Of a DNA stretch of 64,000 bases, positions 1 through 64,000 are shown piece by piece. This DNA comes from Candidatus Brocadiales bacterium. GTDB lineage: Bacteria; Planctomycetota; Brocadiia; Brocadiales; Bathyanammoxibiaceae. How positions within the stretch are numbered: the stretch's first letter is position 1; each line of letters opens with the position of its first letter. The stretch is from NCBI GenBank assembly GCA_046758865.1, contig JBHIBD010000002.1:4128-68127 (forward strand), read 5' to 3'. A program made the position numbers and the translations under genes. The notes under the pieces are model-generated. The model was not told the origin of the DNA, did no database searches, and saw only the letters and a program-made list of their open reading frames with translations.

Positions 1-911
1 GCTACTACAGCCTATTGATACCGGTAATGGTTGTAAAACTCTTCCCTGCAATGGTGCTGATAGCGGTGGGATTTGTTCTGGTTAAGATGAGTAAAGGCAA
101 TGAGATAGTGGCGATGCAGGTCTCTGGCCTGAGCATGTCCAGAATTCTACTTCCCCTCTTTGTTGCTGTTGGTGTTCTGTCTTTGGCGTGCTTGGCAAAC
201 CAGGAGCTTCTTATACCTGTATTTGCAGACCGGCTGGAACGTTCTAGAACCATAACATTTGACGAGAGCGAGCTCAGAAACCTCTTGGTCAAAGACTTTA
301 CCAACCGACTCGTCGTACGAGTGGCGAAATACGACATCGCAGAGGAAACCATGCATTCTGTCTTCATACTAAGAAGGACAGGCGAGGACGGCCTCACGAC
401 AGTTAGCGCCAAAGAGGGTAAGTGGATTGGCGATAACACGTGGTACCTCACAGGCCTTGTGATTAACAACTACGAAGGCGGTAAGTGGATACCCCCATCA
501 GAAGCAAAGAAGGACTATTTCTTGGAAACGGAGATTGGTCCTGAAGATATGAGAGAGAAGGAAAGAGACCCAGACCTTATAAGTCTTGTTCAACTATGGA
601 CGCTTTCCAAAAAAGACCCCAATAACCCACGTTACCCGGTCTTTTTTCACACAAGACTCGCTTATCCGTTCGTTGGCCCTGTACTGGTGCTGTTAGGTGT
701 TCCATTCATAGTAGGTTTTGAAAGGCTGAGAAAGAACATTTTCTTTAGTATAAGTGCCCTGATTGCCATAGTATGTTGTTTCTTTGTGGTTAACATATTC
801 TGCACCAACCTGGGCGTCACAGGAAACCTCCACCCCGCACTAGCCGGTTGGTTACCCGTGACGATATTTGCCATAGTAGGATTTATCATCTTCGACTGGA
901 CGAGAACCTAG
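1..911 (+). CDS. LptF/LptG-family (YjgP/YjgQ) LPS-export permease, 5' end cut by window edge
   Basis: ORF 15..911 stays open back to nt 3. TM segments at both ends flank a soluble middle domain, as in LptF/G. Confidence 0.7.
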   Translation, partial: YYSLLIPVMVVKLFPAMVLIAVGFVLVKMSKGNEIVAMQVSGLSMSRILLPLFVAVGVLSLACLANQELLIPVFADRLERSRTITFDESELRNLLVKDFTNRLVVRVAKYDIAEETMHSVFILRRTGEDGLTTVSAKEGKWIGDNTWYLTGLVINNYEGGKWIPPSEAKKDYFLETEIGPEDMREKERDPDLISLVQLWTLSKKDPNNPRYPVFFHTRLAYPFVGPVLVLLGVPFIVGFERLRKNIFFSISALIAIVCCFFVVNIFCTNLGVTGNLHPALAGWLPVTIFAIVGFIIFDWTRT

Positions 912-912
912 T

Positions 913-1722
913 ATGAAAAAAAAGCGCCTCTTGAGAGTAGCCGCTGTCCAGCTATCGTCTCAGGACGGCAAGAGACAAAATATAGAAAAGGCGCTGGAAT
1001 TTATTGATAAGGCAGGGGCGTGTGGGGCTAGATTGGTGGTACTGCCGGAGCTGTTCAATTGTTATAGTACCCTTGGGAAAATGGTGAAGAAGGCAGAACC
1101 TGTACCGGGACCGACGATAAATACGCTTGCCCAAAAGGCCCGCCGCAATAAGCTCTATCTCCTCTGTGGCAGTATTCTTGAGGCAGCAACTGGAGGCAAG
1201 TTCTTCAATACCTCTGTAATAGTTGGGCCAAGGGGAGACATCCTGGGAATCTACAGGAAGGTAAATCTCTTTGATGTAGATATTCCCGGAGGAGTGCGCT
1301 TCAAGGAGTCTGAAAGGATACTACCCGGCAGTGAGATAGTAACGGTAAATGTAAATGGGCTTGTCGTTGGGCTGACCATCTGTTACGACCTGCGTTTCCC
1401 AGAAATATTCAGCGCCCTTAACGGCAGGGGAGCAGAACTCATACTCATACCCTCCGCATTTGCTGCCCATACTGGAAAGGACCACTGGGAGGTCCTTCTC
1501 AGGGCAAGGGCCATAGAAAATCAGGCATTCGTGGTGGCCCCAAATCAGTTTGGTACACATCCAAACCGCATAACCACCTACGGACACAGTATGATAGTCG
1601 ACCCCTGGGGCATCGTACTCTCACAGGCCCCAGATAAGGTGTGTGTCATATCGTCAGAATTGGATATAGATATTTTGAAGGCGGTAAGGAAGAACATGCC
1701 GATGAAGCGACAAAAAGTGTAA
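913..1722 (+). CDS. Carbon-nitrogen hydrolase (nitrilase superfamily, Nit/omega-amidase-like)
   Basis: 269 aa. RVAAVQL N-terminus, LVVLPELF and ICYDLRFPE catalytic-Cys context. Confidence 0.85.
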   Translation: MKKKRLLRVAAVQLSSQDGKRQNIEKALEFIDKAGACGARLVVLPELFNCYSTLGKMVKKAEPVPGPTINTLAQKARRNKLYLLCGSILEAATGGKFFNTSVIVGPRGDILGIYRKVNLFDVDIPGGVRFKESERILPGSEIVTVNVNGLVVGLTICYDLRFPEIFSALNGRGAELILIPSAFAAHTGKDHWEVLLRARAIENQAFVVAPNQFGTHPNRITTYGHSMIVDPWGIVLSQAPDKVCVISSELDIDILKAVRKNMPMKRQKV

Positions 1723-1742
1723 CTACAGCTTGGAAGGGGAAA

Positions 1743-1824
1743 GGAGGGAGGCCAGATAGTGCCTATCTATCTGGCCTTTCTGGGAAAAACTGCCTGTAGT
1801 TCTGTATGGCAGGTAACAGAACCA
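1743..1824 (+). repeat. 82-bp hairpin-containing dispersed repeat, copy 1 (identical copy at 24790-24871)
   Basis: Manual alignment gives 82/82 identity at offset 23047. Stem GGCCAGATAG/CTATCTGGCC is followed by TTTCT. Confidence 0.9.
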
Positions 1825-2057
1825 CAGGTAAGTAGAGCAATTACAATGCCATGTTATAGAATGTTTACAAGACTGTTGTGGTAAGGCATTATATCTTTTT
1901 TGAGTATATCTATCGTTGTGTGAAATATAGGCTTATGTTCACAGTAATAAAAGTCTTGCAATGTCCGGTCGATATTGAGAATAGTATCATCGAGACTATT
2001 GTATGTCGGATACTACGGCATTGCTGTAGAAGTATACAGTATTTTGGTATTTAGCCC

Positions 2058-2810
2058 ATGGCATTTAGGCAATATCTAGCGGCCTTTACTAACCTCCTCT
2101 ACCCGATGCATTGCTTTGGCTGCCGAAGGAGTCTTCATGGTGAGGAGAGTCGGTATCTTTGCAAGAGCTGCTGGGGAGGAATAAGTTATATTACAGGCAC
2201 ACGATGCCCGAGGTGTGGCATGGGCCTTGGTGATTATGCCCTGATTTCTCTGGAAGGCTGCGTGGAATGTAGGACCCACAGGTTCAGGTTTGATGGCGCC
2301 TTTTCTGCTGTCTATTATGAGGGTGTCATAAAAGAGCTTATACATCAATTCAAATATGGAAGACAAGAATTTCTCGCAGCACCCCTGGCAGAAATCCTCG
2401 TGCGGTATGTCAAAGAAAGCAACCTTAGTCTAGCCAATATAGATAAAGTGGTGGCTGTACCCCTCCATTGGAGGAAGAGGACAGAGCGGGGTTTTAACCA
2501 GGCAGAGCTTTTGGGGCGAAACGTTGGAAGGTTTCTTGGTATAGATGTATGCATTGGGGGCCTACAGAGGGTCCGAAACACCCGTTCCCAGACCAGCCTT
2601 CCCTATTATCGGCGTGAAGAAAATGTTCGTGATGCCTTTTTGGTCAAAAAACCCGCCGAATTTGGAGAAAAGGACATACTTCTTGTAGACGATGTCCTGA
2701 CCTCTGGCCTTACCGCATCGGAATGTGCCAGGGTTCTTAAAGAGGCCGGAGCAAGAAGGGTCTATGTCCTTACAGTTGTGAAATCTAGACGAATGATGGC
2801 CAGAGCTTAA
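2058..2810 (+). CDS. comF: ComF-family protein (phosphoribosyltransferase domain)
   Basis: N-terminal Cys-rich zinc-ribbon motifs, GFNQAELL, and C-terminal LLVDDVLTSG PRTase motif. Confidence 0.85.
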   Translation: MAFRQYLAAFTNLLYPMHCFGCRRSLHGEESRYLCKSCWGGISYITGTRCPRCGMGLGDYALISLEGCVECRTHRFRFDGAFSAVYYEGVIKELIHQFKYGRQEFLAAPLAEILVRYVKESNLSLANIDKVVAVPLHWRKRTERGFNQAELLGRNVGRFLGIDVCIGGLQRVRNTRSQTSLPYYRREENVRDAFLVKKPAEFGEKDILLVDDVLTSGLTASECARVLKEAGARRVYVLTVVKSRRMMARA

Positions 2811-2866
2811 TACCCTTGACTACCCAGGCTCGAAAAAGTACAATAAAAGTGAAAAAAATCGGCCAG

Positions 2867-3235
2867 ATGTTCCTAAAGTTAAGAGAAAGGAACCCCCCTT
2901 TGAATATCATAGTTTCTGGAAGGCATCTCAGCATAACCGATGCCATAAAGAGCTATGCTGAGAAGAAAGTCAAGAAGTTAGAGAAGTATTTTGATAAGCT
3001 TATTAAGGTACAAGTAAACCTGGATGTGGAGAGCGAGAGGCACCGTGCAGAGATGATTGCCTCTGCAGCAAGGGGCTCGATACTTATAGCAGAGGTTATT
3101 GACCACGATATCTATGCAGCTATAGACAGGGCAACGGACAAATTAGAGAGGCAGTTAACCCGACATAAGGAAAAGCTGCACAAAAAGAGACCAAAGAAGG
3201 GGTCCCCACCGATTGGTCCAGCGGCAGGTCCATGA
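2867..3235 (+). CDS. hpf: Ribosome hibernation promoting factor (HPF/RaiA, sigma-54 modulation protein family)
   Basis: LNIIVSGRHLSITDAIKSYAEKKVKKLEKYF is typical HPF. Start is uncertain: the ORF opens at 2816, ATG at 2867, and TTG at 2900 is preceded by AAGGA. Confidence 0.85.
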   Translation: MFLKLRERNPPLNIIVSGRHLSITDAIKSYAEKKVKKLEKYFDKLIKVQVNLDVESERHRAEMIASAARGSILIAEVIDHDIYAAIDRATDKLERQLTRHKEKLHKKRPKKGSPPIGPAAGP

Positions 3236-3338
3236 GGAAGGCTGGGGAAGAGCACGCCTCTGCAGAGGCTCTTTGACGTTATTGGTTTGCTAAGATACTT
3301 GTTCAGCGGTGGGGGCTTTTTCCCAGTTGGAGGATTAG

Positions 3339-3821
3339 ATGAAGCTGACTGACTTCCTTGTCGAGGAGTCGATAATCTATGAATTAAAGTTTAGAGATAA
3401 GAAAAGCGCTATCAGGGAGATGGTTGAGGCCCTTACACGGTCTCATAAGATCCCTGCTAAGGAAGTCGATAGTGTGATGGCTGCACTCATGAAGAGGGAG
3501 CAGCTGGGCAGCACCGGAATAGGTGGCGGAGTGGCAGTACCTCACACAAAACACGGGTTCGTGTCAAGGCTGTTAGTGACGGTTGCACGCTCAGAAGAAG
3601 GCGTAGACTTCGATGCCTTGGATGGAGAGCCTGTACACCTTGTTTTTCTTCTTTTATCCCCTAATGAGACCGCTGGTGCGCACCTGCAAGCCCTCGAAAG
3701 GATAGCCACACTTATAAGGGACAATGATTTTAGACGCTTTATGACTACGGCTTCTAACAAGGAGGAAATGATAGAGATCCTCAGAGAGGTAGACAGTCAC
3801 CGCACTGGAAGCTTGACCTAA
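3339..3821 (+). CDS. ptsN: PTS EIIA-Ntr (nitrogen regulatory IIA protein)
   Basis: 160 aa. GGGVAVPH active-site His context. Lies next to hpf and HPr/EI. Confidence 0.85.
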   Translation: MKLTDFLVEESIIYELKFRDKKSAIREMVEALTRSHKIPAKEVDSVMAALMKREQLGSTGIGGGVAVPHTKHGFVSRLLVTVARSEEGVDFDALDGEPVHLVFLLLSPNETAGAHLQALERIATLIRDNDFRRFMTTASNKEEMIEILREVDSHRTGSLT

Positions 3822-3858
3822 GCCTGCTGGACCATTTTCCCATCGGTAAAACACAATC

Positions 3859-5868
3859 ATGAATCGTCAACTACGGATATTGAATGCGGACGGCCTCCAT
3901 GCCCGTCCGGCCACCCGCTTTGCAGAGATAGCAAACAAGTACTCTGCGAAGATAAAGGTGAAGGCCAAGGATAAAGAGGTCAATGGTAAGAGTGTCATAG
4001 AGCTGCTAACGCTTGGTGCTGAACGGGGTACTGATATACGCATCATGGCAGACGGCAACGACGCTAATGATGCATTGGATGCCCTCTCCAGTCTGGTAAG
4101 TGGTAACTTCGATGAACAAACGATGGTTGTCAAGAAGGGTATAGCCCTGGCACCGGGTGTGGTGATAAGAAAGGCGTTTATTTTGGAGGGAACAGGCTAC
4201 TGGGTAAAGAGGAATTTTATCCTCGAGGAACAGGTCCCCCATGAAATAAAGAGACTTAAGAAGGCTATAGAAGCGACAGAGAAGCAGATGCTGGAACTTG
4301 AAAATCAGGTTTCCTCAAGACTGGGGCATGAAATAGCAACCGTCCTTGAGGCCCACAGGATGATATTGCGGGATGAGCATCTTAAGAGGGAATTTATCTC
4401 TAAAATAGAAAATTTTTGGGTCACAGCAGAGTTTGCCGTCTCGATGGTCTTGAAAGGCTATATAAAGAAATTCCACAGCATCGAAAACCAATACATAAAG
4501 GAACGGGCAGGCGATATAGTTGATATAGAGAACAAACTGCTGGGCAACCTGATGGGGGAGAAGCGCGAAGAGTTAAAAAATCTCTCGGAAGAGGTAGTAC
4601 TTATCACCCGCGTTTTAAGGCCTTCAGAGACAGCATCTCTCGATGCAGAAAAGATAAAAGGTTTTGCTACGGAGGTCGGCGGTAGAACATCACACACTGC
4701 CATACTGGCTCGCGCCTTGGGGATACCAGGCGTAGTGGGCCTCGGCACTATCACCACGGAGATTTACCCAGGTGATACGGTCATCATCGACGGAAACAAA
4801 GGCGTGGTAATATTAAGGCCTGACGAAGAGACCATAAATGAGTATGCGGAGAGGGAAAAGACTATACATGTATTTGAGGCCAAGCTTACTCAAGAATTAC
4901 AGGACCAGCCTGCTGAGACACCAGATGGCAGGGCGATAACCATCATGGGAAACATCGATTTCCCCAGGGAAGTTAAGACCCATCTACGCTACGGTGCCAG
5001 CGGTGTTGGGCTTTACAGGACGGAGTACCTCTTCCTTGAGACGGGCAATCCTCCCACTGAAGGACATCACCTTAGGTCTTACCTTGAGTCTGTGGAGCAG
5101 CTCGGGGACAGGCCGATCGTTGTAAGGACGGTGGACCTGGGGGCCGATAAGTTCTTCAATGGCAATGACTACATGGAATCAAATCCATTTCTGGGGTGCC
5201 GTTCCATCCGTTACTGCTTTGAACACCCGAACATATTTAACACCCAGCTAAAGGCAATCCTCAGGGCATCGGCCCTGAAGAAGAACGTAAGGATACTCTT
5301 TCCGCTTATTTCCTCCCTGCAGGAGTTCCGCAGGGCAAAGAAGATGGTTAGAGAGGCAATGGAAGAATTGGAGAGAAAAGGATTACCTTTTGACGAGAAC
5401 ATACCCATGGGGATTATGATAGAGGTGCCCTCATCTGTTCTGATAGCAGATGTGCTGGCTAAAGAAGCAGACTTCTTTAGCATAGGCACCAACGACCTAG
5501 TCCAGTACTCCTTGGCCATAGATAGGGACAACGAGGGGGTGGCCAAAATGTATTGCCCAGCACACCCCGCCATACTAAGGCTACTTAAGATGACCATTGA
5601 AGTTGCCGAAAATAACAATATTCCGGTGACGATGTGTGGCGAAATGGGCAGTGAATTGGAATATTTGGTGCTTCTGATGGGTTTGGGCCTAACAGAGTTC
5701 AGTGTGGCGCCGCCTACCATAATCCCTGCACTAAAGAAGGTTATACGCACCATTACATATGAAAGGGCTAGGGAGGTGGCCGAAGAGGTGTCCAAATTCA
5801 CTGACCCGGAGAAATCGGTACGCTACCTAAGAGAAATTACCAAAGAGATTCTCCCCGAGGCCTTCTAG
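3859..5868 (+). CDS. ptsI: Fused HPr domain + PEP-protein phosphotransferase (Enzyme I)
   Basis: N-terminal ~88 aa has the HPr motif GLHARPA. The remainder is EI (GGRTSHTAILAR phospho-His loop, PEP-utilising C-terminal TIM-barrel motifs). Confidence 0.9.
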   Translation: MNRQLRILNADGLHARPATRFAEIANKYSAKIKVKAKDKEVNGKSVIELLTLGAERGTDIRIMADGNDANDALDALSSLVSGNFDEQTMVVKKGIALAPGVVIRKAFILEGTGYWVKRNFILEEQVPHEIKRLKKAIEATEKQMLELENQVSSRLGHEIATVLEAHRMILRDEHLKREFISKIENFWVTAEFAVSMVLKGYIKKFHSIENQYIKERAGDIVDIENKLLGNLMGEKREELKNLSEEVVLITRVLRPSETASLDAEKIKGFATEVGGRTSHTAILARALGIPGVVGLGTITTEIYPGDTVIIDGNKGVVILRPDEETINEYAEREKTIHVFEAKLTQELQDQPAETPDGRAITIMGNIDFPREVKTHLRYGASGVGLYRTEYLFLETGNPPTEGHHLRSYLESVEQLGDRPIVVRTVDLGADKFFNGNDYMESNPFLGCRSIRYCFEHPNIFNTQLKAILRASALKKNVRILFPLISSLQEFRRAKKMVREAMEELERKGLPFDENIPMGIMIEVPSSVLIADVLAKEADFFSIGTNDLVQYSLAIDRDNEGVAKMYCPAHPAILRLLKMTIEVAENNNIPVTMCGEMGSELEYLVLLMGLGLTEFSVAPPTIIPALKKVIRTITYERAREVAEEVSKFTDPEKSVRYLREITKEILPEAF

Positions 5869-5921
5869 GGGAAAACCTATTGCCTGTTTTTCTGGCGTAA
5901 TCCCTGGCAAATTTCTTTAAA

Positions 5922-6593
5922 TTGCAAGAGAAAAGTATTGTAGGAAGGGGCCGACACATAAGGGTTAGGCTCAGATTCCAGAAGACTGGGGTCTTGAGGC
6001 TCATCTCCCATCACGACCTAATGAGGTTGTTCGAAAGGGCTATCAGGAGGGCCAACATCCCTATCTGGATGAGCCAGGGCTTTAACCCACGGCCAAAGAT
6101 GTCTTTCCCAACGGCGCTAGCCCTGGGAATAGAGGGTATCGATGAGATTATAGAGCTAGAACTCTCCCAATGGATGGCACCTGGGAAATTGCAGGAGTGC
6201 CTGAAGGCACAGCTCCCACCGGGCCTAGTTATAACCTCAGCCGAGCCTATCACCCCTCGAAGCCCTTCCAGGGTAGATGAGTTGGTCTATCAAATTGAAG
6301 TGGACCTTCCTAAAGAGATAACACAGGAAAAGGTTGATGAATTCCTTGCTGAAAAAAAATTTCAAATATCAAGAGAGAAGAAGGGTGGAAAGAAGCTCTT
6401 TAACCTCCGCTCCTCAATAGTATCCATAACACTGGAAGACAATGTCCTCCTGTTAAAACTCAAGCCTACCAAGGAAGGCACGGCGCGTCCAGACGAAGTC
6501 CTCAAGGCCCTCGGACTAAAAATGGGTATAGGGAGTACACCGAGGATAACGAGGAGCGCTGTCCATCTTTCTTCCTCTCAGAAGGGTGATTAA
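5922..6593 (+). CDS. TIGR03936/DUF2344 radical-SAM-associated protein
   Basis: RFQKTGVLRLISHHDLMRLFERAIRRANIPIWMSQGFNPRPKMSF is the family signature. TTG start is uncertain. Confidence 0.8.
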   Translation: MQEKSIVGRGRHIRVRLRFQKTGVLRLISHHDLMRLFERAIRRANIPIWMSQGFNPRPKMSFPTALALGIEGIDEIIELELSQWMAPGKLQECLKAQLPPGLVITSAEPITPRSPSRVDELVYQIEVDLPKEITQEKVDEFLAEKKFQISREKKGGKKLFNLRSSIVSITLEDNVLLLKLKPTKEGTARPDEVLKALGLKMGIGSTPRITRSAVHLSSSQKGD

Positions 6594-8154
6594 AACCATG
6601 AGCAAAAAAATGTTAATAAATGTAGTGGAACCTGAAGAGAGCCGCATAGCCATCCTGGAAGATAATACGTTGGAAGAGCTCTATATTGAACGTATATCCA
6701 AGGGTCAGACGGTAGGAAACATCTACATGGGTAGGGTGTCCAACATAGAGCCTAGCCTGGAGGCTGCCTTTGTGGACATAGGGTTAAAAAGAAACGGCTT
6801 CCTTCACATAAGTGAGGTGCTGAATGCTGTTCTTGGTGAGGAGGAAAAAGCAGAGAAAACACGAAGCAAGAAGGAACAAAGGCGAATACAGTCACTGCTC
6901 AAGCCAGGTCAAGAACTTCTGGTACAAATAATAAGGGAGGGCGTTGGTGAAAAGGGGCCAAGCCTTACCGGCTACATAAGTCTGCCTGGCCGCTACTTGG
7001 TTCTCATGCCCTACGCCACCAGGCACGGCGTATCAAGAAAGATTTTGGACGAAGAGGAACGGGCACGACTCAAGCAGATCATCAAAGAACTAAAACCTCC
7101 AGCTAACATGGGCCTTATCGTTCGTACCGCTGGGGCGGGTCAGACCAAGAGAGAACTTTCCAAAGACCTCAACTATTTACTCCGCCTGTGGAAGGCGGTG
7201 GAGGAGCGACAAACGAACACCCTTATCCCTTCACTCATATACCAAGAGAGCGACCTGGTCATCAGGACCATCAGAGATATTTTCTCCCCGGATATTGAGG
7301 AGATAATCGTTGACTCGGAGGACACTTACAGAAAGACCAAAGATTTCCTGAAGCAGATAATGCCAAAATACGTTAAAAGTGTAAGGCTCCACAGGGCGAG
7401 AGTACCCATATTCCACAAATACCGCATCGAAGAAGAAATTGAAATGATAAACAATAGGAAGATACCCCTAAAGCAGGGGGGCTCTCTGGTTATAGAACAG
7501 ACGGAAGCCCTGGTGGCGATAGATGTAAACAGTGGACGGTTTAAAAAGGGCGCCGACCCAGAAGAGACCGCCTTTAGAACCAATATAGAAGCCACTAAGG
7601 AGATTGTCCGACAAATTCGTTTGCGTGACCTGGGGGGAGTTATTATAATAGATTTTATTGATATGCAGCAAGAGCCTCACAGGCGCGCGGTGGAAAAGGC
7701 CCTTGCTGATGCCCTGAAGAAGGACTGGGCGCGTACCAAAATGCTCAAGATGTCAAAGTTCGGCATCGTTGAGATTACGAGGCAAAGGATTAAGCGCAGC
7801 CTGAGGGATGCACTGTACGAAAGCTGCCCAGAGTGCGGGGGAACCGGGTTCACAAAGACCGTAGAAAGCCTTAGCCTCAATATAATGAGGGAAATAAGGT
7901 CTGCCCTCGATAATAAAGAACTTAAAACAATCGAGGTGGTGGCAGACAACCAGGTAGCCCAATTTCTACAGAATCAGAAGAGAAAACATATATCTGAACT
8001 TGAAGACCATTATAGTAAAAGGATAGTGGTAAAAAGCGCTGTAGAAAATGGATGGAGGGTGGGCGACATAAGGATAAATTACTTCAACTCAGACGGTCGG
8101 CCCATTGACCCTGTAAAGAAGGGGGAGACACGTGTACGCCATAATAAAGGATAG
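6586..8154 (+). CDS. rng: Ribonuclease E/G family endoribonuclease (RNase G size)
   Basis: 522 aa. S1 domain (GNIYMGRVSNIEPSLEAAFVDIG), DNase-I-like core, and CPxCxGxG zinc-link motif. Confidence 0.9.
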   Translation: MIKTMSKKMLINVVEPEESRIAILEDNTLEELYIERISKGQTVGNIYMGRVSNIEPSLEAAFVDIGLKRNGFLHISEVLNAVLGEEEKAEKTRSKKEQRRIQSLLKPGQELLVQIIREGVGEKGPSLTGYISLPGRYLVLMPYATRHGVSRKILDEEERARLKQIIKELKPPANMGLIVRTAGAGQTKRELSKDLNYLLRLWKAVEERQTNTLIPSLIYQESDLVIRTIRDIFSPDIEEIIVDSEDTYRKTKDFLKQIMPKYVKSVRLHRARVPIFHKYRIEEEIEMINNRKIPLKQGGSLVIEQTEALVAIDVNSGRFKKGADPEETAFRTNIEATKEIVRQIRLRDLGGVIIIDFIDMQQEPHRRAVEKALADALKKDWARTKMLKMSKFGIVEITRQRIKRSLRDALYESCPECGGTGFTKTVESLSLNIMREIRSALDNKELKTIEVVADNQVAQFLQNQKRKHISELEDHYSKRIVVKSAVENGWRVGDIRINYFNSDGRPIDPVKKGETRVRHNKG

Positions 8155-8446
8155 AGGCAAACAGTATAAGGTGACGCCAGGAGAAAGCATCCTCATTGAC
8201 TCACTGGAGGGCCTAAAAGAGGCTGACCGGATAGAGTTCGATGAAGTGGTGGCCGTAGGGGGCGATGATAAGGGTAAGATTGGCACACCGCTTGTCAAGG
8301 GAGCAAAGGTAGTTGGCGAGGTAGAAGGCCAAAGACAAGGAGACAAGATAACCGTCTTCAAATTTAAACGAAGAAAAGGCTACAGGAGAAAGAGGGGCCA
8401 CAGACAACGTTTTACACTGGTGAAAATAAAGGGAATTGTCGTATAA
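8132..8446 (+). CDS. rplU: 50S ribosomal protein L21
   Basis: MYAIIKDRGKQYKV start. GTG start overlaps the rng 3' end. Confidence 0.95.
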   Translation: MYAIIKDRGKQYKVTPGESILIDSLEGLKEADRIEFDEVVAVGGDDKGKIGTPLVKGAKVVGEVEGQRQGDKITVFKFKRRKGYRRKRGHRQRFTLVKIKGIVV

Positions 8447-8464
8447 TAAAAAGAGGAAGGAATC

Positions 8465-8707
8465 ATGGCACATAAGAAGGGACAAGGCTCAAGCAGGAAC
8501 GGGCGCGACAGCAACCCTCAGTACCGAGGGGTAAAACGCTATGGCGGGGAGTTTGTCACGGCCGGCTCAATAATAGTGAGGCAGTGCGGTACCAAGTTCC
8601 GTCCTGGCTTTAACGTGGGCCGCGGTCGCGATGACACCCTCTTCGCCAAGGCAAGCGGAACAGTGCGTTTCGATACAGGCAGACGTGTGAGCGTTTATTC
8701 CTCATAA
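8465..8707 (+). CDS. rpmA: 50S ribosomal protein L27
   Basis: [24 protein letters not shown]. Confidence 0.95.
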
Positions 8708-8782
8708 TCACAGCCTGGCCACAAGGGCGTTTTCTGCACATTAGGGGAGCACATCTTGCTCCCCTTTTTCTATCACGTCAAT

Positions 8783-9817
8783 ATGTTCATAGACGAAGCC
8801 ACAATCTACGTTAAGGGAGGCGACGGAGGTCACGGCTGTGTGAGTTTCCGACGGGAGAAGTTCGTGCCAAAGGGCGGCCCTGATGGTGGAGATGGAGGAA
8901 AGGGTGGTGATGTGATCCTCCGCACAAGCGCAAAGATAGATACACTCATGGACATTACTTCCAGAGTAAAATATATGGCAGAGAACGGGCGCCACGGGGA
9001 GGGTTCCAACAAGCATGGTCGCAACGGGAAGAATCTAATTATGCACCTACCAGTAGGGACAGTAGTCAAGGACAGAGATAGTGGCCGTGTGCTAAAGGAC
9101 CTCACAGAACCAGGGCAGTGGATACGCATCGCCAGGGGCGGCAGGGGCGGTAGAGGAAACAAATATTTTGCCAGTTCAACCAACAGAACGCCACGCATAG
9201 CGGAAAGGGGCGAGAAGGGCAAGGAACGCTGGCTCAAACTGGAACTAAAGCTTGTTGCCGATGTCGGAGTTATAGGGATGCCCAACGCAGGGAAATCTAC
9301 CCTCCTGTCCCGCATATCTAAAGCACACCCAAAGATTGCCGAATATCCGTTCACAACACTTTATCCCCACCTCGGCATCGTGGAGATAGAAGAATACCGA
9401 AGAATAGTGGTGGCTGACCTACCCGGACTCATCCAGGGTGCCCACAGTGGCGTAGGCCTGGGAGATGAGTTTCTTCGACACGTAGAGCGCACCAAGTTGC
9501 TGCTGCACCTCATCGACATCGCCCCCAAGAGTGGCCCAGACCCACTTGAGGCCTATCGTATCATAAGAAAGGAGCTAGAACTCTATAACCCAGAACTCTC
9601 GAAGAAAAGAGAGATAATCGCAGCCAACAAAATAGACATTATTGACGAGACCCTCTACAAGAAAAGAGTCAAGTCGTTGGAAGAAACTATATCACAACCC
9701 GTTTACGGCATCTCTGCTAAGAAGGGAAACAACCTGGAAGTGCTTCTTAAGGTTGTGGCCGAGACGCTTAGAACTTTATCCAGCGAAACCCGGTTAGAGG
9801 AAACCGCCACTATATAG
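8783..9817 (+). CDS. obg: GTPase Obg/CgtA
   Basis: MFIDEATIYVKGGDGGHGCVSFRREKF Obg fold plus GMPNAGKST P-loop. The ORF opens at 8756 but the family N-terminus matches the ATG at 8783. Confidence 0.93.
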   Translation: MFIDEATIYVKGGDGGHGCVSFRREKFVPKGGPDGGDGGKGGDVILRTSAKIDTLMDITSRVKYMAENGRHGEGSNKHGRNGKNLIMHLPVGTVVKDRDSGRVLKDLTEPGQWIRIARGGRGGRGNKYFASSTNRTPRIAERGEKGKERWLKLELKLVADVGVIGMPNAGKSTLLSRISKAHPKIAEYPFTTLYPHLGIVEIEEYRRIVVADLPGLIQGAHSGVGLGDEFLRHVERTKLLLHLIDIAPKSGPDPLEAYRIIRKELELYNPELSKKREIIAANKIDIIDETLYKKRVKSLEETISQPVYGISAKKGNNLEVLLKVVAETLRTLSSETRLEETATI

Positions 9818-9834
9818 TATAGTTAGCAATCACC

Positions 9835-10593
9835 ATGTTAATCGCCGTAGACATTGGCAATACAAACATCCACCTGGGCTTATTTGACCTCGATAGCAGG
9901 CAATTAGTCAGCCGTTTCACGGTGAGTGCCTCTAATACTCACTTGAAGAACCTCCCTGTAGATTCGTTTATACTACAGAGTGCTTCTGACTGCATATTGG
10001 CCTCTGTTAATCCGAGGGCAGAAAGTGCCTTTTGCAACTGGTTAGATTCCAGATGGGACAGAAGCCCCCTCAGGATCCCCATTGACGTACCTATCCACAT
10101 ACCAGTCCTGGTGAAAGACCCCGAGAGGGTAGGAGTGGATAGGCTGCTTAACGCCCTGGCAGCCTTCCAGAGGACCGGCACTACAACCATTGTGGTGGAC
10201 GTAGGGACTGCTATAACTATAGATGTTATATCAAACAAAGGTGAGTTTCTGGGCGGGGTAATAGCTCCAGGGCTCGAGTCCCTCAAGGAGGCACTGCACA
10301 CGCGCACGGCCTTCCTGCCTAAAGTATCAGTGCAAAGACCACAACACGTCCTGGGTAAAGACACGGAGAAGGCTGTTAGAACAGGACTCTACTGGGGTGG
10401 GGTAGGAGTGATAGAGAAGATTACAAAAAAGCTCATAGAGGAACTGGGCAATAAGCCCAGTGTTTTGGCTACCGGTGGAGATGCAGAACTCCTTGCAAAC
10501 GAAATACAATTAATAGACAGAGTGGTTCCTCATCTTACACTCGAAGGCATCCTGACCGCCTACAATGCGCAATTTAGCGGCAAAGGCATCTGA
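9835..10593 (+). CDS. coaX: Type III pantothenate kinase
   Basis: MLIAVDIGNTNIHLGLF start, VVDVGTAITID and GGDA motifs. Confidence 0.9.
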   Translation: MLIAVDIGNTNIHLGLFDLDSRQLVSRFTVSASNTHLKNLPVDSFILQSASDCILASVNPRAESAFCNWLDSRWDRSPLRIPIDVPIHIPVLVKDPERVGVDRLLNALAAFQRTGTTTIVVDVGTAITIDVISNKGEFLGGVIAPGLESLKEALHTRTAFLPKVSVQRPQHVLGKDTEKAVRTGLYWGGVGVIEKITKKLIEELGNKPSVLATGGDAELLANEIQLIDRVVPHLTLEGILTAYNAQFSGKGI

Positions 10594-10597
10594 CTAC

Positions 10598-11068
10598 CTA
10601 CTTGTCTTCCTTATCTCCTATTACCGTGCCTGTCCTCTTAACCCTGGCTATAAGCTCCCGGTACCTCTTATCGCCCCTCAGTCTTTCCAGGTCCTTATCC
10701 GTTTCTATGTGTCGAATGTCCTTATAGCCCAGCGTTATTGAAATCTCCAGTTCTTTTAGGGCGGCATCTACGTAGCCTGTAAGGCAATAACTGCAGGCAA
10801 GATTGTAGCGCACGACGGGGTCCTCGGGCCTAAGCTCCACAAGCCTCTTATCCACCTTTAATCCTTCTTCATGTCTTCCAACGGCCGTGTAGGCATTTCC
10901 AAGGTACAAGAGACAATCAGTGTAGTTCGGGTTGTTCTCCAGTACCCCCTCCAGGAACCATATTGTGAAATCCTCTCCCGGCCTCTTGAACTCATCCGAC
11001 CTCAGCTGAAAGCTGTATTGTGGCAGGGTAATAGATGGAAATTGATACGAACCAGACAGCTTATCCAT
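10598..11068 (-). CDS. TPR-repeat protein
   Basis: 156 aa with TPR-like YLGNAY / YNLACSY repeats. Confidence 0.7.
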   Translation of the reverse strand: MDKLSGSYQFPSITLPQYSFQLRSDEFKRPGEDFTIWFLEGVLENNPNYTDCLLYLGNAYTAVGRHEEGLKVDKRLVELRPEDPVVRYNLACSYCLTGYVDAALKELEISITLGYKDIRHIETDKDLERLRGDKRYRELIARVKRTGTVIGDKEDK

Positions 11069-11270
11069 AATGTAGGCCCTTTCTGCCGATATGATTTCTC
11101 AATCCAAAATCCCCTTTTTGCCCCTGTCATAAATATCCAAAAGTATGTGAGTTGTCAATGTTTAAAACGCCAGACCTTTGCAGTATAATCCTTTGACACA
11201 ACAAAGATTATATGATATAGTTCCTTAAGGGACGTTATGTAACTGTCCATATTTAAAGGGGGGGACGGAG

Positions 11271-12209
11271 TTGAGGTCAGTATTGTTAGTGCTATGCCTG
11301 TTGTTCCTCGCAAGTCTCTCTGTGGCGGAAAGCGCCACACTAGAGGCCAAGGAAGGGCCAGCGACACGAGAAACAGAAAAGTCTGCAACGGCTAAGGGGT
11401 CAGGAAAAGACCCCACTACCTCACCAGAGAAAAGAGCAGAGACCTCCACTAAGGTGTCCAAAGAAGCAAAGAAGCAACCTGCCGGCCAAGAAAGCGTCCG
11501 GAAAAGCCCTCCACCTGAATCCAAACCGAAAGTAGCAGAAAAAGGGGATACCGGGGCCTTATTTTCAGTAGAGGAGAGTGAAAGAGCACACAAAGAACAA
11601 ATTAGTATACACGAAATGGTGTCAGAAAAGGCAGGAGGTGAGTCCTTATTCTCTGTGGAGGAGGCCGAAAAAGCGGGTAAAGAACAGACTAGTATACACG
11701 AAATGGTGCCAGAGAAGGCAAAAGAGGAAAAAGACGTGTCCTTATTCTCTGTAGAGAAGGCCGAAAAAGAGGCCAAGCGTCGTATCGCCCGTCCAAAGAT
11801 AAGGGCTCGGAGGCCCCACGTAACCAGACGTAAGGCTGAAAAGGCAGAGAAAGAGGCGCGAGAAAAGGTCCCCCTAACCCGCCGTAAGGCCGAGAAGAAA
11901 AAAGACGATTGGGTGAAGATTGAACTTGGGTTTGCATACAAAGACATTCAGCTATTTCAGGGCAGCTACACCTTTGAGTCCCATTTTATTGGTGAAATGG
12001 TTAATAAGAGTGGCAGGGATTTTGGCATAGTAAAATTTATGTTTAGTGCCTACGACAGACGCGGTAAGCTAATATCCGAAGAACCCTTCCAAATAACAGA
12101 CTTTTATGATGGCCAGATAAAGACCTTTAAGGGCACTGTGGTGGACGGTTACAAGGATATAACAAGTCACAAGATAAGATTTATATCGGGGGCCCCGACC
12201 GCAGGGTGA
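11271..12209 (+). CDS. Secreted Lys/Glu-rich repeat protein with C-terminal beta-rich domain (hypothetical)
   Basis: Signal-peptide-like N-terminus (LLVLCLLFLASLSVAES), internal LFSVEExEKAxKEQxSIHEMVxEKA repeats, TTG start after a G-rich RBS. Confidence 0.6.
   Translation: MRSVLLVLCLLFLASLSVAESATLEAKEGPATRETEKSATAKGSGKDPTTSPEKRAETSTKVSKEAKKQPAGQESVRKSPPPESKPKVAEKGDTGALFSVEESERAHKEQISIHEMVSEKAGGESLFSVEEAEKAGKEQTSIHEMVPEKAKEEKDVSLFSVEKAEKEAKRRIARPKIRARRPHVTRRKAEKAEKEAREKVPLTRRKAEKKKDDWVKIELGFAYKDIQLFQGSYTFESHFIGEMVNKSGRDFGIVKFMFSAYDRRGKLISEEPFQITDFYDGQIKTFKGTVVDGYKDITSHKIRFISGAPTAG
11557..11780 (+). repeat. In-frame tandem repeat, ~2.5 units of ~87-96 bp, inside CDS 11271-12209
   Basis: TTATT(T/C)TC(A/T)GT(A/G)GAGGAG...AGTATACACGAAATGGTG recurs. 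Confidence 0.75.
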
Positions 12210-12219
12210 TAGACTATTT

Positions 12220-12837
12220 ATGACAATAGAAGACTCGCACCCGCAAGAAGAACAAGCTACGCAGGAAGAACAAAGTACTGAAATTATCCCCCCCACAAGA
12301 GAGAAAAGCCCCACAGAAGGAGACCTCAAAGAGATTCGGCCCATTCTTGAGGCCCTGCTTTTTGCAACTGACCAACCCGTAACGATAAAGAGACTTACAG
12401 AGATAGTGGGTGCAGAAAAGGGTAAAATCCTCAAGGCCATTGAGGAGTTGCGTAAAGAGTATGACAGCATGGGAAGGGCATTCCAGATAGAAGAGATAGC
12501 AGGTGGCTTTCTAATCCTTTCCAGGCCGGAATACCATCAGTGGATTGCTGGACTAGAGAAAAAGGTTCGAGAGTCGAAACTTTCGCCAGCGGCCATGGAG
12601 ACGCTATCCATTATCGCCTACAAGCAACCTATCCTTCGTTCTACTGTAGAGGCCATAAGGGGCGTAGAATCCAGCCAGACGCTGCGGAGCCTCTTAGAAA
12701 AGGGCCTGGTAAAGATAGTGGGGCGAGACGAAACGCTGGGACGCCCACTCCTTTACGGAACCACAAAAAAATTCCTTGAATACTTTGGTCTCCGTTCCCT
12801 CCGCGACCTCCCCAGAACCCGGGAAGTATCTTCCTAG
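12220..12837 (+). CDS. scpB: Segregation and condensation protein B
   Basis: ILEALLFATDQPVTIKRL and LSPAAMETLSIIAYKQPI winged-helix motifs. Confidence 0.9.
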   Translation: MTIEDSHPQEEQATQEEQSTEIIPPTREKSPTEGDLKEIRPILEALLFATDQPVTIKRLTEIVGAEKGKILKAIEELRKEYDSMGRAFQIEEIAGGFLILSRPEYHQWIAGLEKKVRESKLSPAAMETLSIIAYKQPILRSTVEAIRGVESSQTLRSLLEKGLVKIVGRDETLGRPLLYGTTKKFLEYFGLRSLRDLPRTREVSS

Positions 12838-12842
12838 AATAT

Positions 12843-13904
12843 ATGGAACTTTTGGTAAAGACTATCAATAACATCGAAGAGGTCGAGATAGACCCACAGG
12901 GAGAGATACGGGCAAGGATGGATGAATGGGCCATCCCCAGAGGTAGTCTGGGCCGGTTGGAGGAACTGGCCATACTTTATGCCTCGATAAGGGCAGTGCC
13001 TGAGAAGAAAATTAGGGACAAGGTAGTATTTACCATGGCAGGCGACCATGGTGTGGTGGCTGAGGGAGTAAGCGCCTTTCCCCAGGAAGTGACCAAACAG
13101 ATGGTGAGAAATTTTCTAAGCGGTGTTGCCGCTATAAACGTCCTGGCAAGACATGTGGGCGCAAGGGTGGTGGTCGTAGACTGTGGTGTGGCAGGCGAAC
13201 TTCCCCCCGCCCCAGGGTTAAAAACAAAAAAGATAAGCCATGGCACCAGGAACATAGCAAAGGGTCCGGCAATGTCCCCTGAGGAAGCCGTAAAGTCTAT
13301 AGAACTGGGCATAGAAGCCCTGGAAGAAGAACTTCGGTATGGTACTGATTTAGTTGCCGTGGGGGATATGGGCATAGGAAACACCACACCTAGCAGTGCA
13401 GTACTTGCTGCCTTGAGTGGCGCAGACATAAAAGATGTGACAGGGCAGGGGACGGGTGTTGATGGCGCTGGTCTGGCCCGTAAACTCAAGGTAGTCGAGA
13501 TGGCCCTAAATGCAAATCAGCCGAACCCCAAAGACCCAATGGATGTCCTAGCAAAGGTTGGGGGGTACGAAATAGGCGCCATTGCAGGGGTATGCCTTGG
13601 GGCGGCGAGGCACAGGCGCCCCGTAATTATAGACGGCTTCATATCCACAGCAGGTGCCCTCCTGGCCTCTCACATAGAACCCAAGGTGAAGGACTATTTG
13701 ATGGCATCCCATCTCTCCACCGAAAGAGGCCACCGCCTCATGCTGGAGAAGCTCGGCAAAAGGCCCGTACTCGACCTGGAAATGCGGCTGGGAGAAGGCA
13801 CCGGGGCAGTACTGGCCATGGGACTTGTGGAGGCCTCTGTAAAACTTCTGACACAGATGACCACGTTTAGCGAGGCAGGGGTTAGCAGGGCCTTGACCCA
13901 GTAG
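12843..13904 (+). CDS. cobT: Nicotinate-nucleotide--dimethylbenzimidazole phosphoribosyltransferase
   Basis: GSLGRLEELA, GDMGIGNTT and MRLGEGTGA motifs. Confidence 0.9.
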   Translation: MELLVKTINNIEEVEIDPQGEIRARMDEWAIPRGSLGRLEELAILYASIRAVPEKKIRDKVVFTMAGDHGVVAEGVSAFPQEVTKQMVRNFLSGVAAINVLARHVGARVVVVDCGVAGELPPAPGLKTKKISHGTRNIAKGPAMSPEEAVKSIELGIEALEEELRYGTDLVAVGDMGIGNTTPSSAVLAALSGADIKDVTGQGTGVDGAGLARKLKVVEMALNANQPNPKDPMDVLAKVGGYEIGAIAGVCLGAARHRRPVIIDGFISTAGALLASHIEPKVKDYLMASHLSTERGHRLMLEKLGKRPVLDLEMRLGEGTGAVLAMGLVEASVKLLTQMTTFSEAGVSRALTQ

Positions 13905-13953
13905 TTTCATCCGAATATGCTAAACCCATTACCTCTAGCCCGAGAGGTAGAAG

Positions 13954-15027
13954 GTGAGACTTGGTATTATAGGCCTCCCTAAGAGTGGGAAGACGACGGT
14001 GTTTGACGCCGTTGTAGGTCCCCATAAGGAAAGACATGCCCCACCTGACAGCGCTGTACAAAATATTGCGGTCGTCAAGGTCCCCGATGAACGCCTGAAC
14101 CTTCTAAAAAAGATATTTCCCGAAAAGAAGGCCACGCCTGCCACCGTGGAGCTGCTTGAGCTGCATGGCATATTCCCCAGCCCCTGGGAGGCACGCACAG
14201 ATGCCGCATCTTCCCTTGCACTCCTCAGGGAAATGGATGCGATAATAGAAGTGGTCAGAGTTTTTGTGAGCGAAGTTGTTCCCCACCCAAAGGGTTCCGT
14301 TGACCATGAAAGAGATATAAAGGACATGGACCAGGAGCTCATTCTCAACGACCTCCTCCTCGTGGATAAGAGGATTGAGAAGCTGGAAATCTCTGTAAAG
14401 AAACCTACCCGTACCCAGCAGAGTGATAAGGAGGAACTCGACGTACTCCGCCAGTGTAAGGAGGCCCTGGAAAAAAGCAGGGAGATAATAGATATTGACC
14501 TCACCCCCGAGCAGAAGAAGCTTATAAGGGGATTCTGCTTCCTCACTGAAAAGCAGAGGATTGTGGTAGAAAATGTAGGGGAAGACCAGTTGGGTGAGGC
14601 CGTCAAAGAATCTCCCAGCCGTGCAAAGGAGGTCCTGGCATTTTGTGCAAAGCTGGAGCAAGAGATGTGGGACCTGGATGACAAGGAGCGCCAGGAATTT
14701 CAGAAGGAATGGGGTATCGTTGAACCCGCGTCAGATAGACTGCTTAAGGCATGCTGGCACATCCTGGACCTGGTATCCTTTTATACTATTGAGGGGGATG
14801 AAATGAGGGTATGGCCCCTGCCCAAGGGCCAGACGGCACATACTGCCGCTGGAAAGATTCATACAGATATTGCCAGGGGCTTTATAAAGGCCGAAGTAAT
14901 GGCCCTCACTGACTTAGTGGAGCTGGGATCCATAAAGGAGGTGAAGGCCCACGGGAAGCTCCACCTGGTGGGCAAGGATTATATAGTCCAAGACGGCGAC
15001 ATCGTCACCTTTCGCTTTCATGTATGA
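13954..15027 (+). CDS. ychF: Redox-regulated ribosome-binding ATPase YchF
   Basis: GIIGLPKSGKTT P-loop and C-terminal TGS-like DGDIVTFRF. GTG start. Confidence 0.9.
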   Translation: MRLGIIGLPKSGKTTVFDAVVGPHKERHAPPDSAVQNIAVVKVPDERLNLLKKIFPEKKATPATVELLELHGIFPSPWEARTDAASSLALLREMDAIIEVVRVFVSEVVPHPKGSVDHERDIKDMDQELILNDLLLVDKRIEKLEISVKKPTRTQQSDKEELDVLRQCKEALEKSREIIDIDLTPEQKKLIRGFCFLTEKQRIVVENVGEDQLGEAVKESPSRAKEVLAFCAKLEQEMWDLDDKERQEFQKEWGIVEPASDRLLKACWHILDLVSFYTIEGDEMRVWPLPKGQTAHTAAGKIHTDIARGFIKAEVMALTDLVELGSIKEVKAHGKLHLVGKDYIVQDGDIVTFRFHV

Positions 15028-16268
15028 AGACAGCAGAGATAATTGCTACAGGCAGCGAGCTCGTCCAGGGTGAGGTTGTAAACACCAATGCAGCCCATAT
15101 AGCCGAGGAACTCACCCGAATAGGAGTAACCGTGCTCCATCACACCACAGTTGGAGATGAGCTTGTAGCGATAGGCTCGGCCATGGAGAGGGCACTGGAG
15201 AGGGCCGACCTTATCATAGTTACTGGTGGCCTTGGACCCACTCATGACGACGTCACCAGAGATGCCGCTGCAATGGCCTCGGGTAAGAGGCTAGTTGCGG
15301 ACGAGAACGCCCTCTCCCAGATAAAGAAATCCTTTCGCTGCCAAGATACGGAGATGCCCCCTTCTAACATCCGCCAGGCCATGATACCGGAAGGCGCAAC
15401 CGTGATACCAAACAAGATAGGCACGGCACCAGGTTTTTCCCTCAAACACAATAACAAGGAGATAATCTGCATCCCAGGCGTGCCGCAGGAGATGAAGCGG
15501 ATGTTCGAAGACTGGGTGGTGCCACACGTGCGTGAGGCATTGGACACCCAGGTAGTTCGGCTCCATAGGAAGATACATGTCTTTGGCCTCCCAGAGGCGT
15601 TGGTGGGTGAGAAGATAGGGCACCTGATGTCACCGGAGTCAAACCCATCTGTCAGCACAATGGTACACGATGGTGTCATCACCATTCGCCTGATGGCGGA
15701 GGCGCGGGAGGAGGTTTGGGCCAGGGCATACCTGGGTAAGGCCGAGGCTGAGATACGCAGGCTTCTGGGGAATGCCGTTTACGGCACTGATGACGATACG
15801 CTTGAAGGCGTAGTGGCTGCGTTACTAAAAAAACATGACAAGACTATCGCAGTGGCAGAGTCCTGCACGGGTGGCTTGATAGGGAATCTACTCACTGACA
15901 TCCCGGGGATGTCAGAGCACCTTCTGGAAGACGTGGTCACATACACCATAAGGTCCAAGGCACATTTTCTGGAAGTGCCAGAGGAACTTATGAGAAAGAC
16001 AGGTGTGGTAAACGTCGAGACGGCCAGTATGATGGCCCAGGCAGTAAGAGAGAAGACTGGGGCCGATATAGGCCTCTCCATCACCGGCGTAGCAGGCCCC
16101 ACAAGCCAACACCCGAAAGAACCTGTGGGCCTTGTGTATGCCGCCCTCGCCACAGCAGAGGGTGTAAAGCACAGGGACTTCCATTTCCGAGGCACCAGAA
16201 AATGGATAAAGCTCCTGGCTGCCAAGTATGCCCTGGATATGGTAAGACTGAAATTGCTGACCATGTAG
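15024..16268 (+). CDS. cinA: CinA (MoCF-type domain + nicotinamide-nucleotide amidohydrolase PncC domain)
   Basis: 414 aa. IIATGSELVQGEVVNTN start, TGGLGPTHDD, and C-terminal AESCTGG. Confidence 0.9.
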   Translation: MKTAEIIATGSELVQGEVVNTNAAHIAEELTRIGVTVLHHTTVGDELVAIGSAMERALERADLIIVTGGLGPTHDDVTRDAAAMASGKRLVADENALSQIKKSFRCQDTEMPPSNIRQAMIPEGATVIPNKIGTAPGFSLKHNNKEIICIPGVPQEMKRMFEDWVVPHVREALDTQVVRLHRKIHVFGLPEALVGEKIGHLMSPESNPSVSTMVHDGVITIRLMAEAREEVWARAYLGKAEAEIRRLLGNAVYGTDDDTLEGVVAALLKKHDKTIAVAESCTGGLIGNLLTDIPGMSEHLLEDVVTYTIRSKAHFLEVPEELMRKTGVVNVETASMMAQAVREKTGADIGLSITGVAGPTSQHPKEPVGLVYAALATAEGVKHRDFHFRGTRKWIKLLAAKYALDMVRLKLLTM

Positions 16269-16291
16269 TTATAATAATAAGGAGCAAAGTT

Positions 16292-16546
16292 ATGTTCACT
16301 AGCGCACTCTATTACCCCTACATCTTGATACCTGATAATTTGTGGCTAAGAAGGGCAATTCTGTACTGGGATAGTATAAATCCTATTATTCCTCGGAAAG
16401 TTGCGCACGAAATTCCTGAAAGTCATATTTCTAGGGAATTACAGAGTTATGGCGCACTTACATTTATTTACCCTGAGGATATTCTGGAAGATCAGGAAGG
16501 ACACGATCTTTCTGATGTCTTTAATGTAAAAAGCAAGCTAGGTTAA
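16292..16546 (+). pseudogene. Short AT-rich ORF, probably an N-terminal remnant of a larger hypothetical protein
   Basis: 84 aa (MFTSALYYPYILIPDNLWLRRAILYWDSINPIIP...). I recall similar N-termini in ~300-aa DUF6236-type proteins but cannot verify that. Lies in a visibly AT-richer islet. Confidence 0.35.
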
Positions 16547-16589
16547 AATGGTGTATTTCTCATTAGCCGCAGGGGGGTTCCATAAATAG

Positions 16590-16889
16590 ATGGAAATAGA
16601 GATAATTCAGGCTAAGATAAGAGACGGAGAATACCGATTTTCTGACCATGCTGTGAAGAAGATGATTGAGAGGACAATAAACCGTGCTGATGTGGAAGAG
16701 GCCGTACTTTCAGGCGAGATTATCGAGGAATATCCTCACGATAAATACTCACCGAGTTGCCTTATCTATGGAAAGACAAACAAAGGCAGGCATATGCACG
16801 TTCAGATCTCGCAACCCCCAAGCGTAGTTATTATTACTACTTATGAACCCAGCACATCGGAATGGGTAGATTATAAGGTCAGGAGGTAG
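16590..16889 (+). CDS. DUF4258-domain toxin-like protein
   Basis: RFSDHAVKKMIERTI...HMHVQIS...VIITTYEP pattern of DUF4258. Confidence 0.75.
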   Translation: MEIEIIQAKIRDGEYRFSDHAVKKMIERTINRADVEEAVLSGEIIEEYPHDKYSPSCLIYGKTNKGRHMHVQISQPPSVVIITTYEPSTSEWVDYKVRR

Positions 16890-16896
16890 GATTGTC

Positions 16897-17130
16897 ATGA
16901 GATGTACCTTTTGTGGCGGAAAGGTAGAAAAGAAGAGCGTAACATTCAGTTACGAAGAGGCAGATAAGTTTCTCCTGGTGGAAAACGTACCGGCAGAGGT
17001 CTGCACCAAATGTGGGGAAAAGACCTATTCGCCCGAAGTAACTGATGAGTTGTTACGCTTTGCCAAGGCCGAGGCCAAGCCTACAAAAACCCTTACAGTC
17101 CCTGTATTTGATTTTGCAATGAAGGATTGA
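16897..17130 (+). CDS. YgiT/MqsA-type zinc-ribbon antitoxin-like protein
   Basis: CTFCGG...VPAEVCTKCGE zinc ribbon, 77 aa, starts 8 nt after DUF4258. Confidence 0.75.
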   Translation: MRCTFCGGKVEKKSVTFSYEEADKFLLVENVPAEVCTKCGEKTYSPEVTDELLRFAKAEAKPTKTLTVPVFDFAMKD

Positions 17131-18515
17131 TTATAAAGGGTCGGGATATAAACGTGGTCAAATCATCGGTCTCTTACGTCTGTCAGGCGTGCGGTTGGCG
17201 CTCAAAGAAGTGGTTGGGTAGATGTGGTGGCTGTGGGGAGTGGGACTCCCTGATTGAGGAATATGAACCATCTGAATCTGCACCGAAGCATGTCACACTC
17301 CCGGGCGAAGAGCCGCGCCCGCTCTCTGAGATAGGCTTAACAGAGGAAGCACGCACCATTACCGGCATAGAGGAATTTGACCGGGTGTTGGGCGGGGGCG
17401 TTGTAAAGGGCTCGGCCGTCTTGATAGGCGGGCCGCCAGGGATAGGGAAGTCAACCCTGTTGCTACAGGTCTGCCACTCGATGGGCCAAAAGGGCCAGAC
17501 ACCGCTCTATATAACCGGCGAGGAATCACTTGTACAGGTAAGGCTGAGGGCGGACAGGCTGGGGATTGATTCGGGGGAAAAGATCCTGCTCGGCGTAGAG
17601 ACCAGCCTAGAGAATATCTTGGGGCATATCGAGACACTAAAACCCACCCTCACGGTGATAGACTCTATTCAGATGATATCCAAGGCCGGGCTCCCGTCCG
17701 CGCCAGGCACGCTTTCTCAGGTGAGTCAGTGTGCAAATGAGCTGGTCTTTGCAGCGAAGGCAGGAGGGTCGGCCGTCTTTATTGTGGGTCATGTGACCAA
17801 GCAGGGCATGCTGGCAGGCCCCAGGGTGCTGGAGCACATGGCCGATACGGTGCTCTACTTCGAGGGGGAGAAGGCCCGTCCCTTTAGGATATTGAGGGCG
17901 GTAAAGAACCGCTTTGGCCCCACCGACGAGGTAGCCATCTTCGAGATGAGGGCAGAGGGCCTGGGCCGGGTTGATGACCTTTCGAGGCTATTTCTCTCCT
18001 CTAATAATACGGTGACCTCCGGCACGGCGGTAATATCTGCCATGGAGGGGACCAGGGCGCTGCTACTTGAGGTCCAGGCCCTGGTTACTCGGACCAACTT
18101 CGGCACACCTGAGCGCAGGGTGAGCGGGGTAGACCGCAACCGTGTCTCCATGCTTATAGCAGTGCTCGAGAAACGCCTCGGCCTCCACCTGGGTAACCAG
18201 GACGTGTTTGTAAATGCTGTGGGGGGTGTGAGGGTGGATGAACCCGCGGCCGATATGGGCATCGCCATGAGCATAGCCTCGAGTTTTAAGGAGAAACCTA
18301 TCCCATCCGGTGTGGTACTTCTGGGTGAGGTGGGTCTGGCAGGCGAGGTAAGGGCTATTAGCTACGTTGGCACAAGGCTCCGCGAGGCGGCCCGTCACGG
18401 CTTTAAGAGGGCGATAATTCCTATAGACGGCTCAGGAGAGCTGGGAGACATTGGTGACATAGAGCTAATCAAGGTTTCAAATCTCACAGGGGCCGTGAAG
18501 CGTCTGTGGGGCTAG
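17127..18515 (+). CDS. radA: DNA repair protein RadA/Sms
   Basis: YVCQACGWRSKKWLGRCGGCGEWDS zinc finger, GGPPGIGKST Walker A, KNRFG, Lon-like C-terminus. The true start may be the GTG at 17154. Confidence 0.93.
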   Translation: MIIKGRDINVVKSSVSYVCQACGWRSKKWLGRCGGCGEWDSLIEEYEPSESAPKHVTLPGEEPRPLSEIGLTEEARTITGIEEFDRVLGGGVVKGSAVLIGGPPGIGKSTLLLQVCHSMGQKGQTPLYITGEESLVQVRLRADRLGIDSGEKILLGVETSLENILGHIETLKPTLTVIDSIQMISKAGLPSAPGTLSQVSQCANELVFAAKAGGSAVFIVGHVTKQGMLAGPRVLEHMADTVLYFEGEKARPFRILRAVKNRFGPTDEVAIFEMRAEGLGRVDDLSRLFLSSNNTVTSGTAVISAMEGTRALLLEVQALVTRTNFGTPERRVSGVDRNRVSMLIAVLEKRLGLHLGNQDVFVNAVGGVRVDEPAADMGIAMSIASSFKEKPIPSGVVLLGEVGLAGEVRAISYVGTRLREAARHGFKRAIIPIDGSGELGDIGDIELIKVSNLTGAVKRLWG

Positions 18516-18527
18516 GGTGTATCTTTT

Positions 18528-18784
18528 GTAGCGTCCGTTCTCCGCAACGGACGTAAGAAGGACGTCGCATACGGAGATACGACGCTACAAAATCTGAGGT
18601 GTGTAGGGTGCGTCTCGACGTACTTTACCTTGGTAGACAATGACCGTTAGGCTGAGCCGCTCACGGCCGAAGCCTTTATGGTCATTGGTTCAACGAAGTA
18701 AACTTCGTTGTCTACCACTTGCTCCAACGTTTTTGGGCTAAATGTCAACGTACGGTTGTAGGGGCGGGGTGACCCCGCCCCTAC
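18528..18784. repeat. Cluster of GTAG...CTAC palindromic (REP-like) elements
   Basis: GTAGCGTC...GACGCTAC (18528-18588), GTAGACAA...TTGTCTAC (18633-18715), GTAGGGGCGGGGTGACCCCGCCCCTAC (18758-18784). Confidence 0.85.
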
Positions 18785-19673
18785 GGGACGGGCTGGGTGT
18801 TAGGATGTCGCTGGAGGGGCCGTGCATCCTGAATCTTTTATGCGCTAAATCTTTGTTTATGTTGGCGTAGCAGTACATGCAGCCGTGTGGACAGGTATCG
18901 TAGGCCCCAATATCCCTGCTTATGACGCACCGACACCCCTTTCGTGTGGGGTTTATTTTTGTCTGCCTCGGCTTATGCGGGAAGAGTTCAAAGAGTAGCT
19001 CGCCGTCCACGCACTGCGCCTGCCTCACCCCGCCTGCGGCCAGGACCGCGTCACAGCAGGAGTAAAGCGTGATGCCGTATTTGCGAGCTGTTTCCTGTAA
19101 CTTTCTGGTCAGGAGTATTTTGTCCATGTCAGATGGGTCGTAGCAGGTAATATTGTGTTTATTCGCGAGTGACTTGAGGTTCCTACGGACTTTTGAGTAC
19201 AGGCATACGAAGCTGAAGTAGCAGCGTTCCGTAGCCCCCTGTAGCCTGGAGGCTATTTCTTCAAAACGCCTTGTGTAATAGTCAGGCCCCGTAATATTGG
19301 AGATAACGATTGGGTCGAATCTCCACTGGATACGCCTGGGTCCGTAGCGCCCTGCCAGCAGGCGGAAGTTTGCAACCGCATCGTCAACGGGTGTGACAAG
19401 ATTTTCAAATATCTTGGGGAGCCCTGTTATGGTGAAGTGGAAATAGAAGTCGTAGCCCCTCTCCTCAAGCTCAGGGAGGTATTTTATTAATGGCCCGTAA
19501 TTCTTTGACCAGAACACGAATGCGTGCACGTCCTTAGGTAGCAGGGATATCTCGTGCTCCTGCCCACCGAAGGGGTTGAGATATCGGGCGTATCCCTCCC
19601 GTACACGCCTCATAAACCAGTCGGCGTAAAAGGCGGGTACATCCGTGCGCCTGCTTACAGAAACAATATTCAT
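18738..19673 (-). CDS. DUF1848-domain protein
   Basis: MNIVSVSRRTDVPAFYADWFMRRVREGY start and C-terminal Cys cluster (CRCV...CPHGCMYCYAN). The last ~15 codons run through a REP hairpin. Confidence 0.75.
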   Translation of the reverse strand: MNIVSVSRRTDVPAFYADWFMRRVREGYARYLNPFGGQEHEISLLPKDVHAFVFWSKNYGPLIKYLPELEERGYDFYFHFTITGLPKIFENLVTPVDDAVANFRLLAGRYGPRRIQWRFDPIVISNITGPDYYTRRFEEIASRLQGATERCYFSFVCLYSKVRRNLKSLANKHNITCYDPSDMDKILLTRKLQETARKYGITLYSCCDAVLAAGGVRQAQCVDGELLFELFPHKPRQTKINPTRKGCRCVISRDIGAYDTCPHGCMYCYANINKDLAHKRFRMHGPSSDILTPSPSRRGGVTPPLQPYVDI

Positions 19674-19808
19674 TGTTAAGAATAGGGTGTTAGGTTAAAC
19701 TGTATGGCCAAATAATCTTGTCAAACTGATTAGGATATATTATAACCCACACCAGATTTTTAATCACTGCCATAATGGGGGCGAGAAAACCTTGGAGATG
19801 ACGCCAAT

Positions 19809-20819
19809 ATGAGAAACCGACTACTGTTCGTGCAAGCTTTATTGATAAGCGTATCTTGTCTTATAATTGCTGGTGGCAATATGATTGGCGGTGTGGGTTA
19901 TGCCCAGCCTGGAGTAGCTCAAGGGTCAGAGGGAGAGTTATTAGAGGTAAGTATAGAAGAGCTTGGCCAGAGGCCCTTTGAACCCCTTTATGTGTATATG
20001 GACGCGGATGAGCTTGGAAAGGCCATCAGGGCCTGTAAGGACTTACTCACATATTATAATAAGCAGGAATCTCCGCGAGAGTATGGCGTGTTGCAGATAC
20101 GCCTTGGCTTCAGTTATCTTGCACTACAGACGGCGCAAAGGGAGGAGGACGTTCGTTCAGCAGCCGAGCACTTTGATGAGGCAATCAGGGTTTGCGGCGA
20201 AAAGGGGCTTGTGAAGGAGTATTATGGGGCAAAGATTGGCCTGGGCCTGGCCCTTATAGAGTTATCAGACGGGGATAAGGTTGACAACCTGCATGAGGCG
20301 GTCAATATGCTTAGCGAAGGGGCCGAATTCTCTAGGAAAGAAGGCCCTCCCCTGGCTTATGTTATTGCAAGTAACGGCCTTGGTTTTGCCCACATGCATC
20401 TTTACAATCTGGCCGGGCAGAAAAAGGAGGATGTGAGTGCGGCGGAAGGTTATTTTAAAGAGGCGCTTTCGATAACTAACTATGAGAGGTTTCCAGTAGA
20501 GTATGCAAAGGCCCAGATGGGTCTAGGAACCTTATATGCGAGTTTGCCCGGTGCGGGCAGAGAGGGTCTGGAGGATAAGGCACTCCATGCACTGTGGGAT
20601 GCTCGAAACGTTTTTAGTGAGAAATTCTTCCCGACTTTTTACACCAACACTCTCTTCTTGACGGGCCTGGTGCATGCTGGAAAAGGGGATTATGAGGAGG
20701 CAGAGAAATTTATTGAGAAAACAATCGAGGCCGCAGGAAAAACTGACGACCCAAATCTCCAGAGGTATATGAACTATCTTTATGCCATCCAGGCCAGCAG
20801 CAGCTTAGACGATCCTTAA
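19809..20819 (+). CDS. Secreted TPR-like hypothetical protein
   Basis: Signal-peptide-like N-terminus. Repeated Y..A...LG.AY helical-repeat pattern. Confidence 0.6.
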   Translation: MRNRLLFVQALLISVSCLIIAGGNMIGGVGYAQPGVAQGSEGELLEVSIEELGQRPFEPLYVYMDADELGKAIRACKDLLTYYNKQESPREYGVLQIRLGFSYLALQTAQREEDVRSAAEHFDEAIRVCGEKGLVKEYYGAKIGLGLALIELSDGDKVDNLHEAVNMLSEGAEFSRKEGPPLAYVIASNGLGFAHMHLYNLAGQKKEDVSAAEGYFKEALSITNYERFPVEYAKAQMGLGTLYASLPGAGREGLEDKALHALWDARNVFSEKFFPTFYTNTLFLTGLVHAGKGDYEEAEKFIEKTIEAAGKTDDPNLQRYMNYLYAIQASSSLDDP

Positions 20820-20987
20820 TTTCATTGTACTGACTAAGCACCGTCAGGAATTCGGTGCAGGGAGGTCTTTTTAAGTCAGGTCGCCTTTGGCGAGATAGAC
20901 CCATGTTGTATTGTGCGCATTAAGCAGGTCTGGTGGGTGCGAAGCATAGACCTGACACCTAAAAAAACCGGTCTTTCTGCGCTTGGA

Positions 20988-21392
20988 TTAGTGTACCCCG
21001 TGTGGTCCGGCGGCCTTTTTCGCTTCTACTTTTACACCCAGCTCTTTCAGTAGCGACCCAATCTCGTCCATATCGAGCTTGAGTGTGGCCAGCTTATGAC
21101 CGAGTTCGTTAAGGGCCTTAGCGCGTTCTTCAGCCTTTGGGTCGGTATTTTGTGCTGCCTGAACGGTGCTGTCTTCGTTAACCTCAAGCCCCATGGCCGA
21201 TAACTTTGCCTCAAGTGCCCTGTATTTCTGTACCATGGTTACGCTAAAGGCCAGACACAGCACAGCAAGCAGTACCAATATGAAGTTCGTTGAGCCTAGT
21301 TTGCCTGCAGGACAACTCTCTCCATGGGAATCTGCTGTTTTATGACCTTCATGGCCCTCAGGACCTTTATGTGTATGCTCCTGCGGTTGCAT
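20988..21392 (-). CDS. Single-TM hypothetical protein with His-rich N-terminus and coiled-coil C-terminus
   Basis: HTHKGPEGHEGHKTADSHGESC, then one TM segment, then heptad-like sequence. Confidence 0.5.
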   Translation of the reverse strand: MQPQEHTHKGPEGHEGHKTADSHGESCPAGKLGSTNFILVLLAVLCLAFSVTMVQKYRALEAKLSAMGLEVNEDSTVQAAQNTDPKAEERAKALNELGHKLATLKLDMDEIGSLLKELGVKVEAKKAAGPHGVH

Positions 21393-21528
21393 TTATCTTT
21401 CCCCCTCTAACTATTGCAAGACCGTTATCACGGCCTTGAACTAACATGCTTAGTAAAGTATACTGGTGACGAAAATTACAGTCAATTAAAAAAACTCCGG
21501 CAACAACACAATAATCACGCAAGATACT

Positions 21529-21873
21529 ATGAGAACTCCCTCCGTGCTGATTTTGCTGGTCTTCCTTATAGGATGTCCGTCTTGTGGCGCTGTTAAGGAC
21601 ACATACAGGAGGAGTTCCTATATTGGCGAAAACCCTGAGCTTACGACGCTCCAGAGGGATGACATCCGCAAGGGCAGGCTCCAGGTGGGAATGACAAGGG
21701 AAATGGTAAGGGCCTCTCTGGGAGAGCCCACAGAGACCTCTGCAAAGACTGCCTTAGGCGGGACCGTTAAAGAGCGGTGGTTTTATGACAAGGAGGACGA
21801 GACTCTGACAGTAGAACTCCAGGACGGCAAGGTGGTAGGCTGGACCCAGGAGAGGAAAGAGGTTGGCGGATGA
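21529..21873 (+). CDS. SmpA/OmlA (BamE-like) lipoprotein
   Basis: Lipobox LLVFLIGC and GMTREMVRASLGEPTE motif. Confidence 0.65.
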   Translation: MRTPSVLILLVFLIGCPSCGAVKDTYRRSSYIGENPELTTLQRDDIRKGRLQVGMTREMVRASLGEPTETSAKTALGGTVKERWFYDKEDETLTVELQDGKVVGWTQERKEVGG

Positions 21874-22985
21874 TAGAGTTTGATAAGTTTGGCCCTGAAA
21901 AGGTCTTGGAGGTATACGAGCCAAGGAGTGGGCTACACGGGTTTTTAGTTATAGACAATACCGCCTTGGGCCCTGGCAAGGGTGGGATAAGGATGACGTC
22001 CGCAGTTACTGTGGAGGAAATCTTCCGGCTTGCCAGGACCATGACCTGGAAGTCTGCCCTTGCGGGTATACCCTTTGGTGGTGCCAAATCAGGCATAGTG
22101 GCAGAACCCAAGAAGTTGGCTTTGGAGGAAAAGAAGGCGCTTGTAGAGGCATTTGCCAGGGCACTTAAGCCGCTCTCCCCTAAGCTTTACATCGCAGGGC
22201 CAGATGCGGGCACGGGTATGGAAGAGATGCGCTGGTATGCAGAGGCAAATGGGTGTCTTACCTCCTGCACGGGTAAGCCTGCGGATATGTGCGTGAAGTC
22301 AGGAGAGAAGTGCGGCATACCCCATGAGTTTGGCTCTACCGGTTTCGGTGCTGCCCAGGCGGCGCTGGAGGCGGCAAACCATATTGGCATGGATATAAAG
22401 GGTGCCACAGTAGCCGTTGAAGGATTTGGGAATGTGGGTACATTTGTTGCCAAATACCTGTGTGAGCTCGGTGCGCAGGTGGTGGCGGTGAGCGATAGAA
22501 AAGGGACCATATATAATGAAAAAGGTTTAGACGCAGAGGGACTCCTCAGGGTAAAGAAATCAACGGGCAGCGTGGTGAATTATACGCCCGGTGGAGTACT
22601 CCAGGGGAAGGACATCTTTGAACTTGAGGTTGATATACTTGTCACTGCGGCCCTCTCGGATGTTATTACCGGTGAGAATGTGGACAGAGTGCGGGCAGGG
22701 ATAGTGGTAGAGGCATCGAACATACCCATGGAGCCGGAGACGGAGGGGGTGCTGTTTAAAAGGGGCGTCCTGGTGGTGCCTGACTTTGTGGCAAACGCCG
22801 GCGGTGTAATATCCTCCTACGCGGAGTACAAGGGGTATAATCCGAAACAGATGTTCAAAACGGTCGAGACGAAGGTGAGGAAGAACGTAAGATTAGTGCT
22901 GCAGACCTCCAGGGAGAAGAAACAGAAGCCCAGAGACGTTGCACTGGACATTGCTAAAGAAAGGGTGCAGAGGGCCATGGAGTAA
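21870..22985 (+). CDS. Glu/Leu/Phe/Val dehydrogenase family (short glutamate/leucine dehydrogenase type)
   Basis: GPGKGGIRM, PFGGAKSGI, and GFGNVG NAD(P) fold. Confidence 0.88.
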   Translation: MIEFDKFGPEKVLEVYEPRSGLHGFLVIDNTALGPGKGGIRMTSAVTVEEIFRLARTMTWKSALAGIPFGGAKSGIVAEPKKLALEEKKALVEAFARALKPLSPKLYIAGPDAGTGMEEMRWYAEANGCLTSCTGKPADMCVKSGEKCGIPHEFGSTGFGAAQAALEAANHIGMDIKGATVAVEGFGNVGTFVAKYLCELGAQVVAVSDRKGTIYNEKGLDAEGLLRVKKSTGSVVNYTPGGVLQGKDIFELEVDILVTAALSDVITGENVDRVRAGIVVEASNIPMEPETEGVLFKRGVLVVPDFVANAGGVISSYAEYKGYNPKQMFKTVETKVRKNVRLVLQTSREKKQKPRDVALDIAKERVQRAME

Positions 22986-23028
22986 AAGGAACCTGCTGAC
23001 AGGGGCCAGCTCATGAGCCGTGTGAGCC

Positions 23029-23691
23029 ATGAATGACGACGAAAAATTTGCCCAGGCCTTTTATGAAGACCTGGAAGGGGGCCGGCTGGGGCTATTATCT
23101 GTGGTGGCCAAGGTGGTCTTTGACCTTAGTGGTTATTTTTATGCCAGTAATTTCATCAGGAAGGCCCATCTGAAAACTTCTGACCGTGTGCTTGAGGTGG
23201 GATGCGGTACAGCGAGTATATTGATGAGGGCCCATGGCTTCAGAGATTCTACGAAAAGATACTACGGGGTGGACATTTCCATTACTATGCTTGATAGGGC
23301 CAGGCATAATATCAAGAGGAAGCGCCTGGAGGATTCTATCTCTATTGTTGCCGGTCCCGCCTCGTCCCTACCCTTTAAGGACGAGAGTTTTAGCGTGGTC
23401 CTATTTGCATACGTTATAAAACATCTTTTTGATGGGACACTAGTTTCTGCGCTCAGAGAGGCACACCGTGTTTTGGTGCCGGGTGGCAGATTGGTGGTGT
23501 GGGAGTTTGTGCCTTCCTCTATGCAATGGGCAAACCGTTATGTATACTCCGTGACCAGGGCCGTGCGACTTCGTGACCTGGAGGAGGTAACATCATTCCT
23601 CGAAAAGACCTCATTTTCCCATCCTGAACCATTTACTATTATTGCCCCCTGGATGCCTACCGGGACATTTGCGGTGGTTGTAACGAAATGA
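23029..23691 (+). CDS. Class I SAM-dependent methyltransferase
   Basis: VLEVGCGTA motif I and the PGGRLVVWE post-motif. Confidence 0.8.
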   Translation: MNDDEKFAQAFYEDLEGGRLGLLSVVAKVVFDLSGYFYASNFIRKAHLKTSDRVLEVGCGTASILMRAHGFRDSTKRYYGVDISITMLDRARHNIKRKRLEDSISIVAGPASSLPFKDESFSVVLFAYVIKHLFDGTLVSALREAHRVLVPGGRLVVWEFVPSSMQWANRYVYSVTRAVRLRDLEEVTSFLEKTSFSHPEPFTIIAPWMPTGTFAVVVTK

Positions 23692-23738
23692 GCCGAAGAA
23701 TTATTCAAGACCCCTGCAAAAATCAACCCTGTGCCATG

Positions 23739-23840
23739 TGTCATTCTGAGCGAAGCAAAGTCACGCCAAAGGCGGATTCGCCTTGGCGAAAATCTGGCGT
23801 TGTGGAGATTCTTCGGTCGTTTCACTCCCTCAGAATGACA
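23739..23840. mobile_element. MITE-like element with TGTCATTCTGAG / CTCAGAATGACA terminal inverted repeats
   Basis: 12-bp perfect TIRs. The internal TTCGGTCGTTTCACT block is shared with the element at 33201-33396. Confidence 0.65.
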
Positions 23841-24647
23841 ATTATGCGGGGCTTTTCAGTGGTCTCTATCCACTTGTTTGTTATTTTGCTCTCCCTCCTC
23901 TTTGTAATCCCCTCGGTTGGGGCCGAGGAGGCCATAGAACATTACCAGTTAGGACAGTCCTATTATGAAGAAGACCGATTGGAAGAGGCCCTTTCTGAGT
24001 TGGAAGAGGCCATAGAGCTGGAACCTAAGAACGGCGAGTTTTATTTCCTGCTAGGGCAGATACGTGCGGCGATGGGCAATCACGAGCGGGGGGTTGAGGC
24101 GTATGAGAAGGCCGTAAAGTTTGAGAAGAAACGGGCTGATTTCCACCTTGCCCTGGGCGATGCGTACTTTCGTGTAGGTAAATACAAAAAGGCCATTAAG
24201 CCGTTCAAGAAGGCTATAAAACGCGACCGCAGCCTTGCAAGGGCCTATATGTCGCTCGGTCAGACATATTTTGTCTTAAGAGATTTTGGCAAGGCTATGA
24301 AGGAGATGAAAAAGGCCATAGAGATGGATGCTGGTAATGCAGACTGGTATAGGTTCCTCGGCAGTGCGTACTTTGCCACTCGCAGGTACGATGAGGCCAT
24401 AGGAGAGTACCGCCACGCCCTGGATGTAGACCCGCAACTGGCAGAAGCCCACATGCTTATCGGCAGGGCCTACTTCGAGAAAGGGGAATACGAGAAGGCC
24501 GTGAACGAATACAAGAGGGCAATAGAGACAGACCCCGACGACCCCCTGGCACACTACCATCTCTCTCAGGCATATAAACGTATGGGGATGTTCGAGGAGG
24601 CCGAGAAAGAAGACCAATTGCGCAGAAGGTCTATGAGGAGAGATTAG
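23835..24647 (+). CDS. Secreted TPR-repeat protein
   Basis: Signal-anchor segment followed by about six TPR units. The ORF opens at 23688, but codons upstream of 23835 are encoded by the repeat element, so the start is placed at ATG 23835 or 23844. Confidence 0.75.
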   Translation: MTIMRGFSVVSIHLFVILLSLLFVIPSVGAEEAIEHYQLGQSYYEEDRLEEALSELEEAIELEPKNGEFYFLLGQIRAAMGNHERGVEAYEKAVKFEKKRADFHLALGDAYFRVGKYKKAIKPFKKAIKRDRSLARAYMSLGQTYFVLRDFGKAMKEMKKAIEMDAGNADWYRFLGSAYFATRRYDEAIGEYRHALDVDPQLAEAHMLIGRAYFEKGEYEKAVNEYKRAIETDPDDPLAHYHLSQAYKRMGMFEEAEKEDQLRRRSMRRD

Positions 24648-24789
24648 CATGCAGGGTGCACCATAGTACACCACACCTACTCTGGTGGAAACGAATTTAG
24701 GCCAAGAATTTCCTTGTCGGATTTGTATTTTACGCTAAAATCTCTCTTCAATCAGGATGTATTTATGAATCATAAATTTAGAAGGAATG

Positions 24790-24871
24790 GGAGGGAGGCC
24801 AGATAGTGCCTATCTATCTGGCCTTTCTGGGAAAAACTGCCTGTAGTTCTGTATGGCAGGTAACAGAACCA
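24790..24871 (+). repeat. 82-bp dispersed repeat, copy 2
   Basis: Identical to 1743-1824. Confidence 0.9.
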
Positions 24872-24899
24872 AATTATGGGAACGTGAAGGAGAGTAAAA

Positions 24900-25238
24900 A
24901 TGCTTCTAGTAAAAACGCTATTATTATGCTGTGCTCTGGCCGGGTTTTTGTTCTTAGCAGGTTGTGCACCTGAGGTAAAAGAAGTCGCAGCACCGGCGGT
25001 TGAAGAAGTAGCAGCACCAGCGGCTGCACCGGCGGTTGAGGAAGTCACAGCACCAGCGGCTGCACCGGCGGTTGAGGAAGTCACAGCACCAGCGGTCGAG
25101 GAAGTCGCAGCACCGGCGGCTGAAGAAGTCACAGCACCGGCGGTCGAGGAAGTCACAGCACCGGCGGTTGAAGAAGTAGCAGCACCAGCGGCTGCACCAG
25201 AGGCTGAAGAGGCCCCAGCACCGGAGGCTGGAGAATGA
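24900..25238 (+). CDS. Lipoprotein with Ala/Pro/Glu/Val tandem repeats
   Basis: Lipobox FLAGC followed by reiterated APAVEEV(A/T). Confidence 0.65.
   Translation: MLLVKTLLLCCALAGFLFLAGCAPEVKEVAAPAVEEVAAPAAAPAVEEVTAPAAAPAVEEVTAPAVEEVAAPAAEEVTAPAVEEVTAPAVEEVAAPAAAPEAEEAPAPEAGE
24970..25235 (+). repeat. 24-bp in-frame tandem repeat array (GCACCGGCGGTTGAGGAAGTCACA-like units with occasional 12-bp APAA inserts)
   Basis: Read directly from the sequence. The repetitive minus-strand ORF 24770-25156 is its mirror image. Confidence 0.85.
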
Positions 25239-25287
25239 GCAGCGGGAAATTGAAGGAGGACCTACAGATAGAATAAACAATCAGCTA

Positions 25288-25317
25288 GCCATGAAGCCCT
25301 TTAAAGGGCTTCATGGC
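25288..25317. terminator. Perfect 30-nt palindrome GCCATGAAGCCCTTTAAAGGGCTTCATGGC between convergent genes
   Basis: 13-bp stem followed by ATCATTCTTT. Could terminate either flanking gene. Confidence 0.5.
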
Positions 25318-25443
25318 ATCATTCTTTAGAGTACGTCCAGCCAACTAAGTTTGTGCGATAGTAAACTCCCAGGAACGTTGCTTAAAGTACGCAGGTACAT
25401 CATATCGTAAGTCCCGCCTCTAGCGGGACGCCTTCTACTATCC

Positions 25444-26043
25444 TTACGTCCCTCTCTTCCGGCGTTTTTGGAAGTCCTCTATCTTCTGCGCCAGTTTTGC
25501 CGCATCCTCTTTACCAAGTATCTTTTCTGCGAGCTCGGTGGCCAGCTCGGCTGCCTGACTGGCAGAGATGCCCCTGACGCAGGTTATCCTCCACCGCCCA
25601 TCCTCCACGGCCAGTTCACAAATCCCGTGTCTTTCTCTCATGGGCAGGGTGCCGTGCTCGTGCATGACCCCTACCGCGGCCTCGCTTCTGGCTATGTCAA
25701 GGGTTTTCCCCATGTCCGGTACTACAGAGTCCACCTCCACCACGGCCTTGCCCCCATTAATGGTTGTCTTGACAATCTGCTGCCTGGAAAGGAAGTGTGC
25801 CAGGTCAATCATGGAGACTATGGGCGCGGGAGCCTCACGCCTGATGTACCTTATTAGTTCCAGCCACTCGATAATGGTATTATCTGTGCGTGAGATGTAC
25901 GTGTAGGCCGTCTCATAGTCGCCTGCTCGTACTGCCTTCAGGTATTTCTCAACCACCGCATCGGGTGAGTCCTGCAAGTCACCCAGATTGATAAGCACCA
26001 AAAGGGCCATTACAAGGATAACTAATGTAATTCGTTCATTCAT
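25444..26043 (-). CDS. Membrane-anchored hypothetical protein (DUF4878/NTF2-like N-terminal region)
   Basis: MNERITLVILVMALLVLINLG anchor and VVEKYLKAVRAGDYETAY. The ORF opens at 26136, but that extension lies in REP sequence. Confidence 0.55.
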   Translation of the reverse strand: MNERITLVILVMALLVLINLGDLQDSPDAVVEKYLKAVRAGDYETAYTYISRTDNTIIEWLELIRYIRREAPAPIVSMIDLAHFLSRQQIVKTTINGGKAVVEVDSVVPDMGKTLDIARSEAAVGVMHEHGTLPMRERHGICELAVEDGRWRITCVRGISASQAAELATELAEKILGKEDAAKLAQKIEDFQKRRKRGT

Positions 26044-26069
26044 GATTAACCACCTTTTCCTTATTAGAT

Positions 26070-26268
26070 GTAGCGTGCGAGCCACGCCGGAGGCGGGTCT
26101 GCCTCTGGCATGATTTATCTCGCACGTGTGACACAAGCCCGCCCAAAAAAATGGCGGGTCTGCCTATGGCACTAGTCGCACGCTACACGCAAATATGAGG
26201 GTGCCGCAGGGCTTCAGCCCTGCGGAGATAAAACATTACATAATCCGTACCCAGGGCTAAAGCCCTGG
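26070..26268. repeat. REP-like palindromic cluster
   Basis: GTAGCGTGCGA...TCGCACGCTAC (26070-26186), plus CCGCAGGGCTTCAGCCCTGCGG and CCCAGGGCTAAAGCCCTGGG hairpins. Confidence 0.8.
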
Positions 26269-26293
26269 GCCACCCATCTGTGATGATTATACC

Positions 26294-28024
26294 TCATTCC
26301 TCCAGCGTGGACAGGTCTCCTTCCGGGAGGCCGAGTTCGCGTGCCTTGAGAAGACGGCGCATTATCTTTCCGCTTCTGGTCTTGGGGACGCTCTCGCAGA
26401 ATTCTATCTCCCTTGGGTATGCGTGTCCGGAGAGTCGATGCTTGATAAACTCCTTGATGTCGTCCTCCAGCTCCTCCGATGGGCTAAACCCCTTACGCAA
26501 GACCAGAAAAGCCTTTATTATCTGTCCCCTCTCCGGATCGGGCTTTCCTATAACGCCTGCCTCTGCCACGGCCTTGTGCTCAACGAGTGCACTTTCCACC
26601 TCAAACGGGCCCACTCTGTGGCCTGCGGTCATTATAACATCATCCGCCCTGCCGATAAACCAGAAGTAGCCGTCCTTATCCATATAGGCAGTGTCGCCCG
26701 TTACGTACCATTCCGGGATGTGAAAATATTCCCTGTATCGTTTCTCATCTCCCCAGATGGTCCGCATCATAGATGGCCAGCCGGGCCTGAGGGCCAGTAT
26801 GCCAGAATTCCCCGGGGGTAGCGTTTTGCCCTGACCGTCAATAATTGCCGCTTCAACACCTGGGAATGGCCTTCCCATAGAGCCTGGACGTACCGGCATG
26901 GAGGGGTAGTTGGATATCATAATAGAGCCCGTCTCGGTCTGCCACCAGTTGTCATGGATGCAGAGGCCGTAGACATCCATCCCCCAGCGTATCACCTCTG
27001 GGTTCAGGGGCTCGCCCACACTGCATATATATCTGAGGGCACTGAGGTCATATCTTTTTACCAGTTCATCCCCGGCCTTCATCAGCATCCTCAGGGCCGT
27101 TGGGGCCGTGTACCAGACGGTTACGCCGTAGTGTTCCATGATGGAGTACCAGCGCTCGGCGTCGTACCTGCCCTCAAAGACTACCTGGGAGGTGCCGTTA
27201 AGCCACGGGCCCCACAGCCCGTACACGGTGCCGGTCACCCACCCAGGGTCCGCCGTGCACCAGTACACGTCCTCTTCATGCAAGTCAAGCACCCATTTGG
27301 TGGTGATATAATGCGAGACCATATCATTCTGGACGTGTACTACCCCCTTGGGCCTCCCAGTGGTGCCCGATGTGTAGAGCATATACAATGGGTCCTCCAG
27401 GGACATCGGCTCTATCTCTAAACCATGCGAGGCCTTTTCTATCTCCTGTTCATAACTTATCTCACCCCTCCTTAGCCGTTCTCCCTCTGGGGCGCGTGTC
27501 ACTATCACCGTCTTTAGTTCAGGCAGCTCATCCCAGACCTGGTGCACCCTTTCCCTAAGAGACAAGTCTGTTATAAGCACCTTGGCGTTGCTGTCCTTCA
27601 GCCGGTCGCGGATGGCCTCAGGGCCAAATGCGCTGAACATGGGGCCTGCCACCGCGCCTATTTTTGCAATGCCGATTATGCTTATGTAGAGCTCTGGGAT
27701 GCGGGGCAGGAACACAAACACCCGGTCGCCGTTTCTGACACCGAGTGACTTGAGCACGTTGCCCACCCGGTTTGACTCCTGCCTCATCTCGCTGAAGGTA
27801 TATCTCTTGCGCTCCCCCCTGGAGCCCTCCCAGTAGAGGGCTATCTTGTCCCTGCGCCGGGTGTCAGCGTGGGAATCGATGGCATTTGTGGCGATATTGA
27901 TGCCGCCTTTGGTGTCCAGCCCAAGTTCTTTTTTGATGTCTTCCCAGCGGAATTCCTTGTAGGTCTTGGTATAGTCCTTCAGGTTCGGCGGGATTTTGTT
28001 ATTCTTGCGTATCTCTTTTTCCAT
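26294..28024 (-). CDS. AMP-forming acyl-CoA synthetase (acetyl-CoA-synthetase-like)
   Basis: 576 aa. YTSGTTGRPKGV AMP-binding motif, YVTGD, and C-terminal SGKIMRR. Confidence 0.88.
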   Translation of the reverse strand: MEKEIRKNNKIPPNLKDYTKTYKEFRWEDIKKELGLDTKGGINIATNAIDSHADTRRRDKIALYWEGSRGERKRYTFSEMRQESNRVGNVLKSLGVRNGDRVFVFLPRIPELYISIIGIAKIGAVAGPMFSAFGPEAIRDRLKDSNAKVLITDLSLRERVHQVWDELPELKTVIVTRAPEGERLRRGEISYEQEIEKASHGLEIEPMSLEDPLYMLYTSGTTGRPKGVVHVQNDMVSHYITTKWVLDLHEEDVYWCTADPGWVTGTVYGLWGPWLNGTSQVVFEGRYDAERWYSIMEHYGVTVWYTAPTALRMLMKAGDELVKRYDLSALRYICSVGEPLNPEVIRWGMDVYGLCIHDNWWQTETGSIMISNYPSMPVRPGSMGRPFPGVEAAIIDGQGKTLPPGNSGILALRPGWPSMMRTIWGDEKRYREYFHIPEWYVTGDTAYMDKDGYFWFIGRADDVIMTAGHRVGPFEVESALVEHKAVAEAGVIGKPDPERGQIIKAFLVLRKGFSPSEELEDDIKEFIKHRLSGHAYPREIEFCESVPKTRSGKIMRRLLKARELGLPEGDLSTLEE

Positions 28025-28120
28025 AAAATGGGGCCACGATTATATTATTCAAGGCATTCTAGTCTACAATATTACGCTTGTCAAATGTGTGCTGTCCTGG
28101 AGAGGCTCTACAGTATGTCC

Positions 28121-28149
28121 TTGACTTATCTCTATCGCTCTGTTGTAAT
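28121..28149 (+). promoter_or_regulatory. Candidate sigma-70 promoter for hicAB (TTGACT-N17-TGTAAT)
   Basis: Hexamers read at 28121-28126 and 28144-28149. The ATG of hicA is 13 nt downstream. Confidence 0.3.
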
Positions 28150-28161
28150 TATGAAGCAATT

Positions 28162-28362
28162 ATGAAATTTAGTGAGCTTGTCAGGCTTCTTGAAAAGAAC
28201 GGTTTTGTACTTTTAAGAGAGAAGGGTTCAGTCCGTTACTATGGCAAACCAGGTGTAGAAAAGTTGATTCGTATTGACTATCATGGAGCCAAGAAAGTTC
28301 CAACTGGTACGTGTAAAGCAGTCTTGAAAGCTGCTGGCCTGAAAGAAGGAGGTAGAAAATAA
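28162..28362 (+). CDS. hicA: HicA mRNA-interferase toxin
   Basis: RLLEKNGFVLLREKGSVRYY...DYHGAKKVPTGT. Confidence 0.8.
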   Translation: MKFSELVRLLEKNGFVLLREKGSVRYYGKPGVEKLIRIDYHGAKKVPTGTCKAVLKAAGLKEGGRK

Positions 28363-28611
28363 ATGCTAGACTTAAAGTATTCTTTAATCATAGAAGCAAC
28401 TAAGGACCCAAACTTCTTTGGATTCTACTCTCCCGACCTGGAGGGTTTTAGCGGGGTTGGCAGTTCAATAGAGGACTGCCTGTACAAGGCAAAATGGGGC
28501 ATGGAAGAACATATCAGCCTTTTAAAAGAGAGGGGTCTACCTGTTCCAAAGGAAAATCCCAACCCGACGGTTGTGATACAGAATGAGAGGAAACTGGTGG
28601 AGGTTACATAA
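28363..28611 (+). CDS. hicB: HicB-family antitoxin (UPF0150)
   Basis: 82 aa, abuts the hicA stop codon. YSLIIEATKDPNFFGFYSPDLEGFSGVGSSIEDC fold signature. Confidence 0.8.
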   Translation: MLDLKYSLIIEATKDPNFFGFYSPDLEGFSGVGSSIEDCLYKAKWGMEEHISLLKERGLPVPKENPNPTVVIQNERKLVEVT

Positions 28612-28671
28612 CCTATTCGCTAACATAATAATGTAGGTTGCATCACAACGCACCTTACGCATTTTGAGTTT

Positions 28672-29742
28672 TTGTTTTTAAGGGATAATCCCGTGGAGTT
28701 TGCCTTTCCAGATACGACAACATACCCGGCCTTACTCATCCCCAAAGGGCCGTCCCCTGAGAACTCTGTGGGCATTACCACCACCGTGCCCATCGAGATA
28801 ATCTTCGCAGCGGGATTGGTGCCTGTGGACCTTAATAATATTTTTATAACTGATGATGACCCCTCCCGGCTGGTAGAAAAGGCCGAAAGCACGGGCCTCC
28901 CCCGAAATAACTGTGCCTGGATAAAGGGTATCTTCTCCGCGGTACAAAAGCTGAATATAAAGAGGATAGTCGGTGTCATAGAGGGAGACTGCAGTAATAC
29001 CCATGCCCTTATGGAGGTGCTTGGGGCAGAGGGTGTGGATGTAACCCCCTTCAAGTATCCGTATGGAAGGGACAGGGTGCTCTTGCAGGCACAGCTCAAT
29101 GCACTCGCTGACGCACTTGGCACAGACATGGACAAGGCGGAGGCCGTAAAGCGGGAGCTAGAGCGGGTGCGTGCCTATGTCCACGAGGTAGACCGCCTCA
29201 CCTACCAAGAGGCAAAGGTCACCGGTGAGGAGAACCACATATGGAACGTCTCTACTAGCGACATAATGGGCAATGTGGGGCTATTTGAGGAGAAGGTAAA
29301 GACATTTCTTGTGGAGGCGAAGAATAGGGTACCTATGCAGCACACAGTGAGATTGGGCTATATAGGCGTCCCTCCAATATGTGGTGGGATATATAACTTT
29401 TTAGAAGAGCTTGGTGTCCATGTGGTCTTTAACGAGATACAGCGGCAGTTTAGTATGCCGTACCCGACGGATAATCTGGTGGAACAGTACTCTCGATACA
29501 CGTATCCATACGACGCCCGGGGCAGGCTGGAGGACATAGCCTGCGAGGTCAAGCGGCGGAATATACACGGCATAATCCACTATGTCCAAAGCTTTTGTTT
29601 CAGGAATATTTATGACGCCGTCTTCAGAAGGGGCCTGGACGTACCCATCTTGACCCTCGAGTGCGACCGTCCGGGTGGGGTTGACGGCCAGATGCGCACC
29701 CGCATCGAGGCCTTTGTGGAGATGCTGAGAAAGAAAGAATAA
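28672..29742 (+). CDS. 2-hydroxyacyl-CoA dehydratase (HgdB/BcrC/BadD) family protein
   Basis: 356 aa. TTTVPIEIIFAAGLVPV and C-terminal HGIIHYVQSFCF motifs. Start is uncertain. Confidence 0.7.
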   Translation: MFLRDNPVEFAFPDTTTYPALLIPKGPSPENSVGITTTVPIEIIFAAGLVPVDLNNIFITDDDPSRLVEKAESTGLPRNNCAWIKGIFSAVQKLNIKRIVGVIEGDCSNTHALMEVLGAEGVDVTPFKYPYGRDRVLLQAQLNALADALGTDMDKAEAVKRELERVRAYVHEVDRLTYQEAKVTGEENHIWNVSTSDIMGNVGLFEEKVKTFLVEAKNRVPMQHTVRLGYIGVPPICGGIYNFLEELGVHVVFNEIQRQFSMPYPTDNLVEQYSRYTYPYDARGRLEDIACEVKRRNIHGIIHYVQSFCFRNIYDAVFRRGLDVPILTLECDRPGGVDGQMRTRIEAFVEMLRKKE

Positions 29743-29952
29743 CATATTGGTTGGCGAACAATGGCCGTTTGCTATTTCTCAACCCCGCTTTTATTTATTT
29801 TTACATAGGTTTTGGAGGAGACATGGGCCCGGAGGGTTTCAAGAAGCTTGTTGTAAGTTATATCGTTTTCATGTTGATAGCGATGGGCGTTATGGGGGCC
29901 ATACTTGTCTCGCGGTTTCACCTCTTCGGCTTTTGAGGCTTTGAGGCCAAAA

Positions 29953-30342
29953 ATGCTCAAGGGCTTTACGCTTACACTGTGGGTGGGATTTGGTGGGTTC
30001 TTAGGTAGCATAATGCGCTACTGGCTTGCCCATGGAATGCAAAAACTCTTAGGCACGACATTTCCCTATGGCACCCTGCTTGAGAATCTCATAGGCTGTT
30101 ACCTTATAGGCCTTTTTGGCACAATGGCAGGGGAAAGGATTTTCCTCAACCAGTCTCTTAGGCAGTTCTTGTTTATAGGCATCTTGGGCGGTTTTACCAC
30201 ATTTTCCAGTTTTAGTTATGAGGCCCTTGAGCTCTTTAAGGAGCGGAGTTTTTTACTGGGGGCCATCTATATAGGAGGCCACTATATTTTTTGTCTCATC
30301 TTTGTGTGGCTTGGTTACGTAACGGTGTTGAGGTTGCTATGA
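29953..30342 (+). CDS. crcB: Fluoride ion channel CrcB/FluC
   Basis: Four-TM protein with GGFLGSIMRY and GILGGFTTFSSF motifs. The ATG at 29953 is preferred over the ORF start at 29905. Confidence 0.88.
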   Translation: MLKGFTLTLWVGFGGFLGSIMRYWLAHGMQKLLGTTFPYGTLLENLIGCYLIGLFGTMAGERIFLNQSLRQFLFIGILGGFTTFSSFSYEALELFKERSFLLGAIYIGGHYIFCLIFVWLGYVTVLRLL

Positions 30343-30671
30343 CGAAAAAGGTAGAGGAAGGAAAACGGCTGAGGATTTTTGTGGGGGAGAACCACCGCTA
30401 TAAGGGCGTACCGCTATTTGAGGCCATTATCCAGAGGGCGAGGGAGCAGGGTCTAGCGGGTGCAACCATACTTAAAGGGGTAGAGAGTTTCGGTCGCCAT
30501 CACAAGATACATACAACCAAGGTCCTCAGGCTCGCTGAAGACATGCCCATGGTAATCGAGATTGTTGACAGCCATGAGAAGATTGATGCCTTTCTTCCGT
30601 GTCTGGACGAGATGATGGAGGAGGGGACGGTTACCATATCGGACGTGAAGATGATTAGGTACTCACCTTAG
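30339..30671 (+). CDS. DUF190-domain protein (frequent crcB partner)
   Basis: LRIFVGENHRYKGVPLFEAIIQRAREQGLAGATILKGVESFG. ATGA overlap with the crcB stop. Confidence 0.8.
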   Translation: MTKKVEEGKRLRIFVGENHRYKGVPLFEAIIQRAREQGLAGATILKGVESFGRHHKIHTTKVLRLAEDMPMVIEIVDSHEKIDAFLPCLDEMMEEGTVTISDVKMIRYSP

Positions 30672-30705
30672 AGGAGACGCCTCACGGAGGTTCTTTTTTG
30701 TCCGA

Positions 30706-31788
30706 ATGACCAGTTCTGGGAAACTATCCAGGGACAGCCACGCCTACAAGGTCTATAGACTGATGGCGGAGAAATTTTCTGCCGCGACCTCGCCGCAGTC
30801 GAATAGAGACCCGGCTATATCTGTATCCGAGAAAAACCCTGCCGCTACTCAATACTCCCCTCTTGAGTCTAGTCCTGCTGCGAGGCAGATGTTTCACCGC
30901 ATCGGGCTTGTGAAGACCCTAAAGGACTCACGCACTACCAGGGAGCGCATCCAGAAGATAATTGGTGATGCCACCGCTATCTCAGGTGATGAGGAGTTCA
31001 CTGTAGAGGCCGTTTTTGCTGCCTATGCCGATGGGCCTCATGCCGTGTGCAGACAAACTCCCCTTTGCGGGGAGTGTACGCTCACCGAGCTCTGTAAGTA
31101 CTTTCGCAAGCGACCAACCATAAAGGAGCTTCCCCAGGCAGAGAGACCCAGGGAGCGACTCATCACCGTGGGAGAGGAATCCCTCTCAGATGCCGAGCTC
31201 CTGGGGATAATCATCAGGGACGGCACCCCTGATGCAAGCGCTGTGGATTTAGCCAAAAAGATTTTGGCGAAATATGGTGATTTTCGAAACTTAGCCACAA
31301 AGACCACTAGTGAACTCGCCAGGATAAAGGGCATTGGGCCGGCAAAGGCCGCCCAGGTCAAGGCCGCTATGGCTATTGCAAAGCGCTTTGCCACCACCCC
31401 CCTCACAAGCGGGGAGCAAGTGAGGTCGAGTAAGGATATCTTTAATCATCTGCACGAACGGCTCAGGGACAGGCGCCAGGAGACATTTCTTTTATTACTC
31501 CTTGACAGTAAGAACAGGATAATAAAAGACTTACAGGTGTCGGCCGGTAGCCTCTCCTCCAGTCTGATTCACCCAAGGGAGGTGTTTGCCCCTGCCATAA
31601 GGGAGTCGGCCGCATCCGTCATATTCGTCCATAATCACCCGAGTGGCGACCCTACGCCCAGCCAGGAGGATTTGGATATTACACACCGACTCCGAGAGGT
31701 GTCGGATGTGGTGGGCATCAAGGTGCTGGACCATGTGATAATAGGGGCGGGGAGATACGTAAGCCTAAAGGACAAAAGGCTTTTGTAG
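30706..31788 (+). CDS. radC: RadC-family JAB-domain protein with ~140-aa N-terminal extension
   Basis: The C-terminal 220 aa are canonical RadC (ERPRERL, HhH GIGPAKA, HNHPSGDPTPSxxD JAMM motif). The extension carries CX5CX2CX5C. Confidence 0.85.
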   Translation: MTSSGKLSRDSHAYKVYRLMAEKFSAATSPQSNRDPAISVSEKNPAATQYSPLESSPAARQMFHRIGLVKTLKDSRTTRERIQKIIGDATAISGDEEFTVEAVFAAYADGPHAVCRQTPLCGECTLTELCKYFRKRPTIKELPQAERPRERLITVGEESLSDAELLGIIIRDGTPDASAVDLAKKILAKYGDFRNLATKTTSELARIKGIGPAKAAQVKAAMAIAKRFATTPLTSGEQVRSSKDIFNHLHERLRDRRQETFLLLLLDSKNRIIKDLQVSAGSLSSSLIHPREVFAPAIRESAASVIFVHNHPSGDPTPSQEDLDITHRLREVSDVVGIKVLDHVIIGAGRYVSLKDKRLL

Positions 31789-31904
31789 CCTCTTATCGGG
31801 CAAAAGCGCCTGCAAATATTGGGCCAATTTAGAGTTTTTCTTGACTTTTGGCCTCGTGAGGTATATACTTCTGCTGATTCCCCAAATATATCTGGACAAC
31901 AAGT

Positions 31905-31978
31905 GCGCCCATAGCTCAATTGGATAGAGTCACGGACTACGAATCCGGAGGTTGGAGGTTCGAGTCCTCCTGGGCGCG
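31905..31978 (+). tRNA. tRNA-Arg (anticodon ACG)
   Basis: Hand-folded cloverleaf: acceptor GCGCCCA/TGGGCGC, anticodon loop CTACGAA, T-arm GGAGGTTCGAGTCCTCC. Confidence 0.9.
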
Positions 31979-32002
31979 CTTCTATATGGCGGAGAGGGGT
32001 GT

Positions 32003-32497
32003 TTGTTGGAGACCCACCAGCACTATATGCGCGAGGCCCTGAATCAGGCGGAAAAGGCCTTGGAGGCCGACGAGGTCCCGGTGGGGGCGGTGATAGTGCA
32101 CGAGGGGCACATAATAGCCAGGGCCCACAACCAGCGCGAGACGCTGCGCGACCCCACTGCCCATGCCGAGATGATTGCCATCACCCAGGCGGCCGAGAGC
32201 CTAGACAACTGGCGGCTTGAGGGCACTACCCTGTACGTTACTAAGGAGCCGTGCGCCATGTGCGCAGGCGCTATGGTACAGGCCCGTGTAGAGACACTTG
32301 TCTGTGGCGCAAGGGACGAGAAGGCCGGGGCGGCAGGCTCCGTAGTTAATCTGGTTGAAGACCCCAGGTTCAACCACCGGGTGAAGGTGGTAGCCGGGGT
32401 GCTTGCGGAGGAGTCGGTTAGAATTCTCCATGAATTTTTCCAGGAGAGATGCCGGAGCGGACGAACGGGGCGGTCTCGAAAACCGCTGTCCGCGTAA
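32003..32497 (+). CDS. tadA: tRNA adenosine(34) deaminase TadA
   Basis: VPVGAVIV, HAEM and TKEPCAMCAGA zinc motifs. The start is placed at TTG 32003/32006 after GGAGAGGGG because the ORF start at 31952 lies inside tRNA-Arg. Confidence 0.88.
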   Translation: MLETHQHYMREALNQAEKALEADEVPVGAVIVHEGHIIARAHNQRETLRDPTAHAEMIAITQAAESLDNWRLEGTTLYVTKEPCAMCAGAMVQARVETLVCGARDEKAGAAGSVVNLVEDPRFNHRVKVVAGVLAEESVRILHEFFQERCRSGRTGRSRKPLSA

Positions 32498-32532
32498 GCG
32501 GACCGGGGGTTCGAATCCCTCTCTCTCCGCCA
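32443..32532 (+). tRNA. tRNA-Ser (anticodon CGA), CCA encoded
   Basis: Acceptor GGAGAGA/TCTCTCC, anticodon stem-loop GCGGT-CTCGAAA-ACCGC, long variable arm, T-loop TTCGAAT. Confidence 0.88.
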
Positions 32533-32563
32533 GATAAAAATTGCTGTAAAGGAGAAACGTTAA

Positions 32564-32751
32564 CGTGCCAGCAAGCTGGCACGCTACACAAACAAATTGT
32601 TGCAGGTGTGGCGTCGTTCTCTGAACGGATGAAAGTAGGGGCACGTTGCAACGTGCCCCTACGATATGACATACCGGATGTATGACACAAGGACGTATGT
32701 AGTTGCCCGATTTATCGGGCCGTGTATTAGCGTAATAGATTGCGCAACTAC
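32564..32751. repeat. REP-like palindromic cluster between the two tRNA-Ser genes
   Basis: CGTGCCAGCAAGCTGGCACGCTAC, GTAGGGGCACGTTGCAACGTGCCCCTAC (32635-32662), GTAGTTGC...GCAACTAC (32699-32751). Confidence 0.85.
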
Positions 32752-32767
32752 AAATATGGCGGCTGCG

Positions 32768-32859
32768 GGAGAGGTGTCCGAGTGGCCGAAGGAGCACGCT
32801 TGGAAAGCGTGTAGGCGGCTAAAACTGCCTCGTGGGTTCGACTCCCACCCTCTCCGCCA
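32768..32859 (+). tRNA. tRNA-Ser (anticodon GGA), CCA encoded
   Basis: Acceptor GGAGAGG/CCTCTCC, anticodon stem-loop CACGC-TTGGAAA-GCGTG, long variable arm, T-arm GTGGGTTCGACTCCCAC. Confidence 0.88.
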
Positions 32860-32916
32860 TGATGGTTGCCATTTTATGATGGGTTTAACGAGGCAACGGT
32901 ACGGTTGAAAAAGAAC

Positions 32917-33190
32917 TTGGCCGTGCTAGACGGGGAGCTAGCGGTTCCTTGTAACCTGAAATCCGCTTATGCAGGGTCAATTGCTTTTTTGAGGTCCTTC
33001 GGACCCTCGGTTGCATTTCTGTAAGCGGCGTTGAAGGTTGGGTCTCATGCAATAAGGCAGTGTGAACCTGGTCAGAGGCGGAAGCCAGCAGCCATAAGCA
33101 TCTGTACTTATGTGCCGTGAGGTTGCCTGGCCCGAGCTGGCTGCAGGCGTGTGTCGAGGGAAAGGGGATCGAGAAAAAGTGCACGGCCAG
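32917..33190 (+). ncRNA. ffs: Signal recognition particle RNA, long (Alu-domain-containing, Bacillus-type) form
   Basis: Domain IV CCTGGTCAGAGGCGGAAGCCAGCAGCC with a GGAA tetraloop. The 5' GGCCGTGCTAGACGGGGAGCTAGCGG Alu-domain motif pairs with the 3' GTGCACGGCC. Canonical position upstream of dnaX. Confidence 0.85.
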
Positions 33191-33200
33191 CTACTTCTTG

Positions 33201-33396
33201 TGTCATTCTGAGCGAAGCGAAGAACCTATTGATGCTAGAATGAGATTGCCTCGGGGCTTTGCCCCTCGCAATGACAGACCATTTGTCATTGCGAGTGAAG
33301 CGAAGCAATCTAATGTCTTAATCTGGATTTTTCGGTCGTTTCACTTCACGCCAGAGGCGAACTCGCCACGTTGTTGGGCGAGCCCTCAGAATGACA
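33201..33396. mobile_element. Composite MITE-like element (TGTCATTCTGAG...CTCAGAATGACA with nested TGTCATTGCGAG unit)
   Basis: Same TIRs and the same internal TTCGGTCGTTTCACT block as 23739-23840. Ends 17 nt before the dnaX ATG. Confidence 0.65.
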
Positions 33397-33412
33397 GTTG
33401 TGCGGAGATTTT

Positions 33413-35098
33413 ATGTCTTACACCGTATTTGCAAGAAAGTATAGGCCACAGGGCTTTGATGAGGTGGTGGGGCAGGACCCAATCGTCACCACCCTTAGGA
33501 ATGCCCTGAAGCAGGGTCGAGTGGCCCACGCCTATCTGTTTACAGGGCCTAGGGGCGTTGGGAAGACCTCTGTGGCCAGGATACTGGCTAAGACCCTTAA
33601 CTGCCAGAAAGGGCCAGCGGAGAAGCCCTGTAACAGGTGTGACATCTGCCAGTCAATCTCAGAGGGCAGGGATATGGACGTTCTCGAGATAGACGGTGCA
33701 TCCAACAGGGGTATTGATGAGGTCAGGGCTATACGTGAAAACGTTAAGTACCTGCCCAGCCGCTCCCGGTTCAAGATATATATAATAGACGAGGTTCACA
33801 TGCTGACGCGTGAGGCCTTTAACGCCCTGTTGAAGACCCTTGAGGAGCCTCCCTCCCACGTGAAGTTCTTCTTTGCCACCACCGCCCCGAGTAAACTCCC
33901 CGAGACGGTACAGTCCCGTTGTCAGCGTTTTGATTTGAGGAACGTCTCCCCGTCAGACATAGTGAAGCGCCTGACGCAGATTGCCAAGAAGGAGGGGCTA
34001 GACATAGAAGAAGGGGCACTTAAGGCCATCGCAAGGCACTCCAAGGGTGGGCTAAGGGATGGACAGTCATTACTGGACCAGTTAGGCGCATTCTCCGACG
34101 GTGAGATAACCCTTGAGGACGTGCGGAGGCTACTCGGCACTGTCAGTGAGGAGGGCATAGAGGCCTTGGTGGACAGTTTCATCAAGAAGGATGCTCAAAG
34201 TGCGCTAAGGATATTGCACGGGGTGATGGACGAAGGTGGAGACCTGGGCGTCTTCGTTGACCAATTAGTGTGGTATCTGAGGGACCTGTTGGTAGTCTCT
34301 ACCTGTGGCTACAATGCGGCACTGCTGGAAAACCCCTGGCGGGAGGCGCAACTTTTGGAACGGCAGGCGAAAGACCTCTCAGGAGTTACCTTGATGTATG
34401 TGATTCAGACCCTTACTGAGGTGAAAAGAAGGGCCATGGATGACTTGCAGGAGAGAATCTTTTTGGAGATGGCGGTGGTGAGACTGGCAAGGATGGAGAA
34501 CCTAGAGCCCCTTGAGAATATCCTCCATAGGCTTGAGGAGCTTGAGAAAAAGATTTCCCACGCGGCGGTGGGTCCTGCTGGTGTGGCAACTCCTGTGAGA
34601 CCTCCTACAGGTGAATATAAAGACTCTGATATAAAATCAGGTATACAGAAAAAGCAGCCCCCGAAGAGCGTACCGGAGGCAACTCATATTGAAGGAGAGA
34701 AAAAGGGAGTTTCTGCACAGGATGTCAACGAGGTGTGGGACAAGGTTATGAACCACTTCCGTAGTGTTAGGCCTTCCATGTGGTCACGGCTGAGAGAGGG
34801 AAAGTTGGCCAGACTTGGAAGTGGAGAGGCAGTGATAGCCTTTCCAAAGGGACGCCCGTTCTCCAAAAAATCTTTGGAAGAAAACACCGCGGCGATGGGG
34901 TTAATAGAGGATTGTTTAGAAGGTGTAACTGGTAATAGGTTGCGCCTTAGAGTGGTGCTTTCTGAGGATGTTCCAGTTACAACAAACGAAGGAGGGCCTG
35001 CGCCAAATGCACCGGTTGATGGATCTCCTGTAGGGTCTCCAGACAAATCAAAGATTGAGAAGGTTGTGTCACTTTTTGGGGGAGAAATCCTTAAGTAA
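33413..35098 (+). CDS. dnaX: DNA polymerase III subunit gamma/tau
   Basis: MSYTVFARKYRPQGFDEVVGQ, GPRGVGKTS and IIDEVHML motifs. Confidence 0.93.
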   Translation: MSYTVFARKYRPQGFDEVVGQDPIVTTLRNALKQGRVAHAYLFTGPRGVGKTSVARILAKTLNCQKGPAEKPCNRCDICQSISEGRDMDVLEIDGASNRGIDEVRAIRENVKYLPSRSRFKIYIIDEVHMLTREAFNALLKTLEEPPSHVKFFFATTAPSKLPETVQSRCQRFDLRNVSPSDIVKRLTQIAKKEGLDIEEGALKAIARHSKGGLRDGQSLLDQLGAFSDGEITLEDVRRLLGTVSEEGIEALVDSFIKKDAQSALRILHGVMDEGGDLGVFVDQLVWYLRDLLVVSTCGYNAALLENPWREAQLLERQAKDLSGVTLMYVIQTLTEVKRRAMDDLQERIFLEMAVVRLARMENLEPLENILHRLEELEKKISHAAVGPAGVATPVRPPTGEYKDSDIKSGIQKKQPPKSVPEATHIEGEKKGVSAQDVNEVWDKVMNHFRSVRPSMWSRLREGKLARLGSGEAVIAFPKGRPFSKKSLEENTAAMGLIEDCLEGVTGNRLRLRVVLSEDVPVTTNEGGPAPNAPVDGSPVGSPDKSKIEKVVSLFGGEILK

Positions 35099-35111
35099 GG
35101 AGGGATATTAG

Positions 35112-35465
35112 ATGAAGGGTTTTGGCAACTTTGCACAGATAATGAAGGAGGCCCAGAAACAGGCCCAGGTGATGCAGAAGAAGATGGAAGAGATGCAGCA
35201 TGAGCTAAAGGAGCGTGTGGTGGAAGCAAGCTCTGGTGGAGGTATGGTCACGGCTCAGATGAACGGGCGCCAGGAGCTTTTGTCCGTAAAGATAGACCCC
35301 GAGGTAGTTGACCCCAGTGATGTAGAGATGCTCGAAGACCTTGTGGTGGCTGCGGTGAACCAGGCCATGAAAAAGTCCCAAGAATTATATGAACAAGAGA
35401 TGGCAAAGCTCACCGGCGGATTAAATATACCGGGCCTCTCAGGGCTGCCTTTCGGCAAACCTTAG
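35112..35465 (+). CDS. ybaB: Nucleoid-associated protein YbaB/EbfC
   Basis: 117 aa. GGGMVTAQMNGRQELLSVKIDPEVVDP signature. Confidence 0.9.
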   Translation: MKGFGNFAQIMKEAQKQAQVMQKKMEEMQHELKERVVEASSGGGMVTAQMNGRQELLSVKIDPEVVDPSDVEMLEDLVVAAVNQAMKKSQELYEQEMAKLTGGLNIPGLSGLPFGKP

Positions 35466-35533
35466 GAGGTTTGCACCGTTCCGGTTGAGGCCATGCAGAA
35501 TAGACGCTTTATTAGAGATAGGGACAGACGATA

Positions 35534-36142
35534 TTGAAGACCTATCCACAATATATGGAGCGATTAATAAAAGAGCTGGCGAAGATGCCTGGCATAGGGC
35601 GGAAAACGGCTGAAAGGCTGGCTTATTATATACTCAGGCTTCCTGCGCAGGAGGCCAGAGAGCTCTCAAGCGCTATAGATGAACTCAAAAAGAGTATCAA
35701 AAACTGTTCCAGGTGCTTCGGTATTACAGTAGATGAACCCTGCCAGATATGCGCGGACCCCAGACGTGATAGGACTGTGATATGCGTGGTGGAGGAACCC
35801 AAGCACCTCTTTAGCATAGAAAGGACCGGACGCTACAAAGGGCTTTATCACGTGTTGCTGGGACATATCTCCCCACTGGATAACATCCATCCTGAGGATC
35901 TCACTATCGAGAGACTTATAGGCAGGATTAATGATGGCACGGTGAGGGAGGTAATTCTGGCTACCAATTTAAATGTAGAGGGAGATACTACCGCCTCGTA
36001 TATTCAGAAGAGGCTATCTGCCCTGGGCCGACAGGATATAAAGATTACCCGTCCGGCTAGGGGTATACCACAGGGAAGCTATCTCGAGTATCTGTCCGGT
36101 ACTGTGCTGGCAGAGGCTATGGATGCAAGGATGACCTTTTAG
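35534..36142 (+). CDS. recR: Recombination protein RecR
   Basis: LAKMPGIGRKTAERLAYY HhH, CSRCFGITVDEPCQIC zinc finger, Toprim. The TTG start gives MKTYPQY..., parallel to the Bacillus RecR N-terminus. Confidence 0.92.
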   Translation: MKTYPQYMERLIKELAKMPGIGRKTAERLAYYILRLPAQEARELSSAIDELKKSIKNCSRCFGITVDEPCQICADPRRDRTVICVVEEPKHLFSIERTGRYKGLYHVLLGHISPLDNIHPEDLTIERLIGRINDGTVREVILATNLNVEGDTTASYIQKRLSALGRQDIKITRPARGIPQGSYLEYLSGTVLAEAMDARMTF

Positions 36143-36155
36143 TGGGTGATATGCC

Positions 36156-37574
36156 ATGAAGATGGAAATGACTCCGCGAATGCAGCTTCAACTGAAGATG
36201 AAGCTGGCGCCGCAGATAATCCAATCAATAGAGATACTCCAGCTTCCTCTTCTGGCCCTGCTTGAACACGTGCAGGCGGAGCTGGAGGAAAACCCTATAC
36301 TTGAAGAGGTAACGGCTGTGGATAGTGGAGCCGAGGATAATCCTACCGCTGACCAGGAGACGCAAAATACAGAGGGGGAGGAGCGTGTTGATGTCCTCCC
36401 CGAAGAGTGGCAGGAGCCCCCCAGGCTACGAAGCAGGGCCATGAGGCGTGCGGAAACGGACCAGAAGCAGGAGGCACTGGAAAACACCTCGGCCAAGCCC
36501 ATCTCTTTTCATGAGTATCTCCTCGGGCAGCTATCTCTTATGGAGGTGCCTGAGTCCCTCCGAGAGGCCTGCGCACACGTAATATACAATCTAGACGACA
36601 ATGGTTACCTCTCTACACCATTGGAGGATATCATAAAGAACCTTGATACGCCAGTTACCATCCAAGATGCAGGAAATGCCCTGCGTTTAGTGCAGTCAAT
36701 GGAGCCTCCGGGGGTAGGGGCCAGGAGTCTTGAAGAATGCCTCCTGCTCCAACTGGATAAGAGATGCGAGGATTACGAGCTAGCGGAAGAGATGATAAAC
36801 CACTATCTCAAGGATATAGAGATGAAAAAGTATCCCCAGATAGCCAAGAAAATGGGTAAGAGTCTGGAGACCATAAAGAAGGTAGTTGAGCACATCCAAA
36901 GATTGAACCCCAAGCCGGGTTCAATCTTTTCCTGTGAGCCGATAGCATACGTGGTGCCAGATGTTAGGGTCGAATATATCGACGGTCAGTATGAGGTTAC
37001 CCTTAACGAGGACTACACCTTACCACACCTCTCCGTTAACAATGTTTACAGAGAGTATCTCAGTCAGCGCACAACAGACACACAGACCAGAGAGTATATA
37101 AAGAGGAAGCTTGAATCGGCCAGGTGGCTGATGGACGCCATAGAGCAGAGGAGGGCCACGCTCTATAGGGTAGCTACCAACCTTGTAGAGTTGCAAAAGG
37201 ATTTCTTTGAGGAGGGTGTTTCCAGCCTTAAGCCCCTCAAGATGCAGGAGCTGGCAGACCGTTTGGGCATACATGTCTCCACGGTAAGCCGCGCCTTAGC
37301 GCGTAAGTACATGCAGACGCCCAGGGGCATATTCGAGATGAAGTTCTTCTTCACGGGCGGTTTCAGTGGTAGGGACGGTGACACGGAGTCCTGGGTGGCC
37401 ACCAGGCAAAAGCTGAAAGAGATAATAGATGGGGAGGACAAGAGACATCCCCTAAGCGATGAGGAATTAGTGGCTGCGCTTAAGGCCAAGGGTGTTGCCG
37501 TAGCAAGACGTACCGTGACCAAGTACAGGAAGCTTATGAAGATACCCTCCTCCAGACGGAGGCGGCAGTATTGA
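36156..37574 (+). CDS. rpoN: RNA polymerase sigma-54 factor
   Basis: N-terminal Q/L-rich region I, C-terminal HTH, and an ARRTVTKYR RpoN box. Confidence 0.93.
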   Translation: MKMEMTPRMQLQLKMKLAPQIIQSIEILQLPLLALLEHVQAELEENPILEEVTAVDSGAEDNPTADQETQNTEGEERVDVLPEEWQEPPRLRSRAMRRAETDQKQEALENTSAKPISFHEYLLGQLSLMEVPESLREACAHVIYNLDDNGYLSTPLEDIIKNLDTPVTIQDAGNALRLVQSMEPPGVGARSLEECLLLQLDKRCEDYELAEEMINHYLKDIEMKKYPQIAKKMGKSLETIKKVVEHIQRLNPKPGSIFSCEPIAYVVPDVRVEYIDGQYEVTLNEDYTLPHLSVNNVYREYLSQRTTDTQTREYIKRKLESARWLMDAIEQRRATLYRVATNLVELQKDFFEEGVSSLKPLKMQELADRLGIHVSTVSRALARKYMQTPRGIFEMKFFFTGGFSGRDGDTESWVATRQKLKEIIDGEDKRHPLSDEELVAALKAKGVAVARRTVTKYRKLMKIPSSRRRRQY

Positions 37575-37608
37575 GACTGAAGTCCTTACACTAACTCAGA
37601 TAAATCGG

Positions 37609-37893
37609 GTAGCACAGGTCTTTAGACCTGTGCTACCCGCTATATTTCTCTAGAGATTTTACATTACCCCCCCTTTGTCAAGGAAAAGCTTTCGTAGGGA
37701 CAGACCTTTAGGTCTGTCCGCTGACGGACAGGTTTAAAAACCTGTCCCTACGTTGGGACCCGCTTGATTTATCTGGTAGCCAACGAAATTTATTTCGTTG
37801 AATCAACGACCATAAAGGTCGTTGTCTACCAAGGCCCCATAAATGAGGCAACTACAAGTAGGGTATTGACGTGGCAGCAAGCTGCCACGCTAC
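37609..37893. repeat. Dense REP-like palindrome cluster downstream of rpoN
   Basis: GTAGCACAGGTCTTTAGACCTGTGCTAC (37609-37636), GTAGGGACAG...CTGTCCCTAC (37694-37751), GTAGCCAAC...GTCTAC (37776-37829), GTAGGGTATTGACGTGGCAGCAAGCTGCCACGCTAC (37858-37893). Confidence 0.85.
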
Positions 37894-37965
37894 ACACTCC
37901 TCCCTTTCTCTCCTAATCCCCATCCCCTTGAATGCAGACCAATAAGGCTTATAATCTAATCGGTT

Positions 37966-39594
37966 GTGGAAAATGCCTTTGACATAGTTATCAGGAACGG
38001 GACTGTTATAGACGGCACGGGTACCCCCGGTAGGATATCAGACCTTGCCATAAGGGGCGACAAGATAGCCTTCGTAGGGAGGCTGGAACAAGGCAGGGAG
38101 AGACGGGAAGGTTTGTCCCTGCAAGGTTGTCCTACTATAATAGACGCCACGGGGCTTGTGGTGGCCCCTGGGCTTATAGACATCCATTCCCACAGCGACT
38201 TCCTTTGCCTGGTCAGCCCCAGGAGCGAGAGCAAGGTCCTCGATGGCGTGACCACTGAGGTCTGTGGAAACTGCGGCTCTTCCCCCTTCCCACTCTCGAA
38301 GGAAACACTAAAGAGGAAGCAGGAAGGTTACAGCAAGTACGGACTGGTTATAGACTGGCAGGACGCCGATGGCTTCTTCACCAGAGTGGAATCACAGCCC
38401 AGCTCGATAAATAGAGGCTTCCTTGTGGGCCACTCAAGCATCAGGGATTTTGTCATTGGGTATGACAGAAGGTCACCCACTGACCGAGAACTATCTGAGA
38501 TGAGGGATGAGCTTACCAGAGCGATGGGGGCCGGTGCCCTCGGACTCTCCAGCGGTCTTATATATCCACCGGGGTGCTATGCCAGCAGGGAGGAGCTTAT
38601 AGAGATTTGCCGAGAGGTTAGTCGGCTCGGCGGTGTGTATGCTACACACATGCGGAGCGAGGGGAAGGGACTCCTTGAGGCGGTGAAAGAGGCTATAGAG
38701 GTTTCACGCAGGACCAGGGTGAGTCTTCAAATATCCCACATTAAGACCGCCGGGAGGGAAAATTGGTCAAAGCTAGGGTCTGTGAAGGAGCTCCTCGATT
38801 TAGCTATAGCGGAGGGCCTCGATGTCTCGTGTGATAGATACCCTTATGTAGCGGCGGCGACAGACCTTAATGTAATCCTCCCTAACTGGGCGCAGGAGGG
38901 CGGGATGGAAAAACAGGTGGAGAGGCTTACCAGTCCACGCACACGCAAGAGGATTATAGAGGAGATACTGGATAGAAGTAATGACGAATGGTATGGTGAG
39001 TCTATAGTTATTTCGGATGTACACGCCTCTTCACCCAGCTACAAGGCCGAGCTTATAGGAAAGACCCTTGCCGAACTATCCGGGGGGCAGAATAAGTCTC
39101 CTGTGGAATTGGCGCTTGACCTGTTGGTCGAGCAGAGGGGGCGCGTGTGGATACTGGCCTTTAGCATGTGTGAAGAGAACCTGGAAGAGATTTTGAGGTG
39201 GGATTTTGTCAGCATCGGCTCCGACAGCTCCCTTCGGGCACGAGAGGGCCTGTTAGGGCAAGGTAGACCGCATCCCCGCACTTATGGTACATTTTCACGG
39301 GTGCTTGGCCGGTATTCAAGGGATAGAGGAATATTGTCCCTGGAGGAGGCAGTTCACAGGATTACGGGACTTTCTGCAAGAAAAATGCGTCTGGATAAGA
39401 GGGGGGAGATTAGGGAGGGTTACTTTGCGGATATCGCTGTGTTTGACCCGAGGCGGGTGACGGACAGGGCTACGTATCAAGAACCCCATCAGTATTCGAC
39501 GGGTATAGAGTATGTAATAGTGAACGGCTGCATCACTGTAGAAAAGGGGAGCCACAACGGGGCGATGGAGGGAAAGGTTCTCAGGAGAAGATGA
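37966..39594 (+). CDS. N-acyl-D-amino-acid deacylase (D-aminoacylase, amidohydrolase superfamily)
   Basis: FDIVIRNGTVIDGTG, VAPGLIDIHSHSD, HMRSEG. Confidence 0.85.
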   Translation: MENAFDIVIRNGTVIDGTGTPGRISDLAIRGDKIAFVGRLEQGRERREGLSLQGCPTIIDATGLVVAPGLIDIHSHSDFLCLVSPRSESKVLDGVTTEVCGNCGSSPFPLSKETLKRKQEGYSKYGLVIDWQDADGFFTRVESQPSSINRGFLVGHSSIRDFVIGYDRRSPTDRELSEMRDELTRAMGAGALGLSSGLIYPPGCYASREELIEICREVSRLGGVYATHMRSEGKGLLEAVKEAIEVSRRTRVSLQISHIKTAGRENWSKLGSVKELLDLAIAEGLDVSCDRYPYVAAATDLNVILPNWAQEGGMEKQVERLTSPRTRKRIIEEILDRSNDEWYGESIVISDVHASSPSYKAELIGKTLAELSGGQNKSPVELALDLLVEQRGRVWILAFSMCEENLEEILRWDFVSIGSDSSLRAREGLLGQGRPHPRTYGTFSRVLGRYSRDRGILSLEEAVHRITGLSARKMRLDKRGEIREGYFADIAVFDPRRVTDRATYQEPHQYSTGIEYVIVNGCITVEKGSHNGAMEGKVLRRR

Positions 39595-40313
39595 GGCCTG
39601 TAATAGGTATAAATTGTAATTATGAAGTGAGAGAGGGTACGTCTCCACGCTACTTTTTGGATGAAGACTACTGCGCGGCCGTGGAGCTTGCAGGTGGAGT
39701 GCCGGTGCTTCTCCCTACCTTATGTAGAGAAGAAGATAATACTGAAGGCCTCTTGGGCATGCTGGATGGTCTAATCCTGAGCGGTGGCAAGGATATAAAC
39801 CCCTCCCGTTATGGGCAGGAGCGACATAAGAACACGACACCCGTGGTGGCGGAAAAGGAGGAATTTGATTTTAAATTGGTCAGAAGTGCCCTGGAGATGG
39901 ACATGCCCATTTTGGGGATATGTTACGGCGGGCAGCTATTAAATGTCAGCCTGGGGGGCAGTCTCATCCAAGATATACCATCCAAATTAGGTACGTCTAT
40001 TGAACACCGTAACCCCCCTGGAGGACGCCATAAGGTATTAATAGAGAAGGATACAGTGCTTTATCGGCTGTTGGGTGTGGAGGCCATGGAGACCAATAGT
40101 ACCCATCATCAGACAATAGACCGCCTGGGTGAGGGCCTCAGGGTGTGCGCAAGGGCGGAGGATGGGGTGATTGAGGCTGTGGAGAGTGAGAGACACACGT
40201 TTGTGCTGGCAGTACAGTGGCACCCTGAGAGGATGCTGGATGAGCCGATAGAGAGGCGCCTGTTCTCGGGGTTTATGAAGGAGGCAAGGGCCTATGCCTC
40301 TCAAAGAATCTAG
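39591..40313 (+). CDS. Class I glutamine amidotransferase, peptidase C26 / gamma-glutamyl-GABA hydrolase-like
   Basis: LSGGKDINP, GICYGGQLL nucleophile elbow, HHQ. Confidence 0.82.
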   Translation: MRPVIGINCNYEVREGTSPRYFLDEDYCAAVELAGGVPVLLPTLCREEDNTEGLLGMLDGLILSGGKDINPSRYGQERHKNTTPVVAEKEEFDFKLVRSALEMDMPILGICYGGQLLNVSLGGSLIQDIPSKLGTSIEHRNPPGGRHKVLIEKDTVLYRLLGVEAMETNSTHHQTIDRLGEGLRVCARAEDGVIEAVESERHTFVLAVQWHPERMLDEPIERRLFSGFMKEARAYASQRI

Positions 40314-41715
40314 GGTGCGACTTCTTTTTAGAATACTCTCAGGGATACTGCTATTAATGGTACCTTCATGTGCAGTTGATAAGGGTCCGGACAAGCTAGA
40401 GAGTGATATAGCCCGCTACAAGAGGGAGCTGAGGGTCCTGCCGGATGACACCGAGGCACGCTACAGACTGGGTGTTTCCCATTATCAGAAGAGAGATTAT
40501 GAGGCCTCGATTGAGGAATTAAAGGATACTATTGGGAGCGACCCCAATCTTCCCATGGTTTACAATAATCTGGGTCTGGCCTACGTGGGTGAGGGGGAGT
40601 TGGGGAAGGCCATAACTGCATACTTGAAGGCCCTGCAGTTGGACCGCGATTTTACGCCAGCAAGGGCAAATCTAGGGGTGGCTTATTACCTAGCAGGTAT
40701 GTTTGAGGAAGCTGGTTCACACTTCAAGAAGCTGTTGAAGAAGGACCCGAACCACGTTGGTGCCCATCAGGGTCTTGGTCTCAGTCTTGTTCGAAGGGGC
40801 CGACTTGACGAAGCCATCGCCGAATTCAGGAAAGTCTTGGAACTTGACCCAAGTAACCCTGATGCGCATAAGCATCTTGCTATGGCCTACGAAGAACGGG
40901 GCGATATTGGCGAGGCAATAGCGGTTTTTAGAGAGGCGTTGAGGCTTAACCCCCATGACGGAGAGACCCACTGGCACTTGGCGAATATCTATTATGAACA
41001 AGGCTATCTTGAGGGCGCACTGAGAGAGTATACCCATGTGGTTGATATTAAGCCCGACTTTACAGACGCACACTTCTGGAGGGCAATGGTGTTGAAGGAG
41101 ATGGAATCCTTTCTAGAGGCGAGTGCAGTGTTTGAACACGTGGCGGAGCTGGACGCTGATTACCCGGATGTCTATTACCAACTGGGCTCCATCTACCAAG
41201 AGAGAGGGATGGTGGACGATGCTATATCCGAGTATGAAAGAGAGTTAAAGAACCATCCCGATAATGTTAAGGTGCACAGAAAGTTGGGCGAATTGTATTT
41301 GAATAAGGGAGAGCATGAGGACGCCCTCCATCATTATGTCAGGATTGTAGAGATTGACCCAACTAACGCACAGGCGCTCTATGAGCTTGGCGATGCCTAC
41401 GCCAGGACTGGTAGGTTTGCCTTGGCGCTTGCTCAGTGGAGGAGGGCTGCGGAAATTGAGCCAGCAATGGCGATAAAGGTGTGGAAACGGGCCCTGGAAC
41501 TTGACCCCTCAATGGTGGAGGCACACTACAGACTCGGCCTGGCCTACATGAACGAGGGCAAGGTGGCAGTGGCCATCAATTCCTTAGAAGCGGCTGTAAA
41601 TGCAAGACCAAAGAATGTTGCCTTCCGCCAGGCCCTGAGCAGGGCGTATAAGGAGCGAGAAAAGGTCTTAGAAAAAGAGGGAAGGGAGCGTATGGAGGAG
41701 GAGTGGTGGCCCTAG
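40294..41715 (+). CDS. TPR-repeat lipoprotein
   Basis: Lipobox LLMVPSC followed by more than 10 TPR units. Confidence 0.75.
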   Translation: MPLKESRVRLLFRILSGILLLMVPSCAVDKGPDKLESDIARYKRELRVLPDDTEARYRLGVSHYQKRDYEASIEELKDTIGSDPNLPMVYNNLGLAYVGEGELGKAITAYLKALQLDRDFTPARANLGVAYYLAGMFEEAGSHFKKLLKKDPNHVGAHQGLGLSLVRRGRLDEAIAEFRKVLELDPSNPDAHKHLAMAYEERGDIGEAIAVFREALRLNPHDGETHWHLANIYYEQGYLEGALREYTHVVDIKPDFTDAHFWRAMVLKEMESFLEASAVFEHVAELDADYPDVYYQLGSIYQERGMVDDAISEYERELKNHPDNVKVHRKLGELYLNKGEHEDALHHYVRIVEIDPTNAQALYELGDAYARTGRFALALAQWRRAAEIEPAMAIKVWKRALELDPSMVEAHYRLGLAYMNEGKVAVAINSLEAAVNARPKNVAFRQALSRAYKEREKVLEKEGRERMEEEWWP

Positions 41716-42152
41716 TCCTTAAACTCTAGTAGGTCCAGCGTGGTCTTTTCATCAAACTGTCTCTTTACCGACAGACCTTTTAGCTCAATTATTACCGCCT
41801 CTATAGTGAGATATATCTTTGCATCCTTCCTTATGCAGCCCAGGTTAGTGGCGTTGTCCCTTCCTATTCCACTGTGGATGTGAATCTTTGGTTCGTTGTC
41901 CTTCCAAAAAATAGTACCCAGACCCAACACCTCCCTGCCGTCCGCAAAATCTCTCCACATCGGTACGGGTGGTACCTCTGCCTTTTTGGGTCCAACCACT
42001 ATTCGGGCCTTCTCTAAGGCACCGACAAAGTGCAATAAACCTGCCCTGATGTCTTCTCTTTTAATAAGTGCCGTGAGCTCAGCCAGGAGGTCATCCTCAT
42101 GGTCAAACCTGGCCACGAACACCCTTCCAACCGTACACTGTGTGTATTCCAT
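41712..42152 (-). CDS. PPC (DUF296) domain protein
   Basis: GRVFVARFDHEDDLLAELTALIKREDIRAGLLHFVGAL pattern. Confidence 0.75.
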   Translation of the reverse strand: MEYTQCTVGRVFVARFDHEDDLLAELTALIKREDIRAGLLHFVGALEKARIVVGPKKAEVPPVPMWRDFADGREVLGLGTIFWKDNEPKIHIHSGIGRDNATNLGCIRKDAKIYLTIEAVIIELKGLSVKRQFDEKTTLDLLEFKD

Positions 42153-42199
42153 TATTTATTTACTCCAGAATAATTTGAGCTTTGCAGTTGACCACCTCA

Positions 42200-42298
42200 G
42201 GTGAATCTGCCTCTGGCACGACTCGATTTATCGAGCCTTATGAGGCCCCATAAATGGGGCAACTACATAGCCCGTGGATGCGTTGAGACGCACCCTAC
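42200..42298. repeat. REP-like palindromes
   Basis: TCTGCCTCTGGCACGACTCGATTTATCGAG, GGCCCCATAAATGGGGCAACTACA (near-copy at 37832-37856), GAGACGCACCCTAC (inverse of 18603-18616). Confidence 0.75.
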
Positions 42299-42431
42299 AT
42301 TATTATTATTTATTTATGGATAGAGGGGAAAATTTTGACCCATCCTACAGGTGGTGTATCAAAAAATCAACGTGAAATTGTAGGTGTTTGTGGGGTATTA
42401 GGCGGGGGTAGTGCTTCTACGCAGAGGTCGC

Positions 42432-43817
42432 TTATTTAAACTCAAACCTCCTCTCGGTAAAAAGCCTCAAGCAGGCGTCCACCGCATCGGCATCATAAAG
42501 GACGCCCCTATTTCGAGAGATTTCCTCAAGGGCCTTATCTATGCCAAGGGCTGGTCTGTAGGATCGCGGAGAGGCCATAGCCTCAACAACATCGGCTACG
42601 CCCAGGATTCTTGACTCCAGGATAATCTCATCGCCCGATAGACCTGAAGGATACCCAGAGCCATCCAACCTTTCGTGGTATTGGAACACAATTTGGGCAA
42701 CCGGCCATGGAAATTCTATCTCCTTCAATATTTCGTAACCGACCTTAGGATGAGTTTTAATCACATCGAATTCGGTCTTAGTTAGTCGGCTAATACGCGA
42801 ACCACCTTGCCAATCCCAAGCTGGCTTGTTGAAAATATTAGCAGGTATAGCTATCTTGCCGATATCGTGGATAGCCCCGGCCATGCGGATTCCATCAATC
42901 TGCTCCTCTGAAAGGCCCATCTCCGTTGCTATGGCACGGGCAAGATCGGCCACCCGGCGCGGGTGGCCAACTGTGTAGGGGTCCCTTGTCTCGACCATCA
43001 ATACTAGGGCCTGGAGGGTTCCCCCAAGTGCCTTTCGCAATTTATCCATGCTTTGTTTAAGTTTTTCCTCTGCCCGCTTTTGCTCGGTGGTTTTCACCCA
43101 CTTTTGCGTGGCGATTTCCTCCCGCAGTTCCTCGGTTGTCTTCACCAGCTCCGCCGCGCGCTTGGCCACGTGTTGTTCTAGGAATTCATTAAGCGTTCCA
43201 AGTTCTGCCTCTACCCGCTCGCGCTTGGTGATTTCCTTTGCAAGTCTTTCTTCTTTCATGTGCAGTTTATAAAAGGCCTCATAGAGTGCGGCGATTGTCT
43301 TTGCTATAATCTCAACCTGGCTCTTTGCTGCATCCAGGGCAAATTTTGGGCGGTCCTGGTGTTCGGCTAAGGCCGTTTGTACGTCTTCCACACTAAGCTT
43401 AAATTTTTTAGCAACCTTCTTGATTGTTTCTGCATCTCTGGGTGGGTTAGACACTGCGGCGACAGCCGCACCTATCGGCTCTCCACCAAACATAATGGGG
43501 ACGGAATATATTATTAGCCCTCCAGAACATTCATCGGCATACGGTGCCTTGAGGTCAATGGATTTCTTAGAGACGCGCCAGCGGTCTTCACAGCAAATTC
43601 CCTTACCCTTTCCGGCCCTGGCCTCACAGGCCTCGGCAAGGCATTTGCAATACTGAGATGTTATCATGCTGGCTGCACGACTTCCGTCAATTTCGTATAT
43701 TGTGGCCGAAGTGTGGAGGTAATTCAGGTAAGATTCCTGGAGATTCTCAAGCAGGCTTACCGGCACTAGGTCAACAATCTTTGGCAAGGGTTTTGTGGTC
43801 ATATTGCTGAGAGGCAC
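42432..43817 (-). CDS. HD-GYP domain phosphodiesterase with N-terminal Cys-rich PocR-like sensor and coiled coil
   Basis: HDIGKIAIP and HHERLDGSGYP motifs. The N-terminal 140 aa look PocR-like (IYEIDGS..., C..CLAEAC, ECSGGLIIYSVPI). Confidence 0.8.
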   Translation of the reverse strand: MPLSNMTTKPLPKIVDLVPVSLLENLQESYLNYLHTSATIYEIDGSRAASMITSQYCKCLAEACEARAGKGKGICCEDRWRVSKKSIDLKAPYADECSGGLIIYSVPIMFGGEPIGAAVAAVSNPPRDAETIKKVAKKFKLSVEDVQTALAEHQDRPKFALDAAKSQVEIIAKTIAALYEAFYKLHMKEERLAKEITKRERVEAELGTLNEFLEQHVAKRAAELVKTTEELREEIATQKWVKTTEQKRAEEKLKQSMDKLRKALGGTLQALVLMVETRDPYTVGHPRRVADLARAIATEMGLSEEQIDGIRMAGAIHDIGKIAIPANIFNKPAWDWQGGSRISRLTKTEFDVIKTHPKVGYEILKEIEFPWPVAQIVFQYHERLDGSGYPSGLSGDEIILESRILGVADVVEAMASPRSYRPALGIDKALEEISRNRGVLYDADAVDACLRLFTERRFEFK

Positions 43818-44074
43818 TATTTATGAGACCTCCAAAAACAGTCACCCTTACGATGGAGACAGGCTCATTTCTCTATATAAGCCGTGCCTGACAATTTCGT
43901 GTATGAAGCGCCGAAATATCGGAAATAGTGTACTTTAAGGAACGGTAAGCAATTTAAAAGAATTATACCACAGTGACAAAAAGTGACAAATTTATTTTTC
44001 AATAGTCTCGAATTGATTTCGCAGCTACAGAGTCGTATAATCTGGACTTTCTTCACGAGGGTGGACACTTATAC

Positions 44075-45127
44075 ATGTCTTCGAAAAGGGAATATGACGT
44101 AGTGGTGATAGGTGCCGGGCCCTCTGGGGCGGCGGCGGCAAGGGTGATGGTGGATGCCGGCCTCAGGGTCCTGGTGGTGGAGAGAAAAAAGCTGCCCCGG
44201 TACAAAATATGTTCCGGCCTTATAAACGAAAAATCCCTGAAGCTCACCGAAAGGCATTTTGGCAACATCCCTGAGATAAGCTACTGCAGGCCCAGGATAA
44301 TAAAGGGTGTCAGGCTGTGGTACGATGCGAAACGTTTCAGGAATTGGCCCTTTGGTGAGAAGGGTGCGCCCAATGTGTGGCGTGCACAATACGATGAGTG
44401 GCTTGTAAAGCGCTCCGGGGCTGAAGTGAGGGACATGTGTCTCCTCAAGGATTTTGCGATGAATGGCGACGGGGTCAAGTTATACTGCCAGGACCGTAGG
44501 GAGGGGTCCATAGAAATAGATTGTAAGTACCTAGTCGGTGCGGAGGGATGCCTCTCCTCAATACGTGCCAAGCTAAACCCTGAACTTGAAAAAAGGTCCC
44601 AATGGTTCCTGGCATATCAGAATTACTATGAAGGAAGCTCGGAGCTTGACCCCGAATGGTATCATGGCTTCCTAGACCCCAGATTTGGAGAGATATATGG
44701 GTGGTTTAACGTTAAGGATGATTATGTGATATTTGGCACATCATGCAAGAAGGGCGGCAGGTTTACGCCGTATCTCGATAATTTTAGCGGCTTTCTTAAG
44801 GAACACTTTGGTTTGAGGTTAGGGAGATTGGTAAGGAAATCAAGCTGCCTGGGTACTAATATGTGTGCAACAGGGAATTTCTACCTTGGCAGAGACAGGG
44901 CGCTACTGGTAGGGGAGGCAGCCGGCTTTCTTAATATGTTTGGTGAAGGTATATCCTCGGCGCTGGCCACGGGGCTGCTGGCTGGGCAGGCAATCTCTCA
45001 GGCGGGTCTCAACTCCGGCACGGAAGCCCTTGAGATTTATACTGAACTCTCAAGTCGTGAGCGGAGGGAGACCCTGGTATCATGGAAACTTGCATCCAGG
45101 CTGGCAGGACGGCCGGTGATGATTTAG
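44075..45127 (+). CDS. FAD-dependent oxidoreductase (geranylgeranyl-reductase-like)
   Basis: YDVVVIGAGPSGAAAA dinucleotide fold and a GEAAGF motif. Confidence 0.78.
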   Translation: MSSKREYDVVVIGAGPSGAAAARVMVDAGLRVLVVERKKLPRYKICSGLINEKSLKLTERHFGNIPEISYCRPRIIKGVRLWYDAKRFRNWPFGEKGAPNVWRAQYDEWLVKRSGAEVRDMCLLKDFAMNGDGVKLYCQDRREGSIEIDCKYLVGAEGCLSSIRAKLNPELEKRSQWFLAYQNYYEGSSELDPEWYHGFLDPRFGEIYGWFNVKDDYVIFGTSCKKGGRFTPYLDNFSGFLKEHFGLRLGRLVRKSSCLGTNMCATGNFYLGRDRALLVGEAAGFLNMFGEGISSALATGLLAGQAISQAGLNSGTEALEIYTELSSRERRETLVSWKLASRLAGRPVMI

Positions 45128-45155
45128 GTAAAATCTTACTGTATACCATTTTGTG

Positions 45156-45183
45156 TTTGACATTTGCTTCAAAATCGTTATAA
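45156..45183 (+). promoter_or_regulatory. Consensus sigma-70-type promoter TTGACA-N16-TATAAT upstream of Rieske/cyt b cluster 1
   Basis: Hexamers read at 45156-45161 and 45178-45183, about 205 nt upstream of the first ATG of the cluster. Confidence 0.45.
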
Positions 45184-45389
45184 TTGTTGCCCTTCCGCAG
45201 CGGGAGGGGGTAGAATAGCCTGTTCGCCCGCTGAGCAAACAAATTAGTTCATACCTGCACAAGTCAGCGTATTGGGCTACAGCTATGTTAAAGGGACAAA
45301 CTGCCTTAATTGCCTGAGAATTTAAACTTGCGTTTTATCCCTGTTGGCGTTATAGTTAGGGGCATCGTGAGTTCTTGAGGAGGAGGGCA

Positions 45390-47288
45390 ATGGCGGAGGC
45401 TCCCGAGGTAAGTGTCACCGTAGGATTCAAACAGCCAGAGCTCCTTGTATCCATACAAGAAGAACCCATAATAAGATATAAGGGTTCCCACAAACAGCTA
45501 CTCGAAGACAAGAAGTACGACGTAACTACCTCTTTAGACCAGAGTTGGTTTCCTCACAACATACCCTGTAGAGTGGGCTGCCCTATCGGTACTGACGCCA
45601 GGTCTTACTCACTGGCAATTTCTGAGGGCAAGAATCAGCTTGCCTACCTTCTCGCCAGACAGAATAACCCCTTTGTATCCGTCCTAGGAAAGGTCTGTAA
45701 CGCACCCTGTGAGCCCGTCTGCCAGAGAGCAAAGATAGATTCACCCGTGTCAATAAGGGCGCTCAAGGGCTTTGCCGTTGAAAAGAGCAGGTTTAGCACA
45801 AGAGAGGTTTACGAGTGGCTGAACACAAAGAAATCGAAGGTAAACCTGCCCCAGGGGGACAGACCCCCGCGTGTCGCTATTGTGGGAGGAGGCCCAGCGG
45901 GTCTATCTGCTGCACATGACCTGGCCCTTATGGGTTACAAGGTCAAGGTCTTTGAGGCATCCAGCAGGCTGGGAGGCATGCTAAACGCCATACCTCCATA
46001 CAGGCTGGATAGTGAGACTATAAAGAAGGATATTGATGGCATACTCTATTTGGGTGTTGAGGTTGAGACAAACAAGACCTGCGGGAAGGATTTTGGGATA
46101 GATGAACTCCTTGGGCAGTTTGATGTCGTTCTCTTAGCTACCGGTCTTCAGAAGGGCAAGTTACCAAGTATACCCGGCACAGGGCTTCAGGGTGTGCTTC
46201 ATGGAGTAGAGTTTATGAAGTGCGTTGTCTCTGGAGAGAGGGTGGAGCTGGGAAGAAATGTGGTGGTCTTGGGAGGAGACAACGTTGCTGTAGATATTGC
46301 CCGCACGGCCCTACGGCTGGGAGGAAGAAATGCACGGGTTAGCGTGGTTTGTGTTGAGGCCACAAAGGGTTCGAGGCCATACAGCCCAGAGGATGAGATG
46401 CCAGCCGATGCATCCAGGGTATCCGAGGCCAGGAAAGAGGGAGTCGTATTCCGCACCTCTCTAGCACCAGAGGAGATTCTGGGGGAGCGTGGCAGGGTTA
46501 ATGGGTTGAGGGTAAGGTCTGTTATCACAGTTTATGACAGTGATGGGCGTTTTAACCCTACATATAAGAGTGGAAAACGGCGAGTCTTGGGGGCTGATAT
46601 GGTTATCCTCAGCTTGGGCCAGGAGCTGGACCTGTCGTTCATAGAAAGATGCAAGGGCCTTGAGCCTACGGCTGATGGCGGGTTGGAGATGGACCCGGCG
46701 ACCATGATGACCGCCAAGAGAGGGGTATTCTTGTGTGGGGACATGGCTAAAGCCGGACATATTGTAGACGCTATAGCCTCTGGCCAGAAGGCCGCTCAGT
46801 CTATCCACCAGTATCTTGGAGGGACGGGTTCCCTGGGGCTGAAGGGCCCGAATGGAATTGAACCTGTTCACCACCATGAGAAGCATGACACCTTTGCCAT
46901 AAGGTGCTCAATATGGAAATTACTCCCGCCCGCGTTGTCCCCAAATAAAAGCAGGGGAAATATGGCGCTTGTGGAGGGAAGTTACTCCGATTACGAGGCA
47001 CGAAGACAGGGGCAGAGGTGCATTGACTGTAGTATAAGCCCTATGATTAGTCCTTATAATCCCTGTACCCTCTGTGGTGATTGTGTGGACTCGTGTCCGA
47101 CCGAGTGTATATCTATGAAGTTTATAAATAGGGCGGACCTTAATGGAGTACTGGGGGAGACCCGGGGTAACGGCCCCTGGGTGAGTCTCTTAATAGACGA
47201 CAGCGAATGTGTCCACTGTGGCGCGTGTGCAGAGGCGTGCAGCTCGGACTCTATATATATGGTGAGGTTTAAAGAGGTTAGTGGATAG
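45390..47288 (+). CDS. GltD-like FAD/NAD(P)-binding oxidoreductase with N-terminal FeS region and C-terminal 2x[4Fe-4S] ferredoxin domain (cluster 1)
   Basis: VAIVGGGPAGLSAAHDL, a second Rossmann fold, CTLCGDCVDSCP and CVHCGACAEAC. ATG 45390 follows GAGGAGGAGGG. Confidence 0.85.
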   Translation: MAEAPEVSVTVGFKQPELLVSIQEEPIIRYKGSHKQLLEDKKYDVTTSLDQSWFPHNIPCRVGCPIGTDARSYSLAISEGKNQLAYLLARQNNPFVSVLGKVCNAPCEPVCQRAKIDSPVSIRALKGFAVEKSRFSTREVYEWLNTKKSKVNLPQGDRPPRVAIVGGGPAGLSAAHDLALMGYKVKVFEASSRLGGMLNAIPPYRLDSETIKKDIDGILYLGVEVETNKTCGKDFGIDELLGQFDVVLLATGLQKGKLPSIPGTGLQGVLHGVEFMKCVVSGERVELGRNVVVLGGDNVAVDIARTALRLGGRNARVSVVCVEATKGSRPYSPEDEMPADASRVSEARKEGVVFRTSLAPEEILGERGRVNGLRVRSVITVYDSDGRFNPTYKSGKRRVLGADMVILSLGQELDLSFIERCKGLEPTADGGLEMDPATMMTAKRGVFLCGDMAKAGHIVDAIASGQKAAQSIHQYLGGTGSLGLKGPNGIEPVHHHEKHDTFAIRCSIWKLLPPALSPNKSRGNMALVEGSYSDYEARRQGQRCIDCSISPMISPYNPCTLCGDCVDSCPTECISMKFINRADLNGVLGETRGNGPWVSLLIDDSECVHCGACAEACSSDSIYMVRFKEVSG

Positions 47289-47297
47289 AAAAGGCTT

Positions 47298-47795
47298 ATG
47301 GGTAAGTCTGCAGTGAAGGCAGAAAATATAGCGAAAGTCAGCCGGCGTGAGGCCATGAGGAAGGGCATCTTCTGGGCCTGTTGGGGCACGTTCATAGGTT
47401 TTGCAGGTATGTTGGGCGCCAGCATAGTGCGCTATGCGTATCCGAGGATAGTTTTTGAGCCATCAAGCCTATTTAAGATAGGTAAGCCAGATGAATATGC
47501 GATGGGCTCGGTCACCCTGATAGAAGGCCGCAGGGTGTTCATTGTTCGGGACGAGAAGGGCTTTTATGCCCTTTCGGCCATATGCACCCATCTGGGCTGT
47601 CAGCCCATCTGGGAGGAGGATAAACAGATATTCATGTGTCCCTGCCACGGCGGGCGTTTCTACAAGGACGGGATAAACTTTGCGGGCCCGCCCCCAAGGC
47701 CCCTGCCCAGGCTACACATGGGTTTTGCCCCTGACGGCCGCCTCATGGTCGATAAGTCCAAAGAGGTCGGAATGGATTTTATATTAGTGGTCTGA
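47298..47795 (+). CDS. Rieske [2Fe-2S] subunit (cluster 1)
   Basis: CTHLGC and CPCHGG boxes, SRREAM Tat-like motif, TM anchor. Confidence 0.9.
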   Translation: MGKSAVKAENIAKVSRREAMRKGIFWACWGTFIGFAGMLGASIVRYAYPRIVFEPSSLFKIGKPDEYAMGSVTLIEGRRVFIVRDEKGFYALSAICTHLGCQPIWEEDKQIFMCPCHGGRFYKDGINFAGPPPRPLPRLHMGFAPDGRLMVDKSKEVGMDFILVV

Positions 47796-47805
47796 GAACT
47801 TTGCT

Positions 47806-48426
47806 ATGAAATGGGTTCCATTAGGTCTTGTTAGATATACGTTCTGTCTGGGCGGGCTTAGTGTCTTCTTTTTCCTGATATGCATACTTACCGGGCCATT
47901 CCTGATGATGTATTACATACCCAGCGTTGACAGGGCGTGGGCAGACGTCCAGGACCTGAGCAACGTGGTGCCGTTTGGCAGGTTTGTCAGGAACATCCAC
48001 AGGTGGTCAGCATGTCTCATGGTTATATGTGTACCAGCCCACATGCTGAGGGTGTTTCTCCAGGCAGCTTACAAGCCACCGAGGCAGCTCAACTGGCTGG
48101 TGGGGGTTACGCTGCTTTTGCTGACATACTTAATGGCCTTTACGGGGTATCTCCTGCCCTGGGATAACGAGGCCTACTGGGCGGCCACTGTAGGTATGAC
48201 CATGGCAGAGAACAGTCCAATACTTGGGGCCAAGGGTCCATTTAGTGTGTTGGGCCCGGATACGGACATACATTATATGTTACTGGGGGGTACAGTCTTG
48301 GACCAGCCATCTCTTACACGGTTCTTCTTTGCCCACTGCGTGGCTATACCCGGGGCTATGGCTGGATTAATGGGACTCCATTTTTATAATATCCACAGGG
48401 CAGGTGGGATGTCCGGCCCTCTATAA
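47806..48426 (+). CDS. Cytochrome b6-like subunit (N-terminal cyt b, cluster 1)
   Basis: H-x13-H (helix B) and H-x14-H (helix D) heme ligands, FCLGG cysteine, PWD(N/Q) motif. Confidence 0.9.
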   Translation: MKWVPLGLVRYTFCLGGLSVFFFLICILTGPFLMMYYIPSVDRAWADVQDLSNVVPFGRFVRNIHRWSACLMVICVPAHMLRVFLQAAYKPPRQLNWLVGVTLLLLTYLMAFTGYLLPWDNEAYWAATVGMTMAENSPILGAKGPFSVLGPDTDIHYMLLGGTVLDQPSLTRFFFAHCVAIPGAMAGLMGLHFYNIHRAGGMSGPL

Positions 48427-48470
48427 TGATTGAGGTTATTGTTTGGTGAGTACACTGTGCGGAGGTCCTT

Positions 48471-48498
48471 GTAGTGGTCGAGCGAGCTCGACCACTAC
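48471..48498. repeat. REP-like hairpin GTAGTGGTCGAGCGAGCTCGACCACTAC inside cluster 1
   Basis: Lies in the 130-nt cyt b6/subunit IV spacer. The paralogous spacer in cluster 2 is 12 nt. Confidence 0.85.
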
Positions 48499-48556
48499 AA
48501 GACTAATCCGCCCAAGACGGACTATACAAATTAACTGGCTGGAGGTTTAAACGACA

Positions 48557-49336
48557 GTGGCTGGTGGACCGCATACTGGTAAAGAAAGATACAGGGTGAT
48601 GACGGTCGTCAAGGGTGAGGCCCTGAAGTCCAGGGATATATACGAGAGGCCGCCCAAGTATGAACTTTTCTTCCCGAATTTTGTTATGAAGGAGCTATGT
48701 GTCGGGCTGGCCTTCCTAATTATCCTCTTTGTTTGGGCCTACTTTAGGAATGCCCCCCTATATGAGCTGGCCGATCCAGGAGAGACCCCGGAGCACATAA
48801 AGGCCGCTTGGTACTTTGTTGGATTGCAAGAGATGCTGGCCTATTTTGACCCCTATTTGGCAGGGGTGATTATCCCAAGTGCTATATTGGCAGGACTTTA
48901 TCTTGCTCCCTTCCTTGATCCGGACCCCGTAAAGGGAATAGGCCGTTTCGCCTGGAAGGAGAGGAGGTTCGCCATGTGCACCTTCCTTGGGGGGTTTGTG
49001 TTTTGGTGGATGCTGATAATAGTAGGGTGGTATTTTAGAGGACCTTTGTGGGCCTTTTACTGGCCGTGGGAGGACCATTCTGTAGTCAAGGCCACAGAGG
49101 CTGTACAGTGGAACTTTCCTTTACCTGCGGGGATAGCCTACATAGTCGTCTTTTTTACCCTAGGAAACATTATACCTGCAATTATCTTTCCAAGGTTCTT
49201 TTACCGTCTGGGGATTGTTAGATACGTCATAACCATGTCCCTGTGGACGGGAATGATTTTTGTTGTGGCTAAGATGTTTCTGAGAAACGCCTTTGGCATT
49301 AAGTACATTTTAGTAACTCCATGGTTTAACGTGTGA
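48557..49336 (+). CDS. Cytochrome b C-terminal / subunit IV-like membrane subunit (cluster 1)
   Basis: KAAWYFVGLQEMLAYFDP (PEWY-like motif), multiple TM segments, GTG start. Confidence 0.82.
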   Translation: MAGGPHTGKERYRVMTVVKGEALKSRDIYERPPKYELFFPNFVMKELCVGLAFLIILFVWAYFRNAPLYELADPGETPEHIKAAWYFVGLQEMLAYFDPYLAGVIIPSAILAGLYLAPFLDPDPVKGIGRFAWKERRFAMCTFLGGFVFWWMLIIVGWYFRGPLWAFYWPWEDHSVVKATEAVQWNFPLPAGIAYIVVFFTLGNIIPAIIFPRFFYRLGIVRYVITMSLWTGMIFVVAKMFLRNAFGIKYILVTPWFNV

Positions 49337-49348
49337 GAGTGATGGGAT

Positions 49349-50692
49349 ATGATACCATTTCCAATTAATCTGTCCATTCCCTGGCTCATAGCGTTTCTGG
49401 TATTTGCGTGTGGCCTCGTAGCAACTTGTACTATATGGATATTTACCGAGTGGGGCGAGCCTGAGTGGAAGAAATATCAGCGGATAGAGCTAACGGAGAT
49501 GCGAGAAAACCTTGAAAAACAGTTACCCGTGCTGGAAGACCCCAAGTGGGGCGACCCCTCACAGGCCAAGATAGTAAGGGCCTCTATAGAGTTTCTCCGT
49601 AAACCGGACTACCAGATAAAGCAGATAATACTAAAGGGCCGAGGTAGCTGGAAGGAAGGCACAACCGGCATACCGGTGGACAGGTGCATGACCTGTCACA
49701 TAGACGAAGACAAGCTTACCAAGCAACACCCCTACACCAAAGACCACTTTGCCTATGACATCTATGGCTGCACGGTCTGCCACGAGGGCCAGGGCAGGGT
49801 GCTGACGAAGGAAGGTGCCCACGAGGGAATGTTGCGCAACAAGAGAGATATGATGCAGAGGATACAGAAGCCAGAGGAGATGGTGGCTTTATGGGAGAGG
49901 ATGGCCAAACTCTCTGTAGAGGAGGGAGATACGGCCTTTGATTTTAGGGATTATAGCGCTGCCGGAGAGAAGCTTGTGTACATGGGCAGCTTTGGCTGTC
50001 TTAAGTGCCATAGAAAACTTACCCCACGCCACGTTGAGGTGTGGGCGGATAACAAGTTCAAGACCTGGGAAAAGGTGCAAGCGGCAGAAGATTATGTTGA
50101 AGGTGACGAGAATTACCAGAAAAAGTGTTTGAAGTGCCACACCACGGGTTATGACGAAAAGACCGGTGAGTACGCCGAAGAGAACGTCACCTGTGAGGCC
50201 TGTCACGGACCGGGTGAGATGTATGTCAAGTTCATGAGCGAGGGAAAGCTGGCAGAGGCCGCTGTGGTGACCTACGAAGTGTTTAGTTTCAAGGTCTGCG
50301 GGAGATGTCATGTGTCGCGCAGACACGAGATGAGAGAGGCCATGCTGTTGGCTGTAGAGGAGGAGGAGGAGTTCTCAGAATGGCTGGCATCGTCCTTTGT
50401 TGAGGAATCAGATGCCCTTCACGCCAGCATTTCTGAAGAGACGGAGGCCTTCGGGTTAGAAGAACTGAAGGGATTGGAAGAGGTAGCTAACTCGTTGGAT
50501 ATGATGCTGGAGGATTTAAGGACATTGTTGCCTGAGCAAGAAGAAACTGTTCAAACTGCCGAGGAAGTGGAGCCTGACGGTGAAGGACCGCCACATCCAC
50601 TGAGGGCCAGACTAGAGGCCCCTGAGCCTTTCATGCAAGAGGCCCAGGCAGAGACGGCCAAAGAACCATTTAGTGGTAAGGGTGTGTATTAA
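49349..50692 (+). CDS. Membrane-anchored hexaheme cytochrome c with acidic C-terminal tail (cluster 1)
   Basis: N-terminal TM and six CXXCH motifs (CMTCH, CTVCH, CLKCH, CLKCH, CEACH, CGRCH). Confidence 0.88.
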   Translation: MIPFPINLSIPWLIAFLVFACGLVATCTIWIFTEWGEPEWKKYQRIELTEMRENLEKQLPVLEDPKWGDPSQAKIVRASIEFLRKPDYQIKQIILKGRGSWKEGTTGIPVDRCMTCHIDEDKLTKQHPYTKDHFAYDIYGCTVCHEGQGRVLTKEGAHEGMLRNKRDMMQRIQKPEEMVALWERMAKLSVEEGDTAFDFRDYSAAGEKLVYMGSFGCLKCHRKLTPRHVEVWADNKFKTWEKVQAAEDYVEGDENYQKKCLKCHTTGYDEKTGEYAEENVTCEACHGPGEMYVKFMSEGKLAEAAVVTYEVFSFKVCGRCHVSRRHEMREAMLLAVEEEEEFSEWLASSFVEESDALHASISEETEAFGLEELKGLEEVANSLDMMLEDLRTLLPEQEETVQTAEEVEPDGEGPPHPLRARLEAPEPFMQEAQAETAKEPFSGKGVY

Positions 50693-50697
50693 CCCGG

Positions 50698-50791
50698 GTA
50701 GGGGCACGGCATGCCGTGCCCCTTACTGGAGGTTGTCTGTAGCGTTGGAGCTTGCTCCAACGTTGAACGTGGCAGCAAGCTGCCACGCTAC
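50698..50791. repeat. REP-like hairpins inside cluster 1
   Basis: GTAGGGGCACGGCATGCCGTGCCCCTTAC (50698-50726) and GTAGCGTTGGAGC...GCTGCCACGCTAC (50739-50791). Confidence 0.85.
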
Positions 50792-50914
50792 ATTAAAAAT
50801 ATTTTTGCAATAAATGGATAACCGAGTGTAAAGAAAGGGGGTGGTGAAAAGGTATAAAAGAAGGCTAGTAGATCTCTCGTTACTAGAGGGAAATTTAAAA
50901 AAGGGGGATTAAGT

Positions 50915-52642
50915 ATGAAACAATGGAGCTTGCTTGCAGTGTTACTCTGTACGGGCTTGATTCTGGGAGTAGCGCCCAGTGCGGCGGTAGCCGAGGGGCC
51001 CTTCGCTGGTGATCCCAACGCCACCGTGGCAGCAGACCTTCCTCCTCTCAACCTGATGTACCCAGATAAGATGAAACCGGCCTGGGAGGAGTGGGTAGGT
51101 CTTGAGATGGGCGGTGGGCCTTTTAGGAAGCTTTATAGGCCCATACCCATGCACATGTACATTGCTCCCACAAAGCACTATATCAGGCCTGACATGTCTG
51201 GGTTTGCTGAGTTGTTCAAGAAGTTCCAGCCCGGCCAGTGCGAGGAGTGCCATATGGAGGTAACTCCCGGCTGGGTCCACCAGTGGGAAGATTCTGCCCA
51301 CGGCAACCCGAAGCACAAGGCAAAGTGGGCCGAGAAGACGAAGGCAATAGAAAAGAAGCTGGGCAGGACACTTGACAAGGTGGGCTGCGCTGAGTGTCAC
51401 GGCTCAAGCCACGACAGGCTTCAGATGCCCAACCTGGACAACTCCTGCGCACACTGCCATGAGCAGCAGGCCAAGGAGTTTGTCGCCGGGAAGAAGCAGG
51501 GCAGACCGAGCCACTTTCACAGTTGGATCTCAAATATTGTACCCCCCTGGTATATTGAGAACTACAGGAGGGGTGAAGGTGCAGGCATGATTGGCTGCGA
51601 CGTCTGTCACCCTGAGATGCAGCGCTGTGACGGCTGCCACATGAGGCATCTCTTCGGCACCAAGATGGCCAAGAAGCCCGGCACCTGCGGAAAGTGTCAC
51701 ATGGGTTATGACCACCCGGACTATGAGTCCTATACCAAGTCCGCTATGGGTGTTATCTATCAAGATACTGGCGCCGAATGGAACTGGGACTTGAACATGG
51801 AGGACATAGTCCCTGGTAAGGACTGGAGGGCGCCGACCTGTGCCTACTGCCATATGTATCAAGGCGGTGGGAAGTGGGGCCACACCGAGAACATCAATGG
51901 CATCTGGCGCATGGGTGTCTATAAGCCCAAGCAGAGGAACTATGAGTACAAGTCCAGCTTGAAGAATTCTCCCTACGGGATAAACATCCCGCCTCTTAAC
52001 AGGATTGTGGATGTTGACTCACCTGAGCTCAAGAAGAGAAGGGAGAACTGGATTGAACTCTGCTCCAACTGCCACAGCCCACGCTTCTCCAGGCTCTGGC
52101 TGGAGAACCTGGACGAGTTCATGCTGATAGGCTGGCAGCACACGGATGCAAGTATGGCCGTGTTGGACGACCTGTATAAGGCAGAGGCTATTATACCCAC
52201 GCCGGAGAATCGTGACCCATGGTTTCTTGGTGACGTGCTTGCCGACATACTGGGGCCGAAGAAGCTGGGTGAGACCCTTTACAACGCCTTCAAGACCACA
52301 CAGGGCCACTTCCCGATTTATGGGCCTATCCTTGCTACCGGCGACCAATATGTGACAGGTCCAGGCCGGCCGCACGAGATAGAGCTTTACCTTAATGAGC
52401 AGTGGTTCAGTCATCTGCTGAAGGCCTTCAAGGGTACTGCCCATGCCCAGCAGGATTACTCCTGGTGGTACGGTTGGTCGCCGATGTTGAAGGACCAGGC
52501 CAGGATACAGTCTAACGCCGTTAACCTCTACAGGCTGCTGGCTATAGAGAAGAAGCTAGGTATCAAGGCCAGTGGAGAACTGCCCAGCGACAAGAAGATT
52601 TACGGGCATACTCCTCTCTACACCAGCGGTAAGAGGAAGTAG
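50915..52642 (+). CDS. Octaheme hydroxylamine-oxidoreductase-like (HAO-family) cytochrome c (cluster 1)
   Basis: Signal peptide and eight CXXCH motifs (CEECH, CAECH, CAHCH, CDVCH, CDGCH, CGKCH, CAYCH, CSNCH). Confidence 0.88.
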   Translation: MKQWSLLAVLLCTGLILGVAPSAAVAEGPFAGDPNATVAADLPPLNLMYPDKMKPAWEEWVGLEMGGGPFRKLYRPIPMHMYIAPTKHYIRPDMSGFAELFKKFQPGQCEECHMEVTPGWVHQWEDSAHGNPKHKAKWAEKTKAIEKKLGRTLDKVGCAECHGSSHDRLQMPNLDNSCAHCHEQQAKEFVAGKKQGRPSHFHSWISNIVPPWYIENYRRGEGAGMIGCDVCHPEMQRCDGCHMRHLFGTKMAKKPGTCGKCHMGYDHPDYESYTKSAMGVIYQDTGAEWNWDLNMEDIVPGKDWRAPTCAYCHMYQGGGKWGHTENINGIWRMGVYKPKQRNYEYKSSLKNSPYGINIPPLNRIVDVDSPELKKRRENWIELCSNCHSPRFSRLWLENLDEFMLIGWQHTDASMAVLDDLYKAEAIIPTPENRDPWFLGDVLADILGPKKLGETLYNAFKTTQGHFPIYGPILATGDQYVTGPGRPHEIELYLNEQWFSHLLKAFKGTAHAQQDYSWWYGWSPMLKDQARIQSNAVNLYRLLAIEKKLGIKASGELPSDKKIYGHTPLYTSGKRK

Positions 52643-52656
52643 TGAGTGATTATTAT

Positions 52657-52699
52657 GGGGGAGCCGCCTGCTCAAGAGTAGGCGGCCCCTCCATTTTTT
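52657..52699 (+). terminator. Rho-independent terminator after HAO-like gene 1
   Basis: GGGGGAGCCGCCT / AGGCGGCCCCTCC stem (one mismatch), 10-nt loop, then ATTTTTT. Confidence 0.6.
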
Positions 52700-52800
52700 A
52701 GATTTGTGTTGTTGTGTCTTTCTACGGGTGTTTGTTTTTTTCTCCGGGGGTATAGGATCGAGGAGTTTAGGTGGCTTAATAGTTTTTGCAGGGGACTTTG

Positions 52801-53300
52801 ATAAGGGTTCCATTCTAAACTGCGTTAAAAGGAGGAGGACCGCCAATGCCACTTAGGGGCGAGACTGATGCTACTACTTCATTGGATGTGAAAAGTGCAA
52901 TAGACCTTCAGCCCACGGAGCTGAAGATTAACCCTGCTGGAAAGGTGACTCTCACCCTCCCCGGGATGAAGATAAGGCTGCCCGATGTTAAGGTGAAGCT
53001 CTGGTTTATGCCCCTTATCCGAGTGAGTGGCATGGAGGTGACTACGGAGCCTGCAAACCTCGAGGTGGATTTGTCGGATACGACAATGGAGGCCAGGGTA
53101 GAGCGTGCTACAAAGATAGAGATTCTTACTAATGGAGAGGTAAAGGCGCACGCCAAGCTGGAGGGTTCGGGTAGCCTCCAAGGCGGACCTATGAGCCTGG
53201 AGATTCCCGCAGATTAACTTCTTCCTGAGTCGAGAACAAGTCAGTAGATCACGGGTTTTATGTTGTGGCCTATGAACGTTTCTCTGTGCCTGTATCTAAA
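52801..53300 (+). repeat. 500-bp perfect direct repeat, copy 1 (copy 2 at 62362-62861)
   Basis: Line-by-line comparison at offset 9561 shows no mismatch. Identity drops sharply at both ends. Confidence 0.9.
52846..53217 (+). CDS. Orphan 123-aa acidic, beta-rich hypothetical protein (copy 1)
   Basis: Strong RBS AAAGGAGGAGG 8 nt before the ATG. No signal peptide, TM segment or Cys. Identical second copy and one degraded third copy. Confidence 0.6.
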   Translation: MPLRGETDATTSLDVKSAIDLQPTELKINPAGKVTLTLPGMKIRLPDVKVKLWFMPLIRVSGMEVTTEPANLEVDLSDTTMEARVERATKIEILTNGEVKAHAKLEGSGSLQGGPMSLEIPAD

Positions 53301-53516
53301 GAGAGTAATGGGTTTTAGTTGGGAAAGACTGCCATTCATGTGCCCTCATGTCTGACCTCCCAGCCCTTTCTGGGCCTGCTTGCCCTAAGTAGTTCTTAAG
53401 GAAAGAGGACCACTACCACAACCCTCTTTAAGGTTAAAGATCAACTCTCCACCCGCCTTGACTTTTTTAAAAAAAGTTCTTGCAAATACTATTTTGTGTG
53501 GTATAGTTTTCGACAT

Positions 53517-53675
53517 GATGTTGAGAATAGTATCATCTAAACTATACATGTCGAATAATACGGCATCTGTCGTAAGACTATACAGTTTTCTGGTATTCAG
53601 CTTATGGTGTTTAGGCAATATCTAGCGGCCTTCGTTGGCCCCCTCTATCCAATGCATTGCTTTGGCTATCGAGGG
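53517..53675 (+). pseudogene. Diverged copy of the comF upstream region plus its first ~22 codons
   Basis: Aligns without gaps to 1971-2129. About 80% identity by eye (59/72 over the coding part). Confidence 0.8.
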
Positions 53676-53689
53676 AAGGCACACGCAGG

Positions 53690-54199
53690 GGGCCTGCTAA
53701 TTCTGTAACAATAAACTTTAAGACTGTAGCAAAAACCTCACCTTAAAACGGCAGGAATAATGATGAGGGATAGTAGGCGAAGCATCCTTCAACAATCCAG
53801 CCTTGCCTCTGGTACGGCCGTTACCCTCGGTCTTTCAACGTCTACCCCCTCTTACGAGTTAACATACTCTGATTTGAACCCCCTCAAACAAAAATGGCAA
53901 GTGGTGATAGTCTCATTTTCTTATAGAGAGAAGATGTGTACAAAGGGCCTGCTAATTCTGTAACAATAAACTTTAAGACTGTAGCAAAAACCTCACCTTA
54001 AAACGGCAGGAATAATGATGAGGGATAGTAGGCGAAGCATCCTTCAACAATCCAGCCTTGCCTCTGGTACGGCCGTTACCCTCGGTCTTTCAACGTCTAC
54101 CCCCTCTTACGAGTTAACATACTCTGATTTGAACCTCCTCAAACAAAAATGGCAAGTGGTGATAGTCTCATTTTCTGATAAAGGGAAGATATGCGCAGA
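53690..54199 (+). repeat. Two tandem 255-bp units, each containing a Tat-signal-like 5' gene fragment
   Basis: Period 255 (53693 aligns to 53948). Produces the twin 67-aa ORFs 53760.. and 54015.. (MMRDSRRSILQQSSLASGTAV...). Confidence 0.88.
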
Positions 54200-54347
54200 G
54201 AGCCTGTCAATTCTATAGCAATAGACTTCAAAGAAGATGCATTCTCGATATCTCTAGAAGAGCTCTCCCTAATAAGGGCCAAGCATCTGGAGGCCGCACG
54301 GCGATCTGCGCTGAGTGATATACCTATAGCCACCTCTGTGAATAAGG
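54145..54347 (+). pseudogene. 5' fragment copy B of the cluster-2 oxidoreductase gene (leader plus ~52 codons)
   Basis: Aligns to 54782-54984 at offset 637. ORF 54191 encodes MRREPVNSIAIDFKEDAFSISLEELSLIRAKHLEAARRSA.. Confidence 0.8.
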
Positions 54348-54348
54348 G

Positions 54349-54544
54349 ACTTTGTAAGAGTCCCATTCTATCTAACTGTGTAAAGGAGGGGACCGACAAT
54401 GCCACTTAGGGGCGAGACGGACGCTACTGTTTCATTTTCTAAGGAGATGAAGGTAAAGGCCAAGGATAAAGAGGTCAATGGTAAGGGCATCATAGAGCTG
54501 TTAACACTTGGCGCTGAGCAGGGTACTGATATACGCATCATTGC
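54349..54544 (+). pseudogene. Chimeric fragment: RBS plus first ~12 codons of the 123-aa ORF joined to a 99-bp internal piece of the HPr gene
   Basis: 54349-54435 resembles 52796-52883. 54446-54544 aligns to 3951-4049 (KVKAKDKEVNGK..IELLTLGAE.GTDIRI). Confidence 0.8.
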
Positions 54545-54584
54545 TAGACGAAAATGTCTTAATTGTAAACGGTGTAAACAATGT

Positions 54585-54768
54585 GAGAGGGAAAATATGC
54601 ACAGAGAACCTGCCAATTCTATAACAATAAACTTCAAGGAAGGTGCATTCTCGATATCTCTGGAAGAGCTCTCCCTGATGAGGGCCAAGTAACCACAGAG
54701 GCCGCACGGCAGCCTCCAGGGCGGACCTATGAGCCCAGAGATTCCTGTGAATTAGCTTCTTTCAGAGG
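54585..54768 (+). pseudogene. 5' fragment copy C of the cluster-2 oxidoreductase gene joined to the 3' end of the 123-aa ORF
   Basis: 54597 ATG...MHREPANSITINFKEGAFSISLEELSLMRAK. 54711-54768 resembles 53173-53230 (SLQGGPMS.EIP). Confidence 0.75.
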
Positions 54769-54827
54769 AGTGGATAGTCTTAAAAATGGTAAGTGGTGAT
54801 AGTCTCATTTTCTTATAAAGGGAAGAT

Positions 54828-56795
54828 ATGCGCAGAGAGCCTGTCAGTTCTATAACAATAAACTTCAAGGAAGAAGCATTCTCAATATCTCTAGAAGAGC
54901 TCTCCCTGATGAGGGCCAAGCATCTGGAGGCCGCGCGGCAATCTGCGCGGAGCGATATACCTATAGCCACCTCTGTGGATAAGGAATGGTTTAGTGAAAA
55001 TGTACCCTGTCGCCGCACCTGTCCGGCTCGCACCAATGCCAGGGGCTATGTAATGGCCATTGCTGAAGGCAGGTACCAGGAGGCCTATCTGATTGCCAGG
55101 AGGAATAACCCCTTTGTTTCCGTCTGCGGCAAGGTCTGTGGTGCGCCCTGTGAGTCGGCCTGCCGGAGGGGCAAGGTGGATGAGGCGGTATCTATAAGGG
55201 CCTTGAAGGATTTTGCCGTAGAAAGCAACCGCCTGAGTACTGAAGAGGTTTATCGCTGGCTGGGGCAGAAGATGGAGAGGGTGGTGCCGGTGGTGAGGGG
55301 GAGGAAGTCTCCCCGTCTCGTTTCAGTTTGTAGTGAGCGCACTCTTTCAAGCCAACCCGTTTGCTCCCCGGCCCGGGTGGCAATAGTTGGTGCGGGGCCC
55401 GCCGGTCTTTCGGCCGCCCATGACCTGACCCTCATGGGCTATCAGGTAAAGCTCTATGAGGCCAGCAGTAACCCTGGTGGTATGCCTGCCAATGCACTGC
55501 CCTTCTTCAGGCTGGATAGAGAGGCGGTGAGGAAGGATGTGGAATCCATACTCTCTCTGGGCATAGAGCTGGAAGTTAATAAGGTCTGCGGAAAGGACTT
55601 CAGCATTGACCAGCTCTGGGAGGAGTTTGATGCAGTCCTTATAGCAGTGGGGCTCCAGAAGGGGAGGGTTATCCCCATCCCAGGGGTGGAGTTGTCGGGG
55701 GTCTTATCGGGGTTGGACCTCTTGATGGACGTAGCGGCTGGCCGAAAGGTTACTTTGAGTCAGAAGGTAATGGTAGTGGGAGGGGGATGCGTGGCTACGG
55801 ATGTAGCCAGGGCAGCGGTGAGATTGGACTCCACCAGGGAGGTGCACCTGGTATGCCTAGAGGCCATGAAGGGCTGTAGACCCGATGATCCCAGGGAGGA
55901 GATGCCTGCCTGGGTCGGTGACGTTGTAGATAGTAAGGAGGAAGGAATCATCTTTGATACCTCCTGTAGCCCCAAGAGGGTGGTGGGTCAGAATGGCAGG
56001 GTCAAAGGTCTAGAGGTGATAAGGGTAAGCTCTGTTTACGACTCTGAGGGTCGTTTCAAACCCACCTATATCCCAGGTACAGAACGTATCATAGAATGCG
56101 AGAACATCCTCTGGGCCGTGGGTCAGGCCCCTGATATGAGTTTCCTGGAAGGTAGTCAGGGTTTTGAGCTTAACCAGAGGAAGATGCTAAAGGTAGACCC
56201 CGTTACCCAGGCCACTTCCAAGCCTGGAGTCTTTGCCTGTGGTGACATCCTGGGTCCTGGCCTGGTAATAGACGCAGTAGCCTCGGGTCAACGGGCTGCC
56301 CAGGCCATCCATCAGTACCTGGGAGGTAGCGGCTTCCTGGGGTTGAGCAGACAGGTGCGCATGGAGGCTATACCCGTTCCCCGTAGGTTTGAGAGGTTCT
56401 TCCCCGGAATCTCCTTGAAAAGGCTACTTCCTGCCCTGCTGCCTCCCAAGGAGAGGCTCAAGGGATGGGAGGCCGCAGAGATACCTTACTCGGAATACGA
56501 TGCCCGGGAACAGGGCCGGCGGTGCCTCAACTGCAATGTCAGCCCGATAATAGGGCGGGAGAGGCCGTGTATCCTCTGTGGGGGTTGTGTAGACGTCTGC
56601 CCCACCAGGGCTATCTCTATGGTCTATCTGGATGATTCAGTGGTGAAAGAGTCAGCCCTCTTGGATGGCGGGGCAGGTGGTGGGCCCTGGGTAGGGCTGA
56701 CAAAAGATGAGGAGCTTTGCATCCACTGCGGGCTGTGTGACTATCGCTGTCCTGTTGATGCCATTTCAATGGTGAAGTTTGAGGAAATCTTGTAG
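54828..56795 (+). CDS. GltD-like FAD/NAD(P)-binding oxidoreductase with FeS domains (cluster 2)
   Basis: Paralogue of 45390-47288. VAIVGAGPAGLSAAHDL, CILCGGCVDVCP, CIHCGLCDYRCP. Confidence 0.85.
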   Translation: MRREPVSSITINFKEEAFSISLEELSLMRAKHLEAARQSARSDIPIATSVDKEWFSENVPCRRTCPARTNARGYVMAIAEGRYQEAYLIARRNNPFVSVCGKVCGAPCESACRRGKVDEAVSIRALKDFAVESNRLSTEEVYRWLGQKMERVVPVVRGRKSPRLVSVCSERTLSSQPVCSPARVAIVGAGPAGLSAAHDLTLMGYQVKLYEASSNPGGMPANALPFFRLDREAVRKDVESILSLGIELEVNKVCGKDFSIDQLWEEFDAVLIAVGLQKGRVIPIPGVELSGVLSGLDLLMDVAAGRKVTLSQKVMVVGGGCVATDVARAAVRLDSTREVHLVCLEAMKGCRPDDPREEMPAWVGDVVDSKEEGIIFDTSCSPKRVVGQNGRVKGLEVIRVSSVYDSEGRFKPTYIPGTERIIECENILWAVGQAPDMSFLEGSQGFELNQRKMLKVDPVTQATSKPGVFACGDILGPGLVIDAVASGQRAAQAIHQYLGGSGFLGLSRQVRMEAIPVPRRFERFFPGISLKRLLPALLPPKERLKGWEAAEIPYSEYDAREQGRRCLNCNVSPIIGRERPCILCGGCVDVCPTRAISMVYLDDSVVKESALLDGGAGGGPWVGLTKDEELCIHCGLCDYRCPVDAISMVKFEEIL

Positions 56796-56809
56796 AGAGG
56801 TCGTATGCG

Positions 56810-57328
56810 ATGTTTAAGTCTAAGTCTATGACTCATAGAGAGGGAGCTATACCCCTGGGGCTCAAGAGGCCCTCCAGACGGCAGGCCCTGTGGACTGCGC
56901 TCTGGTGGAGTGGCTGGGGGGTAATCTTTGGCATGCTCTGTGTTGCAGGGGCAACCCTGGTGCGGTTCCTCTACCCCAGGGCCACTTATGAGCCCTCTAA
57001 GGTCTTTAAGGCCAAGAGGCCTGAGCAGTACGCAATGGGCTCGGTAAACCTGGTGCCCGGCCGAAAGGTCTGGATAATACGGGAAGAGAGGGGCTTTTAT
57101 GCCCTCCTGGCCATATGTACCCATCTGGGTTGCCAGCCGGTGTGGTATGAAAGCCAGCAGATATTTAAATGCCCCTGCCACGGCAGCCGCTTTTATAAGG
57201 ATGGGATAAACTTCGCTGGCCCGGCCCCCAGGCCCCTGGAGCGCATGGAGATTACCTTGGCTAGCGATGGGCGGCTGGTGGTGAATGAGGGCAAGGCAGT
57301 GGATATAGACTACTTCCTGAATGTCTAG
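56810..57328 (+). CDS. Rieske [2Fe-2S] subunit (cluster 2)
   Basis: CTHLGC and CPCHGS boxes, SRRQAL Tat-like motif. Confidence 0.9.
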   Translation: MFKSKSMTHREGAIPLGLKRPSRRQALWTALWWSGWGVIFGMLCVAGATLVRFLYPRATYEPSKVFKAKRPEQYAMGSVNLVPGRKVWIIREERGFYALLAICTHLGCQPVWYESQQIFKCPCHGSRFYKDGINFAGPAPRPLERMEITLASDGRLVVNEGKAVDIDYFLNV

Positions 57329-57351
57329 CTATTCCTTTTAGGAGGAGAGCG

Positions 57352-58086
57352 ATGAATATATTCGTCCAGATATGGAGGTCTATATTCAGGACTGGTGTCT
57401 CTGACAGCCCCCTCCACCGGGTCTTCCGGGTGGTGGCAAATTTTATCCTCCATATCCATCCGTCCCGGGTGAGCAAGGAAGGCATAAAGTTTAATTACAC
57501 CTTCTGCCTGGGTGGGCTCAGCCTCTTCTTTTTTGTAGTCACTGCCATAACCGGTGGGTTTCTGATGATTTATTATGTACCCGATGTGGATAAGGCCTAT
57601 TCCAGCATGAAGGACCTGGACGATGTAGTACCTTTCGGCACATTTCAGAGAAACCTCCACCGCTGGGCAGCCCACCTGATGGTCGTCTTTGTGCCCCTGC
57701 ACATGCTAAGGGTATTTTTGACCAGCTCTTATAAACCACCCAGAGAGTTTAACTGGGTCATCGGGGTGGGCCTGCTTATGATAACCTTCTTGCTCAGTTT
57801 TACGGGCTATCTACTGCCATGGGACCAGTTGTCTTTTTGGGCAGTAACGGTAGGAGCTACCATGGGGGAAAATACCCCTCTTCTGGGCGCTAAAGGCCCT
57901 TTTAGCCTCTTGGGTCCGGAAGAGGATGTCCATTTTATCCTTTTGGGTGGCACCGCCATAGACCAGCCTACCCTCATCCGCTTTTATTTTGCCCACTGTG
58001 TGGGCCTGCCAGGGGCCGCAGCGGGATTAATGGCCATCCACTTCTGGAGGATTAGAAAGGCAGGAGGCATCTCTAGGCCCTTGTAG
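57352..58086 (+). CDS. Cytochrome b6-like subunit (cluster 2)
   Basis: H-x13-H, H-x14-H, FCLGG. 38 aa longer at the N-terminus than copy 1. Confidence 0.9.
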   Translation: MNIFVQIWRSIFRTGVSDSPLHRVFRVVANFILHIHPSRVSKEGIKFNYTFCLGGLSLFFFVVTAITGGFLMIYYVPDVDKAYSSMKDLDDVVPFGTFQRNLHRWAAHLMVVFVPLHMLRVFLTSSYKPPREFNWVIGVGLLMITFLLSFTGYLLPWDQLSFWAVTVGATMGENTPLLGAKGPFSLLGPEEDVHFILLGGTAIDQPTLIRFYFAHCVGLPGAAAGLMAIHFWRIRKAGGISRPL

Positions 58087-58098
58087 TGTCTTAGACCA

Positions 58099-58875
58099 AT
58101 GGCTGAGAAAACAGAAAGCAAAGAAAAGGTTAGACTCCTTACCGTGGTGAGAGAGGACGTCCTGCTCAGGCAGCGGGATGTCTATCCTAAGGAAGTGAAG
58201 GTAGACACCTGGCCCCACTTGGTGAAGAGGGAACTCATAGCCCTGCTGGCGGCCTCCGTAGTGCTGATGGTCTGGAGCCTGGTACAGGATGCCCCCCTGG
58301 AGGAGCTGGCCAATCCTAGTGAGACCCCCAAGGAGGCCAAGGCCCCCTGGTATTTCGTGGGCCTGCAGGAACTGCTGGTATATTTTGACCCCTGGATAGC
58401 AGGGGTGGTGCTGCCTACGGTCATCCTTATTGGCCTGGCCATTATACCCTATATAGACCCTGACCCTGTAAAGGGGGTGGGCCGCTACACCCTTGGGAAG
58501 AGAAAGTTTGCCGTGTCCTGCTTCATTGGTGGCTTTGCTATGTGGTTTGTCTTGGTGGTAGTGGGACAGTATTTTCGGGGTCCCTTCTGGAGCTTTTACT
58601 GGCCCTGGGAGGGCCGGGAGGTGGTGAAGCCCATGGAGGCGGCCCTGGTCAGTTTCCCCCTGCCAGTAGGCATAGCCTTTCTGGTATGTTATGGGGCCCT
58701 GGTGCTCATCCTCCCTGCTATCTTCTTCAAGAATTTCTTCTTCAGGCTGGGCCTTATACGATATTTCATTACCATGAATCTATTTGCTGGCCTGCTCTTT
58801 GTGCCTATCAAGATATTCCTGAGGCACATCTTGCATGTCAAATACATACTGGTAACCCCCTGGTTTAACGTGTGA
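58099..58875 (+). CDS. Cytochrome b C-terminal / subunit IV-like subunit (cluster 2)
   Basis: KAPWYFVGLQELLVYFDP. Paralogue of 48557-49336. Confidence 0.82.
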   Translation: MAEKTESKEKVRLLTVVREDVLLRQRDVYPKEVKVDTWPHLVKRELIALLAASVVLMVWSLVQDAPLEELANPSETPKEAKAPWYFVGLQELLVYFDPWIAGVVLPTVILIGLAIIPYIDPDPVKGVGRYTLGKRKFAVSCFIGGFAMWFVLVVVGQYFRGPFWSFYWPWEGREVVKPMEAALVSFPLPVGIAFLVCYGALVLILPAIFFKNFFFRLGLIRYFITMNLFAGLLFVPIKIFLRHILHVKYILVTPWFNV

Positions 58876-58887
58876 AGGTAAAGCGAT

Positions 58888-60216
58888 ATGGCATGGAGGA
58901 TACCCTTTGTTGTCTTATCGGTAGCCCTGCTGGGCCTGCTCATCATCTGGATTATCAGGGAGATTAACCCCCAGTGGAAGGGCCATCAGGAGGCCGCTTA
59001 TGCCCAACAGGTGGAGAGACTGGAGCAGGAGTTGGAGAGGTGGTCCGACCCTAAATGGGGGGACCCTGTCACGGCAGAAAAGGTGAGACAGAGGATTGAG
59101 GCCCTAAAAAGACCCCACCTGGGAGTAAAACAGATACTCCTTAAAGGCACCGGGCTCTGGAAGGAGGGGGAAAACGGGGAGAAGGTGGACAGGTGTATGA
59201 CCTGCCATATAGATGAAGACAAATTGGTAGAACTGCACCCCAAAACATTTGATTATTTCCCTTATGACATCTATGGCTGTACGGTCTGCCACGGAGGTCA
59301 TGGCGAATCCCTCCGGCTGGAGAAGGCCCATAAGGGCATGCATACCGACAGGAAAGAGATGATAGGTACGATAGACACCGCTGACGCCGTGCTGGAACTG
59401 TGGAAGGAACTGGCCAAACTCTCCCCGAAGGAGGACCAAAGGGCCTCAGATTATAAGTATTACAGCATAACCGGCGAGAAGGCGGTCTACGTGGGCAGCA
59501 TCACCTGCCTCAGGTGTCACAAGGGCCTCACCACCTGGCACATTAACCGCTGGAAGGACAACAAGTTTGTCACAATGGAACGGGTCAAAAAGGCCAGAGA
59601 TTTTATAGAGGGTGATGAAGACTACAGGAAGAAGTGTTACAAGTGCCATACCACCGGGTACGATGAAGAGAGCGGCAAATATGTAGAGGAAGGTGTGACC
59701 TGTGAGGCCTGCCACGGACCCGGCCAGCTTTACGTTTATTTTATGAGTATGGGAAAGGTAGAAGAGGCCCAGAGGCTCAGCAAGCTGGGCTTTAGCTACG
59801 AGGTCTGTGGCAGATGCCATATGGCCAGGCACCACGAGATGAGGGCTCAATTCCTGGCCAAGATTCAATCCGAAGGCCCGAAGTCCCAGGTTCTGGCGCA
59901 GGAAGTAGAAAAGAAAGAGGCCCTTCAGAAAGAAACCTCTCAGGAAGAGGTGATACCTGTTTCCTTACAGGTGCCCGTATTTGAGGTGTCTCCAGAGATA
60001 TCCCCCTTCTCGGAAGACAACACCATCAGGGAAATTAAACTGGTAATCCCTGAAGTAGGGGCTGCCCCTCCGGCCCAGAAGGCTGAGGAGCAAGAAGCCG
60101 TGTCTTTGGATATAGATAATAGAAGTACCCACAGTGGAAAGGAGGGATTACCCCTTAAAACCCAGACTGAAGCCTTACAAGAAGCAGCGACCACACCTCG
60201 AGGCGAAGACCCATAG
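58888..60216 (+). CDS. Membrane-anchored hexaheme cytochrome c (cluster 2)
   Basis: Six CXXCH motifs (CMTCH, CTVCH, CLRCH, CYKCH, CEACH, CGRCH). Confidence 0.88.
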   Translation: MAWRIPFVVLSVALLGLLIIWIIREINPQWKGHQEAAYAQQVERLEQELERWSDPKWGDPVTAEKVRQRIEALKRPHLGVKQILLKGTGLWKEGENGEKVDRCMTCHIDEDKLVELHPKTFDYFPYDIYGCTVCHGGHGESLRLEKAHKGMHTDRKEMIGTIDTADAVLELWKELAKLSPKEDQRASDYKYYSITGEKAVYVGSITCLRCHKGLTTWHINRWKDNKFVTMERVKKARDFIEGDEDYRKKCYKCHTTGYDEESGKYVEEGVTCEACHGPGQLYVYFMSMGKVEEAQRLSKLGFSYEVCGRCHMARHHEMRAQFLAKIQSEGPKSQVLAQEVEKKEALQKETSQEEVIPVSLQVPVFEVSPEISPFSEDNTIREIKLVIPEVGAAPPAQKAEEQEAVSLDIDNRSTHSGKEGLPLKTQTEALQEAATTPRGEDP

Positions 60217-60269
60217 TCCCCAGGGAGGTTAAGTGGGAGTAGAAAAAACCTTATAAGGAGGGAAGCGTT

Positions 60270-61877
60270 ATGAGATTACTGTTCATCATAGGGTTGGCCA
60301 CAGCAGTTATTTTGCTAGGGCCGAGTCAAGTCCAGGCCCAACAGGCCCCTGAGGGGAAGTCTTATACCTATCCCTCAGAGTCTCTTAAGAAGATGTACGA
60401 AGAGCACGTGGGGCTGGATAAGGGAGATGGCCCCTTTGCTGAGGCCTATAAGCCCATACCTCTCTACATGTATATGAGTCCTGCCAGGCACTACATACGG
60501 CCAGACATCAAGATGTTTGCTGAGCTGCTGGAAAAATTTCAGCCCGAGCAGTGTATAGAATGCCACACCGAGGTCACCCCGGGGATAGTCAAGGCTTGGC
60601 AGAGCTCCACCCATGCCCAGCCCAAGAAAAATGGGTATTTCGCCGCAAAGACCGCTGAGATAGAGAAGCGCCTGGGACGGGAGATAAAAGAGGTATACTG
60701 TGGGGATTGCCACGGCAAGAACCATGATGTGCTGCAGATGCCCACCGTGGATAATTCCTGCGGAGAGTGCCATGTGCAGCAGGCAGAGGAGTTTGCCTCT
60801 GAGAGGGAGTATGGTCGGCCCAACCACATCCAGAGTTGGGAGTCCAACGTGGTGGTGCCCTGGTATATAGAGATATACCGCCAGGGGGAGGGCGCCTCCC
60901 TGATAGGCTGTGACCTGTGCCATGTGGAGATGGCCAGATGCGACGGATGCCACACCAGGCATAGCTTCTCAGCCGCTGAGGGCAGGAGGCCCCAGGCATG
61001 CGGTAGTTGCCACATGGGACCAGACCACCCCGATAGGGAGACCTACAGCTATTCTAAGATGGGCACTATTTACGACCTGGAGGGTGAACACTGGCCCTGG
61101 GACAAGCCCTTGAAGGATGTCGTTCCTGGAGAGGACTATAAGAGCCCCACCTGTCAGTATTGCCATATGTATAAGGGGGGTGGGGAATGGTGGATTAACC
61201 CCGTCAGCAAGGGCATCTGGCGCATGGGCACCGTACCTCCGAAGGAGGTAGAGTATCAGTCCAGCCTCAAGGATTATCCCTACGGAATTACTATCCCTCC
61301 TTTGAATAAGAAGCTGGAGATATATTCCCCACAGAATCTCCAGAAACGAGAGCAGTGGATAGAACTGTGTGGCAGGTGCCACAGCAGCCGCTTTGCCCGA
61401 CTGTGGCTGGAAAACCTTGACCAGTATATGTTCCTGTCCTTCAAGAAGCAAGACCAGGCCCAGAAGATACTTGATGAGGTCATTGCCGAGGGGCTGCTTG
61501 ACCCAGCTCCTGGAGACAGGGCCATCTTCCCTATGGGGGATGTACTGGCCGAGGCCCTGGGTCCAGATAATTTAGGGATGGGTATCTACAAGGCCTTTAA
61601 GGAGAGTAAGGGGCATATCCCTGTAGTAGGCCCCATCCTGGGGGTCTACTCTGCTTTCATCACGGGACCCGGCAATCCCAGTACTATAGAGAGGGAGTAC
61701 TCGGAGATGTGGTTCTGGTACAAGCTCAAGGGCTACAAGGGCACAGCCCATGCCCAGCAGGACTACTCCTGGTGGTATGGTTGGTCACACATGATTGGTT
61801 CACTAGCCCACATCCAGGATGAGGCCGACAAGCTCAGGAGGCTCAAGGCCCTGGAGGTGACAACCAAGCTTAAGTAA
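60270..61877 (+). CDS. Octaheme HAO-like cytochrome c (cluster 2)
   Basis: Signal peptide and eight CXXCH motifs (CIECH, CGDCH, CGECH, CDLCH, CDGCH, CGSCH, CQYCH, CGRCH). Confidence 0.88.
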   Translation: MRLLFIIGLATAVILLGPSQVQAQQAPEGKSYTYPSESLKKMYEEHVGLDKGDGPFAEAYKPIPLYMYMSPARHYIRPDIKMFAELLEKFQPEQCIECHTEVTPGIVKAWQSSTHAQPKKNGYFAAKTAEIEKRLGREIKEVYCGDCHGKNHDVLQMPTVDNSCGECHVQQAEEFASEREYGRPNHIQSWESNVVVPWYIEIYRQGEGASLIGCDLCHVEMARCDGCHTRHSFSAAEGRRPQACGSCHMGPDHPDRETYSYSKMGTIYDLEGEHWPWDKPLKDVVPGEDYKSPTCQYCHMYKGGGEWWINPVSKGIWRMGTVPPKEVEYQSSLKDYPYGITIPPLNKKLEIYSPQNLQKREQWIELCGRCHSSRFARLWLENLDQYMFLSFKKQDQAQKILDEVIAEGLLDPAPGDRAIFPMGDVLAEALGPDNLGMGIYKAFKESKGHIPVVGPILGVYSAFITGPGNPSTIEREYSEMWFWYKLKGYKGTAHAQQDYSWWYGWSHMIGSLAHIQDEADKLRRLKALEVTTKLK

Positions 61878-62129
61878 GTCACCCCACTGGTGACTGAGGA
61901 GAGGGCCCCCCCTGCCCCAGGCATGCCAACCTGGGTCAGACAGAGCCCACCTCTGTAAGTCCACCCTCCGTGTGGGTAAGGGCTCTCTCCTTTTCTATCA
62001 TAAATATGCGTGCCCATTTCGCATGTGTCGGGTTTTTCGGAGGGTTCGTATGGTTTAAGGCCCATTTCTACGGGTGTTTGTTTTCTCTCCGGGGTGCAGG
62101 TTCGGGGGGTTTAGGTAACTTAATAGTTT

Positions 62130-62340
62130 TTGTATTGAGAGCTGTGAAAAAGTTTATAGTACCGTTTTAAATCTTCCCCCTCCCTTGAGGGGAGGGGGAC
62201 AGGGGGAGGGTGATGCCAGAACATTCTAAATATTCCTGGTGTAAGTGAATATGTCAAGGTTAACAACCACCCCCACCCTTACCCTCCCCCCTCAAGGGGG
62301 AGGGAGAACTGGGTTTGAACCCCTGGAAAAGACACTTTTG
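62130..62340. mobile_element. ~200-bp MITE-like insertion with CCCCCTCCCTTGAGGGGAGGGGG / CCCTCCCCCCTCAAGGGGGAGGG hairpin ends
   Basis: Absent from the homologous position in copy 1 (52785-52795). Flanked by TTTTG on both sides. Confidence 0.6.
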
Positions 62341-62361
62341 CAGAGGTCTCATTGGACTTTT

Positions 62362-62861
62362 ATAAGGGTTCCATTCTAAACTGCGTTAAAAGGAGGAGGA
62401 CCGCCAATGCCACTTAGGGGCGAGACTGATGCTACTACTTCATTGGATGTGAAAAGTGCAATAGACCTTCAGCCCACGGAGCTGAAGATTAACCCTGCTG
62501 GAAAGGTGACTCTCACCCTCCCCGGGATGAAGATAAGGCTGCCCGATGTTAAGGTGAAGCTCTGGTTTATGCCCCTTATCCGAGTGAGTGGCATGGAGGT
62601 GACTACGGAGCCTGCAAACCTCGAGGTGGATTTGTCGGATACGACAATGGAGGCCAGGGTAGAGCGTGCTACAAAGATAGAGATTCTTACTAATGGAGAG
62701 GTAAAGGCGCACGCCAAGCTGGAGGGTTCGGGTAGCCTCCAAGGCGGACCTATGAGCCTGGAGATTCCCGCAGATTAACTTCTTCCTGAGTCGAGAACAA
62801 GTCAGTAGATCACGGGTTTTATGTTGTGGCCTATGAACGTTTCTCTGTGCCTGTATCTAAA
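62362..62861 (+). repeat. 500-bp perfect direct repeat, copy 2
   Basis: Identical to 52801-53300. Confidence 0.9.
62407..62778 (+). CDS. Orphan 123-aa hypothetical protein (copy 2, identical)
   Basis: Same sequence as 52846-53217. Confidence 0.6.
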   Translation: MPLRGETDATTSLDVKSAIDLQPTELKINPAGKVTLTLPGMKIRLPDVKVKLWFMPLIRVSGMEVTTEPANLEVDLSDTTMEARVERATKIEILTNGEVKAHAKLEGSGSLQGGPMSLEIPAD

Positions 62862-62963
62862 AAGGGTAATAGTTTTTAGTTGGGAAAGACTGCTATTTAT
62901 GAAAAAGTTTTGGGTAAAAGGGCGTTTATTTACAACTGTGTCTCAATAAGGGGGTATTCTATA

Positions 62964-63608
62964 ATGCGCAATGAGTTTTGTGTTGTTCTATGTTCGATAG
63001 TACTTTACTTCGGTCTGACAATACCGTTAGACGTCAGCGCAGGTGGAGAAGACACAGAGCCTTGGAATGAGCCTAGTGGAGAGATAGAGAGGATCTATAA
63101 ACGTTTTGCCGAGATAAGTGCTACGATGCTTGTCTCCGTCCGTAATGTCATTGCAAAGTACCAGGGACTCATAAACCAGGACCCCGAGACAGGGAACTAC
63201 CATTTCAAGGGTTTTGTGCCAGCGATTGTTGGGAGCTATGTTGCCAACGATTTCAACCTCAGGACAGGATACAAGTTGAGGCAGACGGCCCTAAAGGTTA
63301 GAAACCCCAAAAATAAGCCAGACGAGTGGGAAGTAAAGGCGCTCGGCATACTTGAAAAGGATAAAACGAAAAAGGACTTTGGGGAAATAACCAAGGTAGA
63401 GAAGAAGGATGTTTATCGCTACATGAAGCCTCTGTATATGGAGAAGGAATGTGTATTGTGCCATTCCGTTCCTGAGGTCATGCCCCCGGAGATCAGGGCA
63501 TACATCGAGAAGTATTATGCCGCTGATGAGGCACTGGGGTACAAGGAAGGTGACCTGCGTGGGGGTATAAGTATTACAGTCCCAATAACAGAGTGGTTTA
63601 TTCCTTGA
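62964..63608 (+). CDS. DUF3365-domain single-heme c protein (Tll0287-like sensor fold)
   Basis: Signal peptide, RNPKNKPDEWE, one CVLCH motif, GDLRGGISITVP. ATG 62964 is preferred over the ORF start at 62880. Confidence 0.75.
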   Translation: MRNEFCVVLCSIVLYFGLTIPLDVSAGGEDTEPWNEPSGEIERIYKRFAEISATMLVSVRNVIAKYQGLINQDPETGNYHFKGFVPAIVGSYVANDFNLRTGYKLRQTALKVRNPKNKPDEWEVKALGILEKDKTKKDFGEITKVEKKDVYRYMKPLYMEKECVLCHSVPEVMPPEIRAYIEKYYAADEALGYKEGDLRGGISITVPITEWFIP

Positions 63609-64000
63609 AGTTCATACACGTTTTGGTATAAACCAGCTGTGCTGGTTCATGTTGATTGCGCTGGTGCCATTGACGATTGCAGGTACGGTCTGCTACTTCT
63701 TAGTTTTCATGTTTTATCACACTACGACTTTGGGGGCTTGTAGTTGCTCGATTTTCGGCGTAGGCGGTTCTGCCTCTGGCACGACCTTCGGCGCCTCAGG
63801 CCGCCAGAGGCGGCCCTGTGGGCTACTTCAAGGCCCACCACAGGCGGGATAATATTTGGGCATTTTGCAGTGGTCTCATAGAACCTGTCCCCTTCCATTA
63901 TTACCCTTCATTGCCCTTCCGGGATAAAATCTAGGCAAAAAAGGTTTCTCAACACTCTCCTTTTAGGGTAAAATGCCTCATTCACGCTGTGGAGAATAGA

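What the first reader, a model, noticed from the sequence alone, without database searches (positions are those of the whole stretch)
53301..54827. 1.5-kb junction between the two clusters is a patchwork of fragments from at least five different genes
The order of pieces is as follows. (1) 53517-53675 is a diverged copy of the comF promoter region plus 22 codons (matches 1971-2129). (2) 53690-54199 holds two 255-bp tandem units. Each joins a truncated leader and start of the cluster-2 oxidoreductase gene to the 5' end of an unknown Tat-signal gene. (3) 54145-54347 is oxidoreductase leader plus 52 codons. (4) 54349-54435 is the RBS plus 12 codons of the 123-aa ORF. (5) 54446-54544 is 99 bp from the middle of the HPr gene (matches 3951-4049). 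(6) 54585-54710 is oxidoreductase 5' end again. (7) 54711-54768 is the 3' end of the 123-aa ORF. (8) 54776 onward is the functional leader and gene. The fragments are diverged from their sources (about 80-90%), so this is not an assembly artefact of identical reads. Most pieces are promoter-proximal gene starts. Possible explanations are repeated template switching or illegitimate recombination at a fragile tandem-duplication joint, or a stack of captured promoters and leaders driving cluster 2.
Basis: seen in the sequence. Interest (0 to 1): 0.75.

Follow-up and report, generated by a model that had tools for sequence, protein, structure and literature searches.

The report
Scarred leader of a respiratory operon
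The 1.5-kb stretch really is a mosaic of diverged gene fragments, but it is best read as the inherited promoter and leader of the second Rieske/cytochrome b operon, overlaid with old duplication, deletion and copy-paste scars, not as a new kind of genetic device.

Summary
They are all in direct orientation and far above chance (blastn E 1e-11 to 1e-115). The interpretation needs correcting.

1. The stretch is the native upstream region of cluster 2. Five independent assemblies of related Brocadiales carry the same hairpin, the same sigma-70-like promoter (window 53480-53507) and the same ~255-bp module upstream of the orthologous oxidoreductase. The module has a Tat-like start, a leader and a decayed 12-codon start, in 1-3 tandem copies.

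2. The 'unknown Tat-signal gene' has no parent. An exhaustive HMMER search of 1.84 billion proteins finds only short ORFs, and the peptide shows no coding constraint.

3. The other pieces are specific to this lineage. They are the comF 5' end, an in-frame HPr piece, and oxidoreductase 5' ends fused to the 5' and 3' ends of the 123-aa ORF. They derive from the lineage's own genes, and where both donors are known the joints show short microhomology of 2-6 bp. They look like relics of operon-scale tandem duplications that later collapsed, plus templated insertions.

4. Only one promoter-like site exists on the + strand, so a 'stack of captured promoters' is not supported.

The order of the pieces could not be verified independently of this assembly. 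Interest is modest.

The parts
52730..53340 (+). Relic 3' end of a cluster-2-type operon copy placed after cluster 1. It holds the HAO-123 intergenic region, the 123-aa ORF (52846-53217) and the downstream spacer up to the ATG of the next gene.
   Evidence: 52801-53300 equals 62362-62861 exactly over 500 bp, and older homology reaches 53340/62901 and 52730/62074. Logan contigs L001 and L002 confirm the HAO1-to-repeat link.
53341..53396 (.). 56 nt with no donor, lying between the duplication joint and the start of homology with relatives.
   Evidence: No match in the window or in the fetched loci.
53397..53475 (+). Conserved upstream region with the hairpin AAAGAGG(53402-53408)...CCTCTTT(53423-53429).
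   Evidence: Aligns to L007 186-297 (82%), L008 8689-8792 (77%) and L003 4319-4501 (72%).
53480..53507 (+). Sigma-70-like promoter TTGCAA-16-TATAGT with a TG extension. It is the presumed promoter of cluster 2.
   Evidence: It is the only + strand hit in 52600-55000. Both hexamers are identical in L003, L007, L008 and L012.
53517..53676 (+). Copy of the comF upstream region plus 22-24 codons. It forms a 34-aa ORF at 53604-53708. Its 5' half also resembles the 'X' leader of the relatives.
   Evidence: 80% identity to 1971-2130, E 2e-35. Only 65% to the comF of relative L014. Similarity to X gives z 6-8.
53667..53722 (+). Partial unit 0: a decayed oxidoreductase SD, start and 12 codons, fused to the comF piece.
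   Evidence: The joint has the microhomology GA(G/A)GGA.
53690..54199 (+). Two 255-bp tandem leader modules. Each holds a Tat-like uORF (53760-53963, 54015-54218), a pyrimidine anti-SD, an SD and an oxidoreductase start.
   Evidence: TRF period 255. 191 bp plus 40 bp are exact between the units. Orthologous modules occur in L003, L007, L008/L009, L011 and L012.
54145..54347 (+). Ghost A: ancestral-position leader plus the first 52 codons of the oxidoreductase.
   Evidence: 92.6% identity to 54782-54984. The equivalent stretch is contiguous with the real gene in L007 (1298-1669) and L008 (9791-10157).
54346..54436 (+). Ghost 123-aa ORF 5' end: hairpin, SD and 12 codons.
   Evidence: 82% identity to 52792-52883 and 62359-62444. 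Joint shown.
54438..54544 (+). HPr domain fragment (codons 29-64 of ORF 3859-5868), kept in its native frame.
   Evidence: 87% identity to 3943-4049. Pfam PF00381 scores 28.6 bits. Only 79% to the HPr of L014.
54545..54585 (.). 41 nt with no donor.
54586..54711 (+). Ghost B: oxidoreductase SD plus about 38 codons, with an in-frame stop at codon 32 (54690-54692). It is the oldest copy.
   Evidence: 87% identity to 54819-54940. It keeps the ancestral residues A6 and N7 seen in the relatives.
54708..54767 (+). Ghost 123-aa ORF 3' end: the last ~13 codons, the stop codon and ~12-15 nt beyond it.
   Evidence: 82% identity to 53170-53229 and 62731-62790.
54768..54781 (.). 14-nt filler GAGTGGATAGTCTT, resembling the adjacent leader sequence GTGGTGATAGTCTC.
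54782..54827 (+). Truncated functional leader (anti-SD TCTCATTTTCT plus SD) of the intact oxidoreductase gene 54828-56795.
1971..2130 (+). Donor: comF upstream region and first codons.
3943..4049 (+). Donor: internal part of the HPr domain of the HPr-EI gene.

Best explanation
The stretch is the degenerate 5' promoter and leader region of the second Rieske/cytochrome b-HAO-type operon (cluster 2).

Inherited backbone (shown). It consists of a hairpin, a sigma-70-like promoter at 53480-53507, a short 'X' leader, and a ~255-bp module in tandem. The module holds a relic twin-arginine-signal start, an anti-SD/SD leader and a decayed copy of the first 12 oxidoreductase codons. The same backbone, with 1-3 module copies, lies upstream of the orthologous oxidoreductase in related Brocadiales. 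There it is additionally split by a truncated IS3-family element.

Lineage-specific layer (origin shown, non-function inferred). The window's lineage added scars that look non-functional:
- a homology-assisted copy of the comF promoter and 5' end;
- relics of one or two operon-scale tandem duplications that later collapsed by internal deletion, leaving the 5' end of the first gene fused to the 5' or 3' end of the last gene;
- a third such relic on the cluster-1 side (52730-53340);
- a 107-bp templated piece of HPr;
- short fillers.

Mechanism (inferred). Replication-based template switching or illegitimate recombination at short microhomologies, promoted by the pre-existing tandem repeats. This was followed by near-neutral decay and local gene conversion.

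Expression (inferred). Cluster 2 is presumably driven from the conserved promoter, or by read-through from cluster 1, across a ~1.3-kb leader full of small ORFs.
For: Fragments and orientation.

Backbone shared with relatives.
- In L007 and L008 the Tat-like unit is contiguous with the real gene (window 53974-54347 aligns to L007 1298-1669).
- The pseudo-starts inside the units share derived states across species (CAAAG, CTGTAA), so the module duplication predates speciation.

Only one + strand promoter-like site, and it is the conserved one.

No parent for the Tat-like ORF. It shows no codon-position bias (23/17/19 variable sites). Its pN/pS is 0.64 in frame against 0.74 and 0.86 out of frame. 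One copy in L003 is frameshifted.

Leader divergence between species (16-29%) is about equal to synonymous divergence of the operon (pS 0.22-0.28).

The ghosts group with the window's own gene (90-92%), not with the relatives (78-84%). The comF and HPr pieces are closer to the window's own genes than to those of L014.

Breakpoints with 2-6 bp imperfect microhomology and fillers.

Duplication-type joints at 54767/54782 and 53340/53341.

No Rfam family, no Pfam domain other than the HPr piece, no terminal inverted repeats, and no IS OrfA homologue in the window.

GC is 41-47% in the stretch against 53-60% in the flanking genes.
Against: - The order of the pieces rests on one MAG contig. Independent Logan contigs break at the repeats (52830, 54894) and do not span the junction.
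- The two ghost 123-aa pieces (82%) are more diverged than ghost A (92.6%). A single-event history therefore needs later gene conversion.
- Some blocks of the module are invariant and mutually complementary (GAGGG..TAGGCG with CGTCTA..CCCTC), and the anti-SD/SD hairpin is kept in every copy. Part of the leader may therefore be functional.
- The 97-aa ORF 54399-54692 keeps the native frame of three fragments (chance about 1 in 9).
- No transcription data are available.
Confidence: 0.65

Rival explanations
1. Functional regulatory leader. The Tat-like uORF, the anti-SD/SD hairpin and the reiterated translation-start regions would form an attenuator or translational control device. Its module copy number would tune expression of the Rieske/cytochrome b-HAO operon.
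For: - The module persists in at least five assemblies of related species, in 1-3 copies.
- Its invariant blocks are mutually complementary, and the SD-sequestering hairpin is present in every copy.
- The functional gene in the window still keeps the anti-SD plus SD.
Against: - There is no covariation, because the paired blocks never vary.
- Overall divergence equals the neutral expectation.
- The peptide is unconstrained and one copy is frameshifted.
- In the window the last module is separated from the functional gene by ~630 bp of ghost DNA.
- The module is absent from the 62%-identical relative L010.
- No Rfam family matches.
Confidence: 0.15
2. Assembly artefact. The mosaic would be a chimeric path through a metagenome graph that mixes alleles of co-occurring strains.
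For: - The sequence is from a MAG.
- It holds a 500-bp exact repeat and 191-bp exact tandem-unit matches that short reads cannot span.
- No independent contig spans the junction.
Against: - The longest exact repeat among ghost pieces 3-8 is 32 nt, shorter than a read, so every joint should be covered by single reads.
- Joints between unrelated genes (oxidoreductase codon 52 to the 123-aa RBS, the 123-aa ORF to HPr) share no k-mers that could mislead an assembler.
- Relatives assembled independently show the same kind of repeat architecture.
- Logan contigs from two runs break where real repeats would force a branch. L001 and L002 end 30 nt into the 500-bp repeat. L013 starts at 54894, the first base of the exact match with ghost B, though that match is only 27 nt.
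Confidence: 0.08
3. Debris of a mobile element. The fragments would have been mobilised or joined by an IS element that has since been lost, through IS-mediated adjacent deletions and duplications.
For: In L003, L007, L008/L009 and L011 a truncated IS3-family element is inserted in a Tat-like start of the same leader. It has an IS3-family-like left end (read from the sequence and recalled consensus), an orfA with HTH_Tnp_1, and the start of orfB.
Against: - tblastn of the relatives' OrfA finds no homologue in the window.
- The junction has no terminal inverted repeats.
- The window lineage branches outside the IS-bearing group, so the IS probably arrived after the split.
Confidence: 0.07
4. 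A stack of captured promoters and leaders that together drive cluster 2.
For: The comF piece begins 4 nt upstream of a plausible comF -35 box (TTGAGA-16-TATTGT at 1975-2002) (read from the sequence).
Against: - In the junction copy the -10 box has become TATACA.
- The scan finds only the conserved promoter on the + strand.
- All other pieces start at or after the SD of their source gene.
Confidence: 0.03

Closest known systems
Complex rearrangements by replication template switching (FoSTeS / MMBIR; e.g. PMC5120786, PMC11790251, PMC3678771; original descriptions recalled from own knowledge)
   Same: Several short segments are copied from non-adjacent templates on the same replicon, 50 kb away and 2 kb apart. 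They are joined at 2-6 bp microhomologies with small fillers, next to duplications.
   Different: All segments here are in direct orientation. They are old (7-20% diverged), so the joints are blurred. The event was not observed forming, and the rearrangement sits in a bacterial operon leader.
Tandem gene amplification followed by collapse ('accordion' dynamics of bacterial duplications; textbook knowledge, cf. bioRxiv 10.64898/2026.05.22.727201 for junction classes)
   Same: There are joints linking the 3' end of the operon to its own 5' leader (54767/54782, 53340/53341). The ghost copies keep only the two ends of the unit.
   Different: Amplifications usually vanish without trace. Here relics persisted for a sizeable fraction of the species-level divergence.
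Rieske/cytochrome b complexes of anammox bacteria with an NAD(P) oxidoreductase subunit and an HAO-like octahaem protein (Kuenenia Kuste4569-4574, Kustd1480-1485; PMC12954380)
   Same: Both clusters share that gene content: an FAD/NAD(P) oxidoreductase with Fe-S domains, Rieske, cytochrome b, multihaem cytochromes and an HAO-like protein.
   Different: This is context only. No such leader has been described for the Kuenenia clusters, as far as the held literature shows. The organism is an unnamed Brocadiales MAG.
Export-monitoring leader peptides (SecM, MifM, VemP; own knowledge)
   Same: A small upstream ORF with a signal-peptide-like N-terminus precedes a membrane-complex operon.
   Different: There is no arrest motif, no peptide-level constraint, there are frameshifted copies and a variable C-terminus. 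The resemblance is superficial.

Membership tests
Templated-insertion / template-switch rearrangement (FoSTeS/MMBIR type) | Multiple segments copied from non-adjacent templates of the same replicon | tested here: met
   The comF 5' end (1971-2130), HPr (3943-4049), the oxidoreductase 5' end and the 123-aa ORF ends all have donors in the window. The copies are closer to the window's own genes than to those of L014.
Templated-insertion / template-switch rearrangement (FoSTeS/MMBIR type) | Microhomology or short fillers at the joints | tested here: inconclusive
   Four joints show 2-6 bp imperfect overlaps, and there are fillers of 14 nt and 41 nt. With 7-20% later divergence the original joints cannot be read exactly.
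Tandem duplication with later collapse | A joint that links the 3' end of the unit to its own 5' end | tested here: met
   The 123-aa ORF stop plus 15 nt, then a 14-nt filler, then leader position -46 (54767-54782). Also the ATG of the gene downstream of the operon joined to the region upstream of the promoter (53340|53341).
Tandem duplication with later collapse | Copy-number differences between strains or reads | not testable with these tools
   No reads or closed sister genomes are available. Only the 255-bp module is seen to vary, from 1 to 3 copies, among species.
Mobile element (IS, MITE, integron cassette) | Transposase or integrase gene, or terminal inverted repeats bounding the mosaic | tested here: not met
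   No Pfam hit in the junction ORFs except HPr. No homologue of the relatives' OrfA in the window. No convincing terminal inverted repeats.
Twin-arginine (Tat) exported protein gene | S-R-R-x-F-L-K type motif plus a hydrophobic stretch | tested here: met
   The ORF begins MRxSRRx(Y/F/I)LQQSGIAxGMAV in all copies. The match to the Tat consensus is judged by eye from own knowledge.
Twin-arginine (Tat) exported protein gene | A mature domain after the signal, with homologues and purifying selection | tested here: not met
   The ORFs end after 37-79 aa. Only three short ORFs are found in 5.8 billion and 1.84 billion proteins. pN/pS is 0.64, not different from the off-frames, and one copy is frameshifted.
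Described cis-regulatory RNA (Rfam) | Match to a covariance model | tested here: not met
   No match up to E = 1 in 53200-54900 and none at gathering score.
Assembly chimera | Joints coincide with exact repeats of k-mer length or longer | tested here: not met
   Exact repeats among pieces 3-8 are at most 32 nt. Only the tandem units (191 nt) and the flanking 500-bp repeat are long. Read-level confirmation was not possible.

The most novel reading that the evidence does not exclude
The clade-conserved ~255-bp module (Tat-like upstream ORF, two invariant complementary blocks, anti-SD/SD hairpin) would be a working attenuator or translational switch. Its copy number would tune expression of the Rieske/cytochrome b-HAO operon. 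The reiterated translation-start relics would act as ribosome-loading or decoy sites on a 1.3-kb leader.
Probability: 0.08. Interest if true: 0.55.

Novelty: new member of a known kind. Interest (0 to 1): 0.3.

Why it matters
The stretch records how a key respiratory operon of an uncultured Brocadiales lineage has been repeatedly duplicated, trimmed and patched. It also locates the likely promoter and leader of that operon across several species, which helps anyone mapping its regulation. It warns annotators that the small ORFs here (34, 67, 72 and 97 aa) are fragments rather than genes. It warns assemblers that this locus carries a 500-bp exact repeat and near-identical tandem units. It does not reveal a new mechanism.

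Tried and rejected
- Exact-sequence look-ups of the 123-aa ORF, the oxidoreductase and the junction ORFs of 97 aa and 72 aa found nothing on record. The junction could therefore not be confirmed in a second assembly.
- Logan contigs carrying HAO1 and the cluster-2 Rieske protein stop at the repeats.
- A metagenome scan for the Tat-like start motif gave no match.
- A parent gene for the Tat-like ORF was sought with a profile in 5.8 billion proteins and exhaustively in 1.84 billion representatives. Only three short ORFs were found.
- Peptide-level selection on the uORF was tested and rejected.
- A structured-RNA reading was examined. RNAalifold gives pairs but no covariation in the main stems, and Rfam has no match.
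- An apparent recurrent breakpoint at the hairpin upstream of the 123-aa ORF dissolved on inspection. Cluster 2 simply carries an extra ~205-221 nt at that position.
- A cDNA origin for the comF piece was considered. It was rejected because the piece starts upstream of the putative -35 box, not at a transcription start.
- An identity gradient between the clusters, as a sign of spreading gene conversion, was looked for. The change is abrupt at 52793-52801.
- A shared 'X' element between the comF upstream region and the cluster-2 leader was sought in relative L014. Only a weak palindrome-type resemblance was found (E 0.04; z 0.4-7.3).
Full report
**Context.** The window comes from a MAG labelled Candidatus Brocadiales bacterium; the oxidoreductase is 100% identical to an NCBI protein on a 70,007-bp contig. 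It carries two co-oriented clusters of the anammox-type Rieske/cytochrome b kind. Cluster 1 spans 45375-53217 and cluster 2 spans 54828-62778. Each encodes an FAD/NAD(P) oxidoreductase with Fe-S domains, a Rieske protein, cytochrome b, multihaem cytochromes, an HAO-like octahaem protein and a 123-aa ORF of unknown function. This gene content matches the Kuenenia complexes Kuste4569-4574 and Kustd1480-1485 (PMC12954380). The two clusters are old paralogues. They are about 60% identical in DNA along their length, and 46% identical in the oxidoreductase protein.

**Observation.** All are on the + strand, with E-values from 1e-11 to 1e-115. Pfam confirms the donor genes. ORF 2058-2810 is ComF-like. 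ORF 3859-5868 is an HPr-EI fusion. The junction copy of HPr still scores above the Pfam cut-off. The donors lie in a comF-hpf-ptsN-HPr/EI block that is syntenic in a relative. The stretch has 41-47% GC against 53-60% in the flanking genes.
- A third, partial unit starts at 53667.
- A further repeat covers 53201-53340.
- Three short stretches have no donor.

**What the relatives show.** The cluster-2 oxidoreductase has orthologues at 82%, 79% and 76% identity in other Brocadiales/Planctomycetota MAGs (L003, L007, L008/L009). Two short contigs (L011, L012) carry the same upstream DNA. In all of them the region upstream of the oxidoreductase has the same backbone:
- a hairpin;
- a sigma-70-like promoter with identical hexamers (window 53480-53507, TTGCAA-16-TATAGT with TG);
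- a short 'X' leader;
- one to three tandem ~255-bp modules.

Each module holds a Tat-like start (MRxSRRxYLQQSGIAxGMAV...STSTPSYKVTYSNFLKVSE), a pyrimidine-rich anti-SD followed by an SD, and a decayed copy of the first 12 oxidoreductase codons. In L007 and L008 the last module runs straight into the real gene; window 53974-54347 aligns to L007 1298-1669. The pseudo-starts share derived states across species, so the module duplication is older than the species. In L003, L007, L008/L009 and L011 a truncated IS3-family element sits in one Tat-like start. Its left end resembles IS3-family termini (read from the sequence and recalled consensus), and it keeps orfA (HTH_Tnp_1) and the beginning of orfB. 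The window lacks it. The window branches outside that group. In L003, L008 and L012 the gene upstream of the leader is a divergent TPR gene, not cluster 1. A more distant relative (62%, L010) has no such leader. The backbone of the 'junction' is therefore the inherited promoter and leader of cluster 2.

**The Tat-like ORF.** A profile of eight copies finds only three short ORFs (54-77 aa) among 5.8 billion proteins. An exhaustive HMMER search of 1.84 billion representatives finds the same three. Across nine copies, variable sites fall 23/17/19 on the three codon positions. pN/pS is 0.64 in frame against 0.74 and 0.86 in the other frames. One copy in L003 is frameshifted. I read it as the relic 5' end of a lost Tat-dependent gene, carried along in the leader. 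It is not a donor gene elsewhere, and it is not a constrained leader peptide.

**Is the leader constrained?** Leader identity between the window and the relatives is 71-84%. The proportion of synonymous differences in the oxidoreductase is 0.22-0.28. The leader as a whole therefore drifts at about the neutral rate. The exceptions are the promoter hexamers, two invariant and mutually complementary blocks (GAGGG..TAGGCG with CGTCTA..CCCTC), and the anti-SD/SD hairpin. There is no covariation to support a structure, and no Rfam family matches.

**Lineage-specific pieces.** Ghost A (54145-54347) is the ancestral-position leader plus 52 codons. It is 91.7% identical to the functional gene over the first 96 nt. 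Ghost B (54586-54711) is 89.6% identical, carries a stop at codon 32, and keeps ancestral residues. Both are 78-84% identical to the relatives, so they arose in this lineage. The HPr and comF pieces are closer to the window's own genes (87%, 80%) than to those of relative L014 (79%, 65%). The breakpoints are as follows:

| Joint | Position | Overlap or filler |
|---|---|---|
| comF codon ~23 to the oxidoreductase SD | ~53670 | overlap GA(G/A)GGA |
| Oxidoreductase codon 52 to the hairpin upstream of the 123-aa ORF | 54347/8 | overlap GG |
| 123-aa codon 12 to HPr codon 29 | 54436/8 | not resolved |
| HPr to oxidoreductase position -10 | 54544 to 54586 | 41 unassigned nt |
| Oxidoreductase codon ~38 to the last 13 codons of the 123-aa ORF | 54708-54711 | overlap GGCA/GGTA |
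| 123-aa stop plus 15 nt to leader position -46 | 54767 to 54782 | 14-nt filler |

The last row is the kind of joint a tandem duplication of the promoterless operon would make. The oxidoreductase-to-123 joints are what internal deletions of such extra copies would leave. On the cluster-1 side, 52730-53340 is a third relic of a cluster-2-type 3' end. It has a 500-bp exact core with older flanks, and it stops at the ATG of the gene that follows cluster 2. Its layout matches L007 better than the window's own cluster 2 does, because cluster 2 carries an extra ~205-221 nt at 62133-62353.

**Mechanism.** The following points are shown:
- the origin, orientation and approximate age of the pieces;
- the shared backbone;
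- the single promoter-like site on the + strand.

The following points are inferred:
- repeated operon-scale tandem duplication followed by collapse;
- templated insertions by template switching or illegitimate recombination at microhomologies, helped by the tandem modules;
- possible help from a weak resemblance between the comF upstream palindrome and the X leader;
- later local gene conversion, seen as the 191-bp and 500-bp exact tracts.

The exact order of events cannot be resolved. The two 123-aa relics are 82% identical to their source, while ghost A is 92.6% identical, so conversion or several events are needed.

**Rivals.**
- A functional attenuator-type leader is not excluded, but it has no positive evidence beyond the invariant blocks.
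- An assembly chimera is unlikely, because the exact repeats among the ghost pieces are at most 32 nt and the joints link unrelated sequences. No independent contig spans the region, however. Logan contigs end 30 nt into the 500-bp repeat, and one starts at 54894, the first base of a 27-nt exact repeat with ghost B.
- An IS-mediated origin has no trace in the window.
- A stack of promoters is contradicted by the scan and by the decayed comF -10 box.

**Verdict.** The feature is real and well described. Its meaning is ordinary: rearrangement scars layered on a conserved operon leader. It is a new example of a known kind. It is useful for annotating and studying the regulation of this operon, and it is of modest general interest.

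Noticed in passing
window 1743-1824 and 24790-24871; L014 3683-3760: An 82-nt double-hairpin element is present twice in the window at 100% identity (fold z -4.4). The copy upstream of comF is conserved in relative L014, so the second copy looks like a recent ectopic copy.
   Followed up: partly
L003 4954-5259, L007 840-1139, L008 9309-9611, L009 5288-5590, L011 730-894: An orphan IS3-family OrfA (HTH_Tnp_1, ~100 aa) is kept intact in the operon leader of four related species, while orfB is deleted. pN/pS is 0.16-0.54 (0.23 in frame against 1.49 out of frame for L007 vs L008). It may be a domesticated regulator.
   Followed up: partly
window 62133-62353: An extra ~205-221 nt with a G/C-rich palindrome (CCCTCCCCCCTCAAGGGGGAGGG) lies between HAO2 and the 123-aa ORF. 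It is absent from the cluster-1-side copy and from L007, so it may be a small insertion element.
   Followed up: no
window 54399-54692: A 97-aa ORF reads through three fragments in their native frames: the 123-aa ORF N-terminus, HPr residues 29-64 and the oxidoreductase N-terminus. The chance of this is roughly 1 in 9, and there is no evidence of expression.
   Followed up: partly
window 52846-53217 and 62407-62778; L007 9073-9444; L010 13970-14332: A conserved ~120-aa ORF with no Pfam family ends the cluster-2-type operon in several species. Its two copies in the window are identical.
   Followed up: no
window 24966-25254: Eight overlapping 24/36-nt repeats encode an Ala/Pro/Glu/Val-rich stretch in ORF 24900-25238, which begins with a lipoprotein-like signal.
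   Followed up: no
window 11536-11772: Two to three tandem 87-96-nt repeats at 65-80% identity lie inside a coding region.
   Followed up: no
window 53573-53592 and 54763-54782: A 20-nt inverted match (80%) links the X leader and the 14-nt filler at the last joint. It is probably chance, but it could mark an inverted template switch.
   Followed up: no
L013 (= window 54894-62297), L001/L002 (= window 50764/50804-52830): Logan contigs from SRR29324601 and SRR29324603 are 100% identical to the window. They break at or near repeat boundaries, so these runs hold the same strain and could be used for read-level validation.
   Followed up: partly
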